Below, in pieces: positions 1 through 64,000 of a stretch of 64,000 bases of DNA. Every line of letters begins with the position of its first letter. Within the stretch, counting starts at the first letter, position 1. The stretch covers positions 62,001 through 126,000 of IMG/VR virus record IMGVR_UViG_3300023083_000001, one strand, 5' to 3'. The notes beneath the pieces are model-generated. The model was given only the letters and a program-made list of their open reading frames with translations. It was not told the DNA's origin and made no database searches. The position numbers and the translations under genes were made by a program.

Positions 1-48
1 ACTACAACATGCGCTGGAAGGAAGAACGCATCACGAGGGCGTTTGACA

Positions 49-423
49 ATGGACCTCTGGACGATACAGATGGCAAAGTGGAGGATAGCAAGGGATCAGG
101 AGATACCCTTTCTTGACACCACTGTAAAATCGGGTGACAAGGTCTTTGCACCCTCATGGCAGATTGTCATGGATGTAAAGGCCAAGATCATTACACCTGA
201 TGAGTACACCGTACACTACACCGCCATGATGCGGGAAAGCTACACCCACAATAAGGAACGCTGGTTAGAAGTGTGCAATATGAAACAGGTCGCCATTGCC
301 TGCTATTGCGAGGAAGGACACTTCTGCCACCGACATGTATTAGCGTATATGTTTCAACGCGTTTGTCATCAACATGGAATTTCGTTTAAATTACGAGGCG
401 AGTTATCTCGTCGTCAGGGGTGA
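49..423 (+). CDS. DUF488-like protein
   Basis: Motifs DTTVKS, FAPSW..V and terminal CYC..GHFCHRHVL are typical of DUF488-like proteins; ATG at 49 preferred to TTG at 43. Confidence 0.6.
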   Translation: MDLWTIQMAKWRIARDQEIPFLDTTVKSGDKVFAPSWQIVMDVKAKIITPDEYTVHYTAMMRESYTHNKERWLEVCNMKQVAIACYCEEGHFCHRHVLAYMFQRVCHQHGISFKLRGELSRRQG

Positions 424-426
424 AGT

Positions 427-1110
427 ATGCAAGCTCTGAAACTCAAACCACGGCCAACTGTAAGTATTGCAGTGGATCCGAATCCTACAGCTAGCGAAGT
501 TGCTTACACCAACGGTCACGTAGCGACCACGTTGTTGAAGATGAACAACGTGCAACTGGATGGTCATGCCATTCCAGAGAAAGACGGCGATGTATTCCGT
601 CGCAGGGTCATTGCCAGTAAGATTGTCAAGAAACGTGCGCCGTCAGACGACTTGCCAGACCTCAGTGATCTGAGTGATACCAACTTACCTTGGGCTGGTC
701 ATCTCACGTTCGTCGGTGCTCATCGGCAATTCCGCAGCAAGTTCGTCTTGGCCGCGGTCTGCGACATCGTGCGGATGTACGATGGGTTTCTGTACCACCT
801 GAGTGTTGCAACGCCAGGACGGGATTACAAAGCCCACCCGTTCTGTTTGATCAACATCCCGCCAGTGGATATCCGCGAACAACACTGTCACGTTACCATC
901 GACCGCCATCTTGATTACGCTACTGTCGAGCGTCATTTCAGCAATGCTGAGGACGTTCCGCGGCAGTTGATCCTTGAACTGGTCCGGTTGGGCTATGTAC
1001 TTGAGGGTAACGTCTTCAGTCATCCGCAGTTCACAGGGATTGAAGGTCGTATCCGTTGCGACCTGTGGGGTAAGGTCATCACCAACCAACCGTTGCGAGA
1101 AGTGAAATGA
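427..1110 (+). CDS. hypothetical protein
   Basis: 227-aa ORF tightly packed between neighbours; overlaps the next start (ATGA). Confidence 0.75.
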   Translation: MQALKLKPRPTVSIAVDPNPTASEVAYTNGHVATTLLKMNNVQLDGHAIPEKDGDVFRRRVIASKIVKKRAPSDDLPDLSDLSDTNLPWAGHLTFVGAHRQFRSKFVLAAVCDIVRMYDGFLYHLSVATPGRDYKAHPFCLINIPPVDIREQHCHVTIDRHLDYATVERHFSNAEDVPRQLILELVRLGYVLEGNVFSHPQFTGIEGRIRCDLWGKVITNQPLREVK

Positions 1111-1625
1111 CCGCATTTCTGAAGCTGATCCCTGGTTGGATCTACGCCGTGATTGCGTTCCTGGTCCTGGCATTCGTGATTTACGAGGTCGTGGACACGA
1201 TCAGTGCTCAAGCCACCAGCATCGCCAAGTTGCAAGATGAGAAGGCTGACTTGGTTACCGATAACGCTTCTCTGACAAAGGAGATCGCTCGGATCAATCA
1301 GGACATTGCTGACAAAGCCAAACTCAACGGTGAAGTCGCAACCAAGACGCAAGAGAACAACCAGACCTTTAACGAACTCGATCAGACATTACAGTCGGCC
1401 ATCGAAGAACGTAAAGCGCTGGAAGCGGCTCTGGCGGCGCAGCAGGCGATTCAGTCACCTGCCGACAATCCTAACACGATTGACATCATACCGGTCTCAA
1501 ACAAGCCCGTAGTCACTCAGGCGTTAATCAACGCCAAGGCTGCGAACAATGAAATGAACCTGGTGTGGAAAGCCTACTGCGTAGGGTCCACCGATGCCAA
1601 ATGTGTGAAGGGGAAGACGCCATGA
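1107..1625 (+). CDS. inner-membrane spanin (i-spanin, Rz-like)
   Basis: N-terminal TM helix (WIYAVIAFLVLAFVIY), long coiled coil, C-terminal Cys pair, directly followed by a lipoprotein gene. Confidence 0.75.
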   Translation: MTAFLKLIPGWIYAVIAFLVLAFVIYEVVDTISAQATSIAKLQDEKADLVTDNASLTKEIARINQDIADKAKLNGEVATKTQENNQTFNELDQTLQSAIEERKALEAALAAQQAIQSPADNPNTIDIIPVSNKPVVTQALINAKAANNEMNLVWKAYCVGSTDAKCVKGKTP

Positions 1626-1945
1626 AGCATGTTCTGATATTGGCGATCTTGTTCATGATCGTTGGCTGTGCTGCGCAAACTGTGACGGTCACCGAGACCA
1701 CCACACACTACGCCGTCATGGAAGATAACTGGCTAGTGGATTGTCCGACGGTACCACCGCCTGACCAGCTGGTATATACAGCTGGTACGTTGCAACAACG
1801 CATTGACATGTGGACGGCTACCTATCTGGAACAAGCCCGTATCCAGAGCGAGTGTCGTATCCGTAGTAAAGCTGCACGCGACTACAATAATCTCAAGCGT
1901 AACGAGACGACGGTCGTAACGTGTAGCGAAGGTCAGTGCAAATAA
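1622..1945 (+). CDS. outer-membrane lipoprotein spanin (o-spanin, Rz1-like)
   Basis: ATG at 1622 overlaps the i-spanin stop (ATGA); signal peptide MKHVLILAILFMIVG-C with lipobox; Pro-rich segment DCPTVPPP. Confidence 0.75.
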   Translation: MKHVLILAILFMIVGCAAQTVTVTETTTHYAVMEDNWLVDCPTVPPPDQLVYTAGTLQQRIDMWTATYLEQARIQSECRIRSKAARDYNNLKRNETTVVTCSEGQCK

Positions 1946-1950
1946 ATGCG

Positions 1951-1977
1951 GCCGTGGGTAAGACCACGGCTGTATGC
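1951..1977 (+). terminator. hairpin terminator followed by TGTATG
   Basis: GCCGTGG-gtaaga-CCACGGC just after the spanin stop. Confidence 0.55.
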
Positions 1978-2002
1978 CCCATTCTTATTTAAATTAGTTA
2001 TG

Positions 2003-2018
2003 GTCATACATTGTAGAT
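2003..2018 (+). promoter_or_regulatory. putative early (virion RNAP) promoter motif
   Basis: GTCATACATTGTAGAT, identical to 11085-11100; resembles the phiKZ early motif TATATTAC (inference). Confidence 0.5.
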
Positions 2019-2049
2019 ATGAACACAACTAATGACCGAGGAGGTCTGT

Positions 2050-2319
2050 ATGAATGATGCACAGAAAGCCCAGATGATTTTGATGGGTCAGTACCACCAA
2101 GAACTCGTTAAACAACTAGCGGCTATCGAGGATCTACTGAGTAGTCCTCACGCCAGTTTGTTGAGTCCAGATGTAGTTGACATGGTGGTCGACGACGTGC
2201 TGCGTTACCAAGGGCGTATCGCCGACATGCGTAAGTACGTCACTGCCGTTGCCTACGGCACGGTCTTTGAAAGTATATTCCATGACCTGATTACATCCAG
2301 ACTTGCCAAAAATGCTTAA
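2050..2319 (+). CDS. hypothetical early protein
   Basis: ATG at 2050 follows GAGGAGG; helical 89-aa product. Confidence 0.75.
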   Translation: MNDAQKAQMILMGQYHQELVKQLAAIEDLLSSPHASLLSPDVVDMVVDDVLRYQGRIADMRKYVTAVAYGTVFESIFHDLITSRLAKNA

Positions 2320-2337
2320 CCAGACCGAGGAGGTCAG

Positions 2338-2622
2338 ATGTACGATATGGGCATTACAGATTACGACAAGGACTTTGTTGGGCAATCTGTTGAATTAGCA
2401 AAGCAAGTCGAAGAACTGCGATTAGTTCGAGATGCGCTGAGCGTTACACGTAGTCAGTTGTCCATGAAGAAACTGGAGTTGAGCATGCGTCAGAGTGATC
2501 TGCGCGACATCAACAAAGAGATCCTCAAGACCATGATCGCATGGCGCAGGACTGTGGATCAGCTTGACGAGTTGTTGGAACAGCAATTGGGTTACATCAA
2601 CACTCGACGTTTTAACTACTGA
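2338..2622 (+). CDS. hypothetical early protein (coiled coil)
   Basis: Strong SD; heptad-like Leu pattern. Confidence 0.75.
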   Translation: MYDMGITDYDKDFVGQSVELAKQVEELRLVRDALSVTRSQLSMKKLELSMRQSDLRDINKEILKTMIAWRRTVDQLDELLEQQLGYINTRRFNY

Positions 2623-2630
2623 GTGAACAG

Positions 2631-2664
2631 GCTGAGAGGACTTCGGTTCTCTCAGTCGTTTATG
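2631..2664 (+). terminator. hairpin terminator (TTCG loop) plus TTTATG
   Basis: GCTGAGAGGAC-ttcg-GTTCTCTCAGT. Confidence 0.6.
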
Positions 2665-2692
2665 CTGCTAGTGTCAATCGCAGTTAAAAAGA

Positions 2693-2710
2693 TTACAAAC
2701 ATACATTGTA
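2693..2710 (+). promoter_or_regulatory. putative early promoter motif
   Basis: TTACAAACATACATTGTA. Confidence 0.45.
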
Positions 2711-2774
2711 AGCATGAGCCAGGCTGGTCAATACCCCAGTCTGTAAATTTCCTTATGTCCGTGGAGGACCTGTA

Positions 2775-3062
2775 ATGACCGCTTCTGTAATTCACCTGAA
2801 AGCTTTCAAGAACAACTTCGGCGCTCAACAATCGCCGTGTGCGTTCATCGATGTACTGATCACCATCTGCGATGAGCTGGACCGTGAATGTGATCAGCTG
2901 CTTAACCGTATCACGTACGAAGCTATTCGGGAAGACTACAATGATTCCCGTCGCAATGCCGCGGTAGAAGCTTACCAGGCCCGTCTGCAACAGCATGATG
3001 ATACATTCGAGTTTCTGCACAACTTGATGTCCATCGATCGACTGTCTCAGCTACAACTATAA
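2775..3062 (+). CDS. hypothetical early protein
   Basis: SD GTGGAGG; 95 aa. Confidence 0.75.
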   Translation: MTASVIHLKAFKNNFGAQQSPCAFIDVLITICDELDRECDQLLNRITYEAIREDYNDSRRNAAVEAYQARLQQHDDTFEFLHNLMSIDRLSQLQL

Positions 3063-3072
3063 GGAGCGGTAC

Positions 3073-3384
3073 ATGGTCCCAAAGTCGTGCTTAGATTTAC
3101 TGTGTAACCAGATCCAGGAATACAACGCCCTGGCGCTTGAGAAGATCAAGCGCCTGCATTATGCAGGATTCACAGACCTTGAGTTAGTCGAAGGTCTGAT
3201 GGGGTTCTACGACCTGGCTGCACCAAAGATGTATTCTACATTGAACCTGATGAGTGAGGCGCAGAAGATTCGGCATTTACATGTTGTACTTAATTCCGCT
3301 TATCTGCAAACATTCGTCTCAGTTGAAGACGTGGGTGAGGTTGTTCCATGGAGGGTCAAAGCTTATGTCGATAAACATCTCTAA
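3073..3384 (+). CDS. hypothetical protein
   Basis: AAGGAG SD; followed by a terminator. Confidence 0.75.
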   Translation: MVPKSCLDLLCNQIQEYNALALEKIKRLHYAGFTDLELVEGLMGFYDLAAPKMYSTLNLMSEAQKIRHLHVVLNSAYLQTFVSVEDVGEVVPWRVKAYVDKHL

Positions 3385-3426
3385 CATGCAGCACCCTCAG
3401 GGGTGCTGTGTTCTCTTCTTTTTTTT
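3383..3426 (+). terminator. intrinsic terminator
   Basis: CAGCACCC-tcag-GGGTGCTG followed by a T-run. Confidence 0.7.
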
Positions 3427-3479
3427 GTTTACGTATAGAGAATAAGGTATAGAGATTAATAGATGGCAGCGATTAGCAC

Positions 3480-3770
3480 ATGAAACGAATCCACTTAAAA
3501 CCAGAATTCGCTACGAAGGGTTTCTATTACCTGGACCATCAGCCCACCGGCAAAGTTTACACCGGTGTATCTGACAACATGCAGCAAGAGATCCTGGACA
3601 TCCAGTACCAGTTACAACAAGGGACGTGTAAATGCAAACGTCTGGTCAGACTGCATATCGCAGAGTCCAGCTTTGTCGCTAAATGCTTTCCTGTTAAAGG
3701 TGTACGTGAAGCCAAGAAACTGGAAAAGGAATTCCGTCAGGACAAGCCTACGTTTCTCCTGATTAACTGA
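3480..3770 (+). CDS. small GIY-YIG-like nuclease domain protein
   Basis: KGFYYLDHQPTGKVYTGVS fits the GIY...YIG two-strand motif; catalytic-domain size only. Confidence 0.55.
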   Translation: MKRIHLKPEFATKGFYYLDHQPTGKVYTGVSDNMQQEILDIQYQLQQGTCKCKRLVRLHIAESSFVAKCFPVKGVREAKKLEKEFRQDKPTFLLIN

Positions 3771-3775
3771 AACGA

Positions 3776-3809
3776 CATACAGCCCCACCCTTGCGGGTGG
3801 GGCTGTATG
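3776..3809. terminator. bidirectional palindromic terminator
   Basis: 15-bp perfect stem CATACAGCCCCACCC/GGGTGGGGCTGTATG between convergent genes. Confidence 0.7.
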
Positions 3810-3827
3810 CTCTTTCTTTTTTTTGTA

Positions 3828-5063
3828 TCAGACCAAACTACCGCGAAGACCCAAGCAACGGTTGATCTCTACGAGAGCAGGTTTGATCAACCTGTCGGTA
3901 GGTGTGTGGATCGATCCACCCAAGAACCCCAACATGGCTTCTTCCACACGCATGACTGCATCAGCCTCACGATACGCGGTGAACTGCGGCTCAGCCCAGG
4001 TTTTGGGATCGCCCTGTTCATCGCTGACCTTTTGTCGTTTAGCAAGCTCGATCTCAAACTGACGTCTCACGCCGTCGATGATGGTTTTGAACTTCGAGAG
4101 TTTGTTTGCGTCGTAACCAAGTACCTCAATCAACTCTCGCCGAGCAGCCAGCAGTTTGTCAAGGGGAACTTGTTGCAGATTACGCACCTCGTAATCTTTA
4201 GGCTTACCGTTAATGATCTCAACCTTCGGTCCACCGGGGTAGAAAGCTGCGTACAGGTTAGTACCCGTACTGAACTTAATCTCCGCTGAGTAATTAGTCA
4301 CCATGTTCTGAAGCTGGCTGTGTTTACCGGTGACTGATTGTCGGTCCAACGTCACGCACTTCTGACAAGCCTTTTCGATCTCGTCGATAAACTTCTTGGA
4401 GAAGTCAGCAACCTTCCCGGCGTTAGTGACCACCTCATCAAACGTGTGACCCAGGAAGCCGATACTCACACTGTGACCTTCAGCGTAACCCAACCGCAGA
4501 CTGGTCGACGTCTGAGGACGTGGAGGCTTTGGCGCTGCTGCGGTAGTGGCCGGTTCTTTCTCAGCAAAGTGGCTGAAATCGTTTTTAGCTTCACGCGCTT
4601 GACTTTCAGCAGCTTCCTGTTGTTTCATCAAGACCGATACCGTCATGGTCTTTCTGGTGAACAGACTTTTGATCTTCTCGATCAGTGCAGCAATCAACCG
4701 TTTGATCGTGTCGGCGATGTTACCGAGCAAACCACGTTTCTTCGCTTCAGCTTCGGCAGAATATTCCTCAGCAGAAACACTCTCCATGGAAGGCAATGCG
4801 ATTGCTGCGTATTCTTCAACGCCGAAACATTCGAACGCCAGCCGGATTTTACCGTGGTAGCTTTCGACCGAGATCCCTTCTGGACTGATGTCCGTCAGAA
4901 CGTTGCGCATACGCATGGCGATGTGCAGGTCGTTGAGATCTTTCTCGATGGACGATTCAAGACTCATCGTTTCGAGCAGATCGGATTCCAGGCTGATACT
5001 TTCCAGTACGGGTAATGCCGATGGGGTGTTTCTCGCACTGAGTGATTTCAAGAGGCTAGACAT
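3828..5063 (-). CDS. phiKZ-like internal head protein (gp93/gp162-type paralog)
   Basis: Acidic N-terminal propeptide with several S-X-E motifs (ISLES, MSLES, ISVES, SMES), then a KKRG..IK.LI..LIEKIK helix. Confidence 0.7.
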   Translation of the reverse strand: MSSLLKSLSARNTPSALPVLESISLESDLLETMSLESSIEKDLNDLHIAMRMRNVLTDISPEGISVESYHGKIRLAFECFGVEEYAAIALPSMESVSAEEYSAEAEAKKRGLLGNIADTIKRLIAALIEKIKSLFTRKTMTVSVLMKQQEAAESQAREAKNDFSHFAEKEPATTAAAPKPPRPQTSTSLRLGYAEGHSVSIGFLGHTFDEVVTNAGKVADFSKKFIDEIEKACQKCVTLDRQSVTGKHSQLQNMVTNYSAEIKFSTGTNLYAAFYPGGPKVEIINGKPKDYEVRNLQQVPLDKLLAARRELIEVLGYDANKLSKFKTIIDGVRRQFEIELAKRQKVSDEQGDPKTWAEPQFTAYREADAVMRVEEAMLGFLGGSIHTPTDRLIKPALVEINRCLGLRGSLV

Positions 5064-5082
5064 GGACCGCGTTCCTTTCTAT

Positions 5083-6261
5083 TTACTGGACCGAGGTCTT
5101 CGCCATGTTAGCGAGTGCGCTCAGCTGATTGGACAACGTAACTACAGCCGTGTAGAGGTTGTTCTGGAAGCTTTGACCTTCTCGCGCTACGGCAAGCAGC
5201 TTGCCGAGGAACTTACGGTCCTTGGCGATCTCGGCAGGGTCAGCATCCACCTTAGCTTTGAGTTCCCGTTCAGCCTTCTCCAGCTTACCCAAAGCTTCCT
5301 GTCCATGTTGCGCCATCTTGAACAAGAATTCAGCGTCTTGCCTCACCAGGTCCAGCAGTGAGTTCAATTCATCCAGGACCACACCGCCTTCAACCACTGC
5401 CGCTGTGCCGATCGGTTTCATGTAGTCGTCGAAGATGCTGCGCCAGGCGACGGTGAAAGTTTCGACATCGGTCTCGCTCTCAGCACCTTCATTGATGGCT
5501 TTTTGTGCGAGGGCTCTGTAATCCAACCCTTGGATATCCACCAGGAACTTGCGGATCTTGTTGGTGTTCAGTTTACCCGAAGTCAACAAATGGGCTGGAG
5601 TAGTCGGACGTGGCTTGGCACCGTCCTTAACCGTGTCGCGTTCAATCACACCTTCTTTAGGAGGCGTCACTTTTTCAGGAGTAGTCGAGGCTGCTGGTTC
5701 GGCTGCTTTGGCAGGTGCAGCTTTAGGCTTAGCCGGTACAGCGGTGTAACCCAAGGCTTTGACTTCCTTGACGGTTTCTTTGGCAGCGTCTACTTTCTTC
5801 TTGATCGCTTCCGTCTTGACGCCGGCATTGTCTTTGCTGCGAGTCAGCCAGGCCTTGAGCTTGACGATCATTTCACGGATCCACTTGAGGACCGCAGCGA
5901 CCACATCCTTAGCCTTCTGACCAAAGCTCTTCTTGTCAGCTTCAGCCGCTTCCAGAGAAACGGTGAACGCTGCCACTGGCGCTTTAACACCCGTGCTGCT
6001 CATCAGGACGCCAACAGCGAAATGGTAGTCAGCAACCGATTCGGTAGACAACTCCACATTGCTGTAACGTTCAGTGATCGCTTCGAATGAATCACAGAAA
6101 GCCAATGCGCGAGTTACTTCGCCAAAACGGGCTTCAGTCGCATATTGGAAATCTTCATCCGACATGACCAGCGCCGAAGTGTCAACCGAGTCACTGGTTT
6201 CAGGGAGTTGAACTTCACCGCTTTCAATAGCGAGATCCATCAGCAGGTTCTTCAGGTCCAT
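5083..6261 (-). CDS. phiKZ-like internal head protein (paralog)
   Basis: LAIES, LSTES and VSLEA motifs, the same post-propeptide helix, and an Ala/Lys/Pro linker. Confidence 0.7.
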   Translation of the reverse strand: MDLKNLLMDLAIESGEVQLPETSDSVDTSALVMSDEDFQYATEARFGEVTRALAFCDSFEAITERYSNVELSTESVADYHFAVGVLMSSTGVKAPVAAFTVSLEAAEADKKSFGQKAKDVVAAVLKWIREMIVKLKAWLTRSKDNAGVKTEAIKKKVDAAKETVKEVKALGYTAVPAKPKAAPAKAAEPAASTTPEKVTPPKEGVIERDTVKDGAKPRPTTPAHLLTSGKLNTNKIRKFLVDIQGLDYRALAQKAINEGAESETDVETFTVAWRSIFDDYMKPIGTAAVVEGGVVLDELNSLLDLVRQDAEFLFKMAQHGQEALGKLEKAERELKAKVDADPAEIAKDRKFLGKLLAVAREGQSFQNNLYTAVVTLSNQLSALANMAKTSVQ

Positions 6262-6318
6262 GGTGTTACCCTTAGGTTAAGTGTTGGTGAATGACATCCC
6301 TGTCTTACCATTTATGTT

Positions 6319-9192
6319 TCAATGATTACTTCTAGCTCGGGTGAGATTCTTGCGGATGTCTATCAGGTCATCTCTGAATTGACGGATGGCCGCTTGATCA
6401 TCTTTGAATGTTTCGCTGGCGAGATAGTCAGTACCGCAGACCGTGTCATAGATACGTTCGTTCTGGGTTGCAAAATACGTCTCGCGAGTTGTAGTCTTGT
6501 AAAGGTCGTTAAGTTGTTCGATCAACGGCTTCATCAACACTGGTTTATCTTCAGCCAACACACGCAAGCGTGTAGAATGACAACCCAAGCGGATCAGTTC
6601 TTTATCCAACGTGGATGACTCGGTAGAGACTTCATTACGGACAATCTTGATCGTAGTGTTACGCAAGATCTGGTGGATATCCACGTGCTCCACTTTGACC
6701 AGGTTCTGATCGACATGACGTTGGGTCTTGTACTCACCGTTCATGTTGTTCTGCTTGTTCCAGTTCGGCATCCATCCATCATCGTTGTCCGCTTTGATCG
6801 TGTAGATCCAAACGGTCAAGTCCAGGATGTCTTTCTTACTGAAGTCAGGATCAGAGATTTCGATGGTCAGGGTTTTACGCTTCTCATCGTAGCTGTAACG
6901 ATCCAGGAGGAATTTCTTCTCAATAGCTGAGGAAATGCCCAACATGATCGCTTCCGTCTTGTCATCAGCCGTATAGAGCCACGTGTTGTCTTCAGTCCCA
7001 TCCCACTGGACCAACTCACCACTGCGCTCAAAGCCAGGCATCAGCTCGTTCTGTTTATAAGCAGAACCGTGGTAGAGGTAAGGCGGCAGTGCGTAGGTGG
7101 TGTTACCCTCCAGATCCTCCTTGATGGATTCCTGCTCGTACTGACCAATGAAGTCGCGGCGCACCAATCCGTTAGTTTCCAGACTGATCTCGTTCATGAC
7201 CAGATCGAGGATCTCGTTATCGCGACCGTGTGATTCCAGAGCCAGTGTGTCAGTGTCCACGTTGGTGATACCAAGGATACTGGCAACGCTTTCCTGAGAC
7301 CATTGCAAGATGTCGTTACTACGAGTGGAGATGTTAGGCTCATCACTGGTGTCGAGCAGCATGTCCCAGACAAACACTGGACCGTCTTGACCCAGACGCG
7401 CTGCCCGTGCAATTGTCTGCACACGGATCGCATCACGGAACGGTTGGTTGATCAGGATCATGTCACTGGCGGGTGTCAACGGTACCGCTGTCGACAGAGA
7501 CTGGAAAGTCGCCGCTAACGGATTGACATCAGGATCAACGTAGAACGATTTAACGATACTGGACAAGTCCTTGTTCGTTGCGCCGTAAACGCGAGCGGTG
7601 TTGTAACCTTCCTTCTCGATGATGTCAGCGGTACGTTCCAACACCTCCACAAACGAGGTGAAGATCAGCATCTTCTTGCGAGCACCGTCGATGTACTTGA
7701 CGAAGTCGATATGCTCAACCATCTCCAAGTGACACTTACTGCGCATGCCGCCAACAATGGTTCCGAGCGCCTCACCCATGATCTTGAGCTTGACGTACTT
7801 GACCACCGACCTTGCGCCTTTGAAATCGTTCTTCAAAGGGTTGGTCAATGTTGGCAAGATGGTCTTCAGCTCGTACGTATTGCAGAGCTGCGCCTCAGCT
7901 TTCATAAGCTTTGGATCATACCCGGAAGATATAGTTCTAAAAGCAGATCGGTAATTACCGTAAGCACGACGATCAGCGTCAGTACGCAAAGTTCTTTCGA
8001 AGACACTGAGACCTTCCTGATATTTGTCATCGAAGTACTTCTTGTTCTTCGTGTAGTACAGCACGCGTTCAGCAATAAAGTCTCTCATTACTTCGCCAAT
8101 CGCCTGGAGCGTGTACTTCTTGGCGTTAGGCATTTGTACTTTGACAACTTCAGCGGTCACCACGGTGTCGACCACATCCTGTTTAGGCACGTGGAACTTC
8201 AAGTGCCCGATGCGGTGACGCAAAATGTCGTTAGCACGACGTGCATCTTTACCGTAGATCTTACGGAAGCGTTCTTCACACTCATCGTCAAAATCAGGGA
8301 CGGCGCATTTAAGGAAAGGAACGCACTCGATCCCCAATGCCAGGATCGGTGTACCCGATGCCCAGAGGTTGTAGCCGATGTCCTTAATGCTGCACAGCTC
8401 GACAAACATCTGCGTACGGTCTGCCGCCAGACGGTTGAAGTTGTGAGACTCGTCCAACACGATAAACGTGTCTTTGTTCTTGAACTCACGAGGATTGGCT
8501 TTTACAAACGCCAGGATCTTCTCGAGAGATTCGTAGTGGCAGATGTAGTAATGATGGTTGGTCGTTGGAGCCGTCCCATCGGTACTCATCCAGTACGTTT
8601 TCTTTTGCAGCATGATGTTAGCGATTGTATCTTCCCAGACGCGTTCAATAGCGTTCTTAGGCGTAACGATAATCACATGCTTAGCGTGCAAGCACTCACC
8701 GAGTACCAGGTCTGCCACGGTCTTACCAGAGCCTGCACCGGCATCCAGCATGTAGCCACGCAGGTTATACGCAGGCAGCATCTTACCGTAGAGTCGTACG
8801 AACTCTTTCTGGAACGGCTTGAGGGGGAAGGGCACCAGTTTATCAACCACTGACAAATCGGTGATGGATTCCACATCGCGATCGATCTGACCCAACCAGG
8901 TCTTCGTCAGCAGTGCATCGATGATCTTAGCCAGTACACGTTTAGGTGTACGGGATTGACGATCCTTGTAGATCGTTTCGCAGATATAAAGGAAGTCCAA
9001 ACCGAAGAAGTGTTTCATCTTCAGTTCACTGGCACGTACCGTGCTGAACATGTATTTGGAGATGGTGTTGTTACCCCAGATCCGATACATGTCTTTGAAC
9101 AACGCAAACGTACTGATCCCTTCCACCACAATGTGCTTGGGCGTGACTTCAACGTCCACGATTCCCAAACGATACTTTAGACCTGATAACAT
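6319..9192 (-). CDS. SNF2-like SF2 helicase with C-terminal extra domains
   Basis: Walker A DAGAGSGKT, DESH box, motif III SGTP, motif VI QTIARAARLG; about 300 aa of extension after LALES. Confidence 0.85.
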   Translation of the reverse strand: MLSGLKYRLGIVDVEVTPKHIVVEGISTFALFKDMYRIWGNNTISKYMFSTVRASELKMKHFFGLDFLYICETIYKDRQSRTPKRVLAKIIDALLTKTWLGQIDRDVESITDLSVVDKLVPFPLKPFQKEFVRLYGKMLPAYNLRGYMLDAGAGSGKTVADLVLGECLHAKHVIIVTPKNAIERVWEDTIANIMLQKKTYWMSTDGTAPTTNHHYYICHYESLEKILAFVKANPREFKNKDTFIVLDESHNFNRLAADRTQMFVELCSIKDIGYNLWASGTPILALGIECVPFLKCAVPDFDDECEERFRKIYGKDARRANDILRHRIGHLKFHVPKQDVVDTVVTAEVVKVQMPNAKKYTLQAIGEVMRDFIAERVLYYTKNKKYFDDKYQEGLSVFERTLRTDADRRAYGNYRSAFRTISSGYDPKLMKAEAQLCNTYELKTILPTLTNPLKNDFKGARSVVKYVKLKIMGEALGTIVGGMRSKCHLEMVEHIDFVKYIDGARKKMLIFTSFVEVLERTADIIEKEGYNTARVYGATNKDLSSIVKSFYVDPDVNPLAATFQSLSTAVPLTPASDMILINQPFRDAIRVQTIARAARLGQDGPVFVWDMLLDTSDEPNISTRSNDILQWSQESVASILGITNVDTDTLALESHGRDNEILDLVMNEISLETNGLVRRDFIGQYEQESIKEDLEGNTTYALPPYLYHGSAYKQNELMPGFERSGELVQWDGTEDNTWLYTADDKTEAIMLGISSAIEKKFLLDRYSYDEKRKTLTIEISDPDFSKKDILDLTVWIYTIKADNDDGWMPNWNKQNNMNGEYKTQRHVDQNLVKVEHVDIHQILRNTTIKIVRNEVSTESSTLDKELIRLGCHSTRLRVLAEDKPVLMKPLIEQLNDLYKTTTRETYFATQNERIYDTVCGTDYLASETFKDDQAAIRQFRDDLIDIRKNLTRARSNH

Positions 9193-9252
9193 ACACGGCT
9201 CCGTTACTGCACACTGCGGTGAAGGGATTTGATTAAATAGACATAAAATCTG

Positions 9253-9564
9253 TCACAGCCAATCTTCGGGGATATCGGGCAGATCTACAATCTGTCCTTT
9301 CAGGTCATGACTGCAATCATCCAGGAAGTTAATCTTGCCCGCTTGTACGAAGGCATGGCACACCCGACGTGGATTATTCCCCAGGACCACCAGGACGCTA
9401 GGAGACAGAGTGGGGGTGAGTACATCCCCATCCCACTGCCAAATAGCGCCGACGCTGTTGCGTTTGAGGATGGTCACTGGATGCAACATCATACAACCTG
9501 GACAAAAATATTCGAGGACGTTGTCATCGCAGAGGATCAGTTTAGGAGACAGGTACTTATCCAT
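9253..9564 (-). CDS. DUF6527-like Zn-binding protein
   Basis: FCPGC..H, W.WDG...PTLSPS, CH.F...G.I.FL.DC.H. Confidence 0.65.
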   Translation of the reverse strand: MDKYLSPKLILCDDNVLEYFCPGCMMLHPVTILKRNSVGAIWQWDGDVLTPTLSPSVLVVLGNNPRRVCHAFVQAGKINFLDDCSHDLKGQIVDLPDIPEDWL

Positions 9565-9899
9565 TAGACTACCTCGTTCCCGTTCGCTGGAAAGTCAGGC
9601 AGATCCACGGTTTGGTTTGCCAGTGGGTGCCAGCAGTCTGACAAGAACTGCAACTTACCATCCGTCAGAAAGAGATGGCAGATCTTGCTAGTACCGTCCT
9701 CTACAGTAGGTGGTAGTGTGGTCTTGATGCTAGGTGTGAAGGTAGGCTTGTCGTAGTCCTTATTAAAGCCCCACGCACACTGTGAGGGGTTATCGGGATG
9801 TTCTACTGTGACGCTGTGTTTGACTTCACAACCTGGACACCAGAACTGAATGATGTACCCGTGGAAGCTCTGCAACTTGGGAGACAGTGTAGCGTACAT
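9564..9899 (-). CDS. DUF6527-like Zn-binding protein (tandem paralog)
   Basis: WCPGC..H, PTFTPS, CH.FLTDG.LQFLSDCWH; 1-bp overlap with its paralog. Confidence 0.65.
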   Translation of the reverse strand: MYATLSPKLQSFHGYIIQFWCPGCEVKHSVTVEHPDNPSQCAWGFNKDYDKPTFTPSIKTTLPPTVEDGTSKICHLFLTDGKLQFLSDCWHPLANQTVDLPDFPANGNEVV

Positions 9900-9929
9900 G
9901 TCTGATATGTCCTTAAAGAGAGGTGTGTG

Positions 9930-10757
9930 ATGTTAGCTGTTCTAATCAAAGGTAATCCTAAATTCATAAACACCGATCAAGCTCGTAATTATTATCAGGA
10001 GATTATCAACTTCCTCCAAAACTTAGGTTTTAAAGTTGAAGTGAACGCTGGCTCTGATTACACACGCCCACGTCAAGATGCTGCTCTTTACATTGGCCAC
10101 TCTCGAGGCGCTGGCCGATATGAGTTCATGGACGAAAAGAACCAGCTTAAGTTTTTGAGGTTCGGTGATCCTGACGGAATTATCGATCCGGTTGATCGTA
10201 AGTGGCAAGCCGAGAATCCACCACCTACTAATCAACACCCACCTAAGGAACACTTCATCTTCTCGAAACAACAACAAGACGCAATATTGGATAAGGTTCG
10301 TCAGCTTGGATTGGATGTCTCCACTGAATCTGTTCTACCTAATCTAAAGGAGGATGCTGATCGCTTGGTCGCACTGGCGATGAAGGATGAGTTCCTGGGA
10401 CCCAAAGCATTGGAACGCCACATGGATAATCTTACCATGATCCAATTCAAGGGTAAGAACGTGGGGTTCATGGTGCCGTTCAAAGAAGCCGATGGACGTT
10501 ACCGGGCAGGTAGCATCTACATCGAACCTGAGTACCGTAATAAAGGTTTGGCGACTACCCACATCAGCGAATGGTTTCGCAACCGTCGGGGTCGTGCGTG
10601 GATCGAACCCAAGAATGCTGCGAGTCAGAAGATCTTCAAACAGGCAGGTTTCTACAAGACTGGGCGAACGCAAAAGGGTAAGTCTGGCCGCACTTTTGAT
10701 GAGTGGGTAAACAATGGAATGCCCGCGACTAACGGCGCTGCGGTGTGGGGTTGGTAA
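9930..10757 (+). CDS. alpha/beta-hydrolase-like domain fused to GNAT acetyltransferase
   Basis: GHSRG nucleophile-elbow motif in the N-half; GNAT motifs IYIEPEYRNKGLA and N.ASQKIFKQAGF in the C-half; ATG at 9930 follows GAGAGG. Confidence 0.7.
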   Translation: MLAVLIKGNPKFINTDQARNYYQEIINFLQNLGFKVEVNAGSDYTRPRQDAALYIGHSRGAGRYEFMDEKNQLKFLRFGDPDGIIDPVDRKWQAENPPPTNQHPPKEHFIFSKQQQDAILDKVRQLGLDVSTESVLPNLKEDADRLVALAMKDEFLGPKALERHMDNLTMIQFKGKNVGFMVPFKEADGRYRAGSIYIEPEYRNKGLATTHISEWFRNRRGRAWIEPKNAASQKIFKQAGFYKTGRTQKGKSGRTFDEWVNNGMPATNGAAVWGW

Positions 10758-10770
10758 TTGTACTGTATTA

Positions 10771-11056
10771 TATGAGAAAAGTGCGATTTGGGCGAATTGT
10801 CTCTTGACTCACATCTGACAGTTGCTGGCCTCCTGGCTGTCAGGTAACCGAAGACCGAGATATCCTCCTTGGTCTTGACACAGGTGTTTACGGGTTCACC
10901 TGTGTCTTGCGCGGGCTATGAGTGCTCAGCCGTGAGAGCGTTGTTTTGCGAGGATACGCAGCGCTCTCACGGAAGACTCCTCCTTCCCCTAGTGTGGCTC
11001 TTCATCTGGCACCAAGTAAAGCACCGGTCGGGTAACTGGCCGGTGCTTTATGCCGC
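10771..11056 (+). ncRNA. candidate structured small RNA with three anti-SD motifs
   Basis: No credible ORF; four stems (10815-10843, 10851-10876, 10877-10906, 10930-10972) plus a terminal hairpin 11017-11050; G-U pairs favour the + strand; TATG at 10771. Confidence 0.5.
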
Positions 11057-11080
11057 ATGGGGTATCTTAATCAACTTTTC

Positions 11081-11100
11081 TACAGTCATACATTGTAGAT
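11081..11100 (+). promoter_or_regulatory. putative early promoter motif
   Basis: TACAGTCATACATTGTAGAT. Confidence 0.5.
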
Positions 11101-11136
11101 GGGAATAGGTACAACTAACGACCGAGGAGGTCTGTA

Positions 11137-11457
11137 ATGATGTCGAGAGGAGGATCTCGTAGGCGAAGCTCTTTCGATGACCCTAACGAGGAGATTGAAT
11201 TTGAAACAGACTTCAATCCAGAAGAGTTCATCAACTGGCTGGAAACTGTAATCGACAACATCGTCTCTGAACTGACAAGACTACAACGTCAGAACAATGA
11301 TGACATCGTCGATGGAAGAAGTCCAAGGTTACGCGACGCGGATGAAATTACGATCCAGTTGTGCGACCTGTGTAAACTCAAACATGACGTAAAGGCCTAC
11401 ACTGCCAAGTCAGGTCTGCGTCAAGCAAGCAACTATCTTAACCGTAAACTAGGTTAA
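11137..11457 (+). CDS. hypothetical early protein
   Basis: Strong SD; 106 aa with basic N-terminus and acidic middle. Confidence 0.75.
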   Translation: MMSRGGSRRRSSFDDPNEEIEFETDFNPEEFINWLETVIDNIVSELTRLQRQNNDDIVDGRSPRLRDADEITIQLCDLCKLKHDVKAYTAKSGLRQASNYLNRKLG

Positions 11458-11479
11458 TCTTTGTCCGAGGAGGACTACC

Positions 11480-11800
11480 ATGAATGGCATTATCAAACTC
11501 GCTGTAACTGTTACCGGTGTAGCTGCAACTGGCTACGGTCTGTACCGACTGGGTATCTGGTGTAAGAAAGCTTACGACAAGGCTCTGGCTGACTTGAATC
11601 GTGAGATCAATGACGTCATCAGTAACATCGAAATTCTGTCGACCAAAGACGGTAAGACCATCAGTGCCGATCGGCAAGCTGTGATCGACTTAGCCAGAAC
11701 TGAGATGGCAGCAGACATGCCAGAGTTAAAACGTCTGGACAACATGCTGGTTCATCTGCGTAATGTGTTGCACAACATCATTCACGACATCGCCGGTTGA
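11480..11800 (+). CDS. hypothetical early protein with N-terminal hydrophobic helix
   Basis: IIKLAVTVTGVAATGYGLY; resembles 31283..31642. Confidence 0.75.
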   Translation: MNGIIKLAVTVTGVAATGYGLYRLGIWCKKAYDKALADLNREINDVISNIEILSTKDGKTISADRQAVIDLARTEMAADMPELKRLDNMLVHLRNVLHNIIHDIAG

Positions 11801-11866
11801 TACCAACCCTTGGGGTGAGGAAACTCACCTCTACTAATTCTGACTTCAAAGACCGAGGAGGTCATC

Positions 11867-12208
11867 ATGGAAATTCAAGATCAATCCGTTGTAAGCGCTA
11901 TCCACCACTTCAAGAAAGAAGACGGTCATGACGCTGAGGGTACTATCTTTCAACGTTACGAATACGACAGCACCATCACCGGTAAGAAAGAAGTCCACTG
12001 GAACATCGCTCGCAACTTGAAGCTGACTCCTGAAGACGTGTATGTGCGCGTCTACAATGAAGACGGTACGATCGACCGTTACGTCGCCATGCCTTTCATT
12101 CAGTATGCGCTGCGTGAAGACATCAAGCTCAGCACGAACATCGTTCGTGATCTGGACAAGATCAAAGCCGCCATGCAAGAGTTCGAAGATTTACGCAAGA
12201 CGGCATAA
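11867..12208 (+). CDS. hypothetical early protein
   Basis: Strong SD; followed by a terminator. Confidence 0.75.
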   Translation: MEIQDQSVVSAIHHFKKEDGHDAEGTIFQRYEYDSTITGKKEVHWNIARNLKLTPEDVYVRVYNEDGTIDRYVAMPFIQYALREDIKLSTNIVRDLDKIKAAMQEFEDLRKTA

Positions 12209-12250
12209 AACACAGGGACCTTCGGGTCCCTGTTGTACCTTCTTTTTTTG
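12203..12250. terminator. bidirectional terminator
   Basis: ACAGGGACC-ttcg-GGTCCCTGT with a + strand T-run and TTTTATGCCG on the - strand. Confidence 0.65.
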
Positions 12251-12538
12251 TTTACGGATGTATCTATATACTATGTAACGACAGTTGCCCTCGACTCAAC
12301 TACCGTTAGCTCTTTCACAATTTGCGTCTCCCTGATACTGGCTTTTGGCCTTCCTTCATAGACAACCCGCACCGCTGGTATCCAGCCCAGCATCTTAATA
12401 AGTACCCTACTGAAGGTTCGGTACGTCGTGTACGTCGTTTGTACACACAACAAGAATAACTGCCAGCCTTCGGGCTGGCTTTTATGCTGCATGTATTAGA
12501 TGTACCTCACACAGACCATTGCAGTATGGAGATTCACT

Positions 12539-13162
12539 ATGGATACAACTTTCGCTCTTATCCAGCGGTACTTCATTGAGCTTTGGCGAAAGCTGCTCAA
12601 TAAGAAAGCATTAAAGGATGAGGAAACCTATTCTACGTTCCGCCCGTTTCACCCCAATCCGATCGTGTTTGCGATTACGCATTACCCGGACGCTATGCTC
12701 CAAGAGGAAAAGGATCTCCTCAAAACCGCTTTTATTTCCAACGTCCTTAAGGTCGGTGGATTTGGTGGTGTCTATCGGGCCGTCAAGACAGCCGAAGCGA
12801 ATCCCAACGTACCTATCGAATTCTTCAGCACTCATCGTCCGTACCTGACGATCCGTGAGTTACCTCAGCGGGGCTTGGAATTGGGCTTGAACAGTATCGC
12901 TGAGAAGTACATCAAGGGTCGTACGTATGACGATTTGTCATGGCCCGCTAACTCCATCAGTGTATTGGCCTTTGAGATCGACGAGGATGCTAACCAGGTG
13001 GTGGATGCCTGGGAGATGCCTGCGGTCTACTGGAGCCGGACAGACATGGATGGACGGCACGATCCACGACTGCTGTATATCGATTTGGCAGGTAAGGTGA
13101 TCACCGGTGAAGAAGTGATGGCGAAAGCACGGTTCTTCCACGGTTCTGATCTACCCGAGTAA
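12539..13162 (+). CDS. hypothetical protein
   Basis: ATG at 12539 after GGAGA; 207 aa. Confidence 0.7.
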   Translation: MDTTFALIQRYFIELWRKLLNKKALKDEETYSTFRPFHPNPIVFAITHYPDAMLQEEKDLLKTAFISNVLKVGGFGGVYRAVKTAEANPNVPIEFFSTHRPYLTIRELPQRGLELGLNSIAEKYIKGRTYDDLSWPANSISVLAFEIDEDANQVVDAWEMPAVYWSRTDMDGRHDPRLLYIDLAGKVITGEEVMAKARFFHGSDLPE

Positions 13163-13212
13163 GTTCCCACTCCGATTGAATATGGTTTGTTCTACAAACC
13201 AGGAGAAGGAAC

Positions 13213-13476
13213 ATGCGTAAGCTCGAAGTCATTGTAAAAGGCGAAACCGGTACCGGGAAGAGTCATCTACTCGCGATCATCGAACGTGCTTTGATAGCTG
13301 AGTACGGGCCTGACATGAAGATTACCTGTTCGGAGTTAGTCTCTGAACGTAACGCCATTGGTGGCAATTTACAGTCATGGAATCGACCTGATCCCACCAA
13401 GGTGAAAATCGATCTGGTGGAAGTTAACCTTCCCTGGATTCCAGAAGTACAATCGCACGGTATCAAGGACGAGTAA
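13213..13476 (+). CDS. small P-loop-motif protein
   Basis: VIVKGETGTGKS Walker A in an 87-aa ORF; AGGAG SD. Confidence 0.65.
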   Translation: MRKLEVIVKGETGTGKSHLLAIIERALIAEYGPDMKITCSELVSERNAIGGNLQSWNRPDPTKVKIDLVEVNLPWIPEVQSHGIKDE

Positions 13477-13534
13477 GCTGTGTGATGCTATGTATTGAAC
13501 TCTCTCAATGCACTTTACCACGGGTATTCTTCAA

Positions 13535-14056
13535 ATGAAAATCAACCTCGCCTTGTCCGCTCTTGCCAACGTTTTCGCTCTGCTCAATGACGCGAACCCT
13601 GGTAAAGGCTTCAGCGAAACCAACGTTACCCTCGCCGCGCCAGAAGTCGCTGCTGGTAATGGTGGCCGCAACACGTCCGTCCTGCTGACCGCCATCGTCG
13701 ATGCCGGCTACAGCGGTACTGCTACCGCCAACTACACCCGTCAAGAACTGGTTGCCGGCGGCGCTATCGCTACTGCCAAAGACGTTGACGTGGCCATCCT
13801 GCCATCGGATACCGATGCCGTCATTCTGACCAAAGTGGCCACTGCACTGGGCTTGCTGGAATCGGAACTGACCATCGCCGATCTGATCGCGCCGACGTCT
13901 GAAAACAACCCAGGCACCGCCGACATCGTCGCCAACGTCGACAGCTACCTGTACGTCGGTACGTACTCGGTCACCCTGACCATCCCAGACGAAGATATCC
14001 CACTGTCCGAAGCACTGGCAGTGAGCGATCTGAACGGTTTCGAAGCTGAAGCCTAA
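13535..14056 (+). CDS. virion structural protein, tail/fibre adaptor family
   Basis: Shares the N(T/S).V...A.....GY.G......Y.R motif and C-terminal L....L.G(F/L) motif with 29286..29831. Confidence 0.65.
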   Translation: MKINLALSALANVFALLNDANPGKGFSETNVTLAAPEVAAGNGGRNTSVLLTAIVDAGYSGTATANYTRQELVAGGAIATAKDVDVAILPSDTDAVILTKVATALGLLESELTIADLIAPTSENNPGTADIVANVDSYLYVGTYSVTLTIPDEDIPLSEALAVSDLNGFEAEA

Positions 14057-14062
14057 GCACTG

Positions 14063-14098
14063 AGCATACAGCCCCGGCATCGGCCGGGGCTGTATGCT
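14063..14098. terminator. bidirectional palindromic terminator
   Basis: 16-bp stem AGCATACAGCCCCGGC/GCCGGGGCTGTATGCT between convergent genes. Confidence 0.7.
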
Positions 14099-14108
14099 GT
14101 CTGAGGTA

Positions 14109-14750
14109 TTACAGCGTACCCAGAACCACCGTAGTACCCGGTTGGTAATAGATACTTGTAGCAGCAACTGTCAGAGTAAATCCAGTCGCACCATTGGCAA
14201 TAGCACCATTGACAATGTCGCTCTGTTCCAACTTGAGACCGTACTTGGTGTTGATCGCAGCAAGCGTTGCCCAGATGGTAGAACCTACTGTCGCCGGTAG
14301 ACTCAACGTTTGACCTTCGAACGCTTCAGAGAGCAGGAAGCGGTGATAGTTGAACGTGTAGTCACCCTGATAACCCGAGGCACGTTTAGCACTCACCTTG
14401 ATGTAGGTGTTCAGGTAATCAGTGGTAGTCGGGTTGACCGTAGGGTTTGCGAAACTAACGGTGTCCAGTGTCAGCGATACCGATTTCTCTTTATTGATTG
14501 CTGCCAGTAACGCAACGATGCCGGACAACGCAAAGCTAGGACGTTTGACTTGGTCAGTCAGTGCGTAACCACTGATCCGTCGAATGTCGATCGGATCTTG
14601 CGAGGTGGTCAATGCGTAGCCGTTTACTTTACGAATTGTCAATGGGTCAACAACCGTCGCCAAAATGTAAGCTGTGGCTTTACGTATTTCTATCGTAGGT
14701 ACCGGCTTGGTGGCTACGTAGACATCAGCTGATCTTAAATTGGTACTCAT
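14109..14750 (-). CDS. tail adaptor-family protein with four 17-aa N-terminal repeats
   Basis: R at aa 6/23/40/57 and Y at 11/28/45/62; adaptor domain (LNT.I.V.A....GY.G..TF.Y.R). Confidence 0.7.
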   Translation of the reverse strand: MSTNLRSADVYVATKPVPTIEIRKATAYILATVVDPLTIRKVNGYALTTSQDPIDIRRISGYALTDQVKRPSFALSGIVALLAAINKEKSVSLTLDTVSFANPTVNPTTTDYLNTYIKVSAKRASGYQGDYTFNYHRFLLSEAFEGQTLSLPATVGSTIWATLAAINTKYGLKLEQSDIVNGAIANGATGFTLTVAATSIYYQPGTTVVLGTL

Positions 14751-14761
14751 GCGCCCTCCTA

Positions 14762-15838
14762 TTAAGTGGCTGGGGTGATGACAAGTTCTAAGTTGGCCAG
14801 ATCAGCCTTGGTAAATTTAGAACCGTCCAGGAGCGCCGCCAGAGAACCAACGCTTACGTTAACAGGAGTCGCACCGGCTGTCATCGCAATCGATATCGGG
14901 GATGTAGAACTACCGTTTACCGATATCGAACCACTGAGAGTCTGATCTCCCGCCGCATCTTTTGCAGAAGCCACTTTAGCATCGACACCAAGGATGGTTA
15001 CGTTACCGAGTACGCTTACATCTACCTTAAGTCTCAAAGGGGTGTTGTCCGATGGAACCCCCACTTTAGGTGCTGCCAACGATGCGGTGTCTTCTCTAGA
15101 TGTGTTCAACGCACCAACGACAGTAGAACCGCTCGGAGGACTGTATCCACTGCCAGAAGCACTCACCAGTGGTACCCGTTTAACCGTTATAGGTCCAAGT
15201 GGTTGAATAGGATCGTTCCCACCTGTCCCGTCATCAGTCAAGCAGTAGATGTCTGACCACGCTAACACGTCTGTAGGAGTTCCTGCGTTGTTCGAGACCC
15301 ACGCGGTAGATGGTGTTCCGCATTGTAAATAACCGTTCTTGAAACCGGCGCTTCGAAGAGCGGCCGGGATAGACACGTACCGTATGAACACACCATCGGC
15401 GTACGCACTGACTGTATTCGCTACGAAGTCGAATACAAGTTCGTAGTACCGATTGAATCCCGCGAAATCGGCGTCTGTGAATGGCGCCATGAGCGAGGCG
15501 GACGAGCCGCTCAGCACTGAGTTGAAACATAAGACGTAGGGTCCACCGAAGGTTGCAATCTTCTCCATTCTAATGCCGATGATGACCTTCACCGGTGTTA
15601 CGTCACCAACGAACAATTTCAAAGGCCACATCACTGGTCCAATCAACTGTGATGGGTTCGCCGCTGGTTTACCCACGATGATGCGGTCATTGACTATCCT
15701 TGGGGCTGGAACGGTAGCGGCTGTGGAAGGAGCCACTGACGGCATGTCTGAATAAGCCAACCCGTAACCGGTGAGTGGCTCGCCTACCGAAAACCCCTCG
15801 GGTAAGTTTTCAAAGCCGAATAGCTTAAGCTTTTTCAT
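14762..15838 (-). CDS. putative tail fibre/receptor-binding protein, ConA/LamG-like paralog L7
   Basis: Beta-rich; IGIR, YYEL.FD...YADG and LGP motifs; conserved C-terminal domain. Confidence 0.6.
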   Translation of the reverse strand: MKKLKLFGFENLPEGFSVGEPLTGYGLAYSDMPSVAPSTAATVPAPRIVNDRIIVGKPAANPSQLIGPVMWPLKLFVGDVTPVKVIIGIRMEKIATFGGPYVLCFNSVLSGSSASLMAPFTDADFAGFNRYYELVFDFVANTVSAYADGVFIRYVSIPAALRSAGFKNGYLQCGTPSTAWVSNNAGTPTDVLAWSDIYCLTDDGTGGNDPIQPLGPITVKRVPLVSASGSGYSPPSGSTVVGALNTSREDTASLAAPKVGVPSDNTPLRLKVDVSVLGNVTILGVDAKVASAKDAAGDQTLSGSISVNGSSTSPISIAMTAGATPVNVSVGSLAALLDGSKFTKADLANLELVITPAT

Positions 15839-15848
15839 GATGGTTCAC

Positions 15849-16952
15849 TTACCCAGTAATAAGTTTGAGTTTAGCCGCGTCCAGCTTCGCTTTGGTCCAA
15901 GCCGTGCCATCGGGAGCATTTCCAGCTACAAGAAGCGAAGTCCCGGACGCCATGACGTCACTAACTGTCAGCGAAGAAACCGCAGACTGATTAGCCCCGG
16001 ATACAACTTGAGCACTGAGATTAGCCGTGCTTCCATCTTTTCTACGGGCGGTCAGATTGTAAGCTACCGCGTTGATAGTGCCAACAAAGACAGGCGCCAC
16101 AAACCCTAAGTTAGCCGTAGGGTTTGCTGGGTCAGATGTTACGATTGGGGTTGATAAACTAGCTGCATCTGTAATAACAGTGTTCAACGCAGACACGACA
16201 TTACCTGCGGGAGTGACTACCCAGGTCGACTGATCCATACTAACCACTGGCGCCACCAATACCCGCTGAGACCCCAGCGGCCCGTTAGCCGTGCCATCGC
16301 TCGTAGTTTCACAGACGTAGATATCTTTGATCCAATAGGAGAAATCTCCCTTTACACCTGTGGACGACGGCGCCCTTCCGATGTTCAAATAACACGCTGT
16401 GCCAGCTTTTAATGCTGTCAGGGTGGTGCTGGTGATAGCAATATCTGCAATCGCAACTCCATCTACCCAACGGTGGATCACACCTGCCGCCACATCCCAC
16501 TGAGCTTCCAGATAATACTCTTGCTTAGATGTGTAGTTGGGAATACTACCTGCTGGGAACGCACAGCCAGTCGTAAGTTGTGCTGTGGTTGGGAGTGCGT
16601 ATGGCGTGATCGACAACGGCTCACTGTAGATATCGATGGCCGTAGTGGAACCTGGGGTACCATTGAGAAACCGTATTCCGATGGTGAACTTAGAAGTGGC
16701 GGTGGTGACCACTAACCCAAGATCACTTAACAGCGCGTTCAAACCGTTGGCTCTGGTCTGTGTCCCGCTGGCAACTAAATCGAAATCGCTGATACGCTTC
16801 AACCAGCCATCTTCGTATTTTGTATCGATATTAGTTCCAGCAGCAGCTGAGGAAGTAACCGATGTAAAAGGCGTTCCGCCCAACTTGACGGAGCCGTTGG
16901 TAACTGGTGGTTTGACCAAGTCCTCCCACCCTATAACTGCACGAATAGCCAT
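15849..16952 (-). CDS. putative tail fibre/RBP, ConA/LamG-like paralog L6
   Basis: MAIRAVIGWE..., YYLEAQWD...VDG, APDG.AWT..KL.AAKLKL. Confidence 0.6.
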   Translation of the reverse strand: MAIRAVIGWEDLVKPPVTNGSVKLGGTPFTSVTSSAAAGTNIDTKYEDGWLKRISDFDLVASGTQTRANGLNALLSDLGLVVTTATSKFTIGIRFLNGTPGSTTAIDIYSEPLSITPYALPTTAQLTTGCAFPAGSIPNYTSKQEYYLEAQWDVAAGVIHRWVDGVAIADIAITSTTLTALKAGTACYLNIGRAPSSTGVKGDFSYWIKDIYVCETTSDGTANGPLGSQRVLVAPVVSMDQSTWVVTPAGNVVSALNTVITDAASLSTPIVTSDPANPTANLGFVAPVFVGTINAVAYNLTARRKDGSTANLSAQVVSGANQSAVSSLTVSDVMASGTSLLVAGNAPDGTAWTKAKLDAAKLKLITG

Positions 16953-17002
16953 GCTTTCTCTCCCATTTGTTTATACAGTGTTGGTCGTCCATGACCGGCG
17001 GG

Positions 17003-18109
17003 TTATCCAGCGATGAGTTTGAGTTTGGCAGCTTGGATGCTGGCTCGAGTCCAGCGCGCGCCCGATGGAGACTTCTCACCTTGATACAACTTGAAACTCG
17101 GTGTAATTACAGAGAGTAAATTGTTAACCACTTGACTGGATTGATCAGTCCCTGTAATAACCTGAGAAGTCAATACGCCGGGCGAACCCCCAGCTTTCTT
17201 ACCCGTAGCGTTCAGAACAATACCGTTAATCTGACCGGCTGTGGAAGACATCGTCAGACCCAGGTTAGCAGTGACGTTATTTGGATCAGTCATAACTACT
17301 GGGGTCAATAAGGAAGCTTCATCCGTAATCGCGGTATTCAACGCTGCTACAGGATCGCCTGACGGTGTGGGTAACCATGACGCTTGATCTAAGGTGGTCA
17401 CGTTGATTGGAACAATACGCTGAGGCCCAAGGAAAGTATCGGCAGATCCATCATCGGTCTTCTCAATGACGTACATGTCCTTGAACCAGAAATCGTACGC
17501 GACAGTTGCGCCGCTGGTAGGTGTGTAACCCACCCCACCAGCAAAGAAAGCGGTGTTGCTGGTGAGTAAATTCTTTACCAACGTAACCATTGACAAATCA
17601 GCGATCGGTAAACCATCTACGCGTCTACGAATGACACCTGCTGTAACGTCAAATTGAGCTTCTAGATAATTCTCGATACCAGGTTTCCAGTTCGGAATGC
17701 TTCCGAATGGAAAAACAGCGCCGGCGGTGACGTTTGCACCAGCGCCACCCGTCGACAAGTCGGCAGTAAGGGAAATGGGTTGCGGCCACATGGAAGACAC
17801 CGTCACGTCCTGAGGTATCAGCCAACGGATACCAATTGTAATCACTGAGGCTGCCGATGTCACTAAGCCTAAGGCTGTCAGCGGGGCGGAGATGAAGTTC
17901 CGTTTACCTGATGTGTTGTTAGCAGTCGCTGGGTTGGTGATTGTTTTAACCCAGCCAGCTTCTTTTAGAAATGAAACACCTGCTCCTGCGGCGGTGCCGA
18001 AGTTAAAACTCATCGGCAGACCAGCGAAAGCGTACTTGGTCGCAGCGCCGTACATCTCACCAGTACGAAGCGCAAGTTCATCAAACCCTAGAATGGCACG
18101 AATAGCCAT
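17003..18109 (-). CDS. putative tail fibre/RBP, ConA/LamG-like paralog L5
   Basis: Start moved to MAIRAILGFD (18109) after a GGAG SD. Confidence 0.6.
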   Translation of the reverse strand: MAIRAILGFDELALRTGEMYGAATKYAFAGLPMSFNFGTAAGAGVSFLKEAGWVKTITNPATANNTSGKRNFISAPLTALGLVTSAASVITIGIRWLIPQDVTVSSMWPQPISLTADLSTGGAGANVTAGAVFPFGSIPNWKPGIENYLEAQFDVTAGVIRRRVDGLPIADLSMVTLVKNLLTSNTAFFAGGVGYTPTSGATVAYDFWFKDMYVIEKTDDGSADTFLGPQRIVPINVTTLDQASWLPTPSGDPVAALNTAITDEASLLTPVVMTDPNNVTANLGLTMSSTAGQINGIVLNATGKKAGGSPGVLTSQVITGTDQSSQVVNNLLSVITPSFKLYQGEKSPSGARWTRASIQAAKLKLIAG

Positions 18110-18120
18110 GGAACACTCCT

Positions 18121-19215
18121 TTATACAACGGTGAGTTTGAGCTTCGCAGCCAGAATTCCAGCACGTGTCCATTTGACACCCGATGGAGACTTCTCACCCT
18201 GATAGAGTTTATACCCGGAAGCCATATTGGATGTCATAGGTACTGATACCGCAGCCGATTGATCGGACCCTGTGATCAGTTGTCCGGTAACAGATGTGCT
18301 GGCGCCAGCGGCTTTCTTACCCGCTATGTTTAGACACACGGCGTTAATAGGCGCTGAGTTTGTAGGTGTCGTCAAACCTACATTGGCTACGTTGTTCGTT
18401 ACATCGTTTGTAACCACTGGCGTCAACAGCGATGCGGCATCGGTAATGTCTGCGTTCAACGCATCCACTGGAGTTCCAGACGGACTCGCCAACCAGGAAG
18501 CTTGGTCCACGCTTGCCGTGGTGATTGGAACAATACGCTGCGCGCCGAGGAATGTGTCGGCGGTCCCATCGCCAGTCTTCTCAATGACGTACATGTCCTT
18601 GAACCAGAATGAGTATTCGATAGTGCCTGGGGTACTGTTGTTAGGTGGAAATAGACCCGCCCCAAACTGCGCCGTTCCTGCGGCAATAGCGGCTGCTAGG
18701 CCAGAAGTGAATGGCAGATCGGCGATCGGGACGCCATCGACTTTCCTGCGGATGACCGCGGCGGCAACGTCCCACTGAGCTTCTAGGTAGTACTCTTGAC
18801 CCGCTACCCAGTTCGGAATTGAGCCGAAAGGAAAAACTGCACCATTGATGAATCCGCTGAAGCTAACCGCGGTAACAATCTCCATTGGCTGAGGCCAATA
18901 GTTACTGACTGTCACGTTGATCGGACACAGCCAGCGCATGCCTATGGTGAAAACCGAACTCGCGGTAGGAGTAAGACCCAGGGATTGGAGCGTACTGTAC
19001 AAATAGTTCATTTTGTTCAGGCCTGTCGACACAGTGGTGACAGTACCTTTACATTTCAACCAACCGCTTTCTTTGGTGTAAGTAACACCGGCAGCAGCCA
19101 GAGGTCCTGGTTTGAATAAGAAGGGAAGTGGACCCAGCGTAAGACCTGCTGTAGGAATCTGTTCCCCAGCGGGCATTGGTACATCGTCGTACCCGAAGAA
19201 ACTACGAATAGCCAT
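18121..19215 (-). CDS. putative tail fibre/RBP, ConA/LamG-like paralog L4
   Basis: Start moved to MAIRSFFGYD (19215); closest to L5. Confidence 0.6.
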   Translation of the reverse strand: MAIRSFFGYDDVPMPAGEQIPTAGLTLGPLPFLFKPGPLAAAGVTYTKESGWLKCKGTVTTVSTGLNKMNYLYSTLQSLGLTPTASSVFTIGMRWLCPINVTVSNYWPQPMEIVTAVSFSGFINGAVFPFGSIPNWVAGQEYYLEAQWDVAAAVIRRKVDGVPIADLPFTSGLAAAIAAGTAQFGAGLFPPNNSTPGTIEYSFWFKDMYVIEKTGDGTADTFLGAQRIVPITTASVDQASWLASPSGTPVDALNADITDAASLLTPVVTNDVTNNVANVGLTTPTNSAPINAVCLNIAGKKAAGASTSVTGQLITGSDQSAAVSVPMTSNMASGYKLYQGEKSPSGVKWTRAGILAAKLKLTVV

Positions 19216-19226
19216 GTTGAAACTCC

Positions 19227-19859
19227 TTAGCTCCAACGAATCGCTGGGTCAGTAAACAAGGTGGAGAACTGCGGCAATGTCTGACCGATCGTGACTTTAG
19301 AACCTGGAATGAACCAGTAGCTAGTGGATTTAGCAACTAGCTCGACCGTGTACGCCGACGCGGAAATCGGCCCATCCACCACGTCATCCACAGTCAACGT
19401 GATACCAACGACCGCACTGATAGCAGATAGCGCTTCGTAGATTGTGGTCGCGGTGCCGAGAGGGATGTTATTCGGATCCAGTGTCATCCTGGAAATAGGG
19501 ACACGGTTGTACCGAAACCATTTGGTTCCTTTGAGTCCTGAAGCTGCTGACGCTTTGACCTGGACTCTGGCATTGTAGTTAGCGTCGTTTGTCAAAGCTT
19601 CGACCGCTACCGCTGTGAAGTCTGTGGTAGGTCGAACGGTGTTGGCCTTGGCTACGATCATCAGCAGAACAGCCTGAAGCCCTGTCACTCCTTTGGGGAG
19701 TGATTTAATGGCTGGACCGATAAGGTATCCACCAATAGACCGAACCCCCACTTGTACTGGGGGGGAGCCGATCAAGTAACCGCTGACAGACCGAAGGCTT
19801 ACTTGGTTAGGGGGTGATACCGCCGCGTAACCGTTAATGGATCTCGCAGTTAAAGGCAT
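19227..19859 (-). CDS. tail adaptor-family protein with three 17-aa N-terminal repeats
   Basis: R at aa 6/23/40 and GY at 10-11/27-28/44-45. Confidence 0.7.
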   Translation of the reverse strand: MPLTARSINGYAAVSPPNQVSLRSVSGYLIGSPPVQVGVRSIGGYLIGPAIKSLPKGVTGLQAVLLMIVAKANTVRPTTDFTAVAVEALTNDANYNARVQVKASAASGLKGTKWFRYNRVPISRMTLDPNNIPLGTATTIYEALSAISAVVGITLTVDDVVDGPISASAYTVELVAKSTSYWFIPGSKVTIGQTLPQFSTLFTDPAIRWS

Positions 19860-19864
19860 GTCAA

Positions 19865-20908
19865 TTACCCCGTAACGTCTGGCGTGATGGTGATGACGGT
19901 CCCGTCAATCTTGCTAGCGTCCCATGCACCACCCGCAGGTGCGGTTGGCAAAGTAGCTATGGTCGATCCGTAAGCCTGCGTTTTCGGTACCGTGAGGTTA
20001 CCCGCTTGGACCGTGGTACCACCTTGAGTGACCTCAATTTTAGCCAAGGTCGCGTTATTACCTTTAGCAATCACCGAAGCCATCAACTGAACAGCGTTGA
20101 TTTTAAAACCTTCTGGCGTATTAGCTTTTAGGCTAAGCTTCAACGGACTTTTGTCTGTCGGAGAATCTACCGTTGCGGTTGCCGGTTGAGCAGCTGTCAA
20201 CGTAGTCAGCATGTTGGTAGTACCATCACTACCTGCCCAGGCTGTTGGAGTGGCCGTCGCTTCATCAGCGTAGACAGGGTAGGTGCTGACCGAACCCAGG
20301 CGTGCAACGATCCCGTCACCAGCGATGTTGTCCAGGATGTACATATCGCGGATGCTGCACAAGTTCGTACCGCCCGACAATGTCAGCGAGAAGAACAATG
20401 AAATTTTACCGGTCTTCATCGTGGCGATGTAAGCTGCGGTAGATACAGCGGTCAACGCTACCGACGATAACAGGAGTCCGTCACCGGAAATGGCCAACGT
20501 GTTCGCTGTAAAATCGATTTCAAATTCCAGATAAATCTCAGCACCTACCGCTTTAGCAGCCGTCGGTAGCAGTGAGTAATCCAACACCCAACCGGCTGTA
20601 CTGAAACCAATGTCAGGCCCCAGGGCAACAAAGTTACCTGTGGCGCCTGCAACCAGGGTTTTATGCCGGAAACCGATGACAATCTTGGTTGGGTTAGGCA
20701 CCAAGAACTGATCGAACGAAATACCAGCAATTGTTGCTGCCGATGTCGACGTGCCTGTGGTGGATGTCAAGGCTCCGTTACTGTCGATGATCAACGGTTT
20801 CCCAGTACTGGCGTTATACCGTGAAACGACGTAGCCTGACGTAGCAATCCACGCGGCGTCGTTAACGTTCCGAACGCAGTGGTCAAACGCAAAGATCTTG
20901 CGCAACAT
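19865..20908 (-). CDS. putative tail fibre/RBP, ConA/LamG-like paralog L3
   Basis: MLRKIFAFDH..., YLEFEID, AP.GGAW...I.....ITPD. Confidence 0.6.
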   Translation of the reverse strand: MLRKIFAFDHCVRNVNDAAWIATSGYVVSRYNASTGKPLIIDSNGALTSTTGTSTSAATIAGISFDQFLVPNPTKIVIGFRHKTLVAGATGNFVALGPDIGFSTAGWVLDYSLLPTAAKAVGAEIYLEFEIDFTANTLAISGDGLLLSSVALTAVSTAAYIATMKTGKISLFFSLTLSGGTNLCSIRDMYILDNIAGDGIVARLGSVSTYPVYADEATATPTAWAGSDGTTNMLTTLTAAQPATATVDSPTDKSPLKLSLKANTPEGFKINAVQLMASVIAKGNNATLAKIEVTQGGTTVQAGNLTVPKTQAYGSTIATLPTAPAGGAWDASKIDGTVITITPDVTG

Positions 20909-20913
20909 GGCAG

Positions 20914-21276
20914 TTACTCCGAATCAGTGTCAGTGGGAACGACTGGATCATTCCAGCACAGGAACAGATCACCTACAGGTGCAGTAGACCACTCTGGGAA
21001 CTTCACACGCAGCGCGTATTTGAAAAGGCTGAGGGTAGCGAACTCACGGTCGTTAAGACCGTTGTAGAGCACTACAGCGCCGTTGAGCGAGTACTCAGCG
21101 GTCATCTCGGTCTGGTTCCACATCTTCTGTTGTGCCATCGGACCGGATGCGTTCAAGGCAGCGGCAATTGCTCGCTGACCGGACTCGTTCAATTCACCTT
21201 CCGGGATAGCCGACAAGAGATCAGCGTGTTCGGTGAAATCGTTTCGGAGTAGATAATTGCGCCAATCAATGGACAT
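20914..21276 (-). CDS. stand-alone C-terminal domain of the adaptor family
   Basis: Aligns by eye with the C-half of 24885..25760 (DF, W, SL.GA.V..NGLN, KYAL, G.L.L.(W/Y)NDP). Confidence 0.65.
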   Translation of the reverse strand: MSIDWRNYLLRNDFTEHADLLSAIPEGELNESGQRAIAAALNASGPMAQQKMWNQTEMTAEYSLNGAVVLYNGLNDREFATLSLFKYALRVKFPEWSTAPVGDLFLCWNDPVVPTDTDSE

Positions 21277-21303
21277 GGTTTTGATCTCTTATCAAAAGGA
21301 GTG

Positions 21304-21801
21304 TTAGAAACCTGGTAGCGTGTCGCCACTGAACGCTGTCTCAATATCGAGCGCAACGTTGAAAGCAACTGTCACTGAACCGAACCAACCCAAGCTGTCT
21401 GGTTTACTTTCGATCAGGAACGTGATCCCACCATCGCCGTCATCCACGGTAGAATGTTCCACCAGGTCGTCGGAGGTAAAGGTAGCCCCTGAAAGGTTTT
21501 TCAGAACCGGTAACATAGCAGCCAGGTTCTGACCGCCAGTCACAGCGATACCTCTGAAGTTAGCCAAGCCTAATGGCGTTACATCCAGGCGGTCGTAGAA
21601 TACCTTAGTGCCACCCATACCCAACGTGGATGAGTCCGTAAACTTGACGCCCACCTTGGTGTTCTTTCCGTACAAGGTCTTCTCAGCCGCAGTAGTTGCA
21701 ACCGGTGTACCGAATACCAGATCACTGACAGGGACAATAATTCCAGCCTTTACGCTGAACATCGCCGCCAGATCCGCTTTACTATCTAAGTAGATTGACA
21801 T
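21304..21801 (-). CDS. stand-alone N-terminal domain of the adaptor family
   Basis: YDRLD, FT.DD, SLGW.GSV and terminal TLPGF motifs. Confidence 0.65.
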   Translation of the reverse strand: MSIYLDSKADLAAMFSVKAGIIVPVSDLVFGTPVATTAAEKTLYGKNTKVGVKFTDSSTLGMGGTKVFYDRLDVTPLGLANFRGIAVTGGQNLAAMLPVLKNLSGATFTSDDLVEHSTVDDGDGGITFLIESKPDSLGWFGSVTVAFNVALDIETAFSGDTLPGF

Positions 21802-21809
21802 GACGGCCT

Positions 21810-22760
21810 CTACGCATTCCAGTGAAGGATAAGTTTACCGCTGAACCAACTAGCGTCCACACTCTGGATCACCATCGCTCGGGTGAACCGTGCGGAGTTA
21901 GCTTCGGGGATGGAGGTAGATGGTAGGGTGTAGATGTAAGCTGTACACCCCGCCAGACCTGATGCGAGGCTGCTGTCAGTTTTAGCCCAGTTGGTCTTAC
22001 CTGAGTTGTTATTGAGCCAGGCAATGACGGCGTCGAGGTTTGCGTTAGCTGCGGTGGTGATCAGGAAACTGGTCGACAGTGCGGCAAGGTTGGCTTTAAC
22101 CGCTGAAGCGTCAAGGCCGTAGAGTTGCCATTCGCCGACAGGTTTGCGACTTTGCGAGAAGTCATTACCACCTGGATAGAGTCGGCCAATCAACGCTCGG
22201 TTAGCGTCGGTAATGATTTCGGTTATAGGACGTTTGGAACGAACCCACTGAAGCGAAACTGTACCTTTGTAGCAAAGGCCGTTAACAGCGATACCGTTGT
22301 AAACGGTATCGGCAGGCACAGTCACTACGGCGGCCATATCGGTTTCGAGGAGACTCAACCCGTATTTTGCGTTAACGTCTGCGATGAATTGGGCACGCGT
22401 GATGGAACCCGCTGCGCTGTAGAAATCAGAACGCATGATCATGTTGCGAAACAGCGCACTCATGTCAATGCGACGATACCTGACAGTGACCTTACCGATC
22501 GTACCTGAACCCGGCGGACCAGACACCAGGACCGAGGTATCACACTTGAAAGGATCTGATGGATCAACAGTAACGGATGCCATCCCAGTAAACTGTACTT
22601 TCGACATCCCGTACGCTGCTTTGAAGCCAGGGTTGGATACTTCGATCAGGTCGTAAATCAGTCGGTTTTGCGGGAGGCGTAGGTCGCTCGGCGGTTGTGC
22701 TGGCGCAGGTGCAGGATCTCCCAACGCATAACCCGTTACGGCACTTAGTGCAATAGTCAT
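21810..22760 (-). CDS. two-domain tail adaptor-family protein with one N-terminal repeat
   Basis: LSAVTGYALG then LIYDLI...NP, YRRID, INAKYGL-like motifs. Confidence 0.65.
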   Translation of the reverse strand: MTIALSAVTGYALGDPAPAPAQPPSDLRLPQNRLIYDLIEVSNPGFKAAYGMSKVQFTGMASVTVDPSDPFKCDTSVLVSGPPGSGTIGKVTVRYRRIDMSALFRNMIMRSDFYSAAGSITRAQFIADVNAKYGLSLLETDMAAVVTVPADTVYNGIAVNGLCYKGTVSLQWVRSKRPITEIITDANRALIGRLYPGGNDFSQSRKPVGEWQLYGLDASAVKANLAALSTSFLITTAANANLDAVIAWLNNNSGKTNWAKTDSSLASGLAGCTAYIYTLPSTSIPEANSARFTRAMVIQSVDASWFSGKLILHWNA

Positions 22761-22763
22761 ATC

Positions 22764-23777
22764 TCAACCTACTGTGTCTGGGGTGATGACTGCCTCACTA
22801 GCGTTCAGTTTACTGATCGTCCACGCCGCTCCATCTGGAGCTTTATGGACTACGCCGAGAGAAGTTCCATAGGAAATTGTGGTCGGCGCAGGTACCGAAG
22901 CCGTTGCTTTGTCAGTGCCGTTCAAACTGAGTTTAGTCAGTGAGGATGTGGCGCCGTCATTGGATTTGTTGGCAACGGACAGTTCGACCGCATTGATGTT
23001 GATCGGGACGGTGTCTTTCAAACCATCCAGTAACAAACCTACGGTCAATGGCGCCTTCGACGATGGGCTGGAAAGAGTCGCTTTCCCCGAAGTGCCGAGA
23101 CCTTTCTTCAACGCTGGAAGAAGTTCGCTAGCGTCACTGGCTGCCCAACCTGTACCTTGCGCCTTATCAAGCAAGACCGGATAGACTTGCCGAGGACCTA
23201 GACGGCCTGTAGGTCCACCGTCTGCGGAGGCCACATCGTTGCTGATGTAAATGTCGCGAAGACTGGCGCGTTGAGTCTTGGCGTACCCGCGTGTCAAGAT
23301 GCCGACTATCGACTGAGCAGTGCCGGCTTTCATTGCCGCGATGTAGGAAGAAAGACTTGGACCATTGCTGATTGCCACGTCGTCCACCCATCGACGTGTT
23401 GCACCTGTCGTTAGGTTGATCTCTACTTCCAAGTAATAGATACCACCCACTTTGACCGATGGAATCTCGCTCATGTAGAAGATCACAGAACCCAGATTAG
23501 GTCCATACATCAACGTATGGTTGGCGTCAAGCACGTCAACCCTTACACGCATCCCAATGTAGACCAGGTTCGCAGGCGCTGCGCAGGCAGCGAAGTGTTT
23601 CAGATACAGACCTTCGGGAATGGTGGTAGCGGTCCCTTGTGGAGTCACCCATCCATTAACAATGGTCGCGGTGTCCGATGCTTCGTTGGCGAACAAAGGA
23701 CCCAGGAAAGGAGACCAAACGCTTTGAGGTACGCTTGGTGGTAAATGTTCAAATCCGATAATTGCTTTAACGGCCAT
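22764..23777 (-). CDS. putative tail fibre/RBP, ConA/LamG-like paralog L2
   Basis: MAVKAIIGFEH..., YYLEVEIN...WVD, APDGAAWT. Confidence 0.6.
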   Translation of the reverse strand: MAVKAIIGFEHLPPSVPQSVWSPFLGPLFANEASDTATIVNGWVTPQGTATTIPEGLYLKHFAACAAPANLVYIGMRVRVDVLDANHTLMYGPNLGSVIFYMSEIPSVKVGGIYYLEVEINLTTGATRRWVDDVAISNGPSLSSYIAAMKAGTAQSIVGILTRGYAKTQRASLRDIYISNDVASADGGPTGRLGPRQVYPVLLDKAQGTGWAASDASELLPALKKGLGTSGKATLSSPSSKAPLTVGLLLDGLKDTVPININAVELSVANKSNDGATSSLTKLSLNGTDKATASVPAPTTISYGTSLGVVHKAPDGAAWTISKLNASEAVITPDTVG

Positions 23778-23792
23778 GTAAATGACTCCTGA

Positions 23793-24827
23793 TTAACTCA
23801 CAATGTCCGGGGTCAGCAACAGTGAGGTCGAATCGATATTGGCCTTCGTCCATGCCACACCACCTGGGGCTTTAGGGTAGACGCCGAGCTGGAACGTGTA
23901 TTTTAGCGTTGTACCCGGAGTCACTGGAGCACCGGCCAGCGTATCAGAACCGTTCTTCAGCGACACACCAAACTGGTTCGAAGCTGTGTTACCGTTACCC
24001 GCAAACAAGAGTGACACGGCATTGATCGTCTGACCGTCAGCTACGTCGCATTTGAGGCTGATGTCCAATGGCGCTTTACTCGCACCAGAGGTTGCTACCG
24101 AAGTGTTGGTTGAATCAGCTGATCGGGTGAGAGTGCTCAACAACGATCCACCATCGGTGGTGGTCCAATCAGTGCCGCTGATTACGTCAGCGTAGATCGG
24201 TACCAACTGCTGAGGGCCCAGCATACCAACAAACCCGTCACCGGCCACGTCATCGGAGACATAGATGTCACGATAAGCCATTGTGCTATTACCTGAGTTG
24301 TTTCCAGAAAAGCGAAACTCAAGGTAGAAAAGACGTGCCAGTAGTTGAGCATTGGTCAGTTCAGCTGGCATGCCGACGTTCTTAATGAACGTGCTGTTGA
24401 CATAAACCGCAATAACTCGAGTGGTGATGTTGAGGACGAATTCGAGATAGCTGATTGCTCCGACAGCACTGTTTGCGGCCGGAAGGTCGCTGTCAGCCAG
24501 AAGCTGCATGGCGTATTTACTCAAATCTGTAAGACCGATGTAATAACTCGATTGAAACGTTTCCACAACCTTCATTCTAATGCCGATGAATATCTTGGTC
24601 GGCGTACCCGATACCGGGAAAGGGGCAAGGTTAAGCATCAGGTTAGTGTACCCGCTAGGCGAAACGCCTGCGGGCGTAGTCAACCAACCGTTGTTATCAA
24701 TGTAAATGTTCTTGCCGAATCCACCGCTAAGACTGGGTGAATATGTGGTGTACCCACTGTTGTACTGCCAGCTATTGAGAGCCAGCAGCTTTGGACAATG
24801 GTCAAAGCCAACCAATGCGCGAAGCAT
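23793..24827 (-). CDS. putative tail fibre/RBP, ConA/LamG-like paralog L1
   Basis: MLRALVGFDH..., YLEFVLN, APGGVAWTKA.I. Confidence 0.6.
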   Translation of the reverse strand: MLRALVGFDHCPKLLALNSWQYNSGYTTYSPSLSGGFGKNIYIDNNGWLTTPAGVSPSGYTNLMLNLAPFPVSGTPTKIFIGIRMKVVETFQSSYYIGLTDLSKYAMQLLADSDLPAANSAVGAISYLEFVLNITTRVIAVYVNSTFIKNVGMPAELTNAQLLARLFYLEFRFSGNNSGNSTMAYRDIYVSDDVAGDGFVGMLGPQQLVPIYADVISGTDWTTTDGGSLLSTLTRSADSTNTSVATSGASKAPLDISLKCDVADGQTINAVSLLFAGNGNTASNQFGVSLKNGSDTLAGAPVTPGTTLKYTFQLGVYPKAPGGVAWTKANIDSTSLLLTPDIVS

Positions 24828-24884
24828 AGCTAATACTCCATGATGAGTCAGGAATGGGTGCCCTCAGGGCACCCACTATGCCGC

Positions 24885-25760
24885 TTACGCGTTGAGGTCG
24901 TAAGGATCGTTGTAGTGCAAGTACATGATGCCCGACGGCGTTGTGACGGCGTCACGCAGCTTCAGAGCCAGAGCGTACTTGTAGTTCGGGTTCGTTGGCA
25001 GCGCAGCGCTGTTCAAACCGTTACTTACAACTGTTGCACCCGACAGCGACCAGGTAGCGGTGCTGGACGATTCGTTCCACAGCGTTTTGCCCGAACCGAT
25101 ATCTAGAGCTTTGAACGCTGCAACCAGCGCAGTGACCGTAGCAGCCGGCAGTGCACCGGCGTTCAGCGTAGCCAACGTGTTGAAGTACGACGTGAAGTCG
25201 TAGCCGTACATGTAGAGCTGTGCGTACGTGTCGGTATCGTTCGCGGTTGGGTAGTTCAGACCCTCAAGCGTTGTGTCGGTAACAACCGAGTTCAACGAAG
25301 CACCACCCGCCGTGATGTTCAATGTGACACTGCCGATCCAACCGATGGAGTTGGTTTTGGCAGTCAGCACAACCGAACGAGTACCATCACCTGCGTCTAC
25401 AATCGCAGTGTCTTCGATATCGTCAGTGGTAAAGTGCAAACCGTTCCAGTACGACAGCCATGGGATCAACCCATGTGCAGATGTCACACCGTAACCTGTC
25501 AGGGTAAACCCTTTGAGGTTGGTGCCGTTCAGATCGTTCAGTTTCAAACGATCGTACACGATGGACTTACGGCCTTTGAACTGACCGCCTGCTTTGGCAC
25601 CAACGACAATGCCGGTGTTACGCAGTGTCGTTTGATCTTTCCAGGTACCAGAGACAGGCACCGGGTTACTGAACTCCACGTCGTTCAACGTAAAGGTCGT
25701 CGCGTTCTTCGCATTCAGACCTGCGAGTAGATCAACGACTGATACACTTTGATAGGACAT
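24885..25760 (-). CDS. two-domain tail adaptor-family virion protein
   Basis: Family motifs YDRL, FTTDDI, SIGWIGSV and C-terminal G..YLHYN. Confidence 0.7.
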   Translation of the reverse strand: MSYQSVSVVDLLAGLNAKNATTFTLNDVEFSNPVPVSGTWKDQTTLRNTGIVVGAKAGGQFKGRKSIVYDRLKLNDLNGTNLKGFTLTGYGVTSAHGLIPWLSYWNGLHFTTDDIEDTAIVDAGDGTRSVVLTAKTNSIGWIGSVTLNITAGGASLNSVVTDTTLEGLNYPTANDTDTYAQLYMYGYDFTSYFNTLATLNAGALPAATVTALVAAFKALDIGSGKTLWNESSSTATWSLSGATVVSNGLNSAALPTNPNYKYALALKLRDAVTTPSGIMYLHYNDPYDLNA

Positions 25761-25774
25761 TAACTTCGCTCCGA

Positions 25775-26731
25775 TCAGACGTTGTAGTGGATGTAGTGAG
25801 TACCTGCACCGTACGTCGCTTCAAGCGCGGTTGGAACGGTAAGGATCAATACACGATTGTAATAATCAGCATTAGCCTCAGGCGCCGACAACTTACCTGC
25901 GGCAGTAGACAGATCTACTACGCGACCATTCCAGGTGCTAAAGCCGTACGCCGTACCGTCCGGCGTGTCTGTAACAAGCGTGGTGCCGTAAAGAGCGTTG
26001 AGACGGGTGAGGAAGCGGGCCATCCACTGGATGAGCTGCGTGGATGCGCCTTCCCAGCTATTAGGATAACTATTCCACTTAACGCCAGCCAGGATGAAGT
26101 CAGACCAGTCAACACCGTACGCCATGTTGCTGACAACCACCGCGTGAGCGCCGCTGAAGTCATTACCACCTGGGAACTTACGAGTACCATCCAGATCAGT
26201 CACAGCGATCATGCCCGAAATATCCTGACCATCCGCGCGCCATTTAAGCGTGAACGAACCGGTGTAGCCCAAACTGCCAGGTTTAGCGTTGACGGTGACC
26301 GATGTAGTGTAGTAACCGTTTTCCTGAGTAGAACCCAGCAAGATATTTCCGTCGATCACGTCATCAGTGGTCAAGTTGAGACCGTACTGCTGGTTGATCG
26401 ATTGTAGCAGGTCGTAGACGCTGAAGACGACCGCGTTTGGATTGCCCGAGTTCTGCGCTGTCGAGAACTTGTTGATCTGGATAGTCATACCCCGAGTCAA
26501 CGTGGCCAGGTTCAGACGGCGGTAGTTGACAGACTTACGACCGAGGTAATCTTTACCGGTAATTGCCGCCACCACGACTGCGGTATTCAGAAGCGGTTGA
26601 CCTGCGACGGTAGCAGCAGCTGGGACACCCAAGGTGGCGTTAGCTGGAGATACGGGAATCGGCATCGATGGGTTGGCCTGGTTGATGAGGTCATACACCA
26701 GCGCAGCCGATGACTTGTTGAAAATAGGCAT
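25775..26731 (-). CDS. two-domain tail adaptor-family virion protein
   Basis: YRRLNL, INQQYGLNLTTDD, SLGYTGS, G..YIHYN. Confidence 0.7.
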   Translation of the reverse strand: MPIFNKSSAALVYDLINQANPSMPIPVSPANATLGVPAAATVAGQPLLNTAVVVAAITGKDYLGRKSVNYRRLNLATLTRGMTIQINKFSTAQNSGNPNAVVFSVYDLLQSINQQYGLNLTTDDVIDGNILLGSTQENGYYTTSVTVNAKPGSLGYTGSFTLKWRADGQDISGMIAVTDLDGTRKFPGGNDFSGAHAVVVSNMAYGVDWSDFILAGVKWNSYPNSWEGASTQLIQWMARFLTRLNALYGTTLVTDTPDGTAYGFSTWNGRVVDLSTAAGKLSAPEANADYYNRVLILTVPTALEATYGAGTHYIHYNV

Positions 26732-26736
26732 CTTGA

Positions 26737-27528
26737 TTAAACCTCGTCAAGCAAGTTGTAATGGAGATAGATCGCCCCGGATAGAGCGCTGGCTCCTGGC
26801 GTTCCTTGAATGACCACACGATCAAACAGTGGGTTACTGTCTGGGACCGCCGACGTGGCATGGTCGGTGATTGCACCGAGTGACCATGTAGGGATACCCA
26901 GATAGAGACACGCCGTCTGCAACGCTTTAAAGTCAGTATACCGGCCCGTCTTCGGATCGATCTTGATGAAGTCCCGCAGGCTGGTAAAGTCTTGCCCCCA
27001 CGTTGTCATCCGTGCTGATGCGAGCTGGGTCGCCAGATTGATCGGGTGGCGCAGCTTCTGGAGAATGACCACACGGATGACATCACTCAACAGCGTCCTG
27101 CCGTACAGAACGGTAAGGCTACCTTGGTTGACGTAACCCATGCTGGTCGTTTTGGCAACCAGAGTCAATTCCTGAGGTTGGTCCAGGGTCGGTGTCGGTA
27201 CCGTGAACGGTTCGAAGTCATCAGTCGTCAACGACAAACCAAATTGTTGGTTGATCAGCTCAATGACTGAAGTAGCCGTGAAAGGACTCGTACTTCGAAT
27301 CGCTTGGTCTGTCAGTACCTCACCCAGATCGGCACGGTTGTAGAAGACATCCACGCTGCCTTTATAGATACGACCTGGTACAGCATCGATCGTGACCTTG
27401 GTGTTGTGTTCATCACTTTGGTCAAAGACTGCGGGTTGCAATGAAACGTTGACAAGGTTCAGAGGCTTAGCGGGAGTGTTGACCCGGTTCACCTCAGTGA
27501 GTAACTTGTTAGTCGGAAGCTCTGCCAT
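26737..27528 (-). CDS. two-domain tail adaptor-family virion protein
   Basis: YNRADL, INQQFGLSLTTDD, G..YLHYN. Confidence 0.7.
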   Translation of the reverse strand: MAELPTNKLLTEVNRVNTPAKPLNLVNVSLQPAVFDQSDEHNTKVTIDAVPGRIYKGSVDVFYNRADLGEVLTDQAIRSTSPFTATSVIELINQQFGLSLTTDDFEPFTVPTPTLDQPQELTLVAKTTSMGYVNQGSLTVLYGRTLLSDVIRVVILQKLRHPINLATQLASARMTTWGQDFTSLRDFIKIDPKTGRYTDFKALQTACLYLGIPTWSLGAITDHATSAVPDSNPLFDRVVIQGTPGASALSGAIYLHYNLLDEV

Positions 27529-27544
27529 GACCTAAACCTCGTAG

Positions 27545-28372
27545 TTATAGCGGATCGTCAAAGTGAAGGTACAACGACCCAGACAGACCCAACGAGTTGA
27601 CTTCCAGAAGATCAACCACGATCACGTGTTCGTAATCAGGATTGCTTTCCAGTGGCAGATCCGCAGTCTCACCAGCGTAGCGTACGGTCGCGCCCAAGAG
27701 CGAATAACGCGCTGCCTTATCGCTGACCCAAGCATCTCCTGTAATCGTCTTCAGTGCTTGTAGAATCACTGTACCGATCTGTGTCGCGCCGGTACCCACT
27801 GTCAACAAGTCGTTCGCTGCGGTGAAGTCTCTCCAATACGAATACATCGGAGCGTACGGCTTGGTCACCTGAGCATTCGGATACGACAATCCAGGAAGAG
27901 TGGACTGGAGCACGAAGTCTTCAATCGGCAACGATCCAAGCGCACATGTAAACTTGACAGAACCCAACCAGCCAAGACTGGTGCTCTTAGCCACCAACGT
28001 TACGTCACCTACACCGTTGACCAAACCCGATGGTCCATCGACGATGTCATCAGTTGTGAAGTTGGTACCGTACAGTACGTTCAAGCGCTGTGCGACCGCC
28101 ATCATGGTGTCGAGCTTATAACCCCGAATGTTTGTCGGAACCAACTGCGTCAGATCAGCCAGGTTCAGACGACGATAGCGTACTGTGGCGGCGCCGTCGT
28201 AAGGACTGTTGATGTCTTTGGCGACAATGCTGATCGAGGTATTGGTACCTGACCCATCGTCAGCCACGACTGTCGGATTGCCGTACGTGTATTCGCTCTC
28301 GACCAAGACCACCCCATTAAGGGATTTGATCGCACTGAGGATTTCCTCAAGCGGTCTTTTATACAAAGACAT
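27545..28372 (-). CDS. two-domain tail adaptor-family virion protein
   Basis: YRRLNL, SLGWLGSV, GSLYLHF. Confidence 0.7.
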   Translation of the reverse strand: MSLYKRPLEEILSAIKSLNGVVLVESEYTYGNPTVVADDGSGTNTSISIVAKDINSPYDGAATVRYRRLNLADLTQLVPTNIRGYKLDTMMAVAQRLNVLYGTNFTTDDIVDGPSGLVNGVGDVTLVAKSTSLGWLGSVKFTCALGSLPIEDFVLQSTLPGLSYPNAQVTKPYAPMYSYWRDFTAANDLLTVGTGATQIGTVILQALKTITGDAWVSDKAARYSLLGATVRYAGETADLPLESNPDYEHVIVVDLLEVNSLGLSGSLYLHFDDPL

Positions 28373-28390
28373 ATTTGAAACCCCTTAATA

Positions 28391-29182
28391 CTAATTGAAG
28401 TGGAAGTAAGCCGAGCCGGCGTAGTCTGGACCGCTCACGTTCTTCTGAATGATCACGTTACCGAAGGCCTTGTTGGCTTCCGGGATATTCGCTGTCGAAT
28501 AGATAGCGACGTCGTAACGCTGAGGCACAGGGAAGTTTGCGAACCCAAGGCTGAGCATCAGGTCTTGCACCGCTTTGACATTAGACCAGTAGCCTGCATA
28601 CACACCGAGCTTCTTGGCATCTTCAGTGAAGTCGATGCCCCATGTGCACATACTCAACGACTTCTTCGCCGGTACGATAACGTCAGGGTGTTTCAACACA
28701 CCCAACTTGATATCTGCAAGTGCACCACCCAACAGTGGACGGATACGTTCGAACTTGACCACGAAGTTACCTTCGTACCCCAGCGAGTTATCTTCAGCAA
28801 CAAAGTTCAGGTTGGCCTGCTCGTTACCGCCGATCCATTCGATCTGCTGGTTGACGATGTCACGCTCTTGCAGGTTCAGACCCAGCCGCTTGTTCAGCAG
28901 AGGGAGAATACCGTGCAAGCTATTTTGACCCAAGTCCCTGATGGAAGGACGAGTCTGCCCGAAGATAGTGTTGAAGTTAAAACGCTTGTACTTGAAGGTG
29001 ACGTAACCCTCGTACTCTTCATTGTTGTACATCGTGACCGTGGGAACGTCGACGGTCCCGTCTGCATTCTTTCTAGGCTTGCCGTAGTAGAGATCACCAA
29101 CGGCCAAGTTTACTGGAAGATCGTTGTTTTCATTGATCAGGTCGACCAGCGCCTGTTCCGATGATCCCTGTGTGAGGAACAT
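28391..29182 (-). CDS. two-domain tail adaptor-family virion protein
   Basis: LVDLINENN, YKRFNF, SLGYEG, GSAYFHFN. Confidence 0.7.
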   Translation of the reverse strand: MFLTQGSSEQALVDLINENNDLPVNLAVGDLYYGKPRKNADGTVDVPTVTMYNNEEYEGYVTFKYKRFNFNTIFGQTRPSIRDLGQNSLHGILPLLNKRLGLNLQERDIVNQQIEWIGGNEQANLNFVAEDNSLGYEGNFVVKFERIRPLLGGALADIKLGVLKHPDVIVPAKKSLSMCTWGIDFTEDAKKLGVYAGYWSNVKAVQDLMLSLGFANFPVPQRYDVAIYSTANIPEANKAFGNVIIQKNVSGPDYAGSAYFHFN

Positions 29183-29231
29183 AAAGCATCTCCTGGTTCA
29201 TGGGGAATACCAGCTAACTAACCACAAACAA

Positions 29232-29271
29232 AATAGACAGGAGTGGGGCCGAAACCCCACTCCTGTCTATT
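29232..29271 (-). terminator. intrinsic terminator
   Basis: 17-bp stem AATAGACAGGAGTGGGG/CCCCACTCCTGTCTATT; T-rich tail on the - strand. Confidence 0.65.
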
Positions 29272-29285
29272 CGAAGGGGAGCTGA

Positions 29286-29831
29286 TTATGCGCCAGCAGG
29301 CGGTGCGTAGGTCAGGCCGTTCAGTTCGGTCGTGGTGATGACGCTGCTCAGTTCAACTTCTTCCGATTTCAGTTGGAAGGTCAAGCTGTTGGTGTAACAC
29401 AGGGAGTCAGCATTGGCCACAACTTGCACATCGTGCACTTCGTTCAACGTGCCGGAGAAAGCAGGCAGGTTGCCGTCGACGTAATCGTCAGCCGTCAGGT
29501 TGATACCCAGACGGGCGTTGATTTCAGGGATGATGTCGGAGATCTTGGTGGCATCGCCAACCATGAACACCATGTCACGGCCAGCGCCGGCGGCGACGTA
29601 CACCGATGCGATCTGTGTGGTCAGGTGCAGGCGGTTGTACTTGATGACTACCGAGCCTTTGTAACCCGAACCATCTTCAGCGGTCACGGTCAGACTGGTG
29701 TTCTTCGAACCAGTGTCGACGATTGGCAGATCGAACTGCAACATCTCCTGGGTGAACGACTGACCAGGGTTGCTGGTATTGATGAGGTCAAGAATGACCG
29801 CAACGGGGATTTTGGTTAGATCGTTAGCCAT
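29286..29831 (-). CDS. single-domain tail/fibre adaptor-family virion protein
   Basis: Start moved to MANDLTK (29831); NTSLTV.A..GSGYKG..YNRL; ends VITTTELNGLTYAP. Confidence 0.7.
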   Translation of the reverse strand: MANDLTKIPVAVILDLINTSNPGQSFTQEMLQFDLPIVDTGSKNTSLTVTAEDGSGYKGSVVIKYNRLHLTTQIASVYVAAGAGRDMVFMVGDATKISDIIPEINARLGINLTADDYVDGNLPAFSGTLNEVHDVQVVANADSLCYTNSLTFQLKSEEVELSSVITTTELNGLTYAPPAGA

Positions 29832-29928
29832 GGAATAATTCTCTCGAGAATATACAACAGAAGTGATCGTGTCGGCCGACACATAGAATTGAGGGTGCTC
29901 TTCCTTAAGTTCCTATAGCATCAACAGC

Positions 29929-29959
29929 ATAGAGAGGAGGGTCAACCCCTCCTCTCTAT
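29929..29959 (-). terminator. hairpin terminator
   Basis: 13-bp stem ATAGAGAGGAGGG/CCCTCCTCTCTAT. Confidence 0.6.
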
Positions 29960-30498
29960 CAATTACCTGGTGCTGCGTAGATCAGAGCGTCGTAATCACG
30001 GCTGATAATGACATCGCTCAGTGGAATCCAGTCCGGGTGAACACGTAGAATGATCGTGCCGGTGTAACACAACGAGTTTGGCGCCACAGTCAAAGGGACG
30101 TCTATATACGTCGGACTGTCATCGTCAAACACCGGTAGCGTAGCGTCGACAATCTTGTCAGCGGTGAGCTTTATCTTGAGACGCTCGTTGAGTTCAGGCA
30201 ACAGCTGCGACAGCTTAGTGTACTCGCTAGTCTCAAAGTCAAGAATGTCTACTGGGTATTCAGGAACAAACCTGGATAACGCCACACGGTTGTAGTAGAA
30301 GGTCTGACTACCACTGTAACCTCGCCCTGCGATCGCCGTGGCGATAATGCTGGTGTTACGGTTGACGCCTTGGGTCGGAGTGTAGTTGTTAGGTGCTCCG
30401 AATGTGACCTGGCCTGTCGTCAGCGGCTTGCGTTCGTTATCTTCGCGGATAAGGTCGATCAACAAGTCGATCTCATTACGGGTGTAGTCAATGGCCAT
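29959..30498 (-). CDS. single-domain adaptor-family virion protein
   Basis: NTSI.A...GRGYSG...YNR, LNERL, SLCYTG. Confidence 0.7.
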   Translation of the reverse strand: MAIDYTRNEIDLLIDLIREDNERKPLTTGQVTFGAPNNYTPTQGVNRNTSIIATAIAGRGYSGSQTFYYNRVALSRFVPEYPVDILDFETSEYTKLSQLLPELNERLKIKLTADKIVDATLPVFDDDSPTYIDVPLTVAPNSLCYTGTIILRVHPDWIPLSDVIISRDYDALIYAAPGN

Positions 30499-30526
30499 AC
30501 ATGCAGTCTCATTAAGAGGTTAGATA

Positions 30527-31129
30527 TCAGGAAGGTTGGAAACCATTTAGGTCAGGTTCCCCTACCGCAACTCTCAACGGGTTGCTACCGGAAGACAATT
30601 GATCATAGTTTCCGCCATCGGTCAGGACTGGATCGAATGGGGACGTAAAGCCATTTAGCACGTTATTGAGGAACTCATCTTTCAGGATCGAGTCGGCTTC
30701 ACCCAACAAGACTGTCAACTCACCGATCCAGATCAACTGCGTAGGGTTGACTTTAATGAAGACAGAATTGGGACTTACGACAAACTCAATCAGATCCTCG
30801 AGTGGAATAAAGAAGTTGTATTTCTTGATCAACGCTTCAAACAATGTAGCGTGGTCAATCCTTCCGTCGATGTGGACCGAAGGCTGTGGTTCATCTATCT
30901 CATTGAAAGCTTCTTGAATATCAATGCGATTGTAGAAATATTCGTAACTGCCGTAGACAGTCGGGTGTAACGATGTAGCCAAGACACGAGTGTTCGTATC
31001 ACCTTCGAAGGAGCCAGCGACCGGGGTGGTGAATTCCAGGTCTTCTGTCCTTAAGTTGACTCCGTTCTCCGCCAGGACCTCCTGGTTAGATGATCGAATC
31101 AACTCGACCAAGATCTGCTTACCGGTCAT
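30527..31129 (-). CDS. single-domain adaptor-family virion protein
   Basis: YFYNRID, LIWIGEL; two copies of the terminal LNGF motif. Confidence 0.7.
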   Translation of the reverse strand: MTGKQILVELIRSSNQEVLAENGVNLRTEDLEFTTPVAGSFEGDTNTRVLATSLHPTVYGSYEYFYNRIDIQEAFNEIDEPQPSVHIDGRIDHATLFEALIKKYNFFIPLEDLIEFVVSPNSVFIKVNPTQLIWIGELTVLLGEADSILKDEFLNNVLNGFTSPFDPVLTDGGNYDQLSSGSNPLRVAVGEPDLNGFQPS

Positions 31130-31214
31130 AGTCCGAATCCCATAGAGTGGTCGATCGCTTACATTATCTGTCCGCCGTCATTTGACGTGTAGTTGTAAAT
31201 CATAATGAAACTAA

Positions 31215-31234
31215 TTACAGTCATACATTCTCTA
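31215..31234 (+). promoter_or_regulatory. putative early promoter motif
   Basis: TTACAGTCATACATTCTCTA at the head of a + strand small-gene cluster. Confidence 0.5.
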
Positions 31235-31282
31235 CTTGAACAACAGCACTTACGCCGTTGTCAAATGTCCGTGGAGGACCGC

Positions 31283-31642
31283 ATGTCTTTAGTAAACGTT
31301 GTTAAGATTGCTGGTGTTACCGTTGCTGCCGGCGTTGCCGGTGCTGCGATTGGCTGGGGTAGTTTCAAGCTGTACATGAAACTGTCAGGTAAAGATGAAT
31401 CTAATAAAGAAACCACTCGCGGTTACATCCGCCGGGTGATTGTGGATATCAAAGGGTTGGTGAAAGACCACAAATTGGTTCTGAGTCCTAACATGCTTAA
31501 CACCATCACCAATGCCGAAGCGGTATTGGCTGATCCTAAAACCACTTACGTGCAATTGGGTCAGCAATTGAAAGCACTTAACGACCTCTTCGCCGCGCTG
31601 GTTGATGTCTACGTCAAAGCCACTACTGGCGCAACCATCTAA
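31283..31642 (+). CDS. hypothetical early protein with N-terminal hydrophobic helix
   Basis: ATG at 31283 after GTGGAGG; VVKIAGVTVAAGVAGAAIGWG. Confidence 0.75.
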   Translation: MSLVNVVKIAGVTVAAGVAGAAIGWGSFKLYMKLSGKDESNKETTRGYIRRVIVDIKGLVKDHKLVLSPNMLNTITNAEAVLADPKTTYVQLGQQLKALNDLFAALVDVYVKATTGATI

Positions 31643-31706
31643 CCGTGATGAGGTAGTTAACGCTACCTCGTTCTATGCTCCATTCTCGTCCGAGGAGGAC
31701 AGTCGC

Positions 31707-32147
31707 ATGTCGCATCATAAATTTGATCATCTCTTCACCCTTACTCTGCGCTTCAGCCCAATGGGTAATTGTGTCAGCATTGTTAATGCTGGTGAAGAAG
31801 CCATGCACCGCGCTCAGAGTGACGAAGACCACGATGGCCGTAAGTGGGCTATCAGGACTCAGGGTGGTCGCGCAATCGTCGTAGGCGGTAAACAAGGCTG
31901 GTTCAGCATGACCGAATACGGCGACATCGGTATCAGTAAAACTTACACAGACAACCAATTCTATCAGGACAACAAGAACCGTATCCAGGCTGCGATTAAG
32001 ACCGCCATGTTGGAAGGGTTCCCCCTGATTGGAATCGCGAACACGCTGGACGCCGCTGTAAAAGGATTTGGTTACGAACAAGTCGCAAGTTACTTCTTCA
32101 AGATAGAAGAAGCCTTGCGTGACTTCGACATCGCCGAATCCTGCTAA
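31707..32147 (+). CDS. hypothetical early protein
   Basis: ATG at 31707 after GAGGAGG. Confidence 0.75.
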   Translation: MSHHKFDHLFTLTLRFSPMGNCVSIVNAGEEAMHRAQSDEDHDGRKWAIRTQGGRAIVVGGKQGWFSMTEYGDIGISKTYTDNQFYQDNKNRIQAAIKTAMLEGFPLIGIANTLDAAVKGFGYEQVASYFFKIEEALRDFDIAESC

Positions 32148-32204
32148 TACAAACCAACCCGACCGTGGAGGTCTGACTAATGCATTCTTTGAAGGACTAC
32201 AATC

Positions 32205-32570
32205 ATGAAACTCGAAATCCCTGTAACTCTGCTTGACAACGAACTGGTCCTGGTCGCTGAAGAAGACCATCGTCCGGCTGAAGTCTTTCGGTTGGGCTCT
32301 GTCAAGATGGTGTTCCCTGACCTCAGCGTTCGCACCATTCGCGTCTTTGGCATCCTTGGTGATGTTGAGCAATACGAACAACGCGTTGAGTTCGAAAAGA
32401 TGTTGCGTGCCGAATGTGAGAAGCCGGAGGTCCTCAAGGATCTTTTCGACTACACCGGCCCTGCACCACATGCCAAACGTTTCAACTCCTGCCAAGCGTT
32501 GACCGATAAAGGTTGGCGCAGTCGCAATGCGGACCATCAGCGTAATCACCACGCTCAAGCCGCGCATTAA
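32205..32570 (+). CDS. hypothetical protein
   Basis: GAAGGA SD; 121 aa. Confidence 0.7.
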   Translation: MKLEIPVTLLDNELVLVAEEDHRPAEVFRLGSVKMVFPDLSVRTIRVFGILGDVEQYEQRVEFEKMLRAECEKPEVLKDLFDYTGPAPHAKRFNSCQALTDKGWRSRNADHQRNHHAQAAH

Positions 32571-32602
32571 TAGCTGTAACTACCACCCGTGGAGGGTAAC
32601 GA

Positions 32603-33142
32603 ATGAAGATCTGGAAATTGAGCACTGGCGCTGTCGTCGTCACTGAGAACGGTAGCACCAAAGTACTGACTCCCCCTAAAGGCGTCAGTTACAGCGAAGC
32701 CGCAAACCGTTGGTACACATCCATCATCGGTAACAAGCACCGTTCGATGTTTGAACCGGTAGAGTGGAAGTCTGTCAGTTTCGGTTGTAACAAGCATGGC
32801 GCAGTCAGTGCCTTCGAACAGGCTGTGGAAGCTCGCGAAGATTCCCTGACCTTCTTGCTCAACCGCCGGATGCTTCCACGCATCTTGCGCCAGTACCACG
32901 TGTTGGAACGCAACGGCAAGTACGTCGTTCGTGATCCACTGGAAAAGATCTACCGTCAGTTCAGCACTCTGCAACATGCGGAGGCGTTCAACGCCTCCAT
33001 CACTAAAGAGTGGATCTACCAATACACCTTTGACACCAGCACCATGATCGAAACCAAAGCCAACCTCATGGACATGGAGTTTACCAGCCGTATGGGTGGT
33101 GCTCCTAAACCTACTTACCCACAACACCGTACCGTGCAATGA
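32603..33142 (+). CDS. hypothetical early protein
   Basis: GTGGAGG SD; 179 aa. Confidence 0.75.
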   Translation: MKIWKLSTGAVVVTENGSTKVLTPPKGVSYSEAANRWYTSIIGNKHRSMFEPVEWKSVSFGCNKHGAVSAFEQAVEAREDSLTFLLNRRMLPRILRQYHVLERNGKYVVRDPLEKIYRQFSTLQHAEAFNASITKEWIYQYTFDTSTMIETKANLMDMEFTSRMGGAPKPTYPQHRTVQ

Positions 33143-33294
33143 ACGGTGGTAAGTTGGGTGATGCGGTGGATGCCAGCATCAGGCGCAGGTTACAGCAGAT
33201 GCGGATGCGAAGAACCATTCGCATTTGTAAGCTGGTTGTGATCGGTATGGCTATTTATTTAGTCATTCATCTGGTACACGCTCATGGAGCGTGA
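33139..33294 (+). CDS. small membrane protein (not in ORF track)
   Basis: ATGA overlap with the upstream stop; 51 aa MNGGKLG...IRICKLVVIGMAIYLVIHLVHAHGA with one TM helix. Confidence 0.55.
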   Translation: MNGGKLGDAVDASIRRRLQQMRMRRTIRICKLVVIGMAIYLVIHLVHAHGA

Positions 33295-33490
33295 CTTGAC
33301 GTGGGAAGATGTGACGCTGTGGGTGTTGGCAGCTTTAGTCATGACAGCAATGGCTGTGACGATTACAGTGGCTGATCGTAAAGGTCAACTGGAGGAGATC
33401 TGCGGCAATAACAAAGAACGAGCTGAAGCCGGAATCCTGGTGGATACTTCCAATAAACTGTTTGCTATTAAGTGTCACGATACCTACTGA
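33284..33490 (+). CDS. small membrane protein
   Basis: TM helix VTLWVLAALVMTAMAVTITV; periplasmic-type Cys pair. Confidence 0.65.
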   Translation: MERDLTWEDVTLWVLAALVMTAMAVTITVADRKGQLEEICGNNKERAEAGILVDTSNKLFAIKCHDTY

Positions 33491-33505
33491 CCGAGGAGGT
33501 CATAA

Positions 33506-33625
33506 ATGAGTAATACCGTCATGTTGTTTGTCGGCATTGGTATTGGCATGTACATCATGAGCCAGAAGCATAAAACTGCCGAAGCTCTGAAGGCCATGCA
33601 AGCCGCTGCTGGCGTCACTGTGTAA
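33506..33625 (+). CDS. small membrane peptide (not in ORF track)
   Basis: GAGGAGG SD; 39 aa MSNTVMLFVGIGIGMYIMSQKHKTAEALKAMQAAAGVTV; followed by a terminator. Confidence 0.65.
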   Translation: MSNTVMLFVGIGIGMYIMSQKHKTAEALKAMQAAAGVTV

Positions 33626-33636
33626 TTACGCGATCA

Positions 33637-33686
33637 GCATAGACCGGGTGGATCTCCACCCGGCTTTATGTTCTTTATTTTTTATT
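33637..33686 (+). terminator. terminator
   Basis: CCGGGTGGA-tc-TCCACCCGG, then TTTATG and a T-run. Confidence 0.6.
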
Positions 33687-33703
33687 GACTGAGGAAGTCC
33701 TGC

Positions 33704-34747
33704 ATGAAATCTAGTAACTTTCCTGGCCTTAACAAAGCCGTCAAAGCGTTCGAAAAAGCGAGCAAATCTTTTAACGCTCAAGCGTCGTCGATGGATGCGA
33801 GCATGACGCTGACGTACGACGAACTTATAGCGTCTGTTGGTAAAGACGGTAAGATCCCTGGCAGTATCTTTGGCGAGGTGTTATTACCTGGTGGTGGTAT
33901 CAGTGATCTTCGTGAAGTAGATTTAGATAAGATTGTTGAAAGTGTACGCAGCGGAAGTTACGCCAGGTCAGTACCCACTTCCGATACATGGCCGCACGTA
34001 ACCAGTAAAAGCTGGGCGGAAAGTAATCTGAAGAAAATCTTCGATAACGAATCCGTAATCGTTAATCCAAGAAACCCTAACGCTTGGTTACGGGGTAAGA
34101 CTCCAGCGTTCCCTGAAAACCGTTACTGCACTCGGGAACAGCTGCACGCGTTACTTATACCCAGTTCCCGCCCAAGACTTAAACACGAATACTTCGTCGA
34201 CGGTGAACTCGTACTCAGTTATAAAAATATCCTGCATGGATATCAACGTTTCATGCGACCCTTCATTACATCCCGCGGTAGACGTCTACCGCAGTTCGTA
34301 CCGATCGTCGGAATGTATCGCAAGGACATGAACGAGTTGTTGGAATATCTGATCCAGGTATTTCCTCCGTACATTGAAAGTGAACTCATGGCAAGGTTCG
34401 AGAAACCCGTTCCGTATCGTATCGTTCCATTCGCTGACCGGATCAAAGTCCGTCGTCGTTTATCCAAAGAAGTAGTCGTGGAGATAAAGCCTGTGCAGTT
34501 ACGCAAGATGACCGTAGAATCAGAGTACGAGAATACAACCCTGACCTACAACCGCGATGACAGCGGCGCAAGTAGCGTTTGGACTGTGGTCGTAGAGCCT
34601 AACATGACCACCGGCCGTCGTAGCCGCGACGAACGTCGGCATGTGTTCAAGCTCCCTGAACATGCGCTGCTGGCATTTGCGCGGTTGGGCAATGACCTGG
34701 CTATGGGTCGTAACCTGTCGACCAACCTGGATTACGAAATCCTCTAA
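33704..34747 (+). CDS. hypothetical protein
   Basis: 347-aa ORF with GAGGA SD. Confidence 0.75.
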   Translation: MKSSNFPGLNKAVKAFEKASKSFNAQASSMDASMTLTYDELIASVGKDGKIPGSIFGEVLLPGGGISDLREVDLDKIVESVRSGSYARSVPTSDTWPHVTSKSWAESNLKKIFDNESVIVNPRNPNAWLRGKTPAFPENRYCTREQLHALLIPSSRPRLKHEYFVDGELVLSYKNILHGYQRFMRPFITSRGRRLPQFVPIVGMYRKDMNELLEYLIQVFPPYIESELMARFEKPVPYRIVPFADRIKVRRRLSKEVVVEIKPVQLRKMTVESEYENTTLTYNRDDSGASSVWTVVVEPNMTTGRRSRDERRHVFKLPEHALLAFARLGNDLAMGRNLSTNLDYEIL

Positions 34748-34764
34748 CCTGTATCAGAAGAAAC

Positions 34765-35010
34765 ATGAAAGAACTCATCTTCACTCGGACCCACAAAGAC
34801 AATATCAGTAAAGCCGCCTTTGCTAGAGAAGCTAAAGCTCGTACCAAGATCTCTATCAATGGTGTTATTTACGATAACGTCAGCCGCGCTGCTGCGGCTG
34901 TGGGTCTGCATCAACGCACCATCACCCGTTACGCCCAATCCGATAAAGAGATCCACAAGGATTACTTCTTTATCCAATCGACCGAGGAGGTCAATGATGA
35001 AACAATCTAA
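34765..35010 (+). CDS. stand-alone NUMOD1/HTH-like DNA-binding protein
   Basis: ISINGVIYDNVSRAAAAVGLHQRTI resembles homing-endonuclease C-terminal HTH modules. Confidence 0.5.
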   Translation: MKELIFTRTHKDNISKAAFAREAKARTKISINGVIYDNVSRAAAAVGLHQRTITRYAQSDKEIHKDYFFIQSTEEVNDETI

Positions 35011-35422
35011 ACGCTTCAAACAAGCCATGCACGCCATCCGTATCAACAACTTCGCGAAACGAATGGGTAAGTCGTTTGCTGAGTTCGAAAAAGAGCAGAT
35101 GGAAAAACCTGGTAAAGTTCGATCTACGCTTCGGCCTGACGATGTGTTCAGCGCAACTTCTCGACCTAATCCACTCCGCGAGCACTGGCAAAAGCATGGG
35201 GATCGAGATACACGTGATTCAGGCGGTATCGTGATTACCGAAATGTCTAGCGAGGAGAAAGATATCGCTTACGCCGAAAGTGTTGAACGGCGAGCCAAGA
35301 TTCGTGAACACTTCGGCGTAAGCCCTCGCGGTGAAGGTCGTTCAGATCGCGAACAACCCAACCGTTCAGCCGGCGAAAGTGAAGCTAATCGCGATGGATA
35401 CATGTCCGGCGACGAAGAGTAA
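34994..35422 (+). CDS. hypothetical highly charged protein
   Basis: Start moved to 34994 after GAGGAGG. Confidence 0.7.
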   Translation: MMKQSKRFKQAMHAIRINNFAKRMGKSFAEFEKEQMEKPGKVRSTLRPDDVFSATSRPNPLREHWQKHGDRDTRDSGGIVITEMSSEEKDIAYAESVERRAKIREHFGVSPRGEGRSDREQPNRSAGESEANRDGYMSGDEE

Positions 35423-35423
35423 G

Positions 35424-35471
35424 CGGCATAGACACCAGGGCTTACGCCCTGGTGTCACACTTCTTTTTTTT
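35424..35471. terminator. bidirectional terminator
   Basis: GACACCAGGGC-ttac-GCCCTGGTGTC; T-run on the + strand, TATGCCG on the - strand. Confidence 0.7.
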
Positions 35472-35474
35472 GTG

Positions 35475-37007
35475 TTAATCCCAATCGCGCCAGTCGTTAC
35501 CGCCTTCGCCATTGGTTGCTTTACTACCGACCTTCTTGTACGACAGATCTTCTTCCAGGTTCACATCGTACCTGAAACCAATCATGCCCTGTGGAAGGAA
35601 CTTCAATGCGAAGTATTTATCGGAGTCAGGTGTCGCACCCATCTTCCGGTGTTTAGCCCACGCCACTTCCTGCCACGTATCACCGCCCTGAACAATCTTG
35701 GCGACCATGTACTCATAGTCGAACTCGGTGTCCAGCTTCTTGCAACCTTCGTAGTACCCTTTACCTGGCAGTTTACGGATGTAGTCGTCAGGGAACTGAC
35801 GGGCCAGGGTCTTGGCGTCTGTCGAGAGTTGGTGCGCGGTGTAGTGGAAGATGTTACGAGGTGATGTAAAGCCACGCAACTTCCGATGCAGACCTTGCAC
35901 TTCATCACCTGCTACTTGCACAGGGATGCCGGCCTTACCAATCAGATTGACATAGTCACAACCTGCCGAGATGATCTCAAAGCCATCTTCTTCAAACCCA
36001 CGAAGAATGTCCAGGTACTCATCAGAGGAACCGCCGATCGGGAATTCGACGAACCTGACGTAGTGACCATTGGCTTGGAGTTTCTCTTGGACGTAAGTGG
36101 CCATGTCACGTGCATCAAGGTGTGTGACCATCACCGGCAGACCAAACTCATGTTGCACCAGCAACACGTACAGCTTCTGCAACACCAACTCCAACTTATC
36201 TTCAATAGTGGTGTAGATGTTCAGAGGCTTCTTGGTCTCATCGAACAGAACAGGTTTGTTGAAGATACACATCGAAATGAATGTGTCCAACAACTGACCT
36301 GACTTATTCATACCCGGCAATGCACTGACGTTAGACCACTCACCACGACGAGCACCATCTTGACCGGTCATGCGGTTCGCTGCTTTAAAGGGCAGTGTGA
36401 GAATCGCTCTGGGGTCGATGGACGTCTGGGCTACACGGTATACGTCTGCAACGCTATCGAAGTCTGCAAGGTCAATACAGCGCGCCTTAGAGATAGCTTT
36501 GCGTTTACCACCGATGCTCAACGCTTGGATCTTGGTCAACAGCTGATCACGGTGAACGCTGAAGTCGTCAACCTTACCCATACCGACTTGATAAGATGCG
36601 GTACGTAACAGCTTGACGTACTCTTCTACTGCAATGTAGTCGAGCAACTCGCTGGAGATTTCCTTGACTTTGTCACGGGCAGCGTCAGGGTCATCTACCT
36701 GCAAAAGGGTCTTGCAAAATAGATCATATAGACGATCGTTGTCCCCAGCCGCTATTCGTAAGCGCGCCATGAGGTCATTTAGGTCGTACGCATGTTCCGC
36801 ACCTTTGTTCTTCATCCACACCAGAACACCACGGACCTTCAGGAGCGCGGACCGCTCACGGTTGGTTTCCAGTGGGTCTTCGGGTAGGTTCAGATGCTCC
36901 AGCGTGCGGTCGACCAGGTTTAGTAGAGTCTCGGGATTGTGCGTCCCGGCATGGCTTGAGTAATAGATGGCGCTGATGGCCCTGGCTAACAGTAGCTTTA
37001 TTTCCAT
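35475..37007 (-). CDS. dnaB: DnaB-like replicative helicase (phiKZ gp118-like)
   Basis: Walker A-like ALPGMNKSG, CDYVNL, TAHQLS, EFD; divergent from the gp119/MCP block as in phiKZ. Confidence 0.8.
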   Translation of the reverse strand: MEIKLLLARAISAIYYSSHAGTHNPETLLNLVDRTLEHLNLPEDPLETNRERSALLKVRGVLVWMKNKGAEHAYDLNDLMARLRIAAGDNDRLYDLFCKTLLQVDDPDAARDKVKEISSELLDYIAVEEYVKLLRTASYQVGMGKVDDFSVHRDQLLTKIQALSIGGKRKAISKARCIDLADFDSVADVYRVAQTSIDPRAILTLPFKAANRMTGQDGARRGEWSNVSALPGMNKSGQLLDTFISMCIFNKPVLFDETKKPLNIYTTIEDKLELVLQKLYVLLVQHEFGLPVMVTHLDARDMATYVQEKLQANGHYVRFVEFPIGGSSDEYLDILRGFEEDGFEIISAGCDYVNLIGKAGIPVQVAGDEVQGLHRKLRGFTSPRNIFHYTAHQLSTDAKTLARQFPDDYIRKLPGKGYYEGCKKLDTEFDYEYMVAKIVQGGDTWQEVAWAKHRKMGATPDSDKYFALKFLPQGMIGFRYDVNLEEDLSYKKVGSKATNGEGGNDWRDWD

Positions 37008-37047
37008 GTTGCCTCACCGCAGGCATTCGTTAATTGGGGAATCCATA

Positions 37048-37623
37048 ATGAACAAGCCAATTGAACTCAGGTTCATTCCAAAGTGGCTTAATGGTGCAAT
37101 CATGCACTATCAATCCAACTACAATAATTTCGAGAGCATAGTATCCAGGCATGATGTGGAGATGTATCGGGTTGCTAACAACCATATGCAAACCACACTC
37201 AAACGCCACCTGATCAACGACTTTGTTCTGCCTGCCGCAGAGTTGACCAAAGCGTTTTCGGAAGACGATGCTCTCTTCGCGCTGTTCGGTAACAACCCTA
37301 ATGAGTTGACCGTGCCTGAGTTTGATCTCAAGCGTTTCGTCATTATCCCAGATGTGTATGACGGCATCCTGATCATCGAGAAAGATGAGGATAATGAAGA
37401 GAAGAGTTTGGTAGGTGAACTTCTCTTGGCGTTGGCCTTGTATCGTGGTAAGGAGCAGGCTTACGGTTCGACTACCTTCAAACGATATCTGACTTTGGTG
37501 AATAAAAACACACAGCCAGTACTGTCGCCAAAAGGTGCCATCCGATTCCAGGAAGCCCTCAAGATGAAAATCGCAGCCAATGCCGCAGCAAATGCTGCCG
37601 AGCTTGCGAAGGAAGACCTGTAA
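37048..37623 (+). CDS. virion structural protein (phiKZ gp119-like by synteny)
   Basis: Lies between helicase and MCP; ATG at 37048 after GGGGA. Confidence 0.6.
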   Translation: MNKPIELRFIPKWLNGAIMHYQSNYNNFESIVSRHDVEMYRVANNHMQTTLKRHLINDFVLPAAELTKAFSEDDALFALFGNNPNELTVPEFDLKRFVIIPDVYDGILIIEKDEDNEEKSLVGELLLALALYRGKEQAYGSTTFKRYLTLVNKNTQPVLSPKGAIRFQEALKMKIAANAAANAAELAKEDL

Positions 37624-37816
37624 TCCATGCTATGGAAAACGCCGTATTTAATACGGTAATATGTAGAGTGCGTGTTAATTCACGTACTTAAAGATTTCTT
37701 TACGCCCTGCGGGACGTAGGATCGCTTTGGTTGGTGCACTAATCAGAGGCGGGCGTCGATCCTAAACACAAAGCTTTGATCACTTAAAGATACCAAATGG
37801 CTATTTGGAGCTGTAC

Positions 37817-40078
37817 ATGAAACTCAATGACCTCAAACGTAAAAGCGGCTTCCAGAACGTTGGTGGTGATCGCAAGATCAATGCCCACGCCGTTAAAGAC
37901 GCACTGCTCAGCAACTCCCAGTTGTACAGCGTTGAAAGCGCCCAGCTGATCGGCGACTTGAAAGAAGGCAAATTCGACCTCGACCTGACCCAGGCTGTTG
38001 AAGCTCTGCGTCCATCGCTCGAATCCAGCAATGCCGAAGGCGCTCCTGTAAACAGCACCGGCCTGATGGTCGCTGGTTTCCTGGCATCGTTTGGTCAAGA
38101 TCCAAAGTCGTACCTGAGCCTGGCCGTCAGCACTGAATCCAAAGCTCCTGCCGGCACTGTCTTTGCTCACGCCGATGGCGCCGAGTTCGACTCCGCCTAT
38201 TCGACCGAATCCTTCGACAACCAGTCGCTGGTCGATCACCTGGCAATTTCCGTTGGCCTGAACTACAAGATCAGCCGCCAATCGCCGGCCATGGAAATGA
38301 TCTATCGCACCGTGCCTCTGACCCCAGAGCAAGGCGGCGTCGACATTACCGTTCCTTCGTTGTACGTGCAGAACACTCTGCGCCACGACCTGAGCGGCGA
38401 TGCTTCTGACTTCGGCCTGCGCCGTGTGATGGACTCCACCATCGACCACACCGTTCTGAACGACAACAGCACCGCGCTGATCCCTGTCTACACCGATGCT
38501 GGTAAAGACAAGTTCGTGGCCGAATCCGTCGTCGAACCGTTCGAATCCGTCGTTGGTCGCCGTACCGTGACCACCAGCGCCCTGGCGCTGAACAAGACCA
38601 TCAACCTGTTCGGCCTGGGTCAAGCTGACACCATCCAACGCGTTGGTCAGTCTGACTACACCGAAGCAATGGACCGTAACATCGGCGTGGACTCCGTCTA
38701 CTTCGCAGTTGGCGGCAAAACCATTCGCTGGGACACTCGTGGCCTGCCATTCAGCCGCTTCGTGAAAGGTCCAGAGCAAGGCGGGCGTCAGCTGATGCTG
38801 AACTTCCCTCTGACCACTCTGATCCTGGGTCCAGGCAGCACTGACTACGAAGGCACTGTCCTGACCGGCGGCGTATTCGACATCATCACCACTGGCAAGT
38901 ACAAAGTGCGCCTGCGCACCGTGCTGACCGGTAACGCTGACGTTGAACGCGGCACTGTAACCGTGAGCGCAAGCCAGGTTGAAGTGTTGAACGTGCAGAA
39001 CGAAGCTGGCGACATGGTTCCTCTGACCACCGGCGCTGGCAAGTCCATCGTTGATGGCCTGGCTAACCTGGGCGTTGTGGGCTGGTACCCAGATGCACGC
39101 GTTACCAACAGCAACCACCGTCACCTCGGCCTGATGCTGAACGTGCGTACCGTCACCGAGCGCTTGCAGACTCGTCTGCGTTCGCCATTCTTCGTTCCGT
39201 ACCCAGTGAACGAAGAGCGTGACCAGACCATCATGGACTACCTGACCTTCGCGGTCGGCGCGTACATGAACAACGAAGCTGTCAGCACTCTGATCAACTA
39301 TCACGAGCGTCTGATGCGCCTCACCGGTGGTCTGCGTGGTGCAATGACCGCGGGCGACTTCGAGCTGAACGCTCTGCCTATCGAAGGCGTTGGTCGTTAC
39401 CTGATCAACCCGTACGTAGCGGAAGTGAACATCAACCTGCTGAACGGCCAATCCCTGGAAACCTCTGGTAACCTGGAAAACGCCAACGCAGTGCTGATCA
39501 ACGCCGTTCGTTCGATCGCGTTCGAAATCCTGCAAAACACCAACTATGAGAACGCTTGCCGTTACATGGACGGTGGCGATACCGCTCAGCCTTGGAAAAT
39601 CGCTCTGGTCACCTCCCCAGCGATCAAGCAGTTCTTCAGCGTTTCGGGCGACACTCGTACCCTGGGTGCAAACCTGCCGTTCCAACTGGAATCGGATCCA
39701 GACAGCCGTCTGCGTAACACGATGTACATGACCTTCATCCGTGAAGGCGATGGCATCGACCCGCTGAACGCTGGCGTGAACTTGATGACCCCGACCCTCG
39801 TGTCGAGCATCACCACGACTCGTAACAACCGTGTTGCAACTGAATGCGTGGTTCAACCTCGCTTCCAGCACTACAACCTGTTGCCGATCATCGTGAAGTT
39901 CAACGTGAGCGGGGTGTTCGAACTGTTGGAATCTGTGATGCCCTTTCGTGTCCAGAACCAACCGGTTGACGCTTTCGAAGGTAGCCCCTCTACAGGTACT
40001 ACCCCGACTGGCGGTAACGAGACCCCAGTAACTGCTCCTGCTGGCGGTACTGACAGCGGCGCTGGCGCCGGTGCGTAA
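37817..40078 (+). CDS. major capsid protein (phiKZ gp120-like)
   Basis: 753 aa; propeptide with VSTES/YSTES; GLNY..SRQ...E..Y, FSRF..G, DP.N.G motifs; strong codon bias; ATG at 37817 after GGAG. Confidence 0.9.
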   Translation: MKLNDLKRKSGFQNVGGDRKINAHAVKDALLSNSQLYSVESAQLIGDLKEGKFDLDLTQAVEALRPSLESSNAEGAPVNSTGLMVAGFLASFGQDPKSYLSLAVSTESKAPAGTVFAHADGAEFDSAYSTESFDNQSLVDHLAISVGLNYKISRQSPAMEMIYRTVPLTPEQGGVDITVPSLYVQNTLRHDLSGDASDFGLRRVMDSTIDHTVLNDNSTALIPVYTDAGKDKFVAESVVEPFESVVGRRTVTTSALALNKTINLFGLGQADTIQRVGQSDYTEAMDRNIGVDSVYFAVGGKTIRWDTRGLPFSRFVKGPEQGGRQLMLNFPLTTLILGPGSTDYEGTVLTGGVFDIITTGKYKVRLRTVLTGNADVERGTVTVSASQVEVLNVQNEAGDMVPLTTGAGKSIVDGLANLGVVGWYPDARVTNSNHRHLGLMLNVRTVTERLQTRLRSPFFVPYPVNEERDQTIMDYLTFAVGAYMNNEAVSTLINYHERLMRLTGGLRGAMTAGDFELNALPIEGVGRYLINPYVAEVNINLLNGQSLETSGNLENANAVLINAVRSIAFEILQNTNYENACRYMDGGDTAQPWKIALVTSPAIKQFFSVSGDTRTLGANLPFQLESDPDSRLRNTMYMTFIREGDGIDPLNAGVNLMTPTLVSSITTTRNNRVATECVVQPRFQHYNLLPIIVKFNVSGVFELLESVMPFRVQNQPVDAFEGSPSTGTTPTGGNETPVTAPAGGTDSGAGAGA

Positions 40079-40107
40079 GCACTAGCCACATCTAGCAATT
40101 AGGTGAG

Positions 40108-40149
40108 TATATAGCCGTGGGGAAACCCACGGCTATATATGCCCTTTAT
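40108..40149 (+). terminator. terminator after MCP
   Basis: 14-bp stem TATATAGCCGTGGG/CCCACGGCTATATA, then TG and TTTATG. Confidence 0.65.
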
Positions 40150-40170
40150 GCCCGATCTATCTAAAAGATC

Positions 40171-40188
40171 TACAGACATACATTACCA
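40171..40188 (+). promoter_or_regulatory. putative early promoter motif
   Basis: TACAGACATACATTACC upstream of the nvRNAP-containing operon. Confidence 0.5.
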
Positions 40189-40254
40189 CTTGGTGGAGTA
40201 GATAGTAGCAAGGCTTTTAGTACAATGTATATTTTAACAAAGGGACCATCATTT

Positions 40255-41337
40255 ATGGATAACTCTGGCCGCCGGTTTTCCGTACTCGACAAATGTCGGG
40301 TGACGACGGCGTTCGCTGCTTCAACGGCAGGGGAGCACGGCATAGACTCCATGACGGTTACTAACCGTTATTTCAATCACACGTCCCATCAAATCAACGT
40401 GAAAACGAGAATGGGTGTGAACGCAACATTGCAGCCTACGCGGAACACAATACGCAATGAGCGTATTGAGATCCATGTGGATTGGCAAATGTCCAGTGAT
40501 ACGTTTAAGCGATGTGAACGCGATCTGGTTGATAAAAATGTAAGGCCTGATTCATTGATGGGGATGGTGATCAGAGCGTTTGATCAACGCCATCCAAGAA
40601 ATCGAGCTAACCAGTATTCGGCAGTTGTTGTCATCGAGTTCTCGTTGAAAGAACTGATGGAAGCTGGTGGTGTGGTTTATCTGGAAGAAGTGGATCTGCT
40701 GGTGTCAATCGGCGAACACAAGAATGAACTGATCGATCATCCGTTCGGTGCCAATGAACGGTTGCGAGCAGGGCTAGCTGCCAGTATTCCTCACCTGGGA
40801 AAAGAAACCTTCCTTATGTCCATTAAGGCAGTTGACAACAGTGCACTCAGACGACATCAGGATCGCTTCCTCCTGATCGGTGACGAGGTGCACCATATCC
40901 CGATTGAGGCGGATATGCAACTCCAGACAGGCATCCACATTACCACTCGGCATTGTGCACTCGGTAAGTTACGAGAAGGTACTGGCGGTCACGTCAAGAC
41001 TCAGTTCCTAAGCTTTGATGAAGCGGATAAACGTTTCGGATTTGCAGACACCATTGAGAAGGCCAGATCCAATGGTACTTGGGAAGGAGTGTGGAAGGAA
41101 AAGCTGGCAGAGAAAACGTACGAACAAAAGCAGTGGGAGCAGGAAGTCAAAGACCGTGCCATTGAGCGAGAAGATCGTATCAATGAAGTTCGGGCCAGAC
41201 AAATGCAGGAAAAGATCAAGGATGATACTAATAAGGAAGAGGTAAAGAACTTCGGGGATTGGATGCGAATCATCGGAGTGACGGTTACAGCTGCATTTAC
41301 GCTAGTTGGCATATTTGCTAAAATGAAACCAGCTTAA
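40255..41337 (+). CDS. conserved jumbo-phage protein (phiKZ gp122-like by synteny), C-terminal coiled coil plus TM
   Basis: Position between MCP and nvRNAP beta; C-terminal IIGVTVTAAFTLVGIFAK. Confidence 0.65.
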   Translation: MDNSGRRFSVLDKCRVTTAFAASTAGEHGIDSMTVTNRYFNHTSHQINVKTRMGVNATLQPTRNTIRNERIEIHVDWQMSSDTFKRCERDLVDKNVRPDSLMGMVIRAFDQRHPRNRANQYSAVVVIEFSLKELMEAGGVVYLEEVDLLVSIGEHKNELIDHPFGANERLRAGLAASIPHLGKETFLMSIKAVDNSALRRHQDRFLLIGDEVHHIPIEADMQLQTGIHITTRHCALGKLREGTGGHVKTQFLSFDEADKRFGFADTIEKARSNGTWEGVWKEKLAEKTYEQKQWEQEVKDRAIEREDRINEVRARQMQEKIKDDTNKEEVKNFGDWMRIIGVTVTAAFTLVGIFAKMKPA

Positions 41338-41359
41338 GCTGAAAGGGGCGGGGAAGTTA

Positions 41360-43060
41360 ATGCCAGATATCGAGTTATTTAATGAACTGCAAGAGGACAT
41401 GCCCAGCTTTAACCAGGAGATCATGGATGGCTTGGCGTATACGGGGCTTGAGAAAGCTAAAGAGGAAGTAGATCTCCTCATCCGTTGTGCTGAAGGTAGT
41501 TATCCAGACGGCTTTGAGTTCCTGGGGTCTGTTGTTTGTAGTCCACAAGAAGCGTACAGTGTCATGGCTAGCTCCCTGACGAGGTCTGATCGTTCGACAC
41601 CCTCGGTAGATCTCGCCCCAAGTGATGTCTTCTTGGTAAAATACCGCTTTGCGGCAGACGGTAAGGAGTTGTATCCACGATACTTCTATTTGCCGTATGT
41701 TCGCAAGGGCGGTTTGATTATGATCGCTGGTAAACAGTTCTCCATAAGCCCGATCTTGACTGACCCGTGTTTCTCGGTTGGTCCAGACAATGTATTCATC
41801 CGCATGAGTCGGGCGCCTGTTACATTCAAGCGTGTGATCAACACGGTAATGATTAATGGGGAACAAGTCTCGAAGTATGTAGCCTACAGTTGGCTGCATC
41901 ACCGAGGTGGCAATAACAACAAGAAGAGTGAAAGCGACACTCTGTCTCTCGGTCGGGTAATGACAACATTACCCCACTACTTGTTCTGCAAATACGGAAT
42001 GGAAGAAGCCTTCAAACGCTTTGCCCACACCAGCTACAAACTCGAAATCGTTGACATCCCGCTGGACGATCGTAAAGACCGTTACCAGTTGACACTCAAC
42101 GAGTTGGAAAATCGAGGGTATGACCTGAAGAAGTGGGAGGTCATCATGTCCAACCATGTACGACCTTCTACGCTAAAGACTCGTGGCGACTACAACGTAA
42201 TGGCGACGCCCATCGTCATGCTGATACCGAAGAAGAATCTGAACGTATTGGCAACGTTGTTCGCGACGGCGTTTTTCTATATCGTGGATCATTATCCTAC
42301 GTTCCACGATTGTGAAGAACTGAACGACAGCTTCCGCTGGAAGATCTGGCTGGGTTACGTCCTCTGGGGCGATCAGCTGGGTTGGAGTAAGCTGGTAGAA
42401 AACGTAGACAGCCACCTGGCCTCTTTGGACGACTATGTCGACATTGAAGTCAAGCGGATGCTTATCGAAGAAGAGGAGCTGGATATTGACAACATCTATC
42501 AACTCTTTGTCTACATCTTGCAAGAGATGGATGACTTGATCGATAAGAAAGAAGAAGACATCGGCAGTATGTACGGTAAACGGTTGGTAACAGCTCCCTA
42601 CGTGTTACGTGATATCTTCGAGCAGATCTTTCGCTGCTTGTTTGAAATCACAAACAACAAGAAACGTAAACATACCGCAGATGACTACAACAAGATCCTG
42701 GGTAAGTACTTCATGCCCACGATCATCTTCAATCTGCGTAAGACCAGTAGCAAGCCGTACATGTCCTCGGTCTCAACCCCCGGTGACAACATGTTGTTCA
42801 AGATTACATCGCGACTGGTGATGCAAGCCCAAACCTCTGCCGGTCGTAAGTCTTCGAACATCAACGTCAATGATCCGTTGTCGAGGCTCCACCCGTCAAT
42901 TGCAGAGGCCGGTAACCATTTGGTATTGCCCAAGCATAGCCCTCTTGGTCGTAACACCTTGAACGTTACCGCTCGACTGGATGTCAAGAAGACTATCCAA
43001 CGCAAGGAACACATGGTGGAAGTCATCGAACACATTGATGAGGCTATCCATCGCTCGTAA
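41360..43060 (+). CDS. rpoB: non-virion RNA polymerase beta subunit, N-terminal part (phiKZ gp123-like)
   Basis: LPYV..GG...IAG..F.I.P.L.D, YGKRL and LHPSIAE motifs; synteny after MCP. Confidence 0.8.
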   Translation: MPDIELFNELQEDMPSFNQEIMDGLAYTGLEKAKEEVDLLIRCAEGSYPDGFEFLGSVVCSPQEAYSVMASSLTRSDRSTPSVDLAPSDVFLVKYRFAADGKELYPRYFYLPYVRKGGLIMIAGKQFSISPILTDPCFSVGPDNVFIRMSRAPVTFKRVINTVMINGEQVSKYVAYSWLHHRGGNNNKKSESDTLSLGRVMTTLPHYLFCKYGMEEAFKRFAHTSYKLEIVDIPLDDRKDRYQLTLNELENRGYDLKKWEVIMSNHVRPSTLKTRGDYNVMATPIVMLIPKKNLNVLATLFATAFFYIVDHYPTFHDCEELNDSFRWKIWLGYVLWGDQLGWSKLVENVDSHLASLDDYVDIEVKRMLIEEEELDIDNIYQLFVYILQEMDDLIDKKEEDIGSMYGKRLVTAPYVLRDIFEQIFRCLFEITNNKKRKHTADDYNKILGKYFMPTIIFNLRKTSSKPYMSSVSTPGDNMLFKITSRLVMQAQTSAGRKSSNINVNDPLSRLHPSIAEAGNHLVLPKHSPLGRNTLNVTARLDVKKTIQRKEHMVEVIEHIDEAIHRS

Positions 43061-43091
43061 AGAATAAACCCGTGTTGTACTTGGAGTGCCT

Positions 43092-44981
43092 ATGAGTATC
43101 GATTCAAAGATTTGGGATTTCCTGGCAGATCGTGCTGTGGAGTTTATCACCAAAAAGGAAAGCGTCAGCGATCTGCGCGGTAAGTACTTTGACATCATGT
43201 CGGAGGCTCGCTGGGCAAATCCTGCGTTCAACAAGCTGATTGACAACATCTATCATTCGTTGGACAACATTGAGCGCATGTGTGCTCAGCGTGGTGACAA
43301 AGACGAAGACTGGATGGCCGACGGTGTGGCCAGGATGGTAGATGGTCATTTCGCCAGCAGTGTGCTCAGCGATAACCGCATTGCCGATTCTCTTGGGCAA
43401 CGCGATTATGACGGCATGGTGGCGGCCTTTGATGAATTCAAGGAACTCACCGGGCAAAGCCGTAGCCGTGGGCGGGATAGCGGTTACGATCGTGGCCGGG
43501 GTAGCTTCGGTAATGCTGCTACTGACCGTGGCGGTCGGGAAGCGCCTAGTCGTGGGCGTGACCTTGGCGTGGGTCGTGGATCAACTCCTGGCCGTTCTAG
43601 CGGTAGTCGCTCGGCTGGGGTTGGTGACAGCTGGGACATGCTCGCCAACATTGGTGACGAGCCTCAACCGGAACAACAACGCCGGACCGTCGAACCGGAA
43701 TCACGTTACGTACCGCCAGTTGCACAGGCGGTAGTGGAACCGATTCGCAATGTACGTGCGCAAGTTACAATTGATGGGCCTGATTACACCAAAGCTCGAC
43801 CTTACGATCGTTTCCGTCGTGGGGACGAGTTGTGGGAACTGGCTCATCTGAGCAAATGGAAACTTACCGGGGACGGTGTCGACATCGAATCAACCATCCC
43901 TACCTTGTATAACTGCAATACACACGTCAAGTATTTCGTTCAGGATCTTGACGGTCGTGTTCGTGAGGAGTTAGAACCCGTGAATGAAGATACCCGCTAC
44001 GCCGCCCATGAAACTTTGAACCGTGCCAGCGATCAGCCGGTTGCCCCTAAACCTGCATCGTCGGGTTTCAGTCGCGCAACATTGCAAAGCGGCGGCGATG
44101 ACGATGGCCTGTCCAAAGAACACAAGCCGACTCCCCGCCAGAAGCTTGTCGACTTGATCGACGACATCAAAGAAGATCAGCTGCAACTGAACGCCGCATC
44201 GCCGGTTGACAGTCTGACCGGGGCAATCTTCTCTACTCGTGCCAAGCTGCGCGCTGACAACGAACATGCCCGCGTCGATCTGCATCTGCTGCGTACACCC
44301 ATCGTCGCCACCAGCTTTGAACAGATCGCTCTGATCGAACTGGTGTACAACACCAACAGCCTGGCCGGTGCGCAAGAGAAGTTGAACGAACTGAAGCCCC
44401 AGTTCGATCTGCCAGTGTGGGAAACGCTGAACACACGTTTCTCGGACTACCTCCTGCGCGCTCTGCGTTTCCAGTTCCAGTACAACGAAATCGTGAAGTT
44501 CAACTTCAGCAAACACTACGGCAAGTTGCTGGAGAAGTTTGCAGCAGACCGCGGGGCTGATGCAGCGGCATCGTTTGCTCATCGTGTTGGTTACATTACC
44601 GACTTGGCCTGCGGTCACTTCAGCAAAGATGACGTTGCCGGGTACACCGAAGATTTGTTCGAGCACAAGGCGTTCGAATCTGAAGGTGTGACTGTACCTG
44701 TTGTATCGTTTGTCGACTTCATCGCTTTGGCGGCATTTGACGCCACGCTTGACCAGCTGGGCATCGGCAACCAGTTGGATAACTCGGAAATGGGGGTAGT
44801 GGTCAATGCAACCGACCACTCCGAACTGAATCGCTCGCTGCGTAAACTGTACGAGAACCTCGATCGTGCGGTGCCAACGCCTGCGAAGATTCGTGCTTAC
44901 CTGTCCACCTCGGACAATCGCCTGGTAGAAGTACTGCCGTACGCCAACAAGACTGACGTGTTCATTCTGGCTGCGGTGTAG
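43092..44981 (+). CDS. conserved hypothetical protein with RG-rich disordered linker
   Basis: ATG at 43092 after GGAG; follows the nvRNAP gene. Confidence 0.75.
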   Translation: MSIDSKIWDFLADRAVEFITKKESVSDLRGKYFDIMSEARWANPAFNKLIDNIYHSLDNIERMCAQRGDKDEDWMADGVARMVDGHFASSVLSDNRIADSLGQRDYDGMVAAFDEFKELTGQSRSRGRDSGYDRGRGSFGNAATDRGGREAPSRGRDLGVGRGSTPGRSSGSRSAGVGDSWDMLANIGDEPQPEQQRRTVEPESRYVPPVAQAVVEPIRNVRAQVTIDGPDYTKARPYDRFRRGDELWELAHLSKWKLTGDGVDIESTIPTLYNCNTHVKYFVQDLDGRVREELEPVNEDTRYAAHETLNRASDQPVAPKPASSGFSRATLQSGGDDDGLSKEHKPTPRQKLVDLIDDIKEDQLQLNAASPVDSLTGAIFSTRAKLRADNEHARVDLHLLRTPIVATSFEQIALIELVYNTNSLAGAQEKLNELKPQFDLPVWETLNTRFSDYLLRALRFQFQYNEIVKFNFSKHYGKLLEKFAADRGADAAASFAHRVGYITDLACGHFSKDDVAGYTEDLFEHKAFESEGVTVPVVSFVDFIALAAFDATLDQLGIGNQLDNSEMGVVVNATDHSELNRSLRKLYENLDRAVPTPAKIRAYLSTSDNRLVEVLPYANKTDVFILAAV

Positions 44982-45150
44982 TCACCTAAGCGCTAAAAGC
45001 CATTCTGCTCCACAAGCAATAGGTGGCCAGGTAAGTATTCATTAATCTAACTGTTTCAAATAATAGGACGAATCCGCAGACTTCTCTTAACGGAGGTCTG
45101 TGGTCACCCAATCTTTGGGTGTTTCTTTTTTTTGTGGTGAGGACGTATTC

Positions 45151-45888
45151 ATGAGTGATCTCATTGAAGATCTGGCATTCACACGTGTAGAAAGCGCAGA
45201 GGCTAGCTTTGAGGCTTCCAGCGTCGAGTACGAGGTTGAGATCTACCTTGAAGGTTTCGACATTGAGGAGATCAAGTCTAAGGCTGTCACACACTGCTCG
45301 CAAGAGCAATGGGGTATCTTTGTACCAAAGACTGATGCAAACGCCTCCAGCGGCTCCATACGCGTTCGTAAGAGCGTGTCTGTAGACGACGAGACCAAGT
45401 ACGAACTCACCACGAAGACTTCGGCAGGTGATAGCGGAAAGAACGAACATGAGATCGATACTGACGACGTGCAGTTCGAACAGTTCAAACGGTTTGCCGA
45501 TCAAGGTCTGATCAAGACTCGCTACGAGTTCCCTGGGCAGCTGGAAGGCGGTATTGACTTCACGTACGAAGTGGATGTGTTCTACAACGCTCGTGGGGAA
45601 TTGGTGCCGTGGGTCAAGATTGATGCTGAGCTACCTGTGGGTACACCGTTCAATCCTGAAATGATTCCATTGACGTACACTGATCGAATCCTCATCACGC
45701 CTGAACTAAAAGGCCGTAATGAAGTCCTCGAGAAGAAGATCGCCAATCTGTACGAGAAGTACTTCCGCGCGATGAACGTTTACGTCGGTACTACTGTAGA
45801 CGATGCGGCCGTGATTGCAGCTGAAGTCCCTACTGAGCAAGTGAATCAAACCGATGCGGTTACAGACGAAAACTCTGAAGCGGCATAA
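45151..45888 (+). CDS. CYTH/triphosphate-tunnel metalloenzyme-like protein
   Basis: EYEVE, IRVR, ELTTK, KTRYEF, EVDVF and KIDAE motifs; ATG at 45151 after GAGGA. Confidence 0.7.
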   Translation: MSDLIEDLAFTRVESAEASFEASSVEYEVEIYLEGFDIEEIKSKAVTHCSQEQWGIFVPKTDANASSGSIRVRKSVSVDDETKYELTTKTSAGDSGKNEHEIDTDDVQFEQFKRFADQGLIKTRYEFPGQLEGGIDFTYEVDVFYNARGELVPWVKIDAELPVGTPFNPEMIPLTYTDRILITPELKGRNEVLEKKIANLYEKYFRAMNVYVGTTVDDAAVIAAEVPTEQVNQTDAVTDENSEAA

Positions 45889-45892
45889 ACGA

Positions 45893-45926
45893 CATACAGC
45901 CCCGGCCGTGAAGCCGGGGCTGTATG
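45893..45926. terminator. bidirectional palindromic terminator
   Basis: 14-bp stem CATACAGCCCCGGC/GCCGGGGCTGTATG between convergent genes. Confidence 0.7.
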
Positions 45927-45929
45927 CTG

Positions 45930-46418
45930 TCAAGGTGCTGGTTGAGCAGCGGCATCTTGTTGCTTATCAGACATCATGGTAACAGCTATCCGCAGAAGTT
46001 CAATGACATCTGAAGGTTTGCTGCCGCCACCAAGATTCAACGCCCACATTAACGCTATCACTACAATGGCTACACCGAACATCTTAAACATGAAATTGCG
46101 GTTAGCAGTCAAAGCTGCTGTGTTAGCATCCGCGGGTGACATTATCGGTATCATCGGTGTAGGTTGTGGTGGTGAAGGCGTTGGTTGCGGTACGTACGGC
46201 GATTGGCTAGGACCGATGTGTGACGTGTACACCATCTCTTGCAGTTCAGCTGTCAGAGAGTCGATAGCGCCCTGTACGTCTGATGCTTGTGCGGTGTTCG
46301 GATCCAATTGATTACCCTCAGGCAGGAACCCATTGATCAAACCAATGAGTACGTTCTCCCAAGGGAAACTGACCGCCGGGTTTTTAGCCATCAGGGCAAT
46401 GGCATCCTTTACGTTCAT
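45930..46418 (-). CDS. putative membrane protein
   Basis: Pro-rich linker then TM helix FMFKMFGVAIVVIALMWAL. Confidence 0.65.
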   Translation of the reverse strand: MNVKDAIALMAKNPAVSFPWENVLIGLINGFLPEGNQLDPNTAQASDVQGAIDSLTAELQEMVYTSHIGPSQSPYVPQPTPSPPQPTPMIPIMSPADANTAALTANRNFMFKMFGVAIVVIALMWALNLGGGSKPSDVIELLRIAVTMMSDKQQDAAAQPAP

Positions 46419-46445
46419 AAGAACCCCCGGTGTGCTGTAACAGAT

Positions 46446-47033
46446 TCAAACAAATGCGCGATCAGAGGCATCCAACGCCAGACATCTGGCTACGGCAATC
46501 CCGTCAATTGAGTGCTCGTCCAGCGCTTCCAAATCAACACCCTCCCCAGCGACGATCAAAGGATCGTCTAAGATGAACTGTCGGATGAGATCTTTATCGT
46601 TGCGGTACTTACCCTTTGGACAAACCGACTTCTTTGCTCGACCTGGTGGGATCTTGGCAAATTCAATCGTGGGGTCATACGTGTACACACGACGGTCAAT
46701 CAAGTTCAGGCAAGTCGTCAGGACAGCAAACGATTGAGCATGTAGATGCATGAAAGGTGACTCACACCCCACAATGTGTGGATCGAACTCATCGAGCATC
46801 TCGTAAATGAAATCATCAATAACCAATAGACGTGCAGCCAGATTATCTCGAGCTGCGCGGATACCGGAATGTCGTTCGTAAGCTGTCTTGTCGGCCTGCA
46901 CTGTTCTTGCGTGAATAACAGTGGAAACTCGTGTCATGAGATCGTGGTCGACGATAACGCCACCGACCGTGTTGCTACCGTTGTCAATACCCATGATCCG
47001 GTATTTAAACGCGTCGCCACTGAATTCTATCAT
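46446..47033 (-). CDS. ruvC: RuvC-like Holliday junction resolvase
   Basis: IMGIDNG, IVGCESPF, AKK and EHSIDGIAVA catalytic pattern. Confidence 0.85.
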   Translation of the reverse strand: MIEFSGDAFKYRIMGIDNGSNTVGGVIVDHDLMTRVSTVIHARTVQADKTAYERHSGIRAARDNLAARLLVIDDFIYEMLDEFDPHIVGCESPFMHLHAQSFAVLTTCLNLIDRRVYTYDPTIEFAKIPPGRAKKSVCPKGKYRNDKDLIRQFILDDPLIVAGEGVDLEALDEHSIDGIAVARCLALDASDRAFV

Positions 47034-47074
47034 GATGCGTTACGTCACCCCATCGCTAAGGTGACGTATCCTCC

Positions 47075-47959
47075 TTAAGTCGTAGAACCAATCGTCTCCA
47101 GAGTTGGAATGGAGGCAGTGGCCAACATCGGAACCTGGTTACCGATGTCAAAGTCCAGAGTCAGTTCCTGGCTGTTGTAATACAACGCTTTGTGATCGGC
47201 GGCGAAGCTGTAGATCTGGGTACCAATCGCTTCGATGAAGTTGATCGTACCCGCGGTGCTTTGAACCGATACTTGGCGGTCAGCCGCTGTGCAGAGACCG
47301 AACTCGGACATGATCGCGTAACGCTCATCGCCGCCGTAGATGATCTTGGCGCAGTTGACGTATTCTTCAATATCGTTCTCACTGAGAACAACGTTGATGA
47401 TCGCCGAGGCAGCCAGTCTCACATCAGTGGTGGTGATCGCACCGGTGTCCGGCAGTTCAATCGCTTCAGGGAACAGATCCGAGGTCGCCGGGATGAATGG
47501 TGTCTCGATGACGGTCCCGTCTTCACGGGTGATCTTCTTCATGTTCACCGGCGCTTGGTCCGGGGAGATGTTCAGACGCAGACCGTAGTAAGCGTAGTAG
47601 TTCTGGCCGCCATGCATTTCTTCTTTGCGCAGGGCGTACTTGTTACGTGAGGCCAACGGGATGTCGTCGTTGACTGCACGCATACAGAACGGCATTGGGT
47701 GGTATTCAGCCGCATGGTTAGCGGTGTGGTCGATGATCGATGTCAGTGCGATGCCGTCTTGACCTGGCTTGTAGCGGTGACCACGGTTACCGACTGTCAA
47801 GATCTGAAGCTTGACTTGCTCACCTACCGCAGGCCGGGCGTTACCCAGGATGTCCAGACGTTCGTTCATCGTGGACTTTGCGCTGATGATCGGGTTGTGA
47901 CCGAGGAGAAGGTGAATCAACAGCTTGGCGCCGTAGATGGTTGCTTGTACGGTATTCAT
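47075..47959 (-). CDS. conserved virion structural protein (putative baseplate)
   Basis: phiKZ-like motifs T.NE...I, IGN.GH-like, YYAYY, SE.G.C; lies in the structural operon. Confidence 0.6.
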   Translation of the reverse strand: MNTVQATIYGAKLLIHLLLGHNPIISAKSTMNERLDILGNARPAVGEQVKLQILTVGNRGHRYKPGQDGIALTSIIDHTANHAAEYHPMPFCMRAVNDDIPLASRNKYALRKEEMHGGQNYYAYYGLRLNISPDQAPVNMKKITREDGTVIETPFIPATSDLFPEAIELPDTGAITTTDVRLAASAIINVVLSENDIEEYVNCAKIIYGGDERYAIMSEFGLCTAADRQVSVQSTAGTINFIEAIGTQIYSFAADHKALYYNSQELTLDFDIGNQVPMLATASIPTLETIGSTT

Positions 47960-47968
47960 CTTGAATCC

Positions 47969-49009
47969 TTAATTGGTGAATATGGCCGGAACCGAAGAGT
48001 GGTCATACGCAAGGTTGCCAGGTGTTTTACTGTCAGAGTACCGGTAAGCAATCTTGACGATGCCAGAAAGGTTCAGGCACTTCCTTCCTAACGCCACAAC
48101 CATGACGAAGTTGAAAGCAGGATCTTCTACAGTATAATCCTTGCTAACAAATCCGTTATACAGCACTTGCGAGCCGTACAGGTTAAATGCCCGGTCGTTT
48201 ACTTCAACACTGACCCAAGGGTCACCTGTCAACTTCCTCAACAGAGGAGCGACAACGTTGCTCTCAAACAGATACTGCCCTTCCGGTATGCCGTACAGTT
48301 GAGATTCGTACATACGACGCTCAGTGAGGATCATCTGCACATCGTCCAACTTGAACTCACCTGCTGGTACGTATAGATCAATAGGCGGACGATTGAAGTT
48401 ACCGTCACTGTAGAACTGCCGCAGATCCATCAACGAATCGATCGTCGTTCCCAACAACTCCAGGGAGCGTCGGGTCAGGATCTCGATCTCACCAAAGAAG
48501 ATCAGGTGTGCAGGCTTAAAGGTCATCCGGTAGTTCTGGTTGTCCAGATACGGAGGTTCAATAGGCTCTACATTGATCACTGGACCATTAGCTGGATCAA
48601 AACCCGGCAGGTCCATGTTCAGCGGTGCGTCGCTGATGTCAGTGGTGATGAGCGTCAGATCGACCAGCTCAGGTTCGATGAACAAACCGTACTGTTCAAA
48701 TAACGCTGCGATCACACTGGCAGGAGTGGCTTGCTTTACATGCACAACCAAAGGCTGACCATGCATTGTTAGCTTAAGGTCCACCCGGTTGTAAGTCAAG
48801 GTCCGCTTACTGGTATCCCAGCCCGTATTCGCCGCCGCACTGACCTGAACTTGACTCAAGCCAGTTTCATTAATCAGTACAGGAGTATCGAACACCAACT
48901 GCTCAGGTTTCAGGAGGCGGTTGTTGATTCGATTGATGTAGTCGACCAGCAAAGCTTTTGACTTCTTGTCGAATCTAGAAATCGGTGGATTTGGACTTTG
49001 CTGCATCAC
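47969..49009 (-). CDS. adaptor-family virion structural protein
   Basis: LVDYIN..N, YNRVDL and a C-terminal G.......Y domain like the tail adaptors. Confidence 0.65.
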   Translation of the reverse strand: MMQQSPNPPISRFDKKSKALLVDYINRINNRLLKPEQLVFDTPVLINETGLSQVQVSAAANTGWDTSKRTLTYNRVDLKLTMHGQPLVVHVKQATPASVIAALFEQYGLFIEPELVDLTLITTDISDAPLNMDLPGFDPANGPVINVEPIEPPYLDNQNYRMTFKPAHLIFFGEIEILTRRSLELLGTTIDSLMDLRQFYSDGNFNRPPIDLYVPAGEFKLDDVQMILTERRMYESQLYGIPEGQYLFESNVVAPLLRKLTGDPWVSVEVNDRAFNLYGSQVLYNGFVSKDYTVEDPAFNFVMVVALGRKCLNLSGIVKIAYRYSDSKTPGNLAYDHSSVPAIFTN

Positions 49010-49602
49010 GCATCCCTCTGCCTGATAGGCGCATAGGTCAGGCCGTTCAGCTCTGGTTTGGCAAGCACCGCAGGAAGCGGGTACTCCTCAAACACAGGCG
49101 GATAAAAGCCATTAAGAATGTTGTTAGAAAATGCATCAGCCAGTTGTAGTGAAACACCCGGCTCATTGAGCATTACTGTCGTCTGTCCGACCCACCTCAA
49201 CGAATTTGGTTTAGCCTTGAGTACGAAGCTGTTAGATTCAACCAGCCCGTTCTCGAAGTCATCTTCCGTAAACGCTAACCCTGAAGCTGCTGCCATGTTG
49301 GTCAACACCCCCAGAATTGTAATCGGAGGTGTGATGTCCAAAGACATGCCAGCAAAGATCTCACTGACAGATATCCGGTTGTACCGGTAAGTCATCTGTC
49401 CGGTATAAGAGCTGTAGATAACTTCATCTATCGTATCGCGGGTTTTGATGACCACATCGGTCAGCGTTTCTGATCCAGCAACTACCACCGGATCACCTAC
49501 CGTCGTAAACTCCGGCCGTAGGGTAATATTGAAGTGGTTATTGGCCATGATCAGTAATGCCACGGCGGGATCGTATTTCAATAACCGTAGCGTTTCAGAC
49601 AT
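49006..49602 (-). CDS. adaptor-family virion structural protein
   Basis: YRYNRI, SLRWVG; two terminal LNG(F/L) motifs. Confidence 0.65.
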   Translation of the reverse strand: MSETLRLLKYDPAVALLIMANNHFNITLRPEFTTVGDPVVVAGSETLTDVVIKTRDTIDEVIYSSYTGQMTYRYNRISVSEIFAGMSLDITPPITILGVLTNMAAASGLAFTEDDFENGLVESNSFVLKAKPNSLRWVGQTTVMLNEPGVSLQLADAFSNNILNGFYPPVFEEYPLPAVLAKPELNGLTYAPIRQRDA

Positions 49603-49613
49603 GGTTTTATCCG

Positions 49614-50570
49614 TTATGTTGTTCTGCTGTACTTAACAAGGACTGTCCCGACATAAGCTAGTGATGCAGGATCGAAATTCACTGCAAGCTTAGTGGTGGT
49701 GCCTTTGTCCATCTGAGGAAAAGGCTCAGACAGAATGTCAGCAGCGGTGATTGTGCATCCCATTTGGGCCGACAACGCCGTAGCCAGTTGCGCCGTGTTG
49801 TTCAGTTGAGCACCTTGCAACTTCACAGGGAACCTGAACGTGTGATCGAACCCACGACGCTGGTAGTAAACATCCAGAGTACCCGTATAAGGAACACCCA
49901 GGAAGTTCAGCGTAAGCTTGGTGTTATCGCCCGCAGCAATCGGTCCGTTCGCCACCGGTGAACCCAGAGCGAACATGGCTGCCGTCAATTCCTGTGGAAG
50001 CGAACTTGGGTTATTCAAATTGATAAATGTCACCAACCTGCCCTTGACGTTATTACTGAAGAAGGAGATGTCAAACGGAATAGTGAACCGGTCCGCAATG
50101 ATGCAAGTTGTGATGTCAATACCCAGTACATCGAGCAAGCAAGGGATCTCGCCTAACCAACGGTAAGACTCTTCGGATGCAATCAGACTCACATCCCCTA
50201 ACGCTGTGAACTCGGCTGCAACAACATCGTTCTTATCCACAGGAATCTGATACGGCGCCAGAAGAGCACGGAGTACATCATCCGCGTGGATAGGTACGCC
50301 GGTCTTTACTCGACGTGAGATACCTGCCGTGAAGGTGTCGAGTCTGATCCGGTTGTACTGAAACGTGAAACTGTCAGACATCCCCCACAACTCAACAGGG
50401 GTCTTGCTTTTATCGATCGAGATCACCACAGACGTCAACGTACCGCTGACAGCTTTGGGTTTCTCGATCTTCAGATAGCTGGCCTTGAGGGGAGGCTTTA
50501 ACACCTCCCCTATTTGTGCTCTTAATGCATCCACTGGATGCATCCTCAAGAGCGTTTCTGGTGCGATCAT
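49614..50570 (-). CDS. adaptor-family virion structural protein with duplicated domain
   Basis: F.YNRI...SYRWLG followed by a second YYQRR...SLAYVG unit. Confidence 0.6.
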   Translation of the reverse strand: MIAPETLLRMHPVDALRAQIGEVLKPPLKASYLKIEKPKAVSGTLTSVVISIDKSKTPVELWGMSDSFTFQYNRIRLDTFTAGISRRVKTGVPIHADDVLRALLAPYQIPVDKNDVVAAEFTALGDVSLIASEESYRWLGEIPCLLDVLGIDITTCIIADRFTIPFDISFFSNNVKGRLVTFINLNNPSSLPQELTAAMFALGSPVANGPIAAGDNTKLTLNFLGVPYTGTLDVYYQRRGFDHTFRFPVKLQGAQLNNTAQLATALSAQMGCTITAADILSEPFPQMDKGTTTKLAVNFDPASLAYVGTVLVKYSRTT

Positions 50571-50579
50571 GACGTGTCC

Positions 50580-52805
50580 TCAAATAGACAACATGTTACT
50601 TCGTCTAGCCGGAGTCAGTGCTTCATACCCGGTGAGGGTCGTGGCAGTGATGTAGTCAGAGAGGCTATCGGTATCGATGGACTCGTAGCCCGCAATGCCG
50701 GCTTGGCGTAACGAGGCTAGATTCACAACGATTGGACGTTTGAGTATGATGCCTGGGACTTGGACTTCGATCGGATGAGGGGTTGTGCCCGTTCCGATGA
50801 GCTTGATACCCACATCGACTGGGATCTTCTGCCGAATGGATTCCTCATGGATCTCCATGTCAACCTTAACAACCGGTACATCGAGGTCCGTTCCTACCTT
50901 CTCGTACGCATCAATGTCCAGAATTTCTGGACCTGGTGTTTCGATTGGGATCAGTTGTTCGGTCAGCTCTTTAGGGATTGTAAGCTTGGGGAACTTACCG
51001 TCGATAATCTTGATGGGGCTGTCGTTGATCTGAGCGATGTACTGCACAGTGTAAGAGGACAACGCACTCATGATCCGAAGCATGGCTGCATGGATGTCGC
51101 GCAGTCTGCTGGTGTTACCCAAATCCCCGCCAGTAGCCGACTTGAAGATCTCAGTGGCAATTAACTCGTATTCCAACCGACCCATGGTGCGAGTGTCAAT
51201 ACCCTGGTCTGCGAGCCACAGGTCGTAGTCCTGCTCTTTCGCCAGGTCAATCTTGATGTCCATGTAGCAACGATCAATGATTGTGTGCAGTTGGCCTTCA
51301 GCGACGTAGTCGCCATTGAAGTGACGCATCTCGCGATGGCTCAACATCACCTTCTGAACCTGGACGCACATCTCACGGAACGCTTCGATGCTGACGTACG
51401 AACTGATGTCTACCTGAGTCTCCAGAATATAGTCAATGTAGTACTCCGGCACTTTCTTTCTATCTGTTGCATCCATCAGTTCCTTTTTGGTAGGAAGTGG
51501 GATACGACGCACACGGTTAGCACTCAGGACGGGGACTTGTACCAGCTCCACGTCAATAGCTTTGTTGTAAGCGTAAAGATAGAAGATGAAAGCGTTCTTG
51601 ACCGACAGCTTATACACGTCACCGTTAGCCGGGTTCGTGAAGGTCACCACTGACTTGTATCGATCAAAGTGCGACAGGTAGATCCAATGGTTAAGCAATA
51701 CTTCGGTCAGCGTAAACGGTTCGGAGTCAGTACGGTCGACCACGTTCGATTCCAGCACCTTGGTCTTAAGGTCTGTGAACAGAGAGTGTTGGACTTTGTA
51801 GTTCGTCTCGGTTTCGGTATCGTCACGTACGACAGGGTTATCCCTGGCGAGTGGCAATTCCATGTCCAGGACTTCACCGACCGTTTTTTTGTCGCTACCT
51901 TGAGCCGGTGGGATTCCGTTGAGCGTATCACGGTCCAATTGCACCGTAGGCACCAGGTTCTTTGACAGGTCTGTGTAATCGTGACCAATCCTGTAACCTG
52001 CTAACCCGAAACCACGATCCGTCAAGACCTTCTGGGTCAAGGTGTCGAACGTTTCGGTCCGACCGATGTTACGGTTGAGGTAGAGGATGTTGCGATAGAA
52101 GAACAGCTTTTGTTTCTTGGTCATCAGATCAAACTCAGCGCCAATCGAGCTAAAGCTTGAGAGATACTGTCTGATGTGATAACTGTGCGCTTGGTCGGTC
52201 TTACAGGCCGCCTTACGGATCAGTATGATCTCCATGGGGATCTTGCTGTACAAGACGCCCAGAAGACCAGGGTAGTAGTAGGGTTCGAACAACCGGTAGT
52301 CGGGGTTTTCCCAACGGTTGATGAAGAGCGAGATGAATTGCTGAAGAGCCGGGATCAGTTGTTGCTCGTTCGGCTCGACCAATGACTTGTCGTAAGACAG
52401 GATATTATGGTCACTTGCTGATATTGCAAGCTCGATGTCAATCGGGTTTATGATGCCGTCAATCAACATCCCTTGATCGGGGTAAGCTGCCCGCAGATCT
52501 TTGTAATACCGAGTCCCGTACGTGTACTCCTTTCGAGTCGCACGGTGGATCAGTAAGTTCTCTTGAGTAAAGTCGATGGTTTCCAACGTGTCAAGAGAAG
52601 TTACTTGCATCTTCTGTTGGCTGGGGTGGTAGGTGCCTGACAGGTTCAGGTAATACTTCCAGCTGTATGGATCGTCCACATCCACCGCGTAACCGTACGC
52701 GATCAACTTATCGTTCATGGACTTGGCTGTATAACTACTTTTAATCACGAGTGTCGCAGCAAGCTTGATGATACTCTTGATATAAAGCCTGTAATAGGCA
52801 TTCAT
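50580..52805 (-). CDS. virion structural/baseplate protein (phiKZ gp128-like)
   Basis: Start MNAYYRLY (52805); WKYYLNLSG.YH motif; divergent from the portal as in phiKZ. Confidence 0.7.
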   Translation of the reverse strand: MNAYYRLYIKSIIKLAATLVIKSSYTAKSMNDKLIAYGYAVDVDDPYSWKYYLNLSGTYHPSQQKMQVTSLDTLETIDFTQENLLIHRATRKEYTYGTRYYKDLRAAYPDQGMLIDGIINPIDIELAISASDHNILSYDKSLVEPNEQQLIPALQQFISLFINRWENPDYRLFEPYYYPGLLGVLYSKIPMEIILIRKAACKTDQAHSYHIRQYLSSFSSIGAEFDLMTKKQKLFFYRNILYLNRNIGRTETFDTLTQKVLTDRGFGLAGYRIGHDYTDLSKNLVPTVQLDRDTLNGIPPAQGSDKKTVGEVLDMELPLARDNPVVRDDTETETNYKVQHSLFTDLKTKVLESNVVDRTDSEPFTLTEVLLNHWIYLSHFDRYKSVVTFTNPANGDVYKLSVKNAFIFYLYAYNKAIDVELVQVPVLSANRVRRIPLPTKKELMDATDRKKVPEYYIDYILETQVDISSYVSIEAFREMCVQVQKVMLSHREMRHFNGDYVAEGQLHTIIDRCYMDIKIDLAKEQDYDLWLADQGIDTRTMGRLEYELIATEIFKSATGGDLGNTSRLRDIHAAMLRIMSALSSYTVQYIAQINDSPIKIIDGKFPKLTIPKELTEQLIPIETPGPEILDIDAYEKVGTDLDVPVVKVDMEIHEESIRQKIPVDVGIKLIGTGTTPHPIEVQVPGIILKRPIVVNLASLRQAGIAGYESIDTDSLSDYITATTLTGYEALTPARRSNMLSI

Positions 52806-52839
52806 GACTAAAACCCCGATCTTAGTAGGAGAGGAGTAG

Positions 52840-55587
52840 ATGGATAACACCAACGAGCGCGGCGCCAGTAAGGTGCGGCAGTTCAGAGATATCAGTGAAG
52901 AAGATCAACGGTTACTCGACCGTCTGGTAGTCGACCGACAAGCACCGAAGTCATCGAAGAAACACGTTGACATTACCGTACTCAACAACGTCTTTAAACG
53001 GACGCTGCGCAACGCCTCAGATATCCGCAACATCTTTACGGTGATGCCGGATCTGAACCTGCCTCGTGAAATGTTGGTGAGTGCCATCTGCGCCCCAGGT
53101 GACTTAGCCACCACGACGTTGATTATGTCTAACGGCCTGGGTGGTGGTTCCAACCCTTTGACCGCTGCCATTATCGATGCGCTGGAACAGTTCCACATTA
53201 AGGAACAGGGACTGCCAGCAAAGATTCCTGGTTGGATCGATGACGCCAAGATCATGACTGGCGCACACCCTATCATGATCATCCCCGAAGCATCGATTGA
53301 CAAGATGATCCACGGTGGTGTCGAGGGTGCGTCGCTTGAGTCCATCTCCAATTACGGTGGGGAATACCAAAACGACTGGTTCGTTCCTAAAGGCCTGTTG
53401 GGACTTCAAGTACCCACCGCTGAGAAGCAGGATTACATCAGTCTGGAATCGGCATTTAGCCGGGTTAACCACGCTAAGATGGCTGAATATCATACCATCA
53501 AGGCAGCGCCGCAAGGTGCGAAGAAAACTGAAATCAAGTTACCTATCATGGTGACTGACAACATGGCCTCTTTACGTAAACCTGCTGTACAGCAGATCAA
53601 ACGTGCAGGTGCCATGGAACGAGCCTACGGTACGCCGTCGCTTGAGTCACGCCGTCGTGAGCGCTTGAGTAAACAGAAAGACGAAAACAAGGTCACTAAC
53701 GCCGAGATCTACTCACGTTTCTTCAAACCCCCTCAGGGTGCCAAGAAGAGTCGTCTGGAAGTAGTCCCTACGCTCAAGCAAGCGGGCGGTAAGACCTTTG
53801 GTCATCCATTGGTATATCACCTCCCTATTGAGTCGGTGATGCCTGTCTGCGTTCCTGGCGATGAAACCAACCACGTCGGCTACATTGTGATCCTGGACCA
53901 GAACGGTTACCCAGTATCATACTCCCGTAGATTGGATTATTACGAGGACTTGCGTCGTGGCGGTATGGGTGATGCAAGTGCGGTAGCGGGTGAGTTGATC
54001 CAGATGTCGAAGGAAACCCTGCAAGGGGGTATCGGCATGGCGAACGACATGCAACTGGACCGTCTGGCTCAACTGCATGGCGACATCATCGATGCTGACC
54101 TGATTGCTCGACTGAAGTCTGGTTTGATGAGCGGTGACTTTGAACTCAGCCGCAGTGAGCACGTCAACCGTCTGTTGTTCTCTCGGACCATGAAGAACCA
54201 AATGACTACCCTGCTGTACGTTCCAGCAGAGCTGTTGGTCTACTTTGCGTTCGACTACAACGAGTTTGGTATCGGTAAGTCGATCCTGGAAGACGCCAAG
54301 GCGCTTGCAGCTATGCGAGCGGCATTGAACATCGCTAACGTGGTGGGTAGTGCCAAAGCTGCTATTCCTGGTAAGAACATCAACATCAAGCTTGATCCAG
54401 ATGATGGCGATCCTGTCGGTACTGCAACGTTCCTGGCTAATGAAGCAATGGCCTTGAACTATCAGGAATTCCCAATGTCGGTGTCTACACCGCAGGGGAT
54501 GGCTGAGAAAATGCAGATGACTGGCTTCTCGATGAACGTGACGGGTAACCCTCGTTACCCTGAAGTCGAAACCAGTGTGACTGAGCGTGAAAGTACGTTC
54601 CGTCCTGTGGCTCAAGAGTTGTTGAGTCAACTGCGCGATGACATGACTCGGGTGTTCAGCCTGACGCCTGAGATGATCGATGGAGCTAACCAACCCGACT
54701 TCGCCACTACCGTGGTGCAGAACAGTTTAATGCTCCTCAAACGCGTCATGGTCGACCAGGGGATCGCTAACCCGCAGATCGCAGACTACGTTCGAATCTT
54801 TACGATGAACTCAGGTATCTTGATCGATAACCTGATGGACATCATCGAAGGTAACAAGAAACATCTGCCTAAAGAATACGCTGAGGATCCAGAAGGTTAT
54901 CTTGAAGAGTTCCTGAATGCCTTGCAGGTTAATCTGCCAGCGCCAGAAAACGAATCGATGACCAAACAGATTGCTCAGATCAAGGAGTACTCTGATTTCC
55001 TTGATACGATCATTCCTCAGGCTTATCTGCGTGATGAGTTCCTGGATGGTTACTCGACTGAAATGCAACGTGAAGCGATGCCTACCCTGATTGCCATGTG
55101 GAAAGGCGTAGAGTTGCGTCGTTACATGCGTGATCGCGGCATGTTCCGTCAGTTGGATATCTTCGGTAACAATGAAGATGGTTCTCCAATCATGGACATG
55201 ATGAAAGAAGCTCAAGGGTTTGTCGAGTCGATGCGTAACGCATTCGGCGATTATTCCAAACTGGCTTCCAAAGATGCGTTGGAAAGGAAATCTGAAAATG
55301 AAAGGTTGCGTGTACTTGATGAGAAAGCGAAAGCTTCTCTCACCTCACCTCCTCCTGAAGAAACTCCTGAAGGTGGCGCACCCACTGGCGAGTCTAATGA
55401 GTTAGGTGACGACACTAACGATTTAGGTGATGGTGGTGAAATCCCAGCAGCGCCTGAAGAGGGTGGGGAAGCTGTCGCTGAAACACCTGCTGAAGATACT
55501 CCTGCTGTGGAACCGGAAACCGATTCTGATGCGTCGTCTACTACAGACAACGTTGAAGACGATCTGGATATCCCTCCAGCACCGTAA
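52840..55587 (+). CDS. portal protein (phiKZ gp129-like)
   Basis: 915 aa; LP.ES..P...PG....H.GY and Y.AF.Y...G.G.S motifs; SLES sites; acidic C-terminal tail; synteny. Confidence 0.75.
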   Translation: MDNTNERGASKVRQFRDISEEDQRLLDRLVVDRQAPKSSKKHVDITVLNNVFKRTLRNASDIRNIFTVMPDLNLPREMLVSAICAPGDLATTTLIMSNGLGGGSNPLTAAIIDALEQFHIKEQGLPAKIPGWIDDAKIMTGAHPIMIIPEASIDKMIHGGVEGASLESISNYGGEYQNDWFVPKGLLGLQVPTAEKQDYISLESAFSRVNHAKMAEYHTIKAAPQGAKKTEIKLPIMVTDNMASLRKPAVQQIKRAGAMERAYGTPSLESRRRERLSKQKDENKVTNAEIYSRFFKPPQGAKKSRLEVVPTLKQAGGKTFGHPLVYHLPIESVMPVCVPGDETNHVGYIVILDQNGYPVSYSRRLDYYEDLRRGGMGDASAVAGELIQMSKETLQGGIGMANDMQLDRLAQLHGDIIDADLIARLKSGLMSGDFELSRSEHVNRLLFSRTMKNQMTTLLYVPAELLVYFAFDYNEFGIGKSILEDAKALAAMRAALNIANVVGSAKAAIPGKNINIKLDPDDGDPVGTATFLANEAMALNYQEFPMSVSTPQGMAEKMQMTGFSMNVTGNPRYPEVETSVTERESTFRPVAQELLSQLRDDMTRVFSLTPEMIDGANQPDFATTVVQNSLMLLKRVMVDQGIANPQIADYVRIFTMNSGILIDNLMDIIEGNKKHLPKEYAEDPEGYLEEFLNALQVNLPAPENESMTKQIAQIKEYSDFLDTIIPQAYLRDEFLDGYSTEMQREAMPTLIAMWKGVELRRYMRDRGMFRQLDIFGNNEDGSPIMDMMKEAQGFVESMRNAFGDYSKLASKDALERKSENERLRVLDEKAKASLTSPPPEETPEGGAPTGESNELGDDTNDLGDGGEIPAAPEEGGEAVAETPAEDTPAVEPETDSDASSTTDNVEDDLDIPPAP

Positions 55588-55595
55588 TAGAAATA

Positions 55596-55632
55596 GGTTG
55601 GGTAGACCTTCGGGTCTGCCTGACTTTATTTT
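55596..55632 (+). terminator. intrinsic terminator
   Basis: GGTAGACC-ttcg-GGTCTGCC, then TTTATTTT. Confidence 0.65.
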
Positions 55633-55685
55633 GTTAACGTATCGTGTAATCTTTTGTAGAAGCTTTCTTCCTTATTCGGAGGAGA

Positions 55686-55737
55686 CGTAGCAAAGCGAAG
55701 GCGACGATACACAACTGAGCGAGCGTAGCAAAGCGAA
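55686..55737. repeat. 14-bp direct repeat CGTAGCAAAGCGAA (x2)
   Basis: Copies at 55686-55699 and 55724-55737. Confidence 0.8.
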
Positions 55738-55790
55738 CATCTCTAGTGCTTTTAGGGGGAGAGGGTTTTTATGCTGCATATTGAAAATTA

Positions 55791-55808
55791 TTACAACCCT
55801 ACATTACA
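55791..55808 (+). promoter_or_regulatory. putative early promoter motif (variant)
   Basis: TTACAACCCTACATTACA. Confidence 0.35.
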
Positions 55809-55895
55809 AAAGTGACTGTACGTACTGGTCTCTACGGACCAGTACTAATAAACATAGCTAGCTGTAAAACCTACCTATAAAGGAAATGATCAGCC

Positions 55896-56540
55896 ATGAA
55901 CATCCGTCCAGCACTGAATGCAGCCATTGCAGGCCTGAGCCTGTACTCCGTATTCTCTGGCATCCGTGCCATGAGAAATGACTTTGAAGATTATCAGATT
56001 GCAAAAGAAGTAGAAGGGCGTGAAGCCATGCACCGGCTATTACACACTGAGGAGTCTGGTATTCTGTATCCAGACTACTTGGCACGTATCCAGCCTGCCG
56101 TGGCGTATCTGTCGAAGTTCCGTGATGAAGGTCGTCCAGACCGTCGTCAATCACGCAAGGTGTATCACAGCCAAATGGCTGGTTTGACTGACATACAGCT
56201 CGCTACTCTGTTTGCAGCAGGGTTGGCAGCTGAGCATTACGGTCTGGACTACTACGAGATCTTCAAGGAACAGAAACTGGTGTTCAAGTCGTACCAATGC
56301 CGGTATGTGTTACCTGAAGAGCTACACACCGATGCGTATGATCAATTCAAGATGTCGTTCTCGGTGGATGAGCTTATTGAAGTCGAACGTTACATTGGGA
56401 AGGTGTGTCACGACCATTCCAAGCGACCGATCTGTAAGTTCATCGTGAAACACAAAGCGCAAATCCTTGACGAACTGCGTTACCTGCATTCGGCAGCGGT
56501 TGAATCCGATCGCGCGCCTGAGGTGGCCGTCGTCGCTTAA
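55896..56540 (+). CDS. hypothetical protein with N-terminal hydrophobic helix
   Basis: 214 aa; AGGA SD. Confidence 0.7.
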   Translation: MNIRPALNAAIAGLSLYSVFSGIRAMRNDFEDYQIAKEVEGREAMHRLLHTEESGILYPDYLARIQPAVAYLSKFRDEGRPDRRQSRKVYHSQMAGLTDIQLATLFAAGLAAEHYGLDYYEIFKEQKLVFKSYQCRYVLPEELHTDAYDQFKMSFSVDELIEVERYIGKVCHDHSKRPICKFIVKHKAQILDELRYLHSAAVESDRAPEVAVVA

Positions 56541-56560
56541 ACCACTTAGGAGAGTTACCC

Positions 56561-56746
56561 ATGTTGGAACTGTTACAGACTGACGCTAGCAATAACACTC
56601 TCGCAGAGACAGAAGTACATCTGCGGGTCGGGAGGACACTGGCTAACGTATTGAAGCATCCAGTGACCGGCGTGCAAGTCCAAGAGTTCTTGTCAGAACT
56701 GCTAAGTGAGCATGCACTGACAGTGGTTAGATCTCCTAAGCCTTAA
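56561..56746 (+). CDS. hypothetical protein
   Basis: AGGAG SD; stop abuts a terminator. Confidence 0.6.
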   Translation: MLELLQTDASNNTLAETEVHLRVGRTLANVLKHPVTGVQVQEFLSELLSEHALTVVRSPKP

Positions 56747-56795
56747 CGGCATATGGTCCCTGGGATTTCCCAGGGACCATACACTTCTTTTTTTT
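56747..56795. terminator. bidirectional terminator
   Basis: TATGGTCCCTGGGA-tt-TCCCAGGGACCATA; T-run on the + strand. Confidence 0.7.
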
Positions 56796-56802
56796 GTTTC
56801 AG

Positions 56803-57462
56803 TTACGCAACCAATCGCAGCACGGTGTTGTACAGCGCAGCACGTTCAACAGCAGCGTCTGCGGTCTTACCTGCGCTACCTGTGTTCACGATGCTACTGA
56901 CGTTGTTGATGTCGCCTTTGTCAGCGTACGCAAAGCAACCACGTGTGGAGAAGAACCAAGCCGCCGACAGGGACGCGTAAGCAGGCTCTTCCAGCTTCTC
57001 TGGATTGGCTATAAGGTCTACACCAATCGCCTCACCACACTTACCGTAGTTGTACCTGCCGGTAGTTTGGATGTCGCCACGCCCACGGAACTTCCAACCA
57101 TCACCTGGTTCAGTGTTACCCAGATTCTTCGCACCCCATTCACCGCCGTAAATGCAGTTAGCGATCGCTTCCTTGTTGGCCTTCTGACCCGTTGCGTCAT
57201 TACGCCCGTACTTGCGAGCATCTGCTTCACTAATGCGGTGACGTCCAAACTTGGACAGCAGCACTTCGACCCGGTAGTTGAGGTTTTCAACACGGGACGT
57301 GAACTTACCGGACTCGTGAGCACATTGCGCCAGGTACGCAGAGATACGTTTTGGCGTATTGATCTGGAACTTGGCCATGGCGGCGTTGATTGCATCAACC
57401 AACTGGTCAGGTTTTGGTGCTGTTGGAAAGGCCTTTACCAATTGCTCTTTCGTGATACCCAT
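56803..57462 (-). CDS. glycoside hydrolase family 19 endolysin
   Basis: YLAQCAHESG, ENLNY, GDGWKFRGRG.IQTTGRYNY, SAAWFF. Confidence 0.9.
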   Translation of the reverse strand: MGITKEQLVKAFPTAPKPDQLVDAINAAMAKFQINTPKRISAYLAQCAHESGKFTSRVENLNYRVEVLLSKFGRHRISEADARKYGRNDATGQKANKEAIANCIYGGEWGAKNLGNTEPGDGWKFRGRGDIQTTGRYNYGKCGEAIGVDLIANPEKLEEPAYASLSAAWFFSTRGCFAYADKGDINNVSSIVNTGSAGKTADAAVERAALYNTVLRLVA

Positions 57463-57476
57463 GATGCAACTCCAGA

Positions 57477-58097
57477 TCAGACGGTTCTGAGGACGTTCAA
57501 CGCTACCCGCACAGGATCGAATGCGGTGAGGGGAAGATTGTCTTCGTCGATGTGTTTTGAAACATTGTTACGAGTGTAGTCAATCCCCAGGTTCATTGAA
57601 GAACGAACCAAGGGTTGACCATTGACAGCGTTGTACGTCGCGGTCAGCTCTACTGCGTCCAAACCGGCAAAACTACCCATCGTCTGTACGAAGGTCTTGG
57701 CTTGGTTGTCGATCAGGTCTTTCTCAGCTTGGGTGAGTTTGATTCCACCCGAAGCGTACCAGGTCAAGTAACTGCCAATTGCCCAATACTCAGCCACGAT
57801 AGGATCGAGCACAGAGCCGCGTGAGAGCGTATCGAACCAAACAGTACCGTCTGGTGCCTTAACTACCGTACCCGCCGCATACTGCGCGGCAGTGACTGGC
57901 TTGACCTTGTATTGCATGACCTGGTATTCCAACACACCCACGGCGGCTGAAGGACCTTGGCAAACAGTACGAACTGCATGGATGCGTCCGAACTTGTATT
58001 CGCCCGTAGAACGTAACACGAACAGTCCACGATCCAAACCGGTGTACGGATTAGTGGACTGCACGTTGGTAGGGACTTCTGGTACTGGCTGTGTCAT
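57477..58097 (-). CDS. putative virion structural protein
   Basis: Last tail-cluster gene; ATG at 58097 after GGAG. Confidence 0.6.
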   Translation of the reverse strand: MTQPVPEVPTNVQSTNPYTGLDRGLFVLRSTGEYKFGRIHAVRTVCQGPSAAVGVLEYQVMQYKVKPVTAAQYAAGTVVKAPDGTVWFDTLSRGSVLDPIVAEYWAIGSYLTWYASGGIKLTQAEKDLIDNQAKTFVQTMGSFAGLDAVELTATYNAVNGQPLVRSSMNLGIDYTRNNVSKHIDEDNLPLTAFDPVRVALNVLRTV

Positions 58098-58114
58098 CGT
58101 AGACTCCGGTATTA

Positions 58115-58849
58115 CTAGGGATTCCAAGCAGTCGTCAGTTTCACTGGTGCGGTGTAAGTCCCACCGGTAAGAGGGATAGCCGAACCAACAGGTTGACCGC
58201 TCAGGCGGAACGAGTCAACTCGTACCACACTTGAGATCAGTTTACTAACGATACCGGAGGCATTGGTAGTGCATCGTCCGATGAACATGACCGACACTGA
58301 CTCAGGAGGAGAATCCGACCGAGCTTCGTAATTGATCAATCCGAACTGCGTCCGCACATAAACGTTGAACGTCTTGTTTGCAGGCGCAGTATCAAGGGTA
58401 CGTAAGTCGATCGCTTGAGCTGGCAGATTATACACCGTACCAGACAACGCACATTGAATCGCAACGTTGCACGAAAGAATCCAACCGGACGCCGACCAAG
58501 CTGCATCAATCTGAGCATCGGTCAACTCATCCAACACACCGTAGTGCGAGATAGGTAGAACGGCGTTGGGTACTTTGTTATCCAACTTAGCCCTGACTTG
58601 CGTCTCAGTATAGGAACCATGAGTGTTCATGGTCTCTTGGTGCGGGTTGTCCTTACGTGCGATGTGGGCTGCTAGATCATCACGGGCTGGTTTGAGCAAC
58701 CCGGTCCAATCATAAGTGCCGATCAAACTTGCGTCATCAGACTCATCAGGTGGTGTCCGATGTTTCTTCAGAAGTCTGATGACCTCTGCGTGATACGCTG
58801 CAAAGGTTTTAGTCACCAACCTGTATTTAGCTGTAACAGGACCTGCCAT
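58115..58849 (-). CDS. tail/baseplate protein, gp131-like family paralog
   Basis: H....NPH motif; C-terminal G...T..S.I...R.....GSAIP domain. Confidence 0.65.
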   Translation of the reverse strand: MAGPVTAKYRLVTKTFAAYHAEVIRLLKKHRTPPDESDDASLIGTYDWTGLLKPARDDLAAHIARKDNPHQETMNTHGSYTETQVRAKLDNKVPNAVLPISHYGVLDELTDAQIDAAWSASGWILSCNVAIQCALSGTVYNLPAQAIDLRTLDTAPANKTFNVYVRTQFGLINYEARSDSPPESVSVMFIGRCTTNASGIVSKLISSVVRVDSFRLSGQPVGSAIPLTGGTYTAPVKLTTAWNP

Positions 58850-58859
58850 GTTAATCTCC

Positions 58860-59561
58860 TTAGCCGATCCAGTTGGTGTTGATAGAACCTGGAGCAGCTT
58901 GCGAGCCAGTGGACATTGGAATGCCGCGCCCGCGCGGTGTGCTTGTCAATCGACCAGTCCCCAAGAATACGCCTGGAATCATCGTCACTGACCATACCCC
59001 ACTTGCTACCGTGATAATGCCAGCCAGGAATTTAGTGGCGGTCTCACTGTCGTCAGCTTCAACGGTTAATGATACCACCCGCCCAGGTTGAGCGCCTGCA
59101 ACGTTGAGTTTCAAATACAACGTTGCAGTGCCCGTCAAAGCCAACACCGCTCTAGGTACCACCAGATCCCGACCCCGGTAAATCATCGAGGACGCGTTGA
59201 CCGTCAACGTCGTACCGCTAATCGCCCCGATGAACGAGGGGATTTTGCTGATGGTCAATGCATCCTTCTTGAAGTACGCCCCAGCTTGCTGCTCGTACGC
59301 AGTGGCAGATATACCGCCAAGCTGCGCAAGAGTTTCTGTGTGGGGATTGTTACGGTTATCCTCGTGGGTCTTGACTTCACCCGCAATGATGGCGATGAGG
59401 TCGGCCAATGAATAGCCATTAATCTCCAGCGAGTTAAGAACGTGCGCCACGTTTTTGAACTGGAGTGCAAGCACTCGTTTTATCTCATCCACGTACTTGT
59501 CGAACTGGGTAGCAAGATTACTCTCCAGTTCTTCTTCGGTAGGACCTGTCGGATCAGCCAT
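58860..59561 (-). CDS. tail/baseplate protein, gp131-like family paralog
   Basis: HEDNRNNPH; RG.GIP...W terminus. Confidence 0.65.
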   Translation of the reverse strand: MADPTGPTEEELESNLATQFDKYVDEIKRVLALQFKNVAHVLNSLEINGYSLADLIAIIAGEVKTHEDNRNNPHTETLAQLGGISATAYEQQAGAYFKKDALTISKIPSFIGAISGTTLTVNASSMIYRGRDLVVPRAVLALTGTATLYLKLNVAGAQPGRVVSLTVEADDSETATKFLAGIITVASGVWSVTMIPGVFLGTGRLTSTPRGRGIPMSTGSQAAPGSINTNWIG

Positions 59562-59564
59562 AAC

Positions 59565-62510
59565 TTATTTCCAGTTGAGTTTACCAGACGTGTTTGGAGT
59601 ACCCGAAGTCAGCGGGATGCCCGAGCCTTGTGAGTTACGTGCCAATACCGCGTCACCGATAGCTACTCGTTTCTCAGCAACAATCTGCTGGATACCTTCG
59701 GTAGTCGTGGTAACGTAGCCGATATACAACGAACTATCGGCAGTTGGAGCAACAGTACTACTCGCCACAACCTGATACGAAATCACATCACCACGTCGAA
59801 CTAGCCAAATGTAGAAGGTTTTGTTCGCATCAGTCCCAGGTGTCAGATTGTAGGTCAGTGTGTCCACTTGGACATATAGACCGTTCATCATTGCAGGAGT
59901 GACGTCCGAGAAATAAATCGTCCAGGCACTCACGATTTTCTGTGAGACAATGACGATCGATTTTGCCGGATCAGCCAGTGCGGCGTAGAGGTCGGTGTTA
60001 GGATCCCCGGTGATCGGTTGGGTCGTGCAGGCTAACGTCCCGATCAACTTGGTCCCGGCATCGATCTGGTAACGCAGGAACTCAGAACACAAGACCAGGT
60101 ACATGCCACGGTTCGGGAAGTTCAACCAACCTGCCGGCGCAGCGACGTAGTAGTTCCAGAGAGGACTTCCCACGAAGTTGAATTTACCGGTCGATGCCAC
60201 GTATGTCGCAGCTGCAATCACAGCTTCAGCATCACCAAAGATACTGTAAACCAGACTCGGTGATAACCCCAACGCAAACCCACCCGCCACTCGACGAATG
60301 GCGCTTTGACCCACTTGGATCGTACCGATAATGGCAAGACCATTATTCCCAGCGGTAGGTATGGCAACAGCGCCGAACGATCCAGAAACGATCGAAGCGG
60401 CCGTCACGTTTTGTCGAGATCCACTGATGTTGAGCGCGTAGAGGGCCAACCATGCTGACCGGTCGTTGCGGATGAAAGATACAGTCGCAAATGCAGGCAT
60501 GTCACTATACAGCTGCGGCACGCTTACTTCGATTTCAAGATTGGACAGCGAGGCGTAAAGTGCATAACCCTTACTAGCCAGGTCGTTAACAATCTGCGTG
60601 CGCAAGGTATTGATCAGCGCCGCAGGGAAAGTCACAGTACCAGTCGGGGTGATGTTCGCATCGATTTTCTGACTGCGAGTAGTCGGTAAGGCCGATGCGA
60701 ACCGCGCGAGGCTAGACCAACCGCCCGATGCCGGATCACCTTCGTTCAATCCCGCGTAGATTAAATCGTTGTTCTGCCCCAGGTCCATGAAGAATTTGCG
60801 GTCTACCGTTGGGTTGAAACCTTTGAACCCGAATGCCCCACTGATGGAGTCATATTGGTAAGTCCCGTTACCTTCCAATGCCGCCCGTACTGCGAACCCA
60901 CTGAACTCACCCAGACGGGTGTTATCGTTCTTCACCGTAACGACGTTATCGCCGATGTTACCTGCGCAGGAGAACGACTGAGACAACGCACTACCGAATC
61001 GACCAGCGAAACCATTACGCAACACCTCGGCAGGACGCACATCACCATTCATGACTGAACGATAATTGGTGTTGGCTGGATACTTGTACCGTGTCAGGAA
61101 TCGTTGGGTGTAATAAGTGGTTGTGTCAAACGTCCACATCTGGTTGAACTTGGTGCTGTATAGCGCGATGTTAGCTTGCCCACCAATCGATCCGTACCAA
61201 TTCTTGTAGTAGCCACTGTTCCCGAGGTTCTGACCATCAGTGTCTAAATGCAAGGCCTGGCCACGAGACCAGTAGAAATCAACACTGTCGTACCGCACCG
61301 CCACTTTAGAGTTGTGGTAGATCGCGACGTCGATTACTTTGGAATCGGTGATCTCAAAGTTGAAGGCTGCGTAAAAACCAATTTGCTGAGACGCCTTGTC
61401 TGTCGGGTCGAGCGTTAACCAGGGCAAAAACGTGACGTATACGTTACCAGCGTCGTTGACGTGTACTGTCAGCGCTCCGGTACCGTTTGACAGACCTTGG
61501 ACAACTTCAAACGCATTACCGCTGCGGTTAAGCATATCCCGGACGTTGTCGAACAGTTGAATGTCGTCACGAGCTACGACGCCGGCAGAGCCGCGGTTGA
61601 TCGACCAGCCAACAACCCGCTCGGGGGCCACATACACACCCGAGATAAAGTTAGCCAATGGAACACGATAAACACGAAACGCCAATGCAGGTGCTGCAAC
61701 AGTGAGCGTATTGATCAGGATGTAGACGTACCCATTCTTGATGTAAGCCGTGGGAACGTTAGCCGTGGCGGTGCCTTCAATGAAGGTGTTGAAAATGCCG
61801 TTCTCTGGGATGATGATCCCAGTGTGTTTGGTCTGATCGAAGGTGTTGTTCGTCAGCGACATGAAGTAGCCGTTGAACTTACCGTCCGACTTGTTTACCA
61901 ACCGCCCAATGATAATTTGCTGGGTGGCGTTGAGAATGCAGAAACCTTGTCGATCCGAGGGGAAAAACGCAGGTTGGTACTTGGTGTTCGTGGTTACAAT
62001 GTGGCTGGTAAAGTCTAGTTGGTTACCCGCATCGCGCATGTAAGAATAGTACAAACCTGCACTGTCGCCGTCGGTACCCGAACGCAACATCACCAACGTA
62101 CCGTTGTCTTCCAACATCACCGCAACGTTACCGTAAGGAGACGCCGAGCTACCTGATTCAAACGAACCAGTGATGCCAGGCGGCAGATACTCACGGTCAC
62201 CGTAGAACGAAAACGGCACGCCGCTGTTGTTATCCAGCAGTTGATCCAGTCTGCTGTCGAACTCAGGACCTGTATAGGTCCCGATAGAAGCCAGGCTCGC
62301 TTGGTGGATGTTCTGCGCTAACTTCGACGTGTGTTTAGTGACTTCGCCACGCAGGATAGCGATGACTTGAGCTGGAGTTTGACCTTCTAGCTTATCGGAC
62401 ACGTCGGCATGTTCGGCATTACCACCTGTCTTCGACAAGGCCTTTTCAAACTCGACCTTGAAGTCAGTCATTTTCTGCTTAATGTTAGCAATGGTACTTG
62501 ATACCGACAT
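59565..62510 (-). CDS. large tail/baseplate fibre protein (phiKZ gp131-like)
   Basis: 981 aa; P...YG.R.YLPP...GSFE, E..G..V.LR.GTDG motifs; GSGIP..G.P..W terminus. Confidence 0.7.
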   Translation of the reverse strand: MSVSSTIANIKQKMTDFKVEFEKALSKTGGNAEHADVSDKLEGQTPAQVIAILRGEVTKHTSKLAQNIHQASLASIGTYTGPEFDSRLDQLLDNNSGVPFSFYGDREYLPPGITGSFESGSSASPYGNVAVMLEDNGTLVMLRSGTDGDSAGLYYSYMRDAGNQLDFTSHIVTTNTKYQPAFFPSDRQGFCILNATQQIIIGRLVNKSDGKFNGYFMSLTNNTFDQTKHTGIIIPENGIFNTFIEGTATANVPTAYIKNGYVYILINTLTVAAPALAFRVYRVPLANFISGVYVAPERVVGWSINRGSAGVVARDDIQLFDNVRDMLNRSGNAFEVVQGLSNGTGALTVHVNDAGNVYVTFLPWLTLDPTDKASQQIGFYAAFNFEITDSKVIDVAIYHNSKVAVRYDSVDFYWSRGQALHLDTDGQNLGNSGYYKNWYGSIGGQANIALYSTKFNQMWTFDTTTYYTQRFLTRYKYPANTNYRSVMNGDVRPAEVLRNGFAGRFGSALSQSFSCAGNIGDNVVTVKNDNTRLGEFSGFAVRAALEGNGTYQYDSISGAFGFKGFNPTVDRKFFMDLGQNNDLIYAGLNEGDPASGGWSSLARFASALPTTRSQKIDANITPTGTVTFPAALINTLRTQIVNDLASKGYALYASLSNLEIEVSVPQLYSDMPAFATVSFIRNDRSAWLALYALNISGSRQNVTAASIVSGSFGAVAIPTAGNNGLAIIGTIQVGQSAIRRVAGGFALGLSPSLVYSIFGDAEAVIAAATYVASTGKFNFVGSPLWNYYVAAPAGWLNFPNRGMYLVLCSEFLRYQIDAGTKLIGTLACTTQPITGDPNTDLYAALADPAKSIVIVSQKIVSAWTIYFSDVTPAMMNGLYVQVDTLTYNLTPGTDANKTFYIWLVRRGDVISYQVVASSTVAPTADSSLYIGYVTTTTEGIQQIVAEKRVAIGDAVLARNSQGSGIPLTSGTPNTSGKLNWK

Positions 62511-62533
62511 TGCTCAAACTCCCGCTAAATCAA

Positions 62534-63178
62534 TTATTGAATTGCTGCCAGTTCTACTGCACCTGCTGCGAAACAATCGGCCAGGGATGTGCAGAACGAA
62601 TCCATGGCAACAAAGCGCTTGTTGATCTGTTCCAACAGTAACGCTCTGGAAGCGGCGTCACCTTCACGGATAGCCGCGGCTACGTCGGCGTTGGATTCGA
62701 CAACATACTTCATACCGTACAGATCGTAAGCATCATGCAAGTGAGGCGATGGAACGAACTGGGAAGGAACCCCAATCAGATCACCCCAAGCGACTGGACG
62801 TTCGTCATTCTGCAAAGCTTCAAGCGCTTGGATGATGGCGTACTTGGAATACGAGAACTCACCACCGACCATCTGCGCACTGAAGAGCAGCGTTGTGCTG
62901 ACGTCCAGGTTGCTGACTTGCACAGCGGTGTAAACAGCTTGACCTGTACGATCAGCCGCTTCCTTGTAATAGTGAACCAGTTTGTAGTCATCGATCGGTT
63001 TGAGAGTCTTACCGCTGACAACATCAACCAGTACAACACTACCACCAAAGAACGGACCGTAGTTGGCGCAGAAGATTCGGCCCTTACGAGTTCCGATCGT
63101 GTGTGCTTCGTTAATGACCTTGTTAGCCGCGCTGGTACCCAACAGGTCCAGCGGATACTTGAAAATTGTGTCTGCCAT
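62534..63178 (-). CDS. virion structural protein (phiKZ gp130-like)
   Basis: YPLD..G....N.V..E.H, GPFF, W..L.G.P..F.P..H.H motifs. Confidence 0.65.
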   Translation of the reverse strand: MADTIFKYPLDLLGTSAANKVINEAHTIGTRKGRIFCANYGPFFGGSVVLVDVVSGKTLKPIDDYKLVHYYKEAADRTGQAVYTAVQVSNLDVSTTLLFSAQMVGGEFSYSKYAIIQALEALQNDERPVAWGDLIGVPSQFVPSPHLHDAYDLYGMKYVVESNADVAAAIREGDAASRALLLEQINKRFVAMDSFCTSLADCFAAGAVELAAIQ

Positions 63179-63217
63179 TACAGATATCCCAAATTGGTGA
63201 ACTTGGCGTTCAGAAGA

Positions 63218-63934
63218 TTACGACACCCAGCCCGAAGGGAGTGTGTTAGCTGATGTCGGGTTGTTACCCACAGCCGGAATAGCTGAGCCTTTGGGAGTCA
63301 CCGAAATTCGGTAGTTATCCAGACGGCTAACCTTGCTGATATTCACAGCAGTAATAGCGCTAGCGCCCGTGACGACAGTACCCAAGAACATCCGTGAACT
63401 GGTCTCAACCAATTCAGTGGCCGAAACCAGATACGTGGCAACTGTACCGTTCCACTTCAAGTAGACGAAGAACGTCTTGTTGGAAGCAGGGGAGGAGATA
63501 GTTGCCAGATCAATATCAATGATCGGGGCCGTACGCACATACCCCGCCATGGCCACGGGAATCACACCCGTGAACTTGAGGACGAACGCCGCAGATGAGA
63601 TCGGCAATGCAGCTGTAGTGAAATCCCCGTATCGATAGAACGGCAATACACCTTCAGGGATACGTCGAACCAACGCGTCCACAACAGCCTCGCGTTCTAT
63701 GCTGCCAACATCAGCAGCAGTCGTCCCATGCGCGTTTACCTGGGCAATGTGAGCTGTTGTGGTATCGGTAGCAGCCTTAACCAAAGTCGTGGCTGTAACG
63801 GTGCCTATCAAGGATGCGTTCGCAGACGCTAGGGCTGTCGCAGGCTTCTTCTGCACAGCAGCGAGGAGTGTGGTCCTCAATCGGTTGAACTTACTTTCCA
63901 TCTGCGCGATGAGTTGATCAAACGCTGCACTCAT
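63218..63934 (-). CDS. tail/baseplate protein, gp131-like family paralog
   Basis: HIAQVNAHG; C-terminal KGSAIP...W domain. Confidence 0.65.
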   Translation of the reverse strand: MSAAFDQLIAQMESKFNRLRTTLLAAVQKKPATALASANASLIGTVTATTLVKAATDTTTAHIAQVNAHGTTAADVGSIEREAVVDALVRRIPEGVLPFYRYGDFTTAALPISSAAFVLKFTGVIPVAMAGYVRTAPIIDIDLATISSPASNKTFFVYLKWNGTVATYLVSATELVETSSRMFLGTVVTGASAITAVNISKVSRLDNYRISVTPKGSAIPAVGNNPTSANTLPSGWVS

Positions 63935-63949
63935 GTGAAATACTCCTGA

Positions 63950-64000
63950 TCAACTTTTCCAGCTGGCGTCTAATGCCGCCGGTGCTGTAGGTAGACCAGT
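63950..64000 (-). CDS. 3' end of a further family paralog (partial)
   Basis: Reads TGLPTAPAALDASWKS-stop, matching the family C-terminus; runs off the window edge. Confidence 0.5.
   Translation of the reverse strand, partial: TGLPTAPAALDASWKS

What the first reader, a model, noticed from the sequence alone, without database searches (positions are those of the whole stretch)
10771..11056. Candidate phage sRNA with three anti-Shine-Dalgarno motifs, one complementary to the early-gene RBS hairpin
Seen: a ~285-nt ORF-less region starts at a TATG (the phiKZ late-promoter tetranucleotide) and ends in a long terminal hairpin (11017-11050). It holds four clean stems: 10815-10843, 10851-10876, 10877-10906 (10 bp perfect) and 10930-10972 (11 bp perfect). 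The G-U pairs only work on the + strand. CCTCCT occurs three times (10829-34, 10864-69, 10979-84), two of them in or at loops; about 0.07 copies are expected in 280 nt at uniform composition (post hoc estimate). Segment 10864-10874 (CCUCCUUGGUC) pairs 11/11, with one G-U, to GACCGAGGAGG, the RBS element at 2034, 2323, 11120, 11851, 33489 and 34980. Its loop exposes UCCUC, the exact complement of the GAGGA target loop, and its own 5' arm (GACCGAG) mimics the target. Inference: loop-loop kissing followed by strand exchange could let a late RNA shut off, or remodel, translation of many early mRNAs at once, analogous to C-rich-loop sRNAs such as staphylococcal RsaE. I know of no such system described in jumbo phages.
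Basis: partly seen in the sequence, partly recalled or inferred. Interest (0 to 1): 0.85.

Follow-up and report, generated by a model that had tools for sequence, protein, structure and literature searches.

The report
New structured RNA in jumbo phages
The flagged stretch is a real, conserved, heavily folded non-coding RNA gene of an uncultivated group of phiKZ-like giant phages, but its "anti-ribosome-binding-site" loop pairs with another loop of the same RNA family-wide, so it is not a conserved free antisense seed.

Summary

I found 13 distinct homologues. All lie just downstream of a hydrolase-GNAT gene in uncultivated phiKZ-like (chimallivirus-like) contigs. None is in Rfam 15, and blastn found none in cultured phages.

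Five helices are strongly supported: 95% of cells are paired and 41 of 47 pairs show compensatory changes. The RNA strand is + (65 G.U pairs against 5 A.C).

The key new result concerns the C-rich loop of stem 2, the proposed anti-SD seed. It is complementary to the purine-rich apical loop of stem 4 in every homologue, and the two covary (UAUCCUC:GAGGAUA, CGCUCUC:GAGAGCG, CAUUCCC:GGGAAUG, CCCC:GGGG). That is a kissing loop.

- CCUCCU is not conserved.
- A subclade without RBS hairpins in the loci sampled keeps the RNA.
- Complementarity to the RBS hairpin is only marginally above shuffles, and only in two lineages.

Verdict: a new family of shape-dependent phage ncRNA. The sRNA call is supported; the anti-SD mechanism is not supported as the family's function. 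Function is still unknown. A second conserved ncRNA lies at about 12262-12490.

The parts
10766..10774 (+). Promoter-like box TATTATATG ending in TATG; the G at 10774 is the inferred transcription start
   Evidence: The box is conserved at the 5' edge of the 12 full-length homologues aligned and of L074. The same TATTATAT box lies upstream of the GNAT gene in L008/L069 and upstream of a second non-coding unit in L003/L006. phiKZ late promoters are TATG with the G as +1 (PMC4666361). The start site here is inferred, not measured.
10784..10799 (+). H0: small 5' hairpin CGAUUU-GGGC-GAAUUG with a G-rich loop
   Evidence: Read from the sequence and from the per-sequence folds of the homologues. A hairpin with a GGGC/GGGU loop recurs in most homologues. 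Covariation was not tested formally.
10813..10845 (+). H1: 10-11 bp stem; the apical region carries CCUCCU (10829-10834)
   Evidence: All 10 modelled pairs show compensatory changes and 96.9% of cells are paired. CUCC occurs in the H1 apical region of 11 of the 12 distinct homologues examined.
10846..10850 (+). H1/H2 linker (UAACC G) with a nearly invariant ACC
   Evidence: Alignments A9 and A13. Its partner is unknown; ACC:GGU pairing with the H3 loop is possible but unproven.
10851..10876 (+). H2: 9-bp stem with loop AUAUCCUC.
   Evidence: All 7 modelled pairs are compensatory and 100% of cells are paired. Loop nucleotides 10861-10867 (UAUCCUC) form the 5' half of the kissing interaction.
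10877..10906 (+). H3: 10-bp perfect stem; the loop UUUACGGGUU holds a near-invariant GGG
   Evidence: 8 of 10 pairs are compensatory. GGG is present in 11 of 13 loops. It could pair with CUC/UCC of the H1 loop (32 of 33 cells), but that gives no informative covariation.
10913..10927 (+). H3b: short helix GGGC/GCUC. Its 3' strand is part of the conserved block GCUCAGCC.
   Evidence: 5 modelled pairs, 3 with compensatory change, 91% of cells paired. In subclade B an extension of H4 competes for the same nucleotides.
10930..10972 (+). H4: long stem whose apical loop holds GAGGAUA (10950-10956)
   Evidence: 13 of 15 pairs are compensatory and 96.9% of cells are paired. The apical purine-rich loop is the 3' half of the kissing interaction.
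10973..11016 (+). Variable tail containing the third CCTCCT (10979-10984)
   Evidence: Neither sequence nor length is conserved among homologues.
11017..11055 (+). Intrinsic-type terminator hairpin (15 bp) followed by UUUAUGCCG
   Evidence: A GC-rich hairpin followed by TTTATGC(C/T)G recurs at many gene ends in the window and in all related loci. It is present at the 3' end of the 12 full-length homologues aligned.
11085..11132 (+). Not part of the RNA: downstream promoter-like box GTCATACATTGTAGAT and the RBS hairpin GACCGAGGAGGTC of the next gene
   Evidence: The same box and hairpin arrangement occurs at 2005-2046, and a similar box at 2700. The ATACATTGTA box also follows the RNA in subclade B.

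Best explanation
Window 10766-11055 (+) encodes a roughly 280-nt non-coding RNA. It belongs to a previously undescribed family found in a clade of uncultivated phiKZ-like jumbo phages, always immediately after a hydrolase-GNAT family gene.

**Transcription (inferred).** It runs from its own TATG-type box (by analogy, a start for the phage's non-virion RNA polymerase). It may also arise by read-through from the GNAT gene. It stops at the clade's standard terminator.

**Fold (shown).** The RNA forms H0, H1, H2, H3, H3b and H4. The C-rich loop of H2 pairs over 6-8 nt with the purine-rich apical loop of H4, which is a kissing loop. The CUCC of the H1 loop may likewise meet the GGG of the H3 loop.

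**Mechanism (inferred).** The C-rich 'anti-SD' motifs are therefore mainly building blocks of a tertiary fold, not free antisense seeds. My commitment is that the RNA works through its folded shape, as a ligand, scaffold or decoy for a protein or ribonucleoprotein partner of phage or host. I do not think it works by pairing with ribosome-binding sites. The existence, strand, helices and loop-loop pairing are shown by comparative analysis. The transcription boundaries, the timing and the shape-dependent partner binding are inferred. The confidence given covers the whole statement, mode of action included. For the structural part alone (a conserved + strand RNA with an H2:H4 loop pairing) I would put it near 0.9.
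For: **Family.** 13 distinct homologues were found by nhmmer and covariance models, all next to GNAT homologues of 49-60% amino-acid identity.

**Helices.** On 13 sequences, 95.0% of cells are paired and 41 of 47 pairs have compensatory changes. Slid controls give 31-44%, and 0 of 500 shuffles reach the score.

**Kissing loop.**
- 89.7-91.8% of cells are paired against 44-64% when slid.
- 6 of 7 positions are compensatory, and 0 of 500 shuffles reach the score.
- These columns were not constrained by the model.
- Explicit pairs: UAUCCUC:GAGGAUA, AUGUCCUC:GGGGACAU, CGCUCUC:GAGAGCG, UGCUCUC:GAGAGCA, CAUUCCC:GGGAAUG, CCCC:GGGG.
- Mean duplex energy is -10.6 kcal/mol for cognate pairs and -7.6 for non-cognate pairs.

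**Strand.** 65 G.U against 5 A.C. The + strand MFE is lower in all 12 homologues.

**Non-coding.** No conserved ORF.

**Own unit.** The box is conserved and is reused upstream of other units, and the terminator motif is clade-wide.

**Not a leader of one gene.** The gene immediately downstream differs between homologues. There is no covarying antiterminator: -12.6 cognate against -12.8 non-cognate.

**Not a known family.** No Rfam 15 hit for the window or for four homologues, even at E <= 10.
Against: - There are no expression data, because the phage is uncultivated. The start, the end and even the existence of the transcript are inferred.
- No partner protein is identified. Neighbouring genes give no functional clue.
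- The alignments were fitted to the helices by a covariance model, which inflates paired percentages. The loop-loop columns were not fitted.
- The 13 sequences form only three or four lineages, so counted cells overstate the number of independent events.
- Whether the H2:H4 pairing is within one molecule or between molecules cannot be told from sequence.
- In the window and in L014/L040, stem 2 has 10-11 nt of complementarity to an RBS-hairpin variant present in the same locus. A regulatory pairing role in those lineages is therefore not excluded.
Confidence: 0.55

Rival explanations
1. The RNA is a trans-acting antisense regulator: the H2 loop and its 3' arm (and perhaps the H1 loop) kiss the GAGGA loop of early-gene RBS hairpins and then invade them. 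The H4 loop would act as an internal competitor, a lock that masks the seed until a target is met.
For: - Window stem 2 pairs 11/11 with GACCGAGGAGG, at -22 to -25 kcal/mol against 6 sites.
- L040 stem 2 (GCUCUCCUCGG) pairs 11/11 with the GCCCGAGGAGGGC variant in its own locus; L014 pairs 10 nt.
- The H4 loop resembles the SD half of the hairpin (GAGGAC in L008/L069/L009).
- RBS hairpins are real structured elements with a covarying stem position.
Against: - The seed is not conserved (CGCUCUC, CAUUCCC, CCCC). It tracks the H4 loop, not the near-constant SD.
- CCUCC is absent from most homologues.
- The subclade-B loci sampled lack RBS hairpins and have CCCC loops that cannot pair with AGGAG, yet they keep the RNA.
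- Complementarity beats shuffles only at 2-3% in two lineages and not at all in nine others.
- In L008, L069 and L009 only a 6-nt match, or less, exists.
Confidence: 0.13
2. A cis-acting element: either a long structured leader or attenuator (riboswitch-like) that gates read-through of its terminator into the downstream gene cassette, or a 3'UTR that stabilises the GNAT mRNA.
For: - The unit always ends in a terminator upstream of co-directional genes. It begins 2-10 nt after the stop codon of the GNAT-family gene, with no terminator between them.
- phiKZ and 201phi2-1 produce abundant short RNAs by conditional termination in 5'UTRs (PMC10914365, PMC11512511).
- Kissing loops are common in riboswitch aptamers (established knowledge).
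Against: - The immediately downstream gene is not homologous across the family.
- A separate conserved promoter-like box lies between the terminator and the next gene.
- The spacer between H4 and the terminator varies in length and sequence.
- The terminator's 5' arm has no covarying upstream partner: -12.6 kcal/mol cognate against -12.8 non-cognate.
- No enclosing P1 helix was found.
Confidence: 0.13
3. A self-assembling RNA. The H2 and H4 loops pair between molecules ('hand in hand', as in phi29 pRNA or the ROOL/GOLLD cages), giving dimers or rings that act as an architectural particle.
For: - Two mutually complementary, covarying loops in one RNA are exactly the pRNA signature (PMC4201828, abstract only).
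- The H2 stem (7-9 bp) and the H4 stem (15-16 bp plus a large loop) differ in length. That does not obviously favour a side-by-side contact within one molecule (inference).
- RNA-only multimers held by kissing loops have been solved (bioRxiv 10.1101/2024.12.08.627333). That they are common in phages and prophages is from my own knowledge.
Against: - Nothing distinguishes pairing between molecules from pairing within one molecule. Intramolecular kissing is the commoner case in natural RNAs.
- There is no similarity to pRNA, ROOL or GOLLD in Rfam searches.
- Chimalliviruses are not known to need a packaging RNA (own knowledge).
Confidence: 0.1
4. Not a functional RNA: a DNA-level element (an origin, or a binding-site array) or a chance cluster of hairpins.
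For: Both strands fold better than their shuffles (z = -5.6 and -4.6), as any set of inverted repeats would.
Against: - Compensatory changes run through G.U intermediates that exist only on the + strand (65 against 5).
- 41 of 47 pairs are compensatory.
- Loop-loop covariation has no meaning in duplex DNA.
- The element is conserved while the flanking protein is only 49-60% identical.
Confidence: 0.01

Closest known systems
RsaE/RoxS-type C-rich-loop sRNAs of Firmicutes (Rfam RF01820)
   Same: A small RNA with several hairpins and C-rich motifs in or next to loops that are complementary to Shine-Dalgarno sequences.
   Different: In RsaE the C-rich motifs are invariant, unpaired seeds (own knowledge). 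Here the H2 motif varies and covaries with an internal partner, and CCUCC is absent from most members. There is no Rfam match. The RNA is about 280 nt with six helices, much larger and more constrained than a typical seed-type sRNA.
phi29-family packaging RNA (pRNA, Rfam RF00044)
   Same: A phage-encoded structured RNA with two loops that are complementary to each other and covary across relatives.
   Different: There is no sequence or structure match. The pRNA loop pairing is about 4 nt and intermolecular, and pRNA is part of the DNA-packaging motor. Here the pairing is 6-8 nt, its molecularity is unknown, and nothing links it to packaging.
Short non-coding transcripts of phiKZ and 201phi2-1 mapped by ONT-cappable-seq, Grad-seq and dRNA-seq
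   Same: Jumbo-phage transcription units of under about 250-300 nt, bounded by a phage promoter and a conserved-motif terminator. They often sit just upstream of genes, and their function is unknown (PMC10914365, PMC11512511).
   Different: No homology was detected. blastn against 50,697 phage records found nothing. The covariance model found nothing within +/-4 kb of the related gene in the IMG/VR loci whose lengths match Psa21, 201phi2-1 and PhiPA3, nor in the FLC9 GNAT region. Those RNAs have expression evidence but little comparative structure evidence. This one has the reverse.
Riboswitch aptamers stabilised by loop-loop kissing (purine L2-L3, lysine L2-L3, cobalamin L5-L13)
   Same: A multi-helix RNA with a covarying kissing loop and conserved junction nucleotides, followed by an intrinsic terminator.
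   Different: There is no closing P1 helix, no antiterminator coupled to the terminator, no conserved downstream gene and no Rfam hit.
Large ornate RNAs of phages and prophages (ROOL, GOLLD) and raiA
   Same: Phage-associated, intricately folded RNAs of unknown function whose loops mediate higher-order contacts (bioRxiv 10.1101/2024.12.08.627333).
   Different: Those RNAs are two to three times larger (own knowledge). There is no Rfam match, and multimerisation is untested here.

Membership tests
Seed-type anti-SD sRNA (RsaE-like) | C-rich seed motif invariant across homologues | tested here: not met
   H2 loop variants are UAUCCUC, GUCCUC, CGCUCUC, UGCUCUC, CAUUCCC and CCCC. CCUCC is absent from most homologues.
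Seed-type anti-SD sRNA (RsaE-like) | Seed unpaired and accessible in the conserved structure | tested here: not met
   The H2 loop pairs with the H4 loop in about 90% of cells, with compensatory changes. The H1 CUCC straddles the loop/stem boundary.
Seed-type anti-SD sRNA (RsaE-like) | Complementarity to target RBSs conserved across the family and above chance | tested here: not met
   Above shuffles only in the window (3%) and L040 (2%); not significant in 9 others. RBS hairpins are absent from the subclade-B loci sampled.
Seed-type anti-SD sRNA (RsaE-like) | Match to the Rfam model | tested here: not met
   No hit at E <= 10.
phi29-type pRNA | Two mutually complementary, covarying loops | tested here: met
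phi29-type pRNA | The loop pairing is intermolecular and builds a ring on the portal | not testable with these tools
   Needs native gels, SEC-MALS or cryo-EM.
phi29-type pRNA | Homology to the pRNA model (RF00044) | tested here: not met
   No Rfam hit.
Terminator-coupled riboswitch or attenuator | Alternative antiterminator pairing that covaries with the terminator | tested here: not met
   Duplex energies are -12.6 kcal/mol cognate against -12.8 non-cognate, and the best sites are at inconsistent positions.
Terminator-coupled riboswitch or attenuator | Conserved regulated gene downstream | tested here: not met
   The first downstream ORF belongs to different or orphan families among homologues.
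Independent phage ncRNA transcription unit (as mapped in phiKZ and 201phi2-1) | Own promoter motif and own terminator flanking a non-coding stretch | tested here: met
   The TATTATATG box and the hairpin-TTTATGCYG motif are both conserved and are reused elsewhere in these genomes. This rests on sequence motifs only.
Independent phage ncRNA transcription unit (as mapped in phiKZ and 201phi2-1) | Discrete transcript observed during infection | not testable with these tools
   The phage is uncultivated and no transcriptome is at hand.
6S, tmRNA, tRNA-like, RNase P, SRP, Y RNA and other known RNAs | Match to the family covariance model or tRNA scan | tested here: not met
   Rfam 15 at gathering and at E <= 10. 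ARAGORN found no tRNA or tmRNA in the window.

The most novel reading that the evidence does not exclude
The RNA is a self-locking SD/anti-SD mimic. Its H4 loop imitates the phage's own RBS-hairpin loop and its H2 loop imitates the anti-SD. The two kiss either within one molecule (a lock opened by early mRNA leaders or by 30S subunits) or between molecules (a multimeric particle). In that way a phage RNA made from a late-type promoter would reprogramme translation of RBS-hairpin genes in nucleus-forming jumbo phages.
Probability: 0.12. Interest if true: 0.85.

Novelty: new variant of a known kind. Interest (0 to 1): 0.62.

Why it matters
Nucleus-forming jumbo phages are a major model for phage cell biology, yet none of their non-coding RNAs has a known function or a validated structure.

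This locus gives a family with unusually clear comparative support: five helices plus a covarying kissing loop, from only 13 sequences. It is absent from Rfam and sits in a fixed genomic position beside a second conserved ncRNA. That makes it a tractable entry point. The RNA is short enough to synthesise, probe, image and use as bait.

The case also warns against reading C-rich loops as anti-SD seeds without first checking for internal partners.

Tried and rejected
- **Known RNA families:** Rfam on the region at E <= 10, on four homologous loci, and on the whole window at gathering threshold. Nothing credible was found. ARAGORN found no tRNA or tmRNA.
- **Cultured phages:** blastn of the window element and of the L014 element against 50,697 phage records found no homologue. 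tblastn of the GNAT protein found only partial domain matches in Pseudomonas chimalliviruses and FLC9. The FLC9 GNAT neighbourhood is densely coding with no gap, and the covariance model found nothing there.
- **Wider search with covariance models:** searches of 49 loci around distant homologues of the N-terminal domain found no further members. These included the IMG/VR contigs whose lengths match Psa21, 201phi2-1 and PhiPA3.
- **Closing P1 helix between the 5' leader and the 3' tail:** RNAduplex gave inconsistent partners. Not adopted.
- **ACC-linker:H3-loop pseudoknot and H1-loop:H3-loop kissing:** both are compatible with the sequences, but GGG is nearly invariant, so there is no informative covariation. 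Left as possibilities.
- **Antiterminator search:** negative.
- **Small-protein reading:** the longest ORFs differ in strand and frame between homologues.
- **CsrA/RsmA sponge idea (GGA in loops):** rejected, because the L014/L040/L075 H4 loops (GAGAGC) lack GGA.
- **Promoter class from the literature:** supplementary promoter tables were not available. Only the TATG rule could be cited.
- my first kissing-loop count used columns off by one and was corrected.
Full report
**1. What the window is**

The 64-kb window is part of IMG/VR contig IMGVR_UViG_3300023083_000001 (258 kb). Its SNF2/DEAD helicase is about 40% identical to those of phiKZ-like jumbo phages (FLC9, RTH11, LucasX, RP12, Noxifer and others). 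Related contigs carry PhiKZ_MCP and DUF7941 genes. It is an uncultivated chimallivirus-like phage of about 50% GC.

**2. The observation**

The finding lies in a 379-nt gap between a GNAT-fusion gene (9927-10757, +) and a 106-aa gene (11137-11457, +).

- The + strand folds at -124.7 kcal/mol (z = -5.6); the - strand gives -105.1.
- Three CCTCCT in 286 nt compares with about 0.06 expected from the window-wide rate.
- Stem 2 is predicted to pair with the GACC-type RBS hairpins at -22 to -25 kcal/mol. Shuffles of the RNA reach the observed best energy in 3% of trials.

The complementarity is only marginally beyond chance.

**3. Homologues**

blastn found nothing in 50,697 phage records. Rfam 15 and ARAGORN found nothing.

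The upstream GNAT-fusion protein has relatives of 49-60% identity on metagenomic contigs of up to 243 kb. I fetched their contexts and scanned IMG/VR and JGI metagenomes with a GNAT alignment. Every contig with a full-length relative has a gap of about 350-375 nt right after the GNAT gene, or after a 168-aa GNAT-family gene that follows it. That gap aligns with the window's gap.

nhmmer and two covariance models recover 13 distinct sequences and nothing else:

| Locus | Coordinates |
|---|---|
| window | 10766-11055 |
| L008 | 6800-7092 |
| L069 | 3800-4094 |
| L009 | 2138-2415 |
| L044 | 939-1216 |
| L014 | 4848-5129 |
| L040 | 4848-5129 |
| L075 | core 1304-1469 |
| L074 | core 3381-3538 |
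| L003 | 7340-7617 |
| L067 | 4340-4620 |
| L006 | 6959-7226 |
| L007 | 7349-7615 |

Loci around more distant homologues gave no hit. These include the IMG/VR contigs whose lengths match Psa21, 201phi2-1 and PhiPA3, and the FLC9 GNAT region, which has no gap.

**4. Anatomy shared by all members**

- A box (C/T)ATTATATG ends in TATG.
- It is followed by a small hairpin H0, then H1, an ACC-containing linker, H2, H3, a short H3b whose 3' strand is the conserved GCUCAGC, and a long H4.
- A variable tail comes next.
- A GC-rich terminator hairpin followed by (U)UUAUGC(C/U)G closes the unit.

On the 13-sequence model alignment, 95.0% of cells in 47 pairs are standard pairs and 41 pairs show changes on both sides. 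Slid controls give 31-44%, and no shuffle of 500 reaches any measure (11-sequence version). The alignment was fitted to these helices, which inflates the percentages, but the margin is very large.

The helices contain 65 G.U/U.G and 5 A.C/C.A pairs, and the + strand MFE is 12-30 kcal/mol lower in all twelve full-length sequences. The RNA is therefore the + strand. No ORF is conserved.

**5. The key result: a kissing loop**

Comparing loops by eye, the H2 loop is complementary to the H4 apical loop in each genome, and the two change together.

| Homologue | H2 loop : H4 loop |
|---|---|
| window (10861-10867 with 10950-10956) | UAUCCUC:GAGGAUA |
| L008 | AUGUCCUC:GGGGACAU |
| L069, L009 | GUCCUC:GAGGAC |
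| L014, L040 | CGCUCUC:GAGAGCG |
| L075 | UGCUCUC:GAGAGCA |
| L074 | CAUUCCC:GGGAAUG |
| L003 | UCCUCGA:UCGGGGA |
| L006, L067, L007 | CCCC:GGGG |

Cognate duplexes average -10.6 kcal/mol against -7.6 for non-cognate pairs. Counted as a pseudoknot on columns that the model treats as unpaired, 91.8% (11 sequences) and 89.7% (13 sequences) of cells pair. Slid controls give 44-64%. Six of seven positions have compensatory changes, and 0 of 500 shuffles reach the covariation score. My first attempt was one column out of register.

A scan of all unpaired columns found only one other recurrent candidate. CUC/UCC at the 3' side of the H1 loop could pair with the near-invariant GGG of the H3 loop (32 of 33 cells). 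Because GGG hardly varies, this is uninformative.

**6.

- Motif 2 (10864-10869) is half of the kissing loop.
- Motif 1 (10829-10834) overlaps the conserved CUCC of the H1 loop, whose likely partner is also internal.
- Motif 3 (10979-10984) lies in the non-conserved tail.
- CCUCCU is absent from 10 of the 11 other full-length homologues. It occurs once, in a terminator arm, in L067. CCUCC is absent from most members.
- The RBS hairpin GNCC-G(A/U)GGAGG-GNC is a real element. There are eleven copies in the window, and position 2 covaries with position 12 as A-U, U-A or C-G.
- It occurs only in loci of subclade A. The four subclade-B loci show none, yet they keep the RNA with CCCC/GGGG loops.
- Extended complementarity of stem 2 to an RBS variant exists in the window and in L014/L040 (10-11 nt). 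In L008, L069 and L009 only 6 nt or fewer match.
- Against shuffles, only the window (3%) and L040 (2%) stand out.

A seed that drifts with an internal partner, while the SD it is supposed to bind stays constant, is not what a conserved anti-SD regulator looks like. A lineage-specific secondary use cannot be excluded.

**7. Transcription unit**

The TATTATAT box is unique in the window. It recurs upstream of the GNAT gene in L008/L069 and upstream of a second non-coding gap in L003/L006. The hairpin-TTTATGCYG motif recurs at many gene ends in all these genomes. In phiKZ, late promoters of the non-virion RNA polymerase are TATG with the G as +1 (PMC4666361). By analogy the RNA would start at G10774. 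This is inference.

A separate conserved box (ATACATTGTA) and the RBS hairpin follow the terminator. The first downstream gene is not homologous across the family, whereas the upstream gene is always of the GNAT family. The terminator's 5' arm has no covarying upstream partner. I found no consistent closing helix. These points argue against a gene-specific leader or riboswitch.

**8. What it most likely is**

It is a shape-dependent non-coding RNA: a compact fold locked by at least one loop-loop interaction, presenting conserved unpaired nucleotides. The pattern is dense covariation in every helix, tertiary covariation and conserved junctions. That pattern is typical of RNAs that act through their three-dimensional form (protein or RNP ligands, scaffolds, decoys, ribozymes, aptamers). 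It is not typical of seed-type antisense RNAs.

I commit to partner binding in trans as the most likely mode, but no partner is identified, and the neighbouring genes give no clue. My confidence is high for 'conserved structured + strand RNA with an H2:H4 loop pairing'. It is modest for the mode of action.

**9. Comparison with known systems**

- **RsaE-type sRNAs:** they share C-rich loops but fail on seed invariance, accessibility and target conservation.
- **phi29 pRNA:** it shares the signature of two mutually complementary covarying loops (PMC4201828), but there is no homology, and molecularity is untested.
- **phiKZ and 201phi2-1 short RNAs:** these are delimited by phage promoters and terminators and have unknown function (PMC10914365, PMC11512511, PMC8244752). 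The present RNA is of that general kind but not demonstrably homologous.
- **Literature:** searches for jumbo-phage structured RNAs or phage anti-SD sRNAs found nothing matching.

**10. Verdict**

The 'sRNA' call is supported. The anti-SD mechanism is not supported as the family's function. This is a new RNA family of a known general kind (phage-encoded structured ncRNA), with a well-supported kissing loop.

Noticed in passing
window 12262-12492 (+); L003 9046-9282, L006 8657-8895, L007 9560-9805, L067 6037-6290, L008 8925-9295, L009 3635-3995, L069 5580-5960: A second conserved non-coding unit ('RNA-2') lies about 1.2 kb downstream. It has a T-rich tract, a TATTATATG/TACTATG box, conserved blocks GCUCUUUYACAA, UCACAGUAAG and CAGCUCCCUGA, and a terminator of the same hairpin-UUUAUGCUG type. 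One helix shows compensatory changes (9 of 15 pairs). The window copy is the most divergent (fold z = -2.9). It has no Rfam match.
   Followed up: partly
window 2034, 2323, 2757, 11120, 11463, 11851, 31267, 31688, 32161, 33489, 34980 (+); also L008, L069, L009, L014, L040: There are eleven copies of a 13-nt ribosome-binding-site mini-hairpin, GNCC-G(A/T)GGAGG-NC, 4-8 nt before start codons. Stem positions 2 and 12 covary (A-U, U-A, C-G), so the SD is half-buried in a conserved 4-bp stem with a GAGGA/GUGGA loop. It is absent from the subclade-B loci sampled.
   Followed up: partly
window 11047, 12202(-), 12481, 2659, 40145, 45882(-), 55768 and others; all related loci: The clade-wide terminator signature is a GC-rich hairpin followed by (C/T)TTTATGC(C/T)G. 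The invariant ATGC after a short T run contains a TATG. A terminator may therefore double as a restart site for the phage polymerase. This was not tested.
   Followed up: partly
window 2005-2016, 2700-2711, 11087-11098 (+); L003 7640, L006 7249 and 4000, L007 7638, L067 4642: A promoter-like box (G)T(C/A)ATACATTGTA(G/A) lies about 25-35 nt upstream of RBS-hairpin genes or of the gene after the RNA. It is probably a distinct promoter class of this clade.
   Followed up: no
window 9927-10757 (+): The gene always linked to the RNA is a fusion. An approximately 130-aa N-terminal domain (phrog_30942, with conserved KGNPKFI and Y(I/V)GHSRG motifs; GHSRG fits the GXSXG serine-hydrolase pattern) is joined to a C-terminal GNAT acetyltransferase. 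Cultured Pseudomonas chimalliviruses (Psa21, 201phi2-1, PhiPA3) carry only the N-terminal domain. In subclade B a separate 168-aa GNAT-family gene sits between it and the RNA.
   Followed up: partly
window 9253-9564 and 9564-9899 (-): Two tandem DUF6527 (Pfam PF20137, 'BubE') genes lie between the SNF2 helicase and the GNAT gene. A BubE gene is in the same place in L008, L074 and L075.
   Followed up: no
window 33143-33703, 55588-55895, 1946-2031, 37624-37804: There are other long intergenic gaps in the window. At least 1946-2031 repeats the terminator / TATGCC / ATACATTGTAG / RBS-hairpin arrangement. The others were not examined for further RNAs.
   Followed up: no
L003 7500-7570, L006 7120-7190, L067, L007 (subclade B): In subclade B the nucleotides of H3b (UGAGC/GCUCA) can alternatively pair with the tail just after H4. 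Examples are CGGGCG...CGUCCCG in L003 and UCGAGCGC...GUGACUCGA in L006. This extends H4 with apparent covariation, and could be either two mutually exclusive conformations or a different junction.
   Followed up: no

What the first reader, a model, noticed from the sequence alone, without database searches (positions are those of the whole stretch)
14109..22760. Tail adaptors with 4, 3 and 1 copies of a 17-aa strand repeat: possible branched docking hub for seven lectin-like tips
Seen: 14109..14750 begins with four repeats at an exact 17-aa period (LRSADVYVAT, IRKATAYILA, IRKVNGYALT, IRRISGYALT). 19227..19859 has three (ARSINGYAAV, LRSVSGYLIG, VRSIGGYLIG) and 21810..22760 has one (LSAVTGYALG); the first Tyr is residue 11 in all three. 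Only adaptors interleaved with the lectin-like genes carry the repeat. Four lectin-like genes (L4-L7) directly precede the 4-repeat gene in transcription order, and three (L1-L3) precede the 3-repeat gene. The repeat ([IL]R.[IV].G[Y]) resembles the lectins' own N-terminal strand (MAIRAVIGW, MLRALVGF). Inference: each repeat donates a beta-strand that docks one receptor-binding paralog, giving a scaffoldin-like multi-tip fibre. The eighth repeat has no obvious partner in this window.
Basis: partly seen in the sequence, partly recalled or inferred. Interest (0 to 1): 0.75.

Follow-up and report, generated by a model that had tools for sequence, protein, structure and literature searches.

The report
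Hairpin repeats beside phage lectin-like genes
Three baseplate-fibre proteins of a 258-kb jumbo phage start with 1, 3 and 4 copies of an undescribed 17-residue hairpin repeat that, in very different phages, always sits next to genes for lectin-fold proteins, so the two probably assemble together, but not one repeat per lectin gene.

Summary
The repeats are real. They have an exact 17-aa period, with the aromatic residue at 11/28/45/62, and lie far beyond chance. In this genome they occur only on three of 18 DUF7941 copies.

The "adaptors" are DUF7941 proteins, the family of PhiKZ gp127 from the outer baseplate. The seven "lectins" are two-domain proteins with a ConA-like jelly roll.

- Lectin genes versus repeats per genome are 7/8, 5/9, 5/8, 6/8, 5/6, 2/12 and at least 5/15.
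- Single blocks range from 2 genes before 1 repeat to 2 before 12.

A qualitative link is strong:
- All 16 DUF7941 genes directly preceded by a lectin-like gene carry an array. None of 64 others does.
- The same repeat appears on unrelated anchors: a siphophage distal tail protein, a minor-tail-like protein, and SPRY or discoidin proteins. Each time a related-looking two-domain protein gene is adjacent.

No Pfam, NCBIfam or PDB entry covers the repeat.

Most likely the array is an attachment or assembly element for these lectin-fold proteins. The contact itself is unproven, because the only complex prediction returned "no answer".

The parts
14547..14750 (-). Array of four 17-aa hairpin units (residues 1-68 of the 213-aa protein)
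   Evidence: AF2 models paired strands in each unit at pLDDT 37-58.
14109..14750 (-). 213-aa protein: 4-unit array plus the N-terminal domain of DUF7941 only (PhiKZ gp127-like). It has no linker and no C-terminal domain.
   Evidence: PF25613 at 1.2e-20. phrog_2935 and phrog_1037, 'virion structural protein'. The model matches PDB 9xqd_0 (PhiKZ outer baseplate) with TM 0.63 by target, the only hit at E<=1e-3. Orthologues carry 2, 3 or 4 units.
14762..15838 (-). L7, lectin-like two-domain protein (358 aa)
   Evidence: Paralogue alignment. Profile hit at 5e-103.
15849..16952 (-). L6, lectin-like two-domain protein (367 aa). This is the one modelled.
   Evidence: AF2 pLDDT 84, pTM 0.85. ConA-like jelly roll plus a C-terminal beta sandwich.
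17003..18109 (-). L5, lectin-like protein (368 aa from the conserved MAIR start)
   Evidence: phrog_2448 at 2.4e-6.
18121..19215 (-). L4, lectin-like protein (364 aa from the conserved MAIR start)
19707..19859 (-). Array of three 17-aa units (residues 1-51 of the 210-aa protein)
19227..19859 (-). 210-aa protein: 3-unit array plus DUF7941 N-terminal domain
   Evidence: PF25613 at 2.5e-17. Orthologues in L002, L004, L005 and L006 have 4 units.
19865..20908 (-). L3, lectin-like protein (347 aa)
20914..21276 (-). 120-aa protein resembling the C-terminal domain of DUF7941
   Evidence: DUF7941 profile hit at 1e-7. Conserved at this position in FLC9, L002, L004, L006, L009 and L010.
21304..21801 (-). 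165-aa DUF7941 N-terminal domain plus a C-terminal linker motif (TLPGF). No repeat.
22710..22760 (-). Single 17-aa unit (residues 1-17 of the 316-aa protein)
   Evidence: PSSM score 23.4 bits. Orthologues have 0 units (L004, L005, L006; also L009, L010, FLC9) or 2 units (L002).
21810..22760 (-). 316-aa full-length DUF7941 protein with one N-terminal unit
   Evidence: PF25613 at 7e-30 over the whole profile. 34% identical to FLC9 gp319.
22764..23777 (-). L2, lectin-like protein (337 aa)
   Evidence: phrog_2448 at 2.5e-5.
23793..24827 (-). L1, lectin-like protein (344 aa)
   Evidence: phrog_2448 at 6e-8 over the full length.
24885..31129 (-). Run of eight DUF7941 paralogues without repeats (291, 318, 263, 275, 263, 198, 179 and 200 aa) upstream of the module

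Best explanation
The three proteins belong to the chimallivirus DUF7941 family (PhiKZ gp127-like). This family is anchored on the outer baseplate and has been reported to form head-to-tail filaments. Each of the three carries an N-terminal array of a previously undescribed 17-residue beta-hairpin unit: strand, tight [N/S/D/G]-G turn, aromatic-led strand, proline-rich loop.

The array is a portable module that works together with the adjacent two-domain proteins (a ConA-like jelly roll plus a beta sandwich), which are candidate glycan-binding tips. Most likely the array is the element through which these proteins are attached to, or co-assembled with, a virion anchor. Here that anchor is the DUF7941 N-terminal domain, which plugs into the DUF7941 and baseplate network.

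Valency is set by array length, not by the number of lectin genes. Paralogues would therefore share or compete for units rather than each owning one.

Shown: the repeat, the two folds, family membership, the gene-neighbourhood rule, and the lack of 1:1 tracking. Inferred: physical contact, virion location in this phage, and glycan binding.
For: (1) Repeat reality and conservation. Burkholderia phage FLC9 gp310 has eight units with R at residues 6, 23... 125, the same period and register, although shared proteins are only about 34% identical.

(2) Anchor identity. PF25613. The profile hits PhiKZ gp127 chain 9xqd_0 at E 1.5e-18. The model matches 9xqd_0. Literature: gp127 terminates the gp139 band of the PhiKZ star lobe (PMC13250141). 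DUF7941 proteins form filaments and some carry carbohydrate-binding domains (bioRxiv 10.64898/2026.04.21.720040).

(3) Lectin fold. AF2 pLDDT 84. Foldseek hits to legume lectins, GH16, PL7 and BoNT Hc-N. Atlas hits include a Laminin_G_3 cluster and phage clusters at TM 0.71-0.76.

(4) Coupling within the clade. In 8 loci, 16 of 16 DUF7941 genes directly preceded by a lectin-like gene carry an array, against 0 of 64 others. Within one orthologous group (the 284-337-aa protein), the array is present only in the two genomes that have lectin genes inserted upstream.

(5) Coupling outside the clade. A profile search of 1.84 billion proteins found the unit on other architectures. In all four contexts fetched (L011/L012, L013, L014, L015) a phrog_6368 two-domain protein gene is directly adjacent, at E 1e-18 to 1e-43. 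In Brevundimonas siphophage Strzyga, two such genes precede a protein made of a glycine-rich domain, about 10 units and a DUF2460 distal tail protein domain. In L011 and L014 both partners have signal peptides.

(6) The phrog_2448-like and phrog_6368-like families look related. hhalign is collinear over both domains at E 0.023, and they share named neighbours in the ESM Atlas.
Against: - No interface has been seen. The only complex job gave the lectin partner 0.75, against 0.00 and 0.00 with unrelated partners and 0.63 when the repeat-free DUF7941 chain was replaced. The tool's verdict was 'no answer' and it printed no contacts, so the job counts neither way.
- The array is modelled at low confidence (pLDDT 37-58), so even the hairpin reading is tentative.
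- Repeat number is unrelated to lectin-gene number in genome totals.
- phrog_6368 proteins also occur without any detectable array in N4-like roseophages and vibriophages, RcXuper and XM05. The lectin-fold proteins therefore do not need the array.
- Homology between phrog_2448 and phrog_6368 is not established by sequence.
- Loci within the clade are not phylogenetically independent, so the Fisher P value overstates the evidence.
Confidence: 0.55

Rival explanations
1. One reading: each unit donates one beta strand that docks one specific lectin paralogue, giving a scaffoldin-like 1:1 arrangement and a branched hub with as many tips as units.
For: The 4-gene, 4-unit block in the window. Per-block rank correlation is 0.60, P 0.019, n=15, with non-independent points. 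Units keep position-specific identities across orthologues. Specific lectin types stay next to specific adaptor families across genomes.
Against: The other blocks in the window are 2 genes before 1 unit and 1 before 3. Relatives show 1 before 2, 2 before 4, 2 before 3, 5 before 6, 6 before 8, 2 before 6, 2 before 9 and 2 before 12. Genome totals show no tracking. Compared with L002/L004, the window has two extra lectins (L5, L6) in the 4-unit block but only one extra unit.
Confidence: 0.08
2. The array folds on its own, or as an oligomer, into a variable-length beta-hairpin shaft or solenoid. It would be a spacer or stalk, or itself a ligand-binding repeat like choline-binding/CROP repeats or a triple beta-spiral. 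The lectin-fold proteins would simply be neighbouring fibre components.
For: Copy number varies freely from 1 to about 13 without regard to partner genes, as in fibre shafts. AF2 draws each unit as a hairpin. The pattern of hydrophobic residues at 3, 5, 8, 11 and 13 with Gly at 10 recalls the adenovirus shaft repeat; that comparison is from memory and is only a lead. Some proteins are almost all repeat (P0025, P0046) or a signal peptide plus repeats (P0023, P0029, P0049).
Against: It does not explain why arrays occur only next to lectin-fold genes, on four unrelated anchor types. A single unit (316-aa protein; L004 180-aa protein) cannot form a solenoid. No Pfam hit to CW_binding or any other repeat family. 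The PhiKZ gp127 anchor was modelled as one copy per star lobe, not as a trimer.
Confidence: 0.25
3. The units are copies of the DUF7941 inter-protomer docking linker. Each would bind a DUF7941 N-terminal domain, making the proteins branch points or cross-linkers of the DUF7941 fibre network. The lectin N-termini would plug onto DUF7941 domains in the same way.
For: Every DUF7941 paralogue here has a linker motif of the type I/L-x3-V-x4-L-x-G-L/F-x-Y-P after its N-terminal domain. This shares a hydrophobic-x-G-aromatic core with the units. Two paralogues carry two such motifs in tandem. The Goslar study predicts that the linker of one protomer docks on the N-terminal domain of the next.
Against: The same unit occurs, with lectin-fold neighbours, in phages and loci that have no DUF7941 at all. 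Arrays correlate with lectin genes, not with DUF7941 copy number. The shared core is only four residues.
Confidence: 0.07
4. The lectin-fold proteins are not structural partners. They would be assembly factors or enzymes (the ConA-like fold includes glucanases and lyases) that act on or near the array-bearing protein, or on host glycans, and they are co-encoded for regulation only.
For: The top structural neighbours include GH16 glucanases and PL7 alginate lyases. One relative is annotated 'tail assembly protein' in Erythrobacter phage XM05.
Against: Seven diverged paralogues per genome is typical of receptor-binding diversification, not of chaperones. Relatives are annotated 'virion protein' in roseophages, and the nearest Atlas cluster is named 'Virion structural protein'. 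No catalytic family HMM matches.
Confidence: 0.05

Closest known systems
DUF7941 (PF25613) proteins of chimalliviruses: PhiKZ gp126/gp127, Goslar gp22/gp23
   Same: The C-terminal two thirds of the 213- and 210-aa proteins, and all of the 316-aa protein, are DUF7941. The profile hits PhiKZ gp127 (PDB 9xqd) and the model superposes on it. The family has many paralogues per genome (18 here), and some members are fused to carbohydrate-binding domains.
   Different: The calls made in the two structural papers returned no description of an N-terminal 17-aa array. Here the putative glycan-binding parts are separate polypeptides encoded just upstream. Two of the three array proteins have only the N-terminal DUF7941 domain, so by the Goslar model they could accept a linker but not donate one.
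Branched or multi-tip phage receptor-binding assemblies (G7C gp63.1/gp66, CBA120 TSP1-4, PhiK64-1). Named from general knowledge, not tested here.
   Same: Several receptor-binding paralogues are encoded in a row together with adaptor-type proteins that tie them to the baseplate.
   Different: Those systems dock through folded N-terminal adaptor domains in fixed stoichiometry. Here the candidate docking element is a tandem array of short hairpins whose number varies from 1 to about 13.
Cellulosome scaffoldin (cohesin-dockerin)
   Same: The idea of a repeat-bearing scaffold that displays several carbohydrate-active or carbohydrate-binding subunits.
   Different: There are no cohesin or dockerin domains. 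The units are 17 residues, not folded domains of about 150 residues. Unit number does not match partner gene number.
'Evolved' distal tail proteins of siphophages, which carry carbohydrate-binding insertions (general knowledge)
   Same: In Brevundimonas phage Strzyga the array sits on a DUF2460 distal tail protein, the usual attachment ring for receptor-binding proteins.
   Different: The addition is an N-terminal glycine-rich domain plus hairpin array, and the lectin-fold proteins are separate genes.
Beta-hairpin repeat shafts and solenoids (adenovirus triple beta-spiral, choline-binding/CROP repeats). Recalled from memory.
   Same: A short hairpin unit of 15-20 residues with a conserved turn glycine, a conserved aromatic residue, and a variable copy number.
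   Different: No HMM or structural match was obtained. The oligomeric state is unknown. Single-unit versions exist.

Membership tests
DUF7941 / PhiKZ gp127-like virion proteins | Pfam PF25613 match above the gathering score | tested here: met
   74.6, 63.7 and 104.9 bits against a cut-off of 27. 18 copies in the genome.
DUF7941 / PhiKZ gp127-like virion proteins | Sequence and fold similarity to the solved PhiKZ gp127 N-terminal domain | tested here: met
   The profile of full-length paralogues hits 9xqd_0 at E 1.5e-18. The model of the 213-aa protein hits 9xqd_0 at E 5e-4, TM 0.63 by target, and this is the only significant hit.
DUF7941 / PhiKZ gp127-like virion proteins | Location on the outer peripheral baseplate, and head-to-tail filament formation | not testable with these tools
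   Known only for PhiKZ and Goslar. The window phage is a metagenomic record.
Concanavalin A-like lectin/glucanase fold (the 'lectin-like' genes) | Beta-sandwich jelly-roll fold matching lectins, glucanases or LamG | tested here: met
   AF2 pLDDT 84. Foldseek probability 1.0 to legume lectins, GH16, PL7 and BoNT Hc-N, TM 0.41-0.49 by target. Atlas Laminin_G_3 cluster at TM 0.72 by row.
Concanavalin A-like lectin/glucanase fold (the 'lectin-like' genes) | Match to a curated sequence family (Laminin_G_3, legume lectin, GH16 and the like) | tested here: not met
   No Pfam family at E<=0.1 for any of the seven. No NCBIfam hit for L6. Only weak phrog_2448 hits for L1, L2, L3 and L5.
Concanavalin A-like lectin/glucanase fold (the 'lectin-like' genes) | Carbohydrate binding | not testable with these tools
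   No ligand-site analysis was possible, because model coordinates are not returned.
   7/8, 5/9, 5/8, 6/8, 5/6, 2/12 and >=5/15.
   The complex prediction verdict was 'no answer' and no interface was printed.
Known hairpin or fibre repeat families (CW_binding, phage fibre repeats and others) | Match to a curated repeat model or to a solved structure | tested here: not met
   No Pfam or NCBIfam model covers the array in 15 proteins scanned. The repeat profile finds nothing relevant in the PDB.
Donor-strand complementation (chaperone-usher type) | The acceptor domain lacks a strand that the partner supplies | tested here: inconclusive
   The monomer model of L6 is complete, with its own N-terminal strand (residues 2-7) at pLDDT 87. 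This does not exclude exchange on assembly.

The most novel reading that the evidence does not exclude
The 17-residue hairpin unit is a general, portable docking peptide. Very different phages graft it in tandem onto whatever virion anchor they have: DUF7941 in jumbo phages, the distal tail protein in siphophages, and minor tail or SPRY/discoidin proteins elsewhere. The arrays would display many copies of interchangeable ConA-fold receptor-binding proteins. Valency would be tuned by unit number, and composition by competition among paralogues.
Probability: 0.35. Interest if true: 0.8.

Novelty: new variant of a known kind. Interest (0 to 1): 0.62.

Why it matters
How jumbo phages of the PhiKZ and Goslar type recognise hosts is still open. 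The outer baseplate and its fibres are largely unmodelled, and the DUF7941 'fibre cloud' was proposed only in 2026.

This locus gives three things:
- A concrete, testable hypothesis for how separate glycan-binding proteins are hung on that network.
- A sequence signature (17-aa unit, aromatic at position 11, basic residue at position 6 or 7) that finds such modules in metagenomes.
- Two cultured entry points, Burkholderia phage FLC9 (gp310-gp316) and Brevundimonas phage Strzyga (genes 00700-00720).

If the array is a multivalent docking peptide, it would be a compact, engineerable way to change phage receptor-binding valency and specificity.

Tried and rejected
- Nucleotide search of the module, and tblastn of L6 and of the 73-aa array, against 50,697 phage records found nothing. 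L1 finds only FLC9.
- The search for related loci failed with the lectin alignment because no stretch was conserved enough. With the 210-aa protein it found no relative in viral contigs.
- Tandem Repeats Finder finds no 51-bp DNA repeat, so the units are not recent duplications.
- The complex prediction (213-aa protein + 291-aa DUF7941 + L6) returned 'no answer'. I do not use it as evidence.
- The idea that the units are copies of the DUF7941 linker was considered and downgraded (see rival explanations).
- The unit PSSM does not detect the lectin N-termini. The repeat-to-N-terminus likeness is absent in class-B loci and weaker in FLC9.
- Sequence tests of a phrog_2448 to phrog_6368 relationship are weak: hhalign E 0.28, 0.049, 0.087 and 0.023, and no cross hits in PHROGs at E<=10.
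- A structural look at an all-repeat protein (P0046) failed because the Atlas holds no model.
- The Atlas name 'FscB' and the record annotation 'N4 gp53-like' led nowhere. N4 gp53 is a large tail plug.
- Three of the profile hits (P0017, P0026, P0031) are eukaryote-looking tandem repeats with a 17-aa period. I treated them as spurious.


Full report
**What the window is.** The window is bases 62001-126000 of a 258,357-bp virus record with terminal repeats. It encodes a PhiKZ-type major head protein (phrog_3231, 2.5e-128) and 18 copies of Pfam DUF7941. Its nearest cultured relative is Burkholderia phage FLC9, at 34% identity over the 316-aa protein. It is a chimallivirus-like jumbo phage known only from metagenomes. 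No near relative is present in the phage collection.

**Observation.**
- The period is exactly 17 residues, with the aromatic residue at 11, 28, 45 and 62 and an Arg at 6, 23, 40 and 57.
- Self-similarity at lag 17 (BLOSUM62 sums of 94 and 78) was never approached by 2000 shuffles, whose maxima were 38 and 30.
- At the DNA level the units are only 19-30 of 51 identical, and Tandem Repeats Finder sees no repeat. The arrays are therefore old and maintained at the protein level.
- A PSSM from 31 units separates the eight window units (at least 20.5 bits) from everything else in the genome (at most 13.6 bits).
- The genome has exactly seven lectin-like genes, all in this cluster.
The gene order is L1, L2, the 316-aa protein (1 unit), the 165-aa and 120-aa genes, L3, the 210-aa protein (3 units), L4-L7, and the 213-aa protein (4 units). 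The blocks are therefore 2 genes before 1 unit, 1 before 3, and 4 before 4, not 3 before 3 and 4 before 4.

**What the parts are: the adaptors.**
- They are DUF7941 proteins and match phrog_1037 and phrog_2935, 'virion structural protein'.
- A profile of the full-length paralogues hits PhiKZ gp127 in PDB 9xqd at E 1.5e-18.
- The AF2 model of the 213-aa protein superposes on that chain, and on nothing else significantly.
- In PhiKZ, gp127 ends the gp139 band at the tip of each star lobe of the outer baseplate (PMC13250141).
- A 2026 Goslar preprint shows that DUF7941 proteins are abundant in virions and that purified gp22 forms filaments. It also predicts that the linker of one protomer docks on the N-terminal domain of the next.
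- The 213- and 210-aa proteins have only that N-terminal domain behind their arrays.

**What the parts are: the lectin-like proteins.**
- They model well (pLDDT 84, pTM 0.85) as a ConA-like jelly roll followed by a beta sandwich.
- Neighbours of the fold are legume lectins, GH16, PL7, BoNT Hc-N and LamG.
- No curated sequence family matches them.
- 'Lectin-like' is thus a statement about fold, not about a shown function.

**The 1:1 test.** Orthologues of the 213-aa protein carry 2, 3 or 4 units. I fetched their contigs and others found with a repeat profile. Lectin-like genes before each array, by block:
- L002: 1 before 2, 2 before 4, 2 before 3.
- L004/L005: none before none, 2 before 4, 1 before 1, 2 before 3.
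- L006: 2 before 4, at least 1 before 2 (the contig has gaps of N).
- L008: 2 before about 6, 2 before about 9.
- L009: 5 before 6.
- L010: 2 before 12.
- FLC9: 6 before 8.

Genome totals do not track (rho -0.48 over the six complete genomes). Per block there is only a loose positive trend (rho 0.60, non-independent points).

**The coupling that does hold.**
- In the eight loci, every DUF7941 gene directly preceded by a lectin-like gene has an array (16 of 16). No other DUF7941 gene has one (0 of 64).
- Within the orthologous group of the 316-aa protein, the array exists only in the window and in L002. These are the only two genomes with lectin genes inserted upstream.
- FLC9 keeps the exact period and register (R at residues 6 to 125).

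**Beyond the clade.** An hmmsearch with a 68-column array profile against 1.84 billion representatives gave 43 hits.
- Most are DUF7941 proteins with 2 to about 13 N-terminal units. Some also have a C-terminal LamG domain.
- Others lack DUF7941. Examples are SPRY-like + 5 units (P0050), discoidin + 5 units + TIG (P0027), a minor-tail-like domain + 12 units (P0044), and nearly pure repeat proteins.
- In all four such contexts I fetched, a phrog_6368 protein gene is immediately adjacent (four copies in L013), at E 1e-18 to 1e-43 for the full-length copies. These proteins are about 330 aa, with the same N- and C-terminal motif style as the window's lectin-like proteins.
- tblastn with one of them led to Brevundimonas siphophage Strzyga. 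After its tape measure gene come a 361-aa gene and a 328-aa gene of this kind. Next comes an 816-aa protein made of a glycine-rich domain, about ten units and a DUF2460 distal tail protein domain. The baseplate hub gene follows.
- The phrog_2448-like and phrog_6368-like families are probably distant relatives. hhalign is collinear at E 0.023 and their Atlas neighbours overlap. This is not proven.
- phrog_6368 proteins also occur without arrays in N4-like phages and others. The dependence is therefore one-way: every array examined had such a neighbour, but not every such protein has an array beside it.

**Mechanism.** The unit reads, and is modelled at low confidence, as a hairpin. The lectin model already contains its own N-terminal strand. 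The one complex prediction allowed used the 213-aa protein, a 291-aa DUF7941 paralogue and L6 as the partner.
- The partner scored 0.75.
- With unrelated partners the score was 0.00 and 0.00.
- With the repeat-free DUF7941 chain replaced, the score was 0.63.

I do not count it for or against binding.

My best reading (0.55) is that the array is the attachment or co-assembly element for the neighbouring lectin-fold proteins, on a virion anchor, with valency set by unit number. A self-folding shaft (0.25) is the main rival. The strict 1:1 model (0.08), a DUF7941-linker mimic (0.07) and a non-structural role for the lectin-fold proteins (0.05) are less likely.

**Novelty.** DUF7941 and its baseplate role are known. 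The ConA-like fold in phage receptor-binding proteins is common. I found no description of the 17-aa unit in Pfam, NCBIfam or the PDB, and the passages I read in the two structural papers do not mention it. Its constant pairing with this two-domain family across jumbo phages, a siphophage and other loci also appears to be new. I rate it a new variant of a known kind (modular attachment of receptor-binding proteins), with a real chance of being a more general docking principle.

Noticed in passing
window 20914-21801 (-): A DUF7941 protein appears split into two genes: 165 aa (N-terminal domain ending in the linker motif TLPGF) and 120 aa (C-terminal-domain-like, ending like other paralogues). 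The pair is conserved at the same position in FLC9, L002, L004, L006, L009 and L010. It is therefore a stable arrangement, not a frameshift.
   Followed up: partly
window 30527-31129 (-) and 49006-49602 (-): Two short DUF7941 paralogues carry two copies of the C-terminal linker motif (L-N-G-F/L) in tandem, 24-30 residues apart. If the linker docks on another protomer, as proposed for Goslar, these could bind two partners.
   Followed up: no
L001 (FLC9) 20304-23774, gp314: In one 1156-aa chain, a lectin-like N-terminal region is fused to LamG-like modules and to two segments resembling the second half of the DUF7941 N-terminal domain (adaptor profile hit at 2e-21). This natural fusion links the two protein families, though not the repeat.
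   Followed up: partly
L001 (FLC9) 27117-30350 (gp310) and L016 (Strzyga) 5995-8445: Both array-bearing proteins also contain a glycine-rich domain. It matches ALK_LTK_GRD (PF12810, 6.7e-12) in Strzyga and is similar by eye in gp310. The two phages are otherwise unrelated.
   Followed up: partly
window 37784-40078: A GC-rich stretch (0.575 against about 0.51) holds long ORFs on both strands. The + strand ORF is the PhiKZ-type major head protein (phrog_3231, 2.5e-128). The antisense 725-aa ORF has no match and is probably a by-product of codon bias.
   Followed up: yes
window 17003-18172 and 18121-19236 (-): The longest-ORF starts of L5 (ATG at 18172) and L4 (TTG at 19236) lie upstream of the conserved MAIR N-terminus, and L5's overlaps the preceding gene. 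The conserved family N-terminus puts the real starts at 18109 and 19215.
   Followed up: yes
L011 4923-6933 and L014 763-3118: In these loci both the phrog_6368 protein and the repeat protein carry N-terminal signal peptides. L011 also encodes a hemagglutinin-like repeat protein of more than 1600 aa and Lcl_C-domain proteins. These may be bacterial surface or prophage-derived systems rather than virion parts.
   Followed up: no
L017 (DFL12phi1) 4118-4987 and L020 (Sulfitobacter phage AX) 5253-6113: In these N4-like roseophages, the gene just upstream of the phrog_6368 gene ends with what looks like a single unit (in DFL12phi1, ...VSLKHMTTYVVLDNP). It is too weak for the profile (E about 9). 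The Sulfitobacter phage AX gene is annotated 'thioredoxin', which looks wrong.
   Followed up: partly
P0017, P0026, P0031: Eukaryote-looking proteins have long tandem repeats that also show a 17-residue period (GGVRLREVSAYGRCPLT and similar) and matched the array profile at E 1e-6 to 1e-9. This is probably convergence or low-complexity matching.
   Followed up: no
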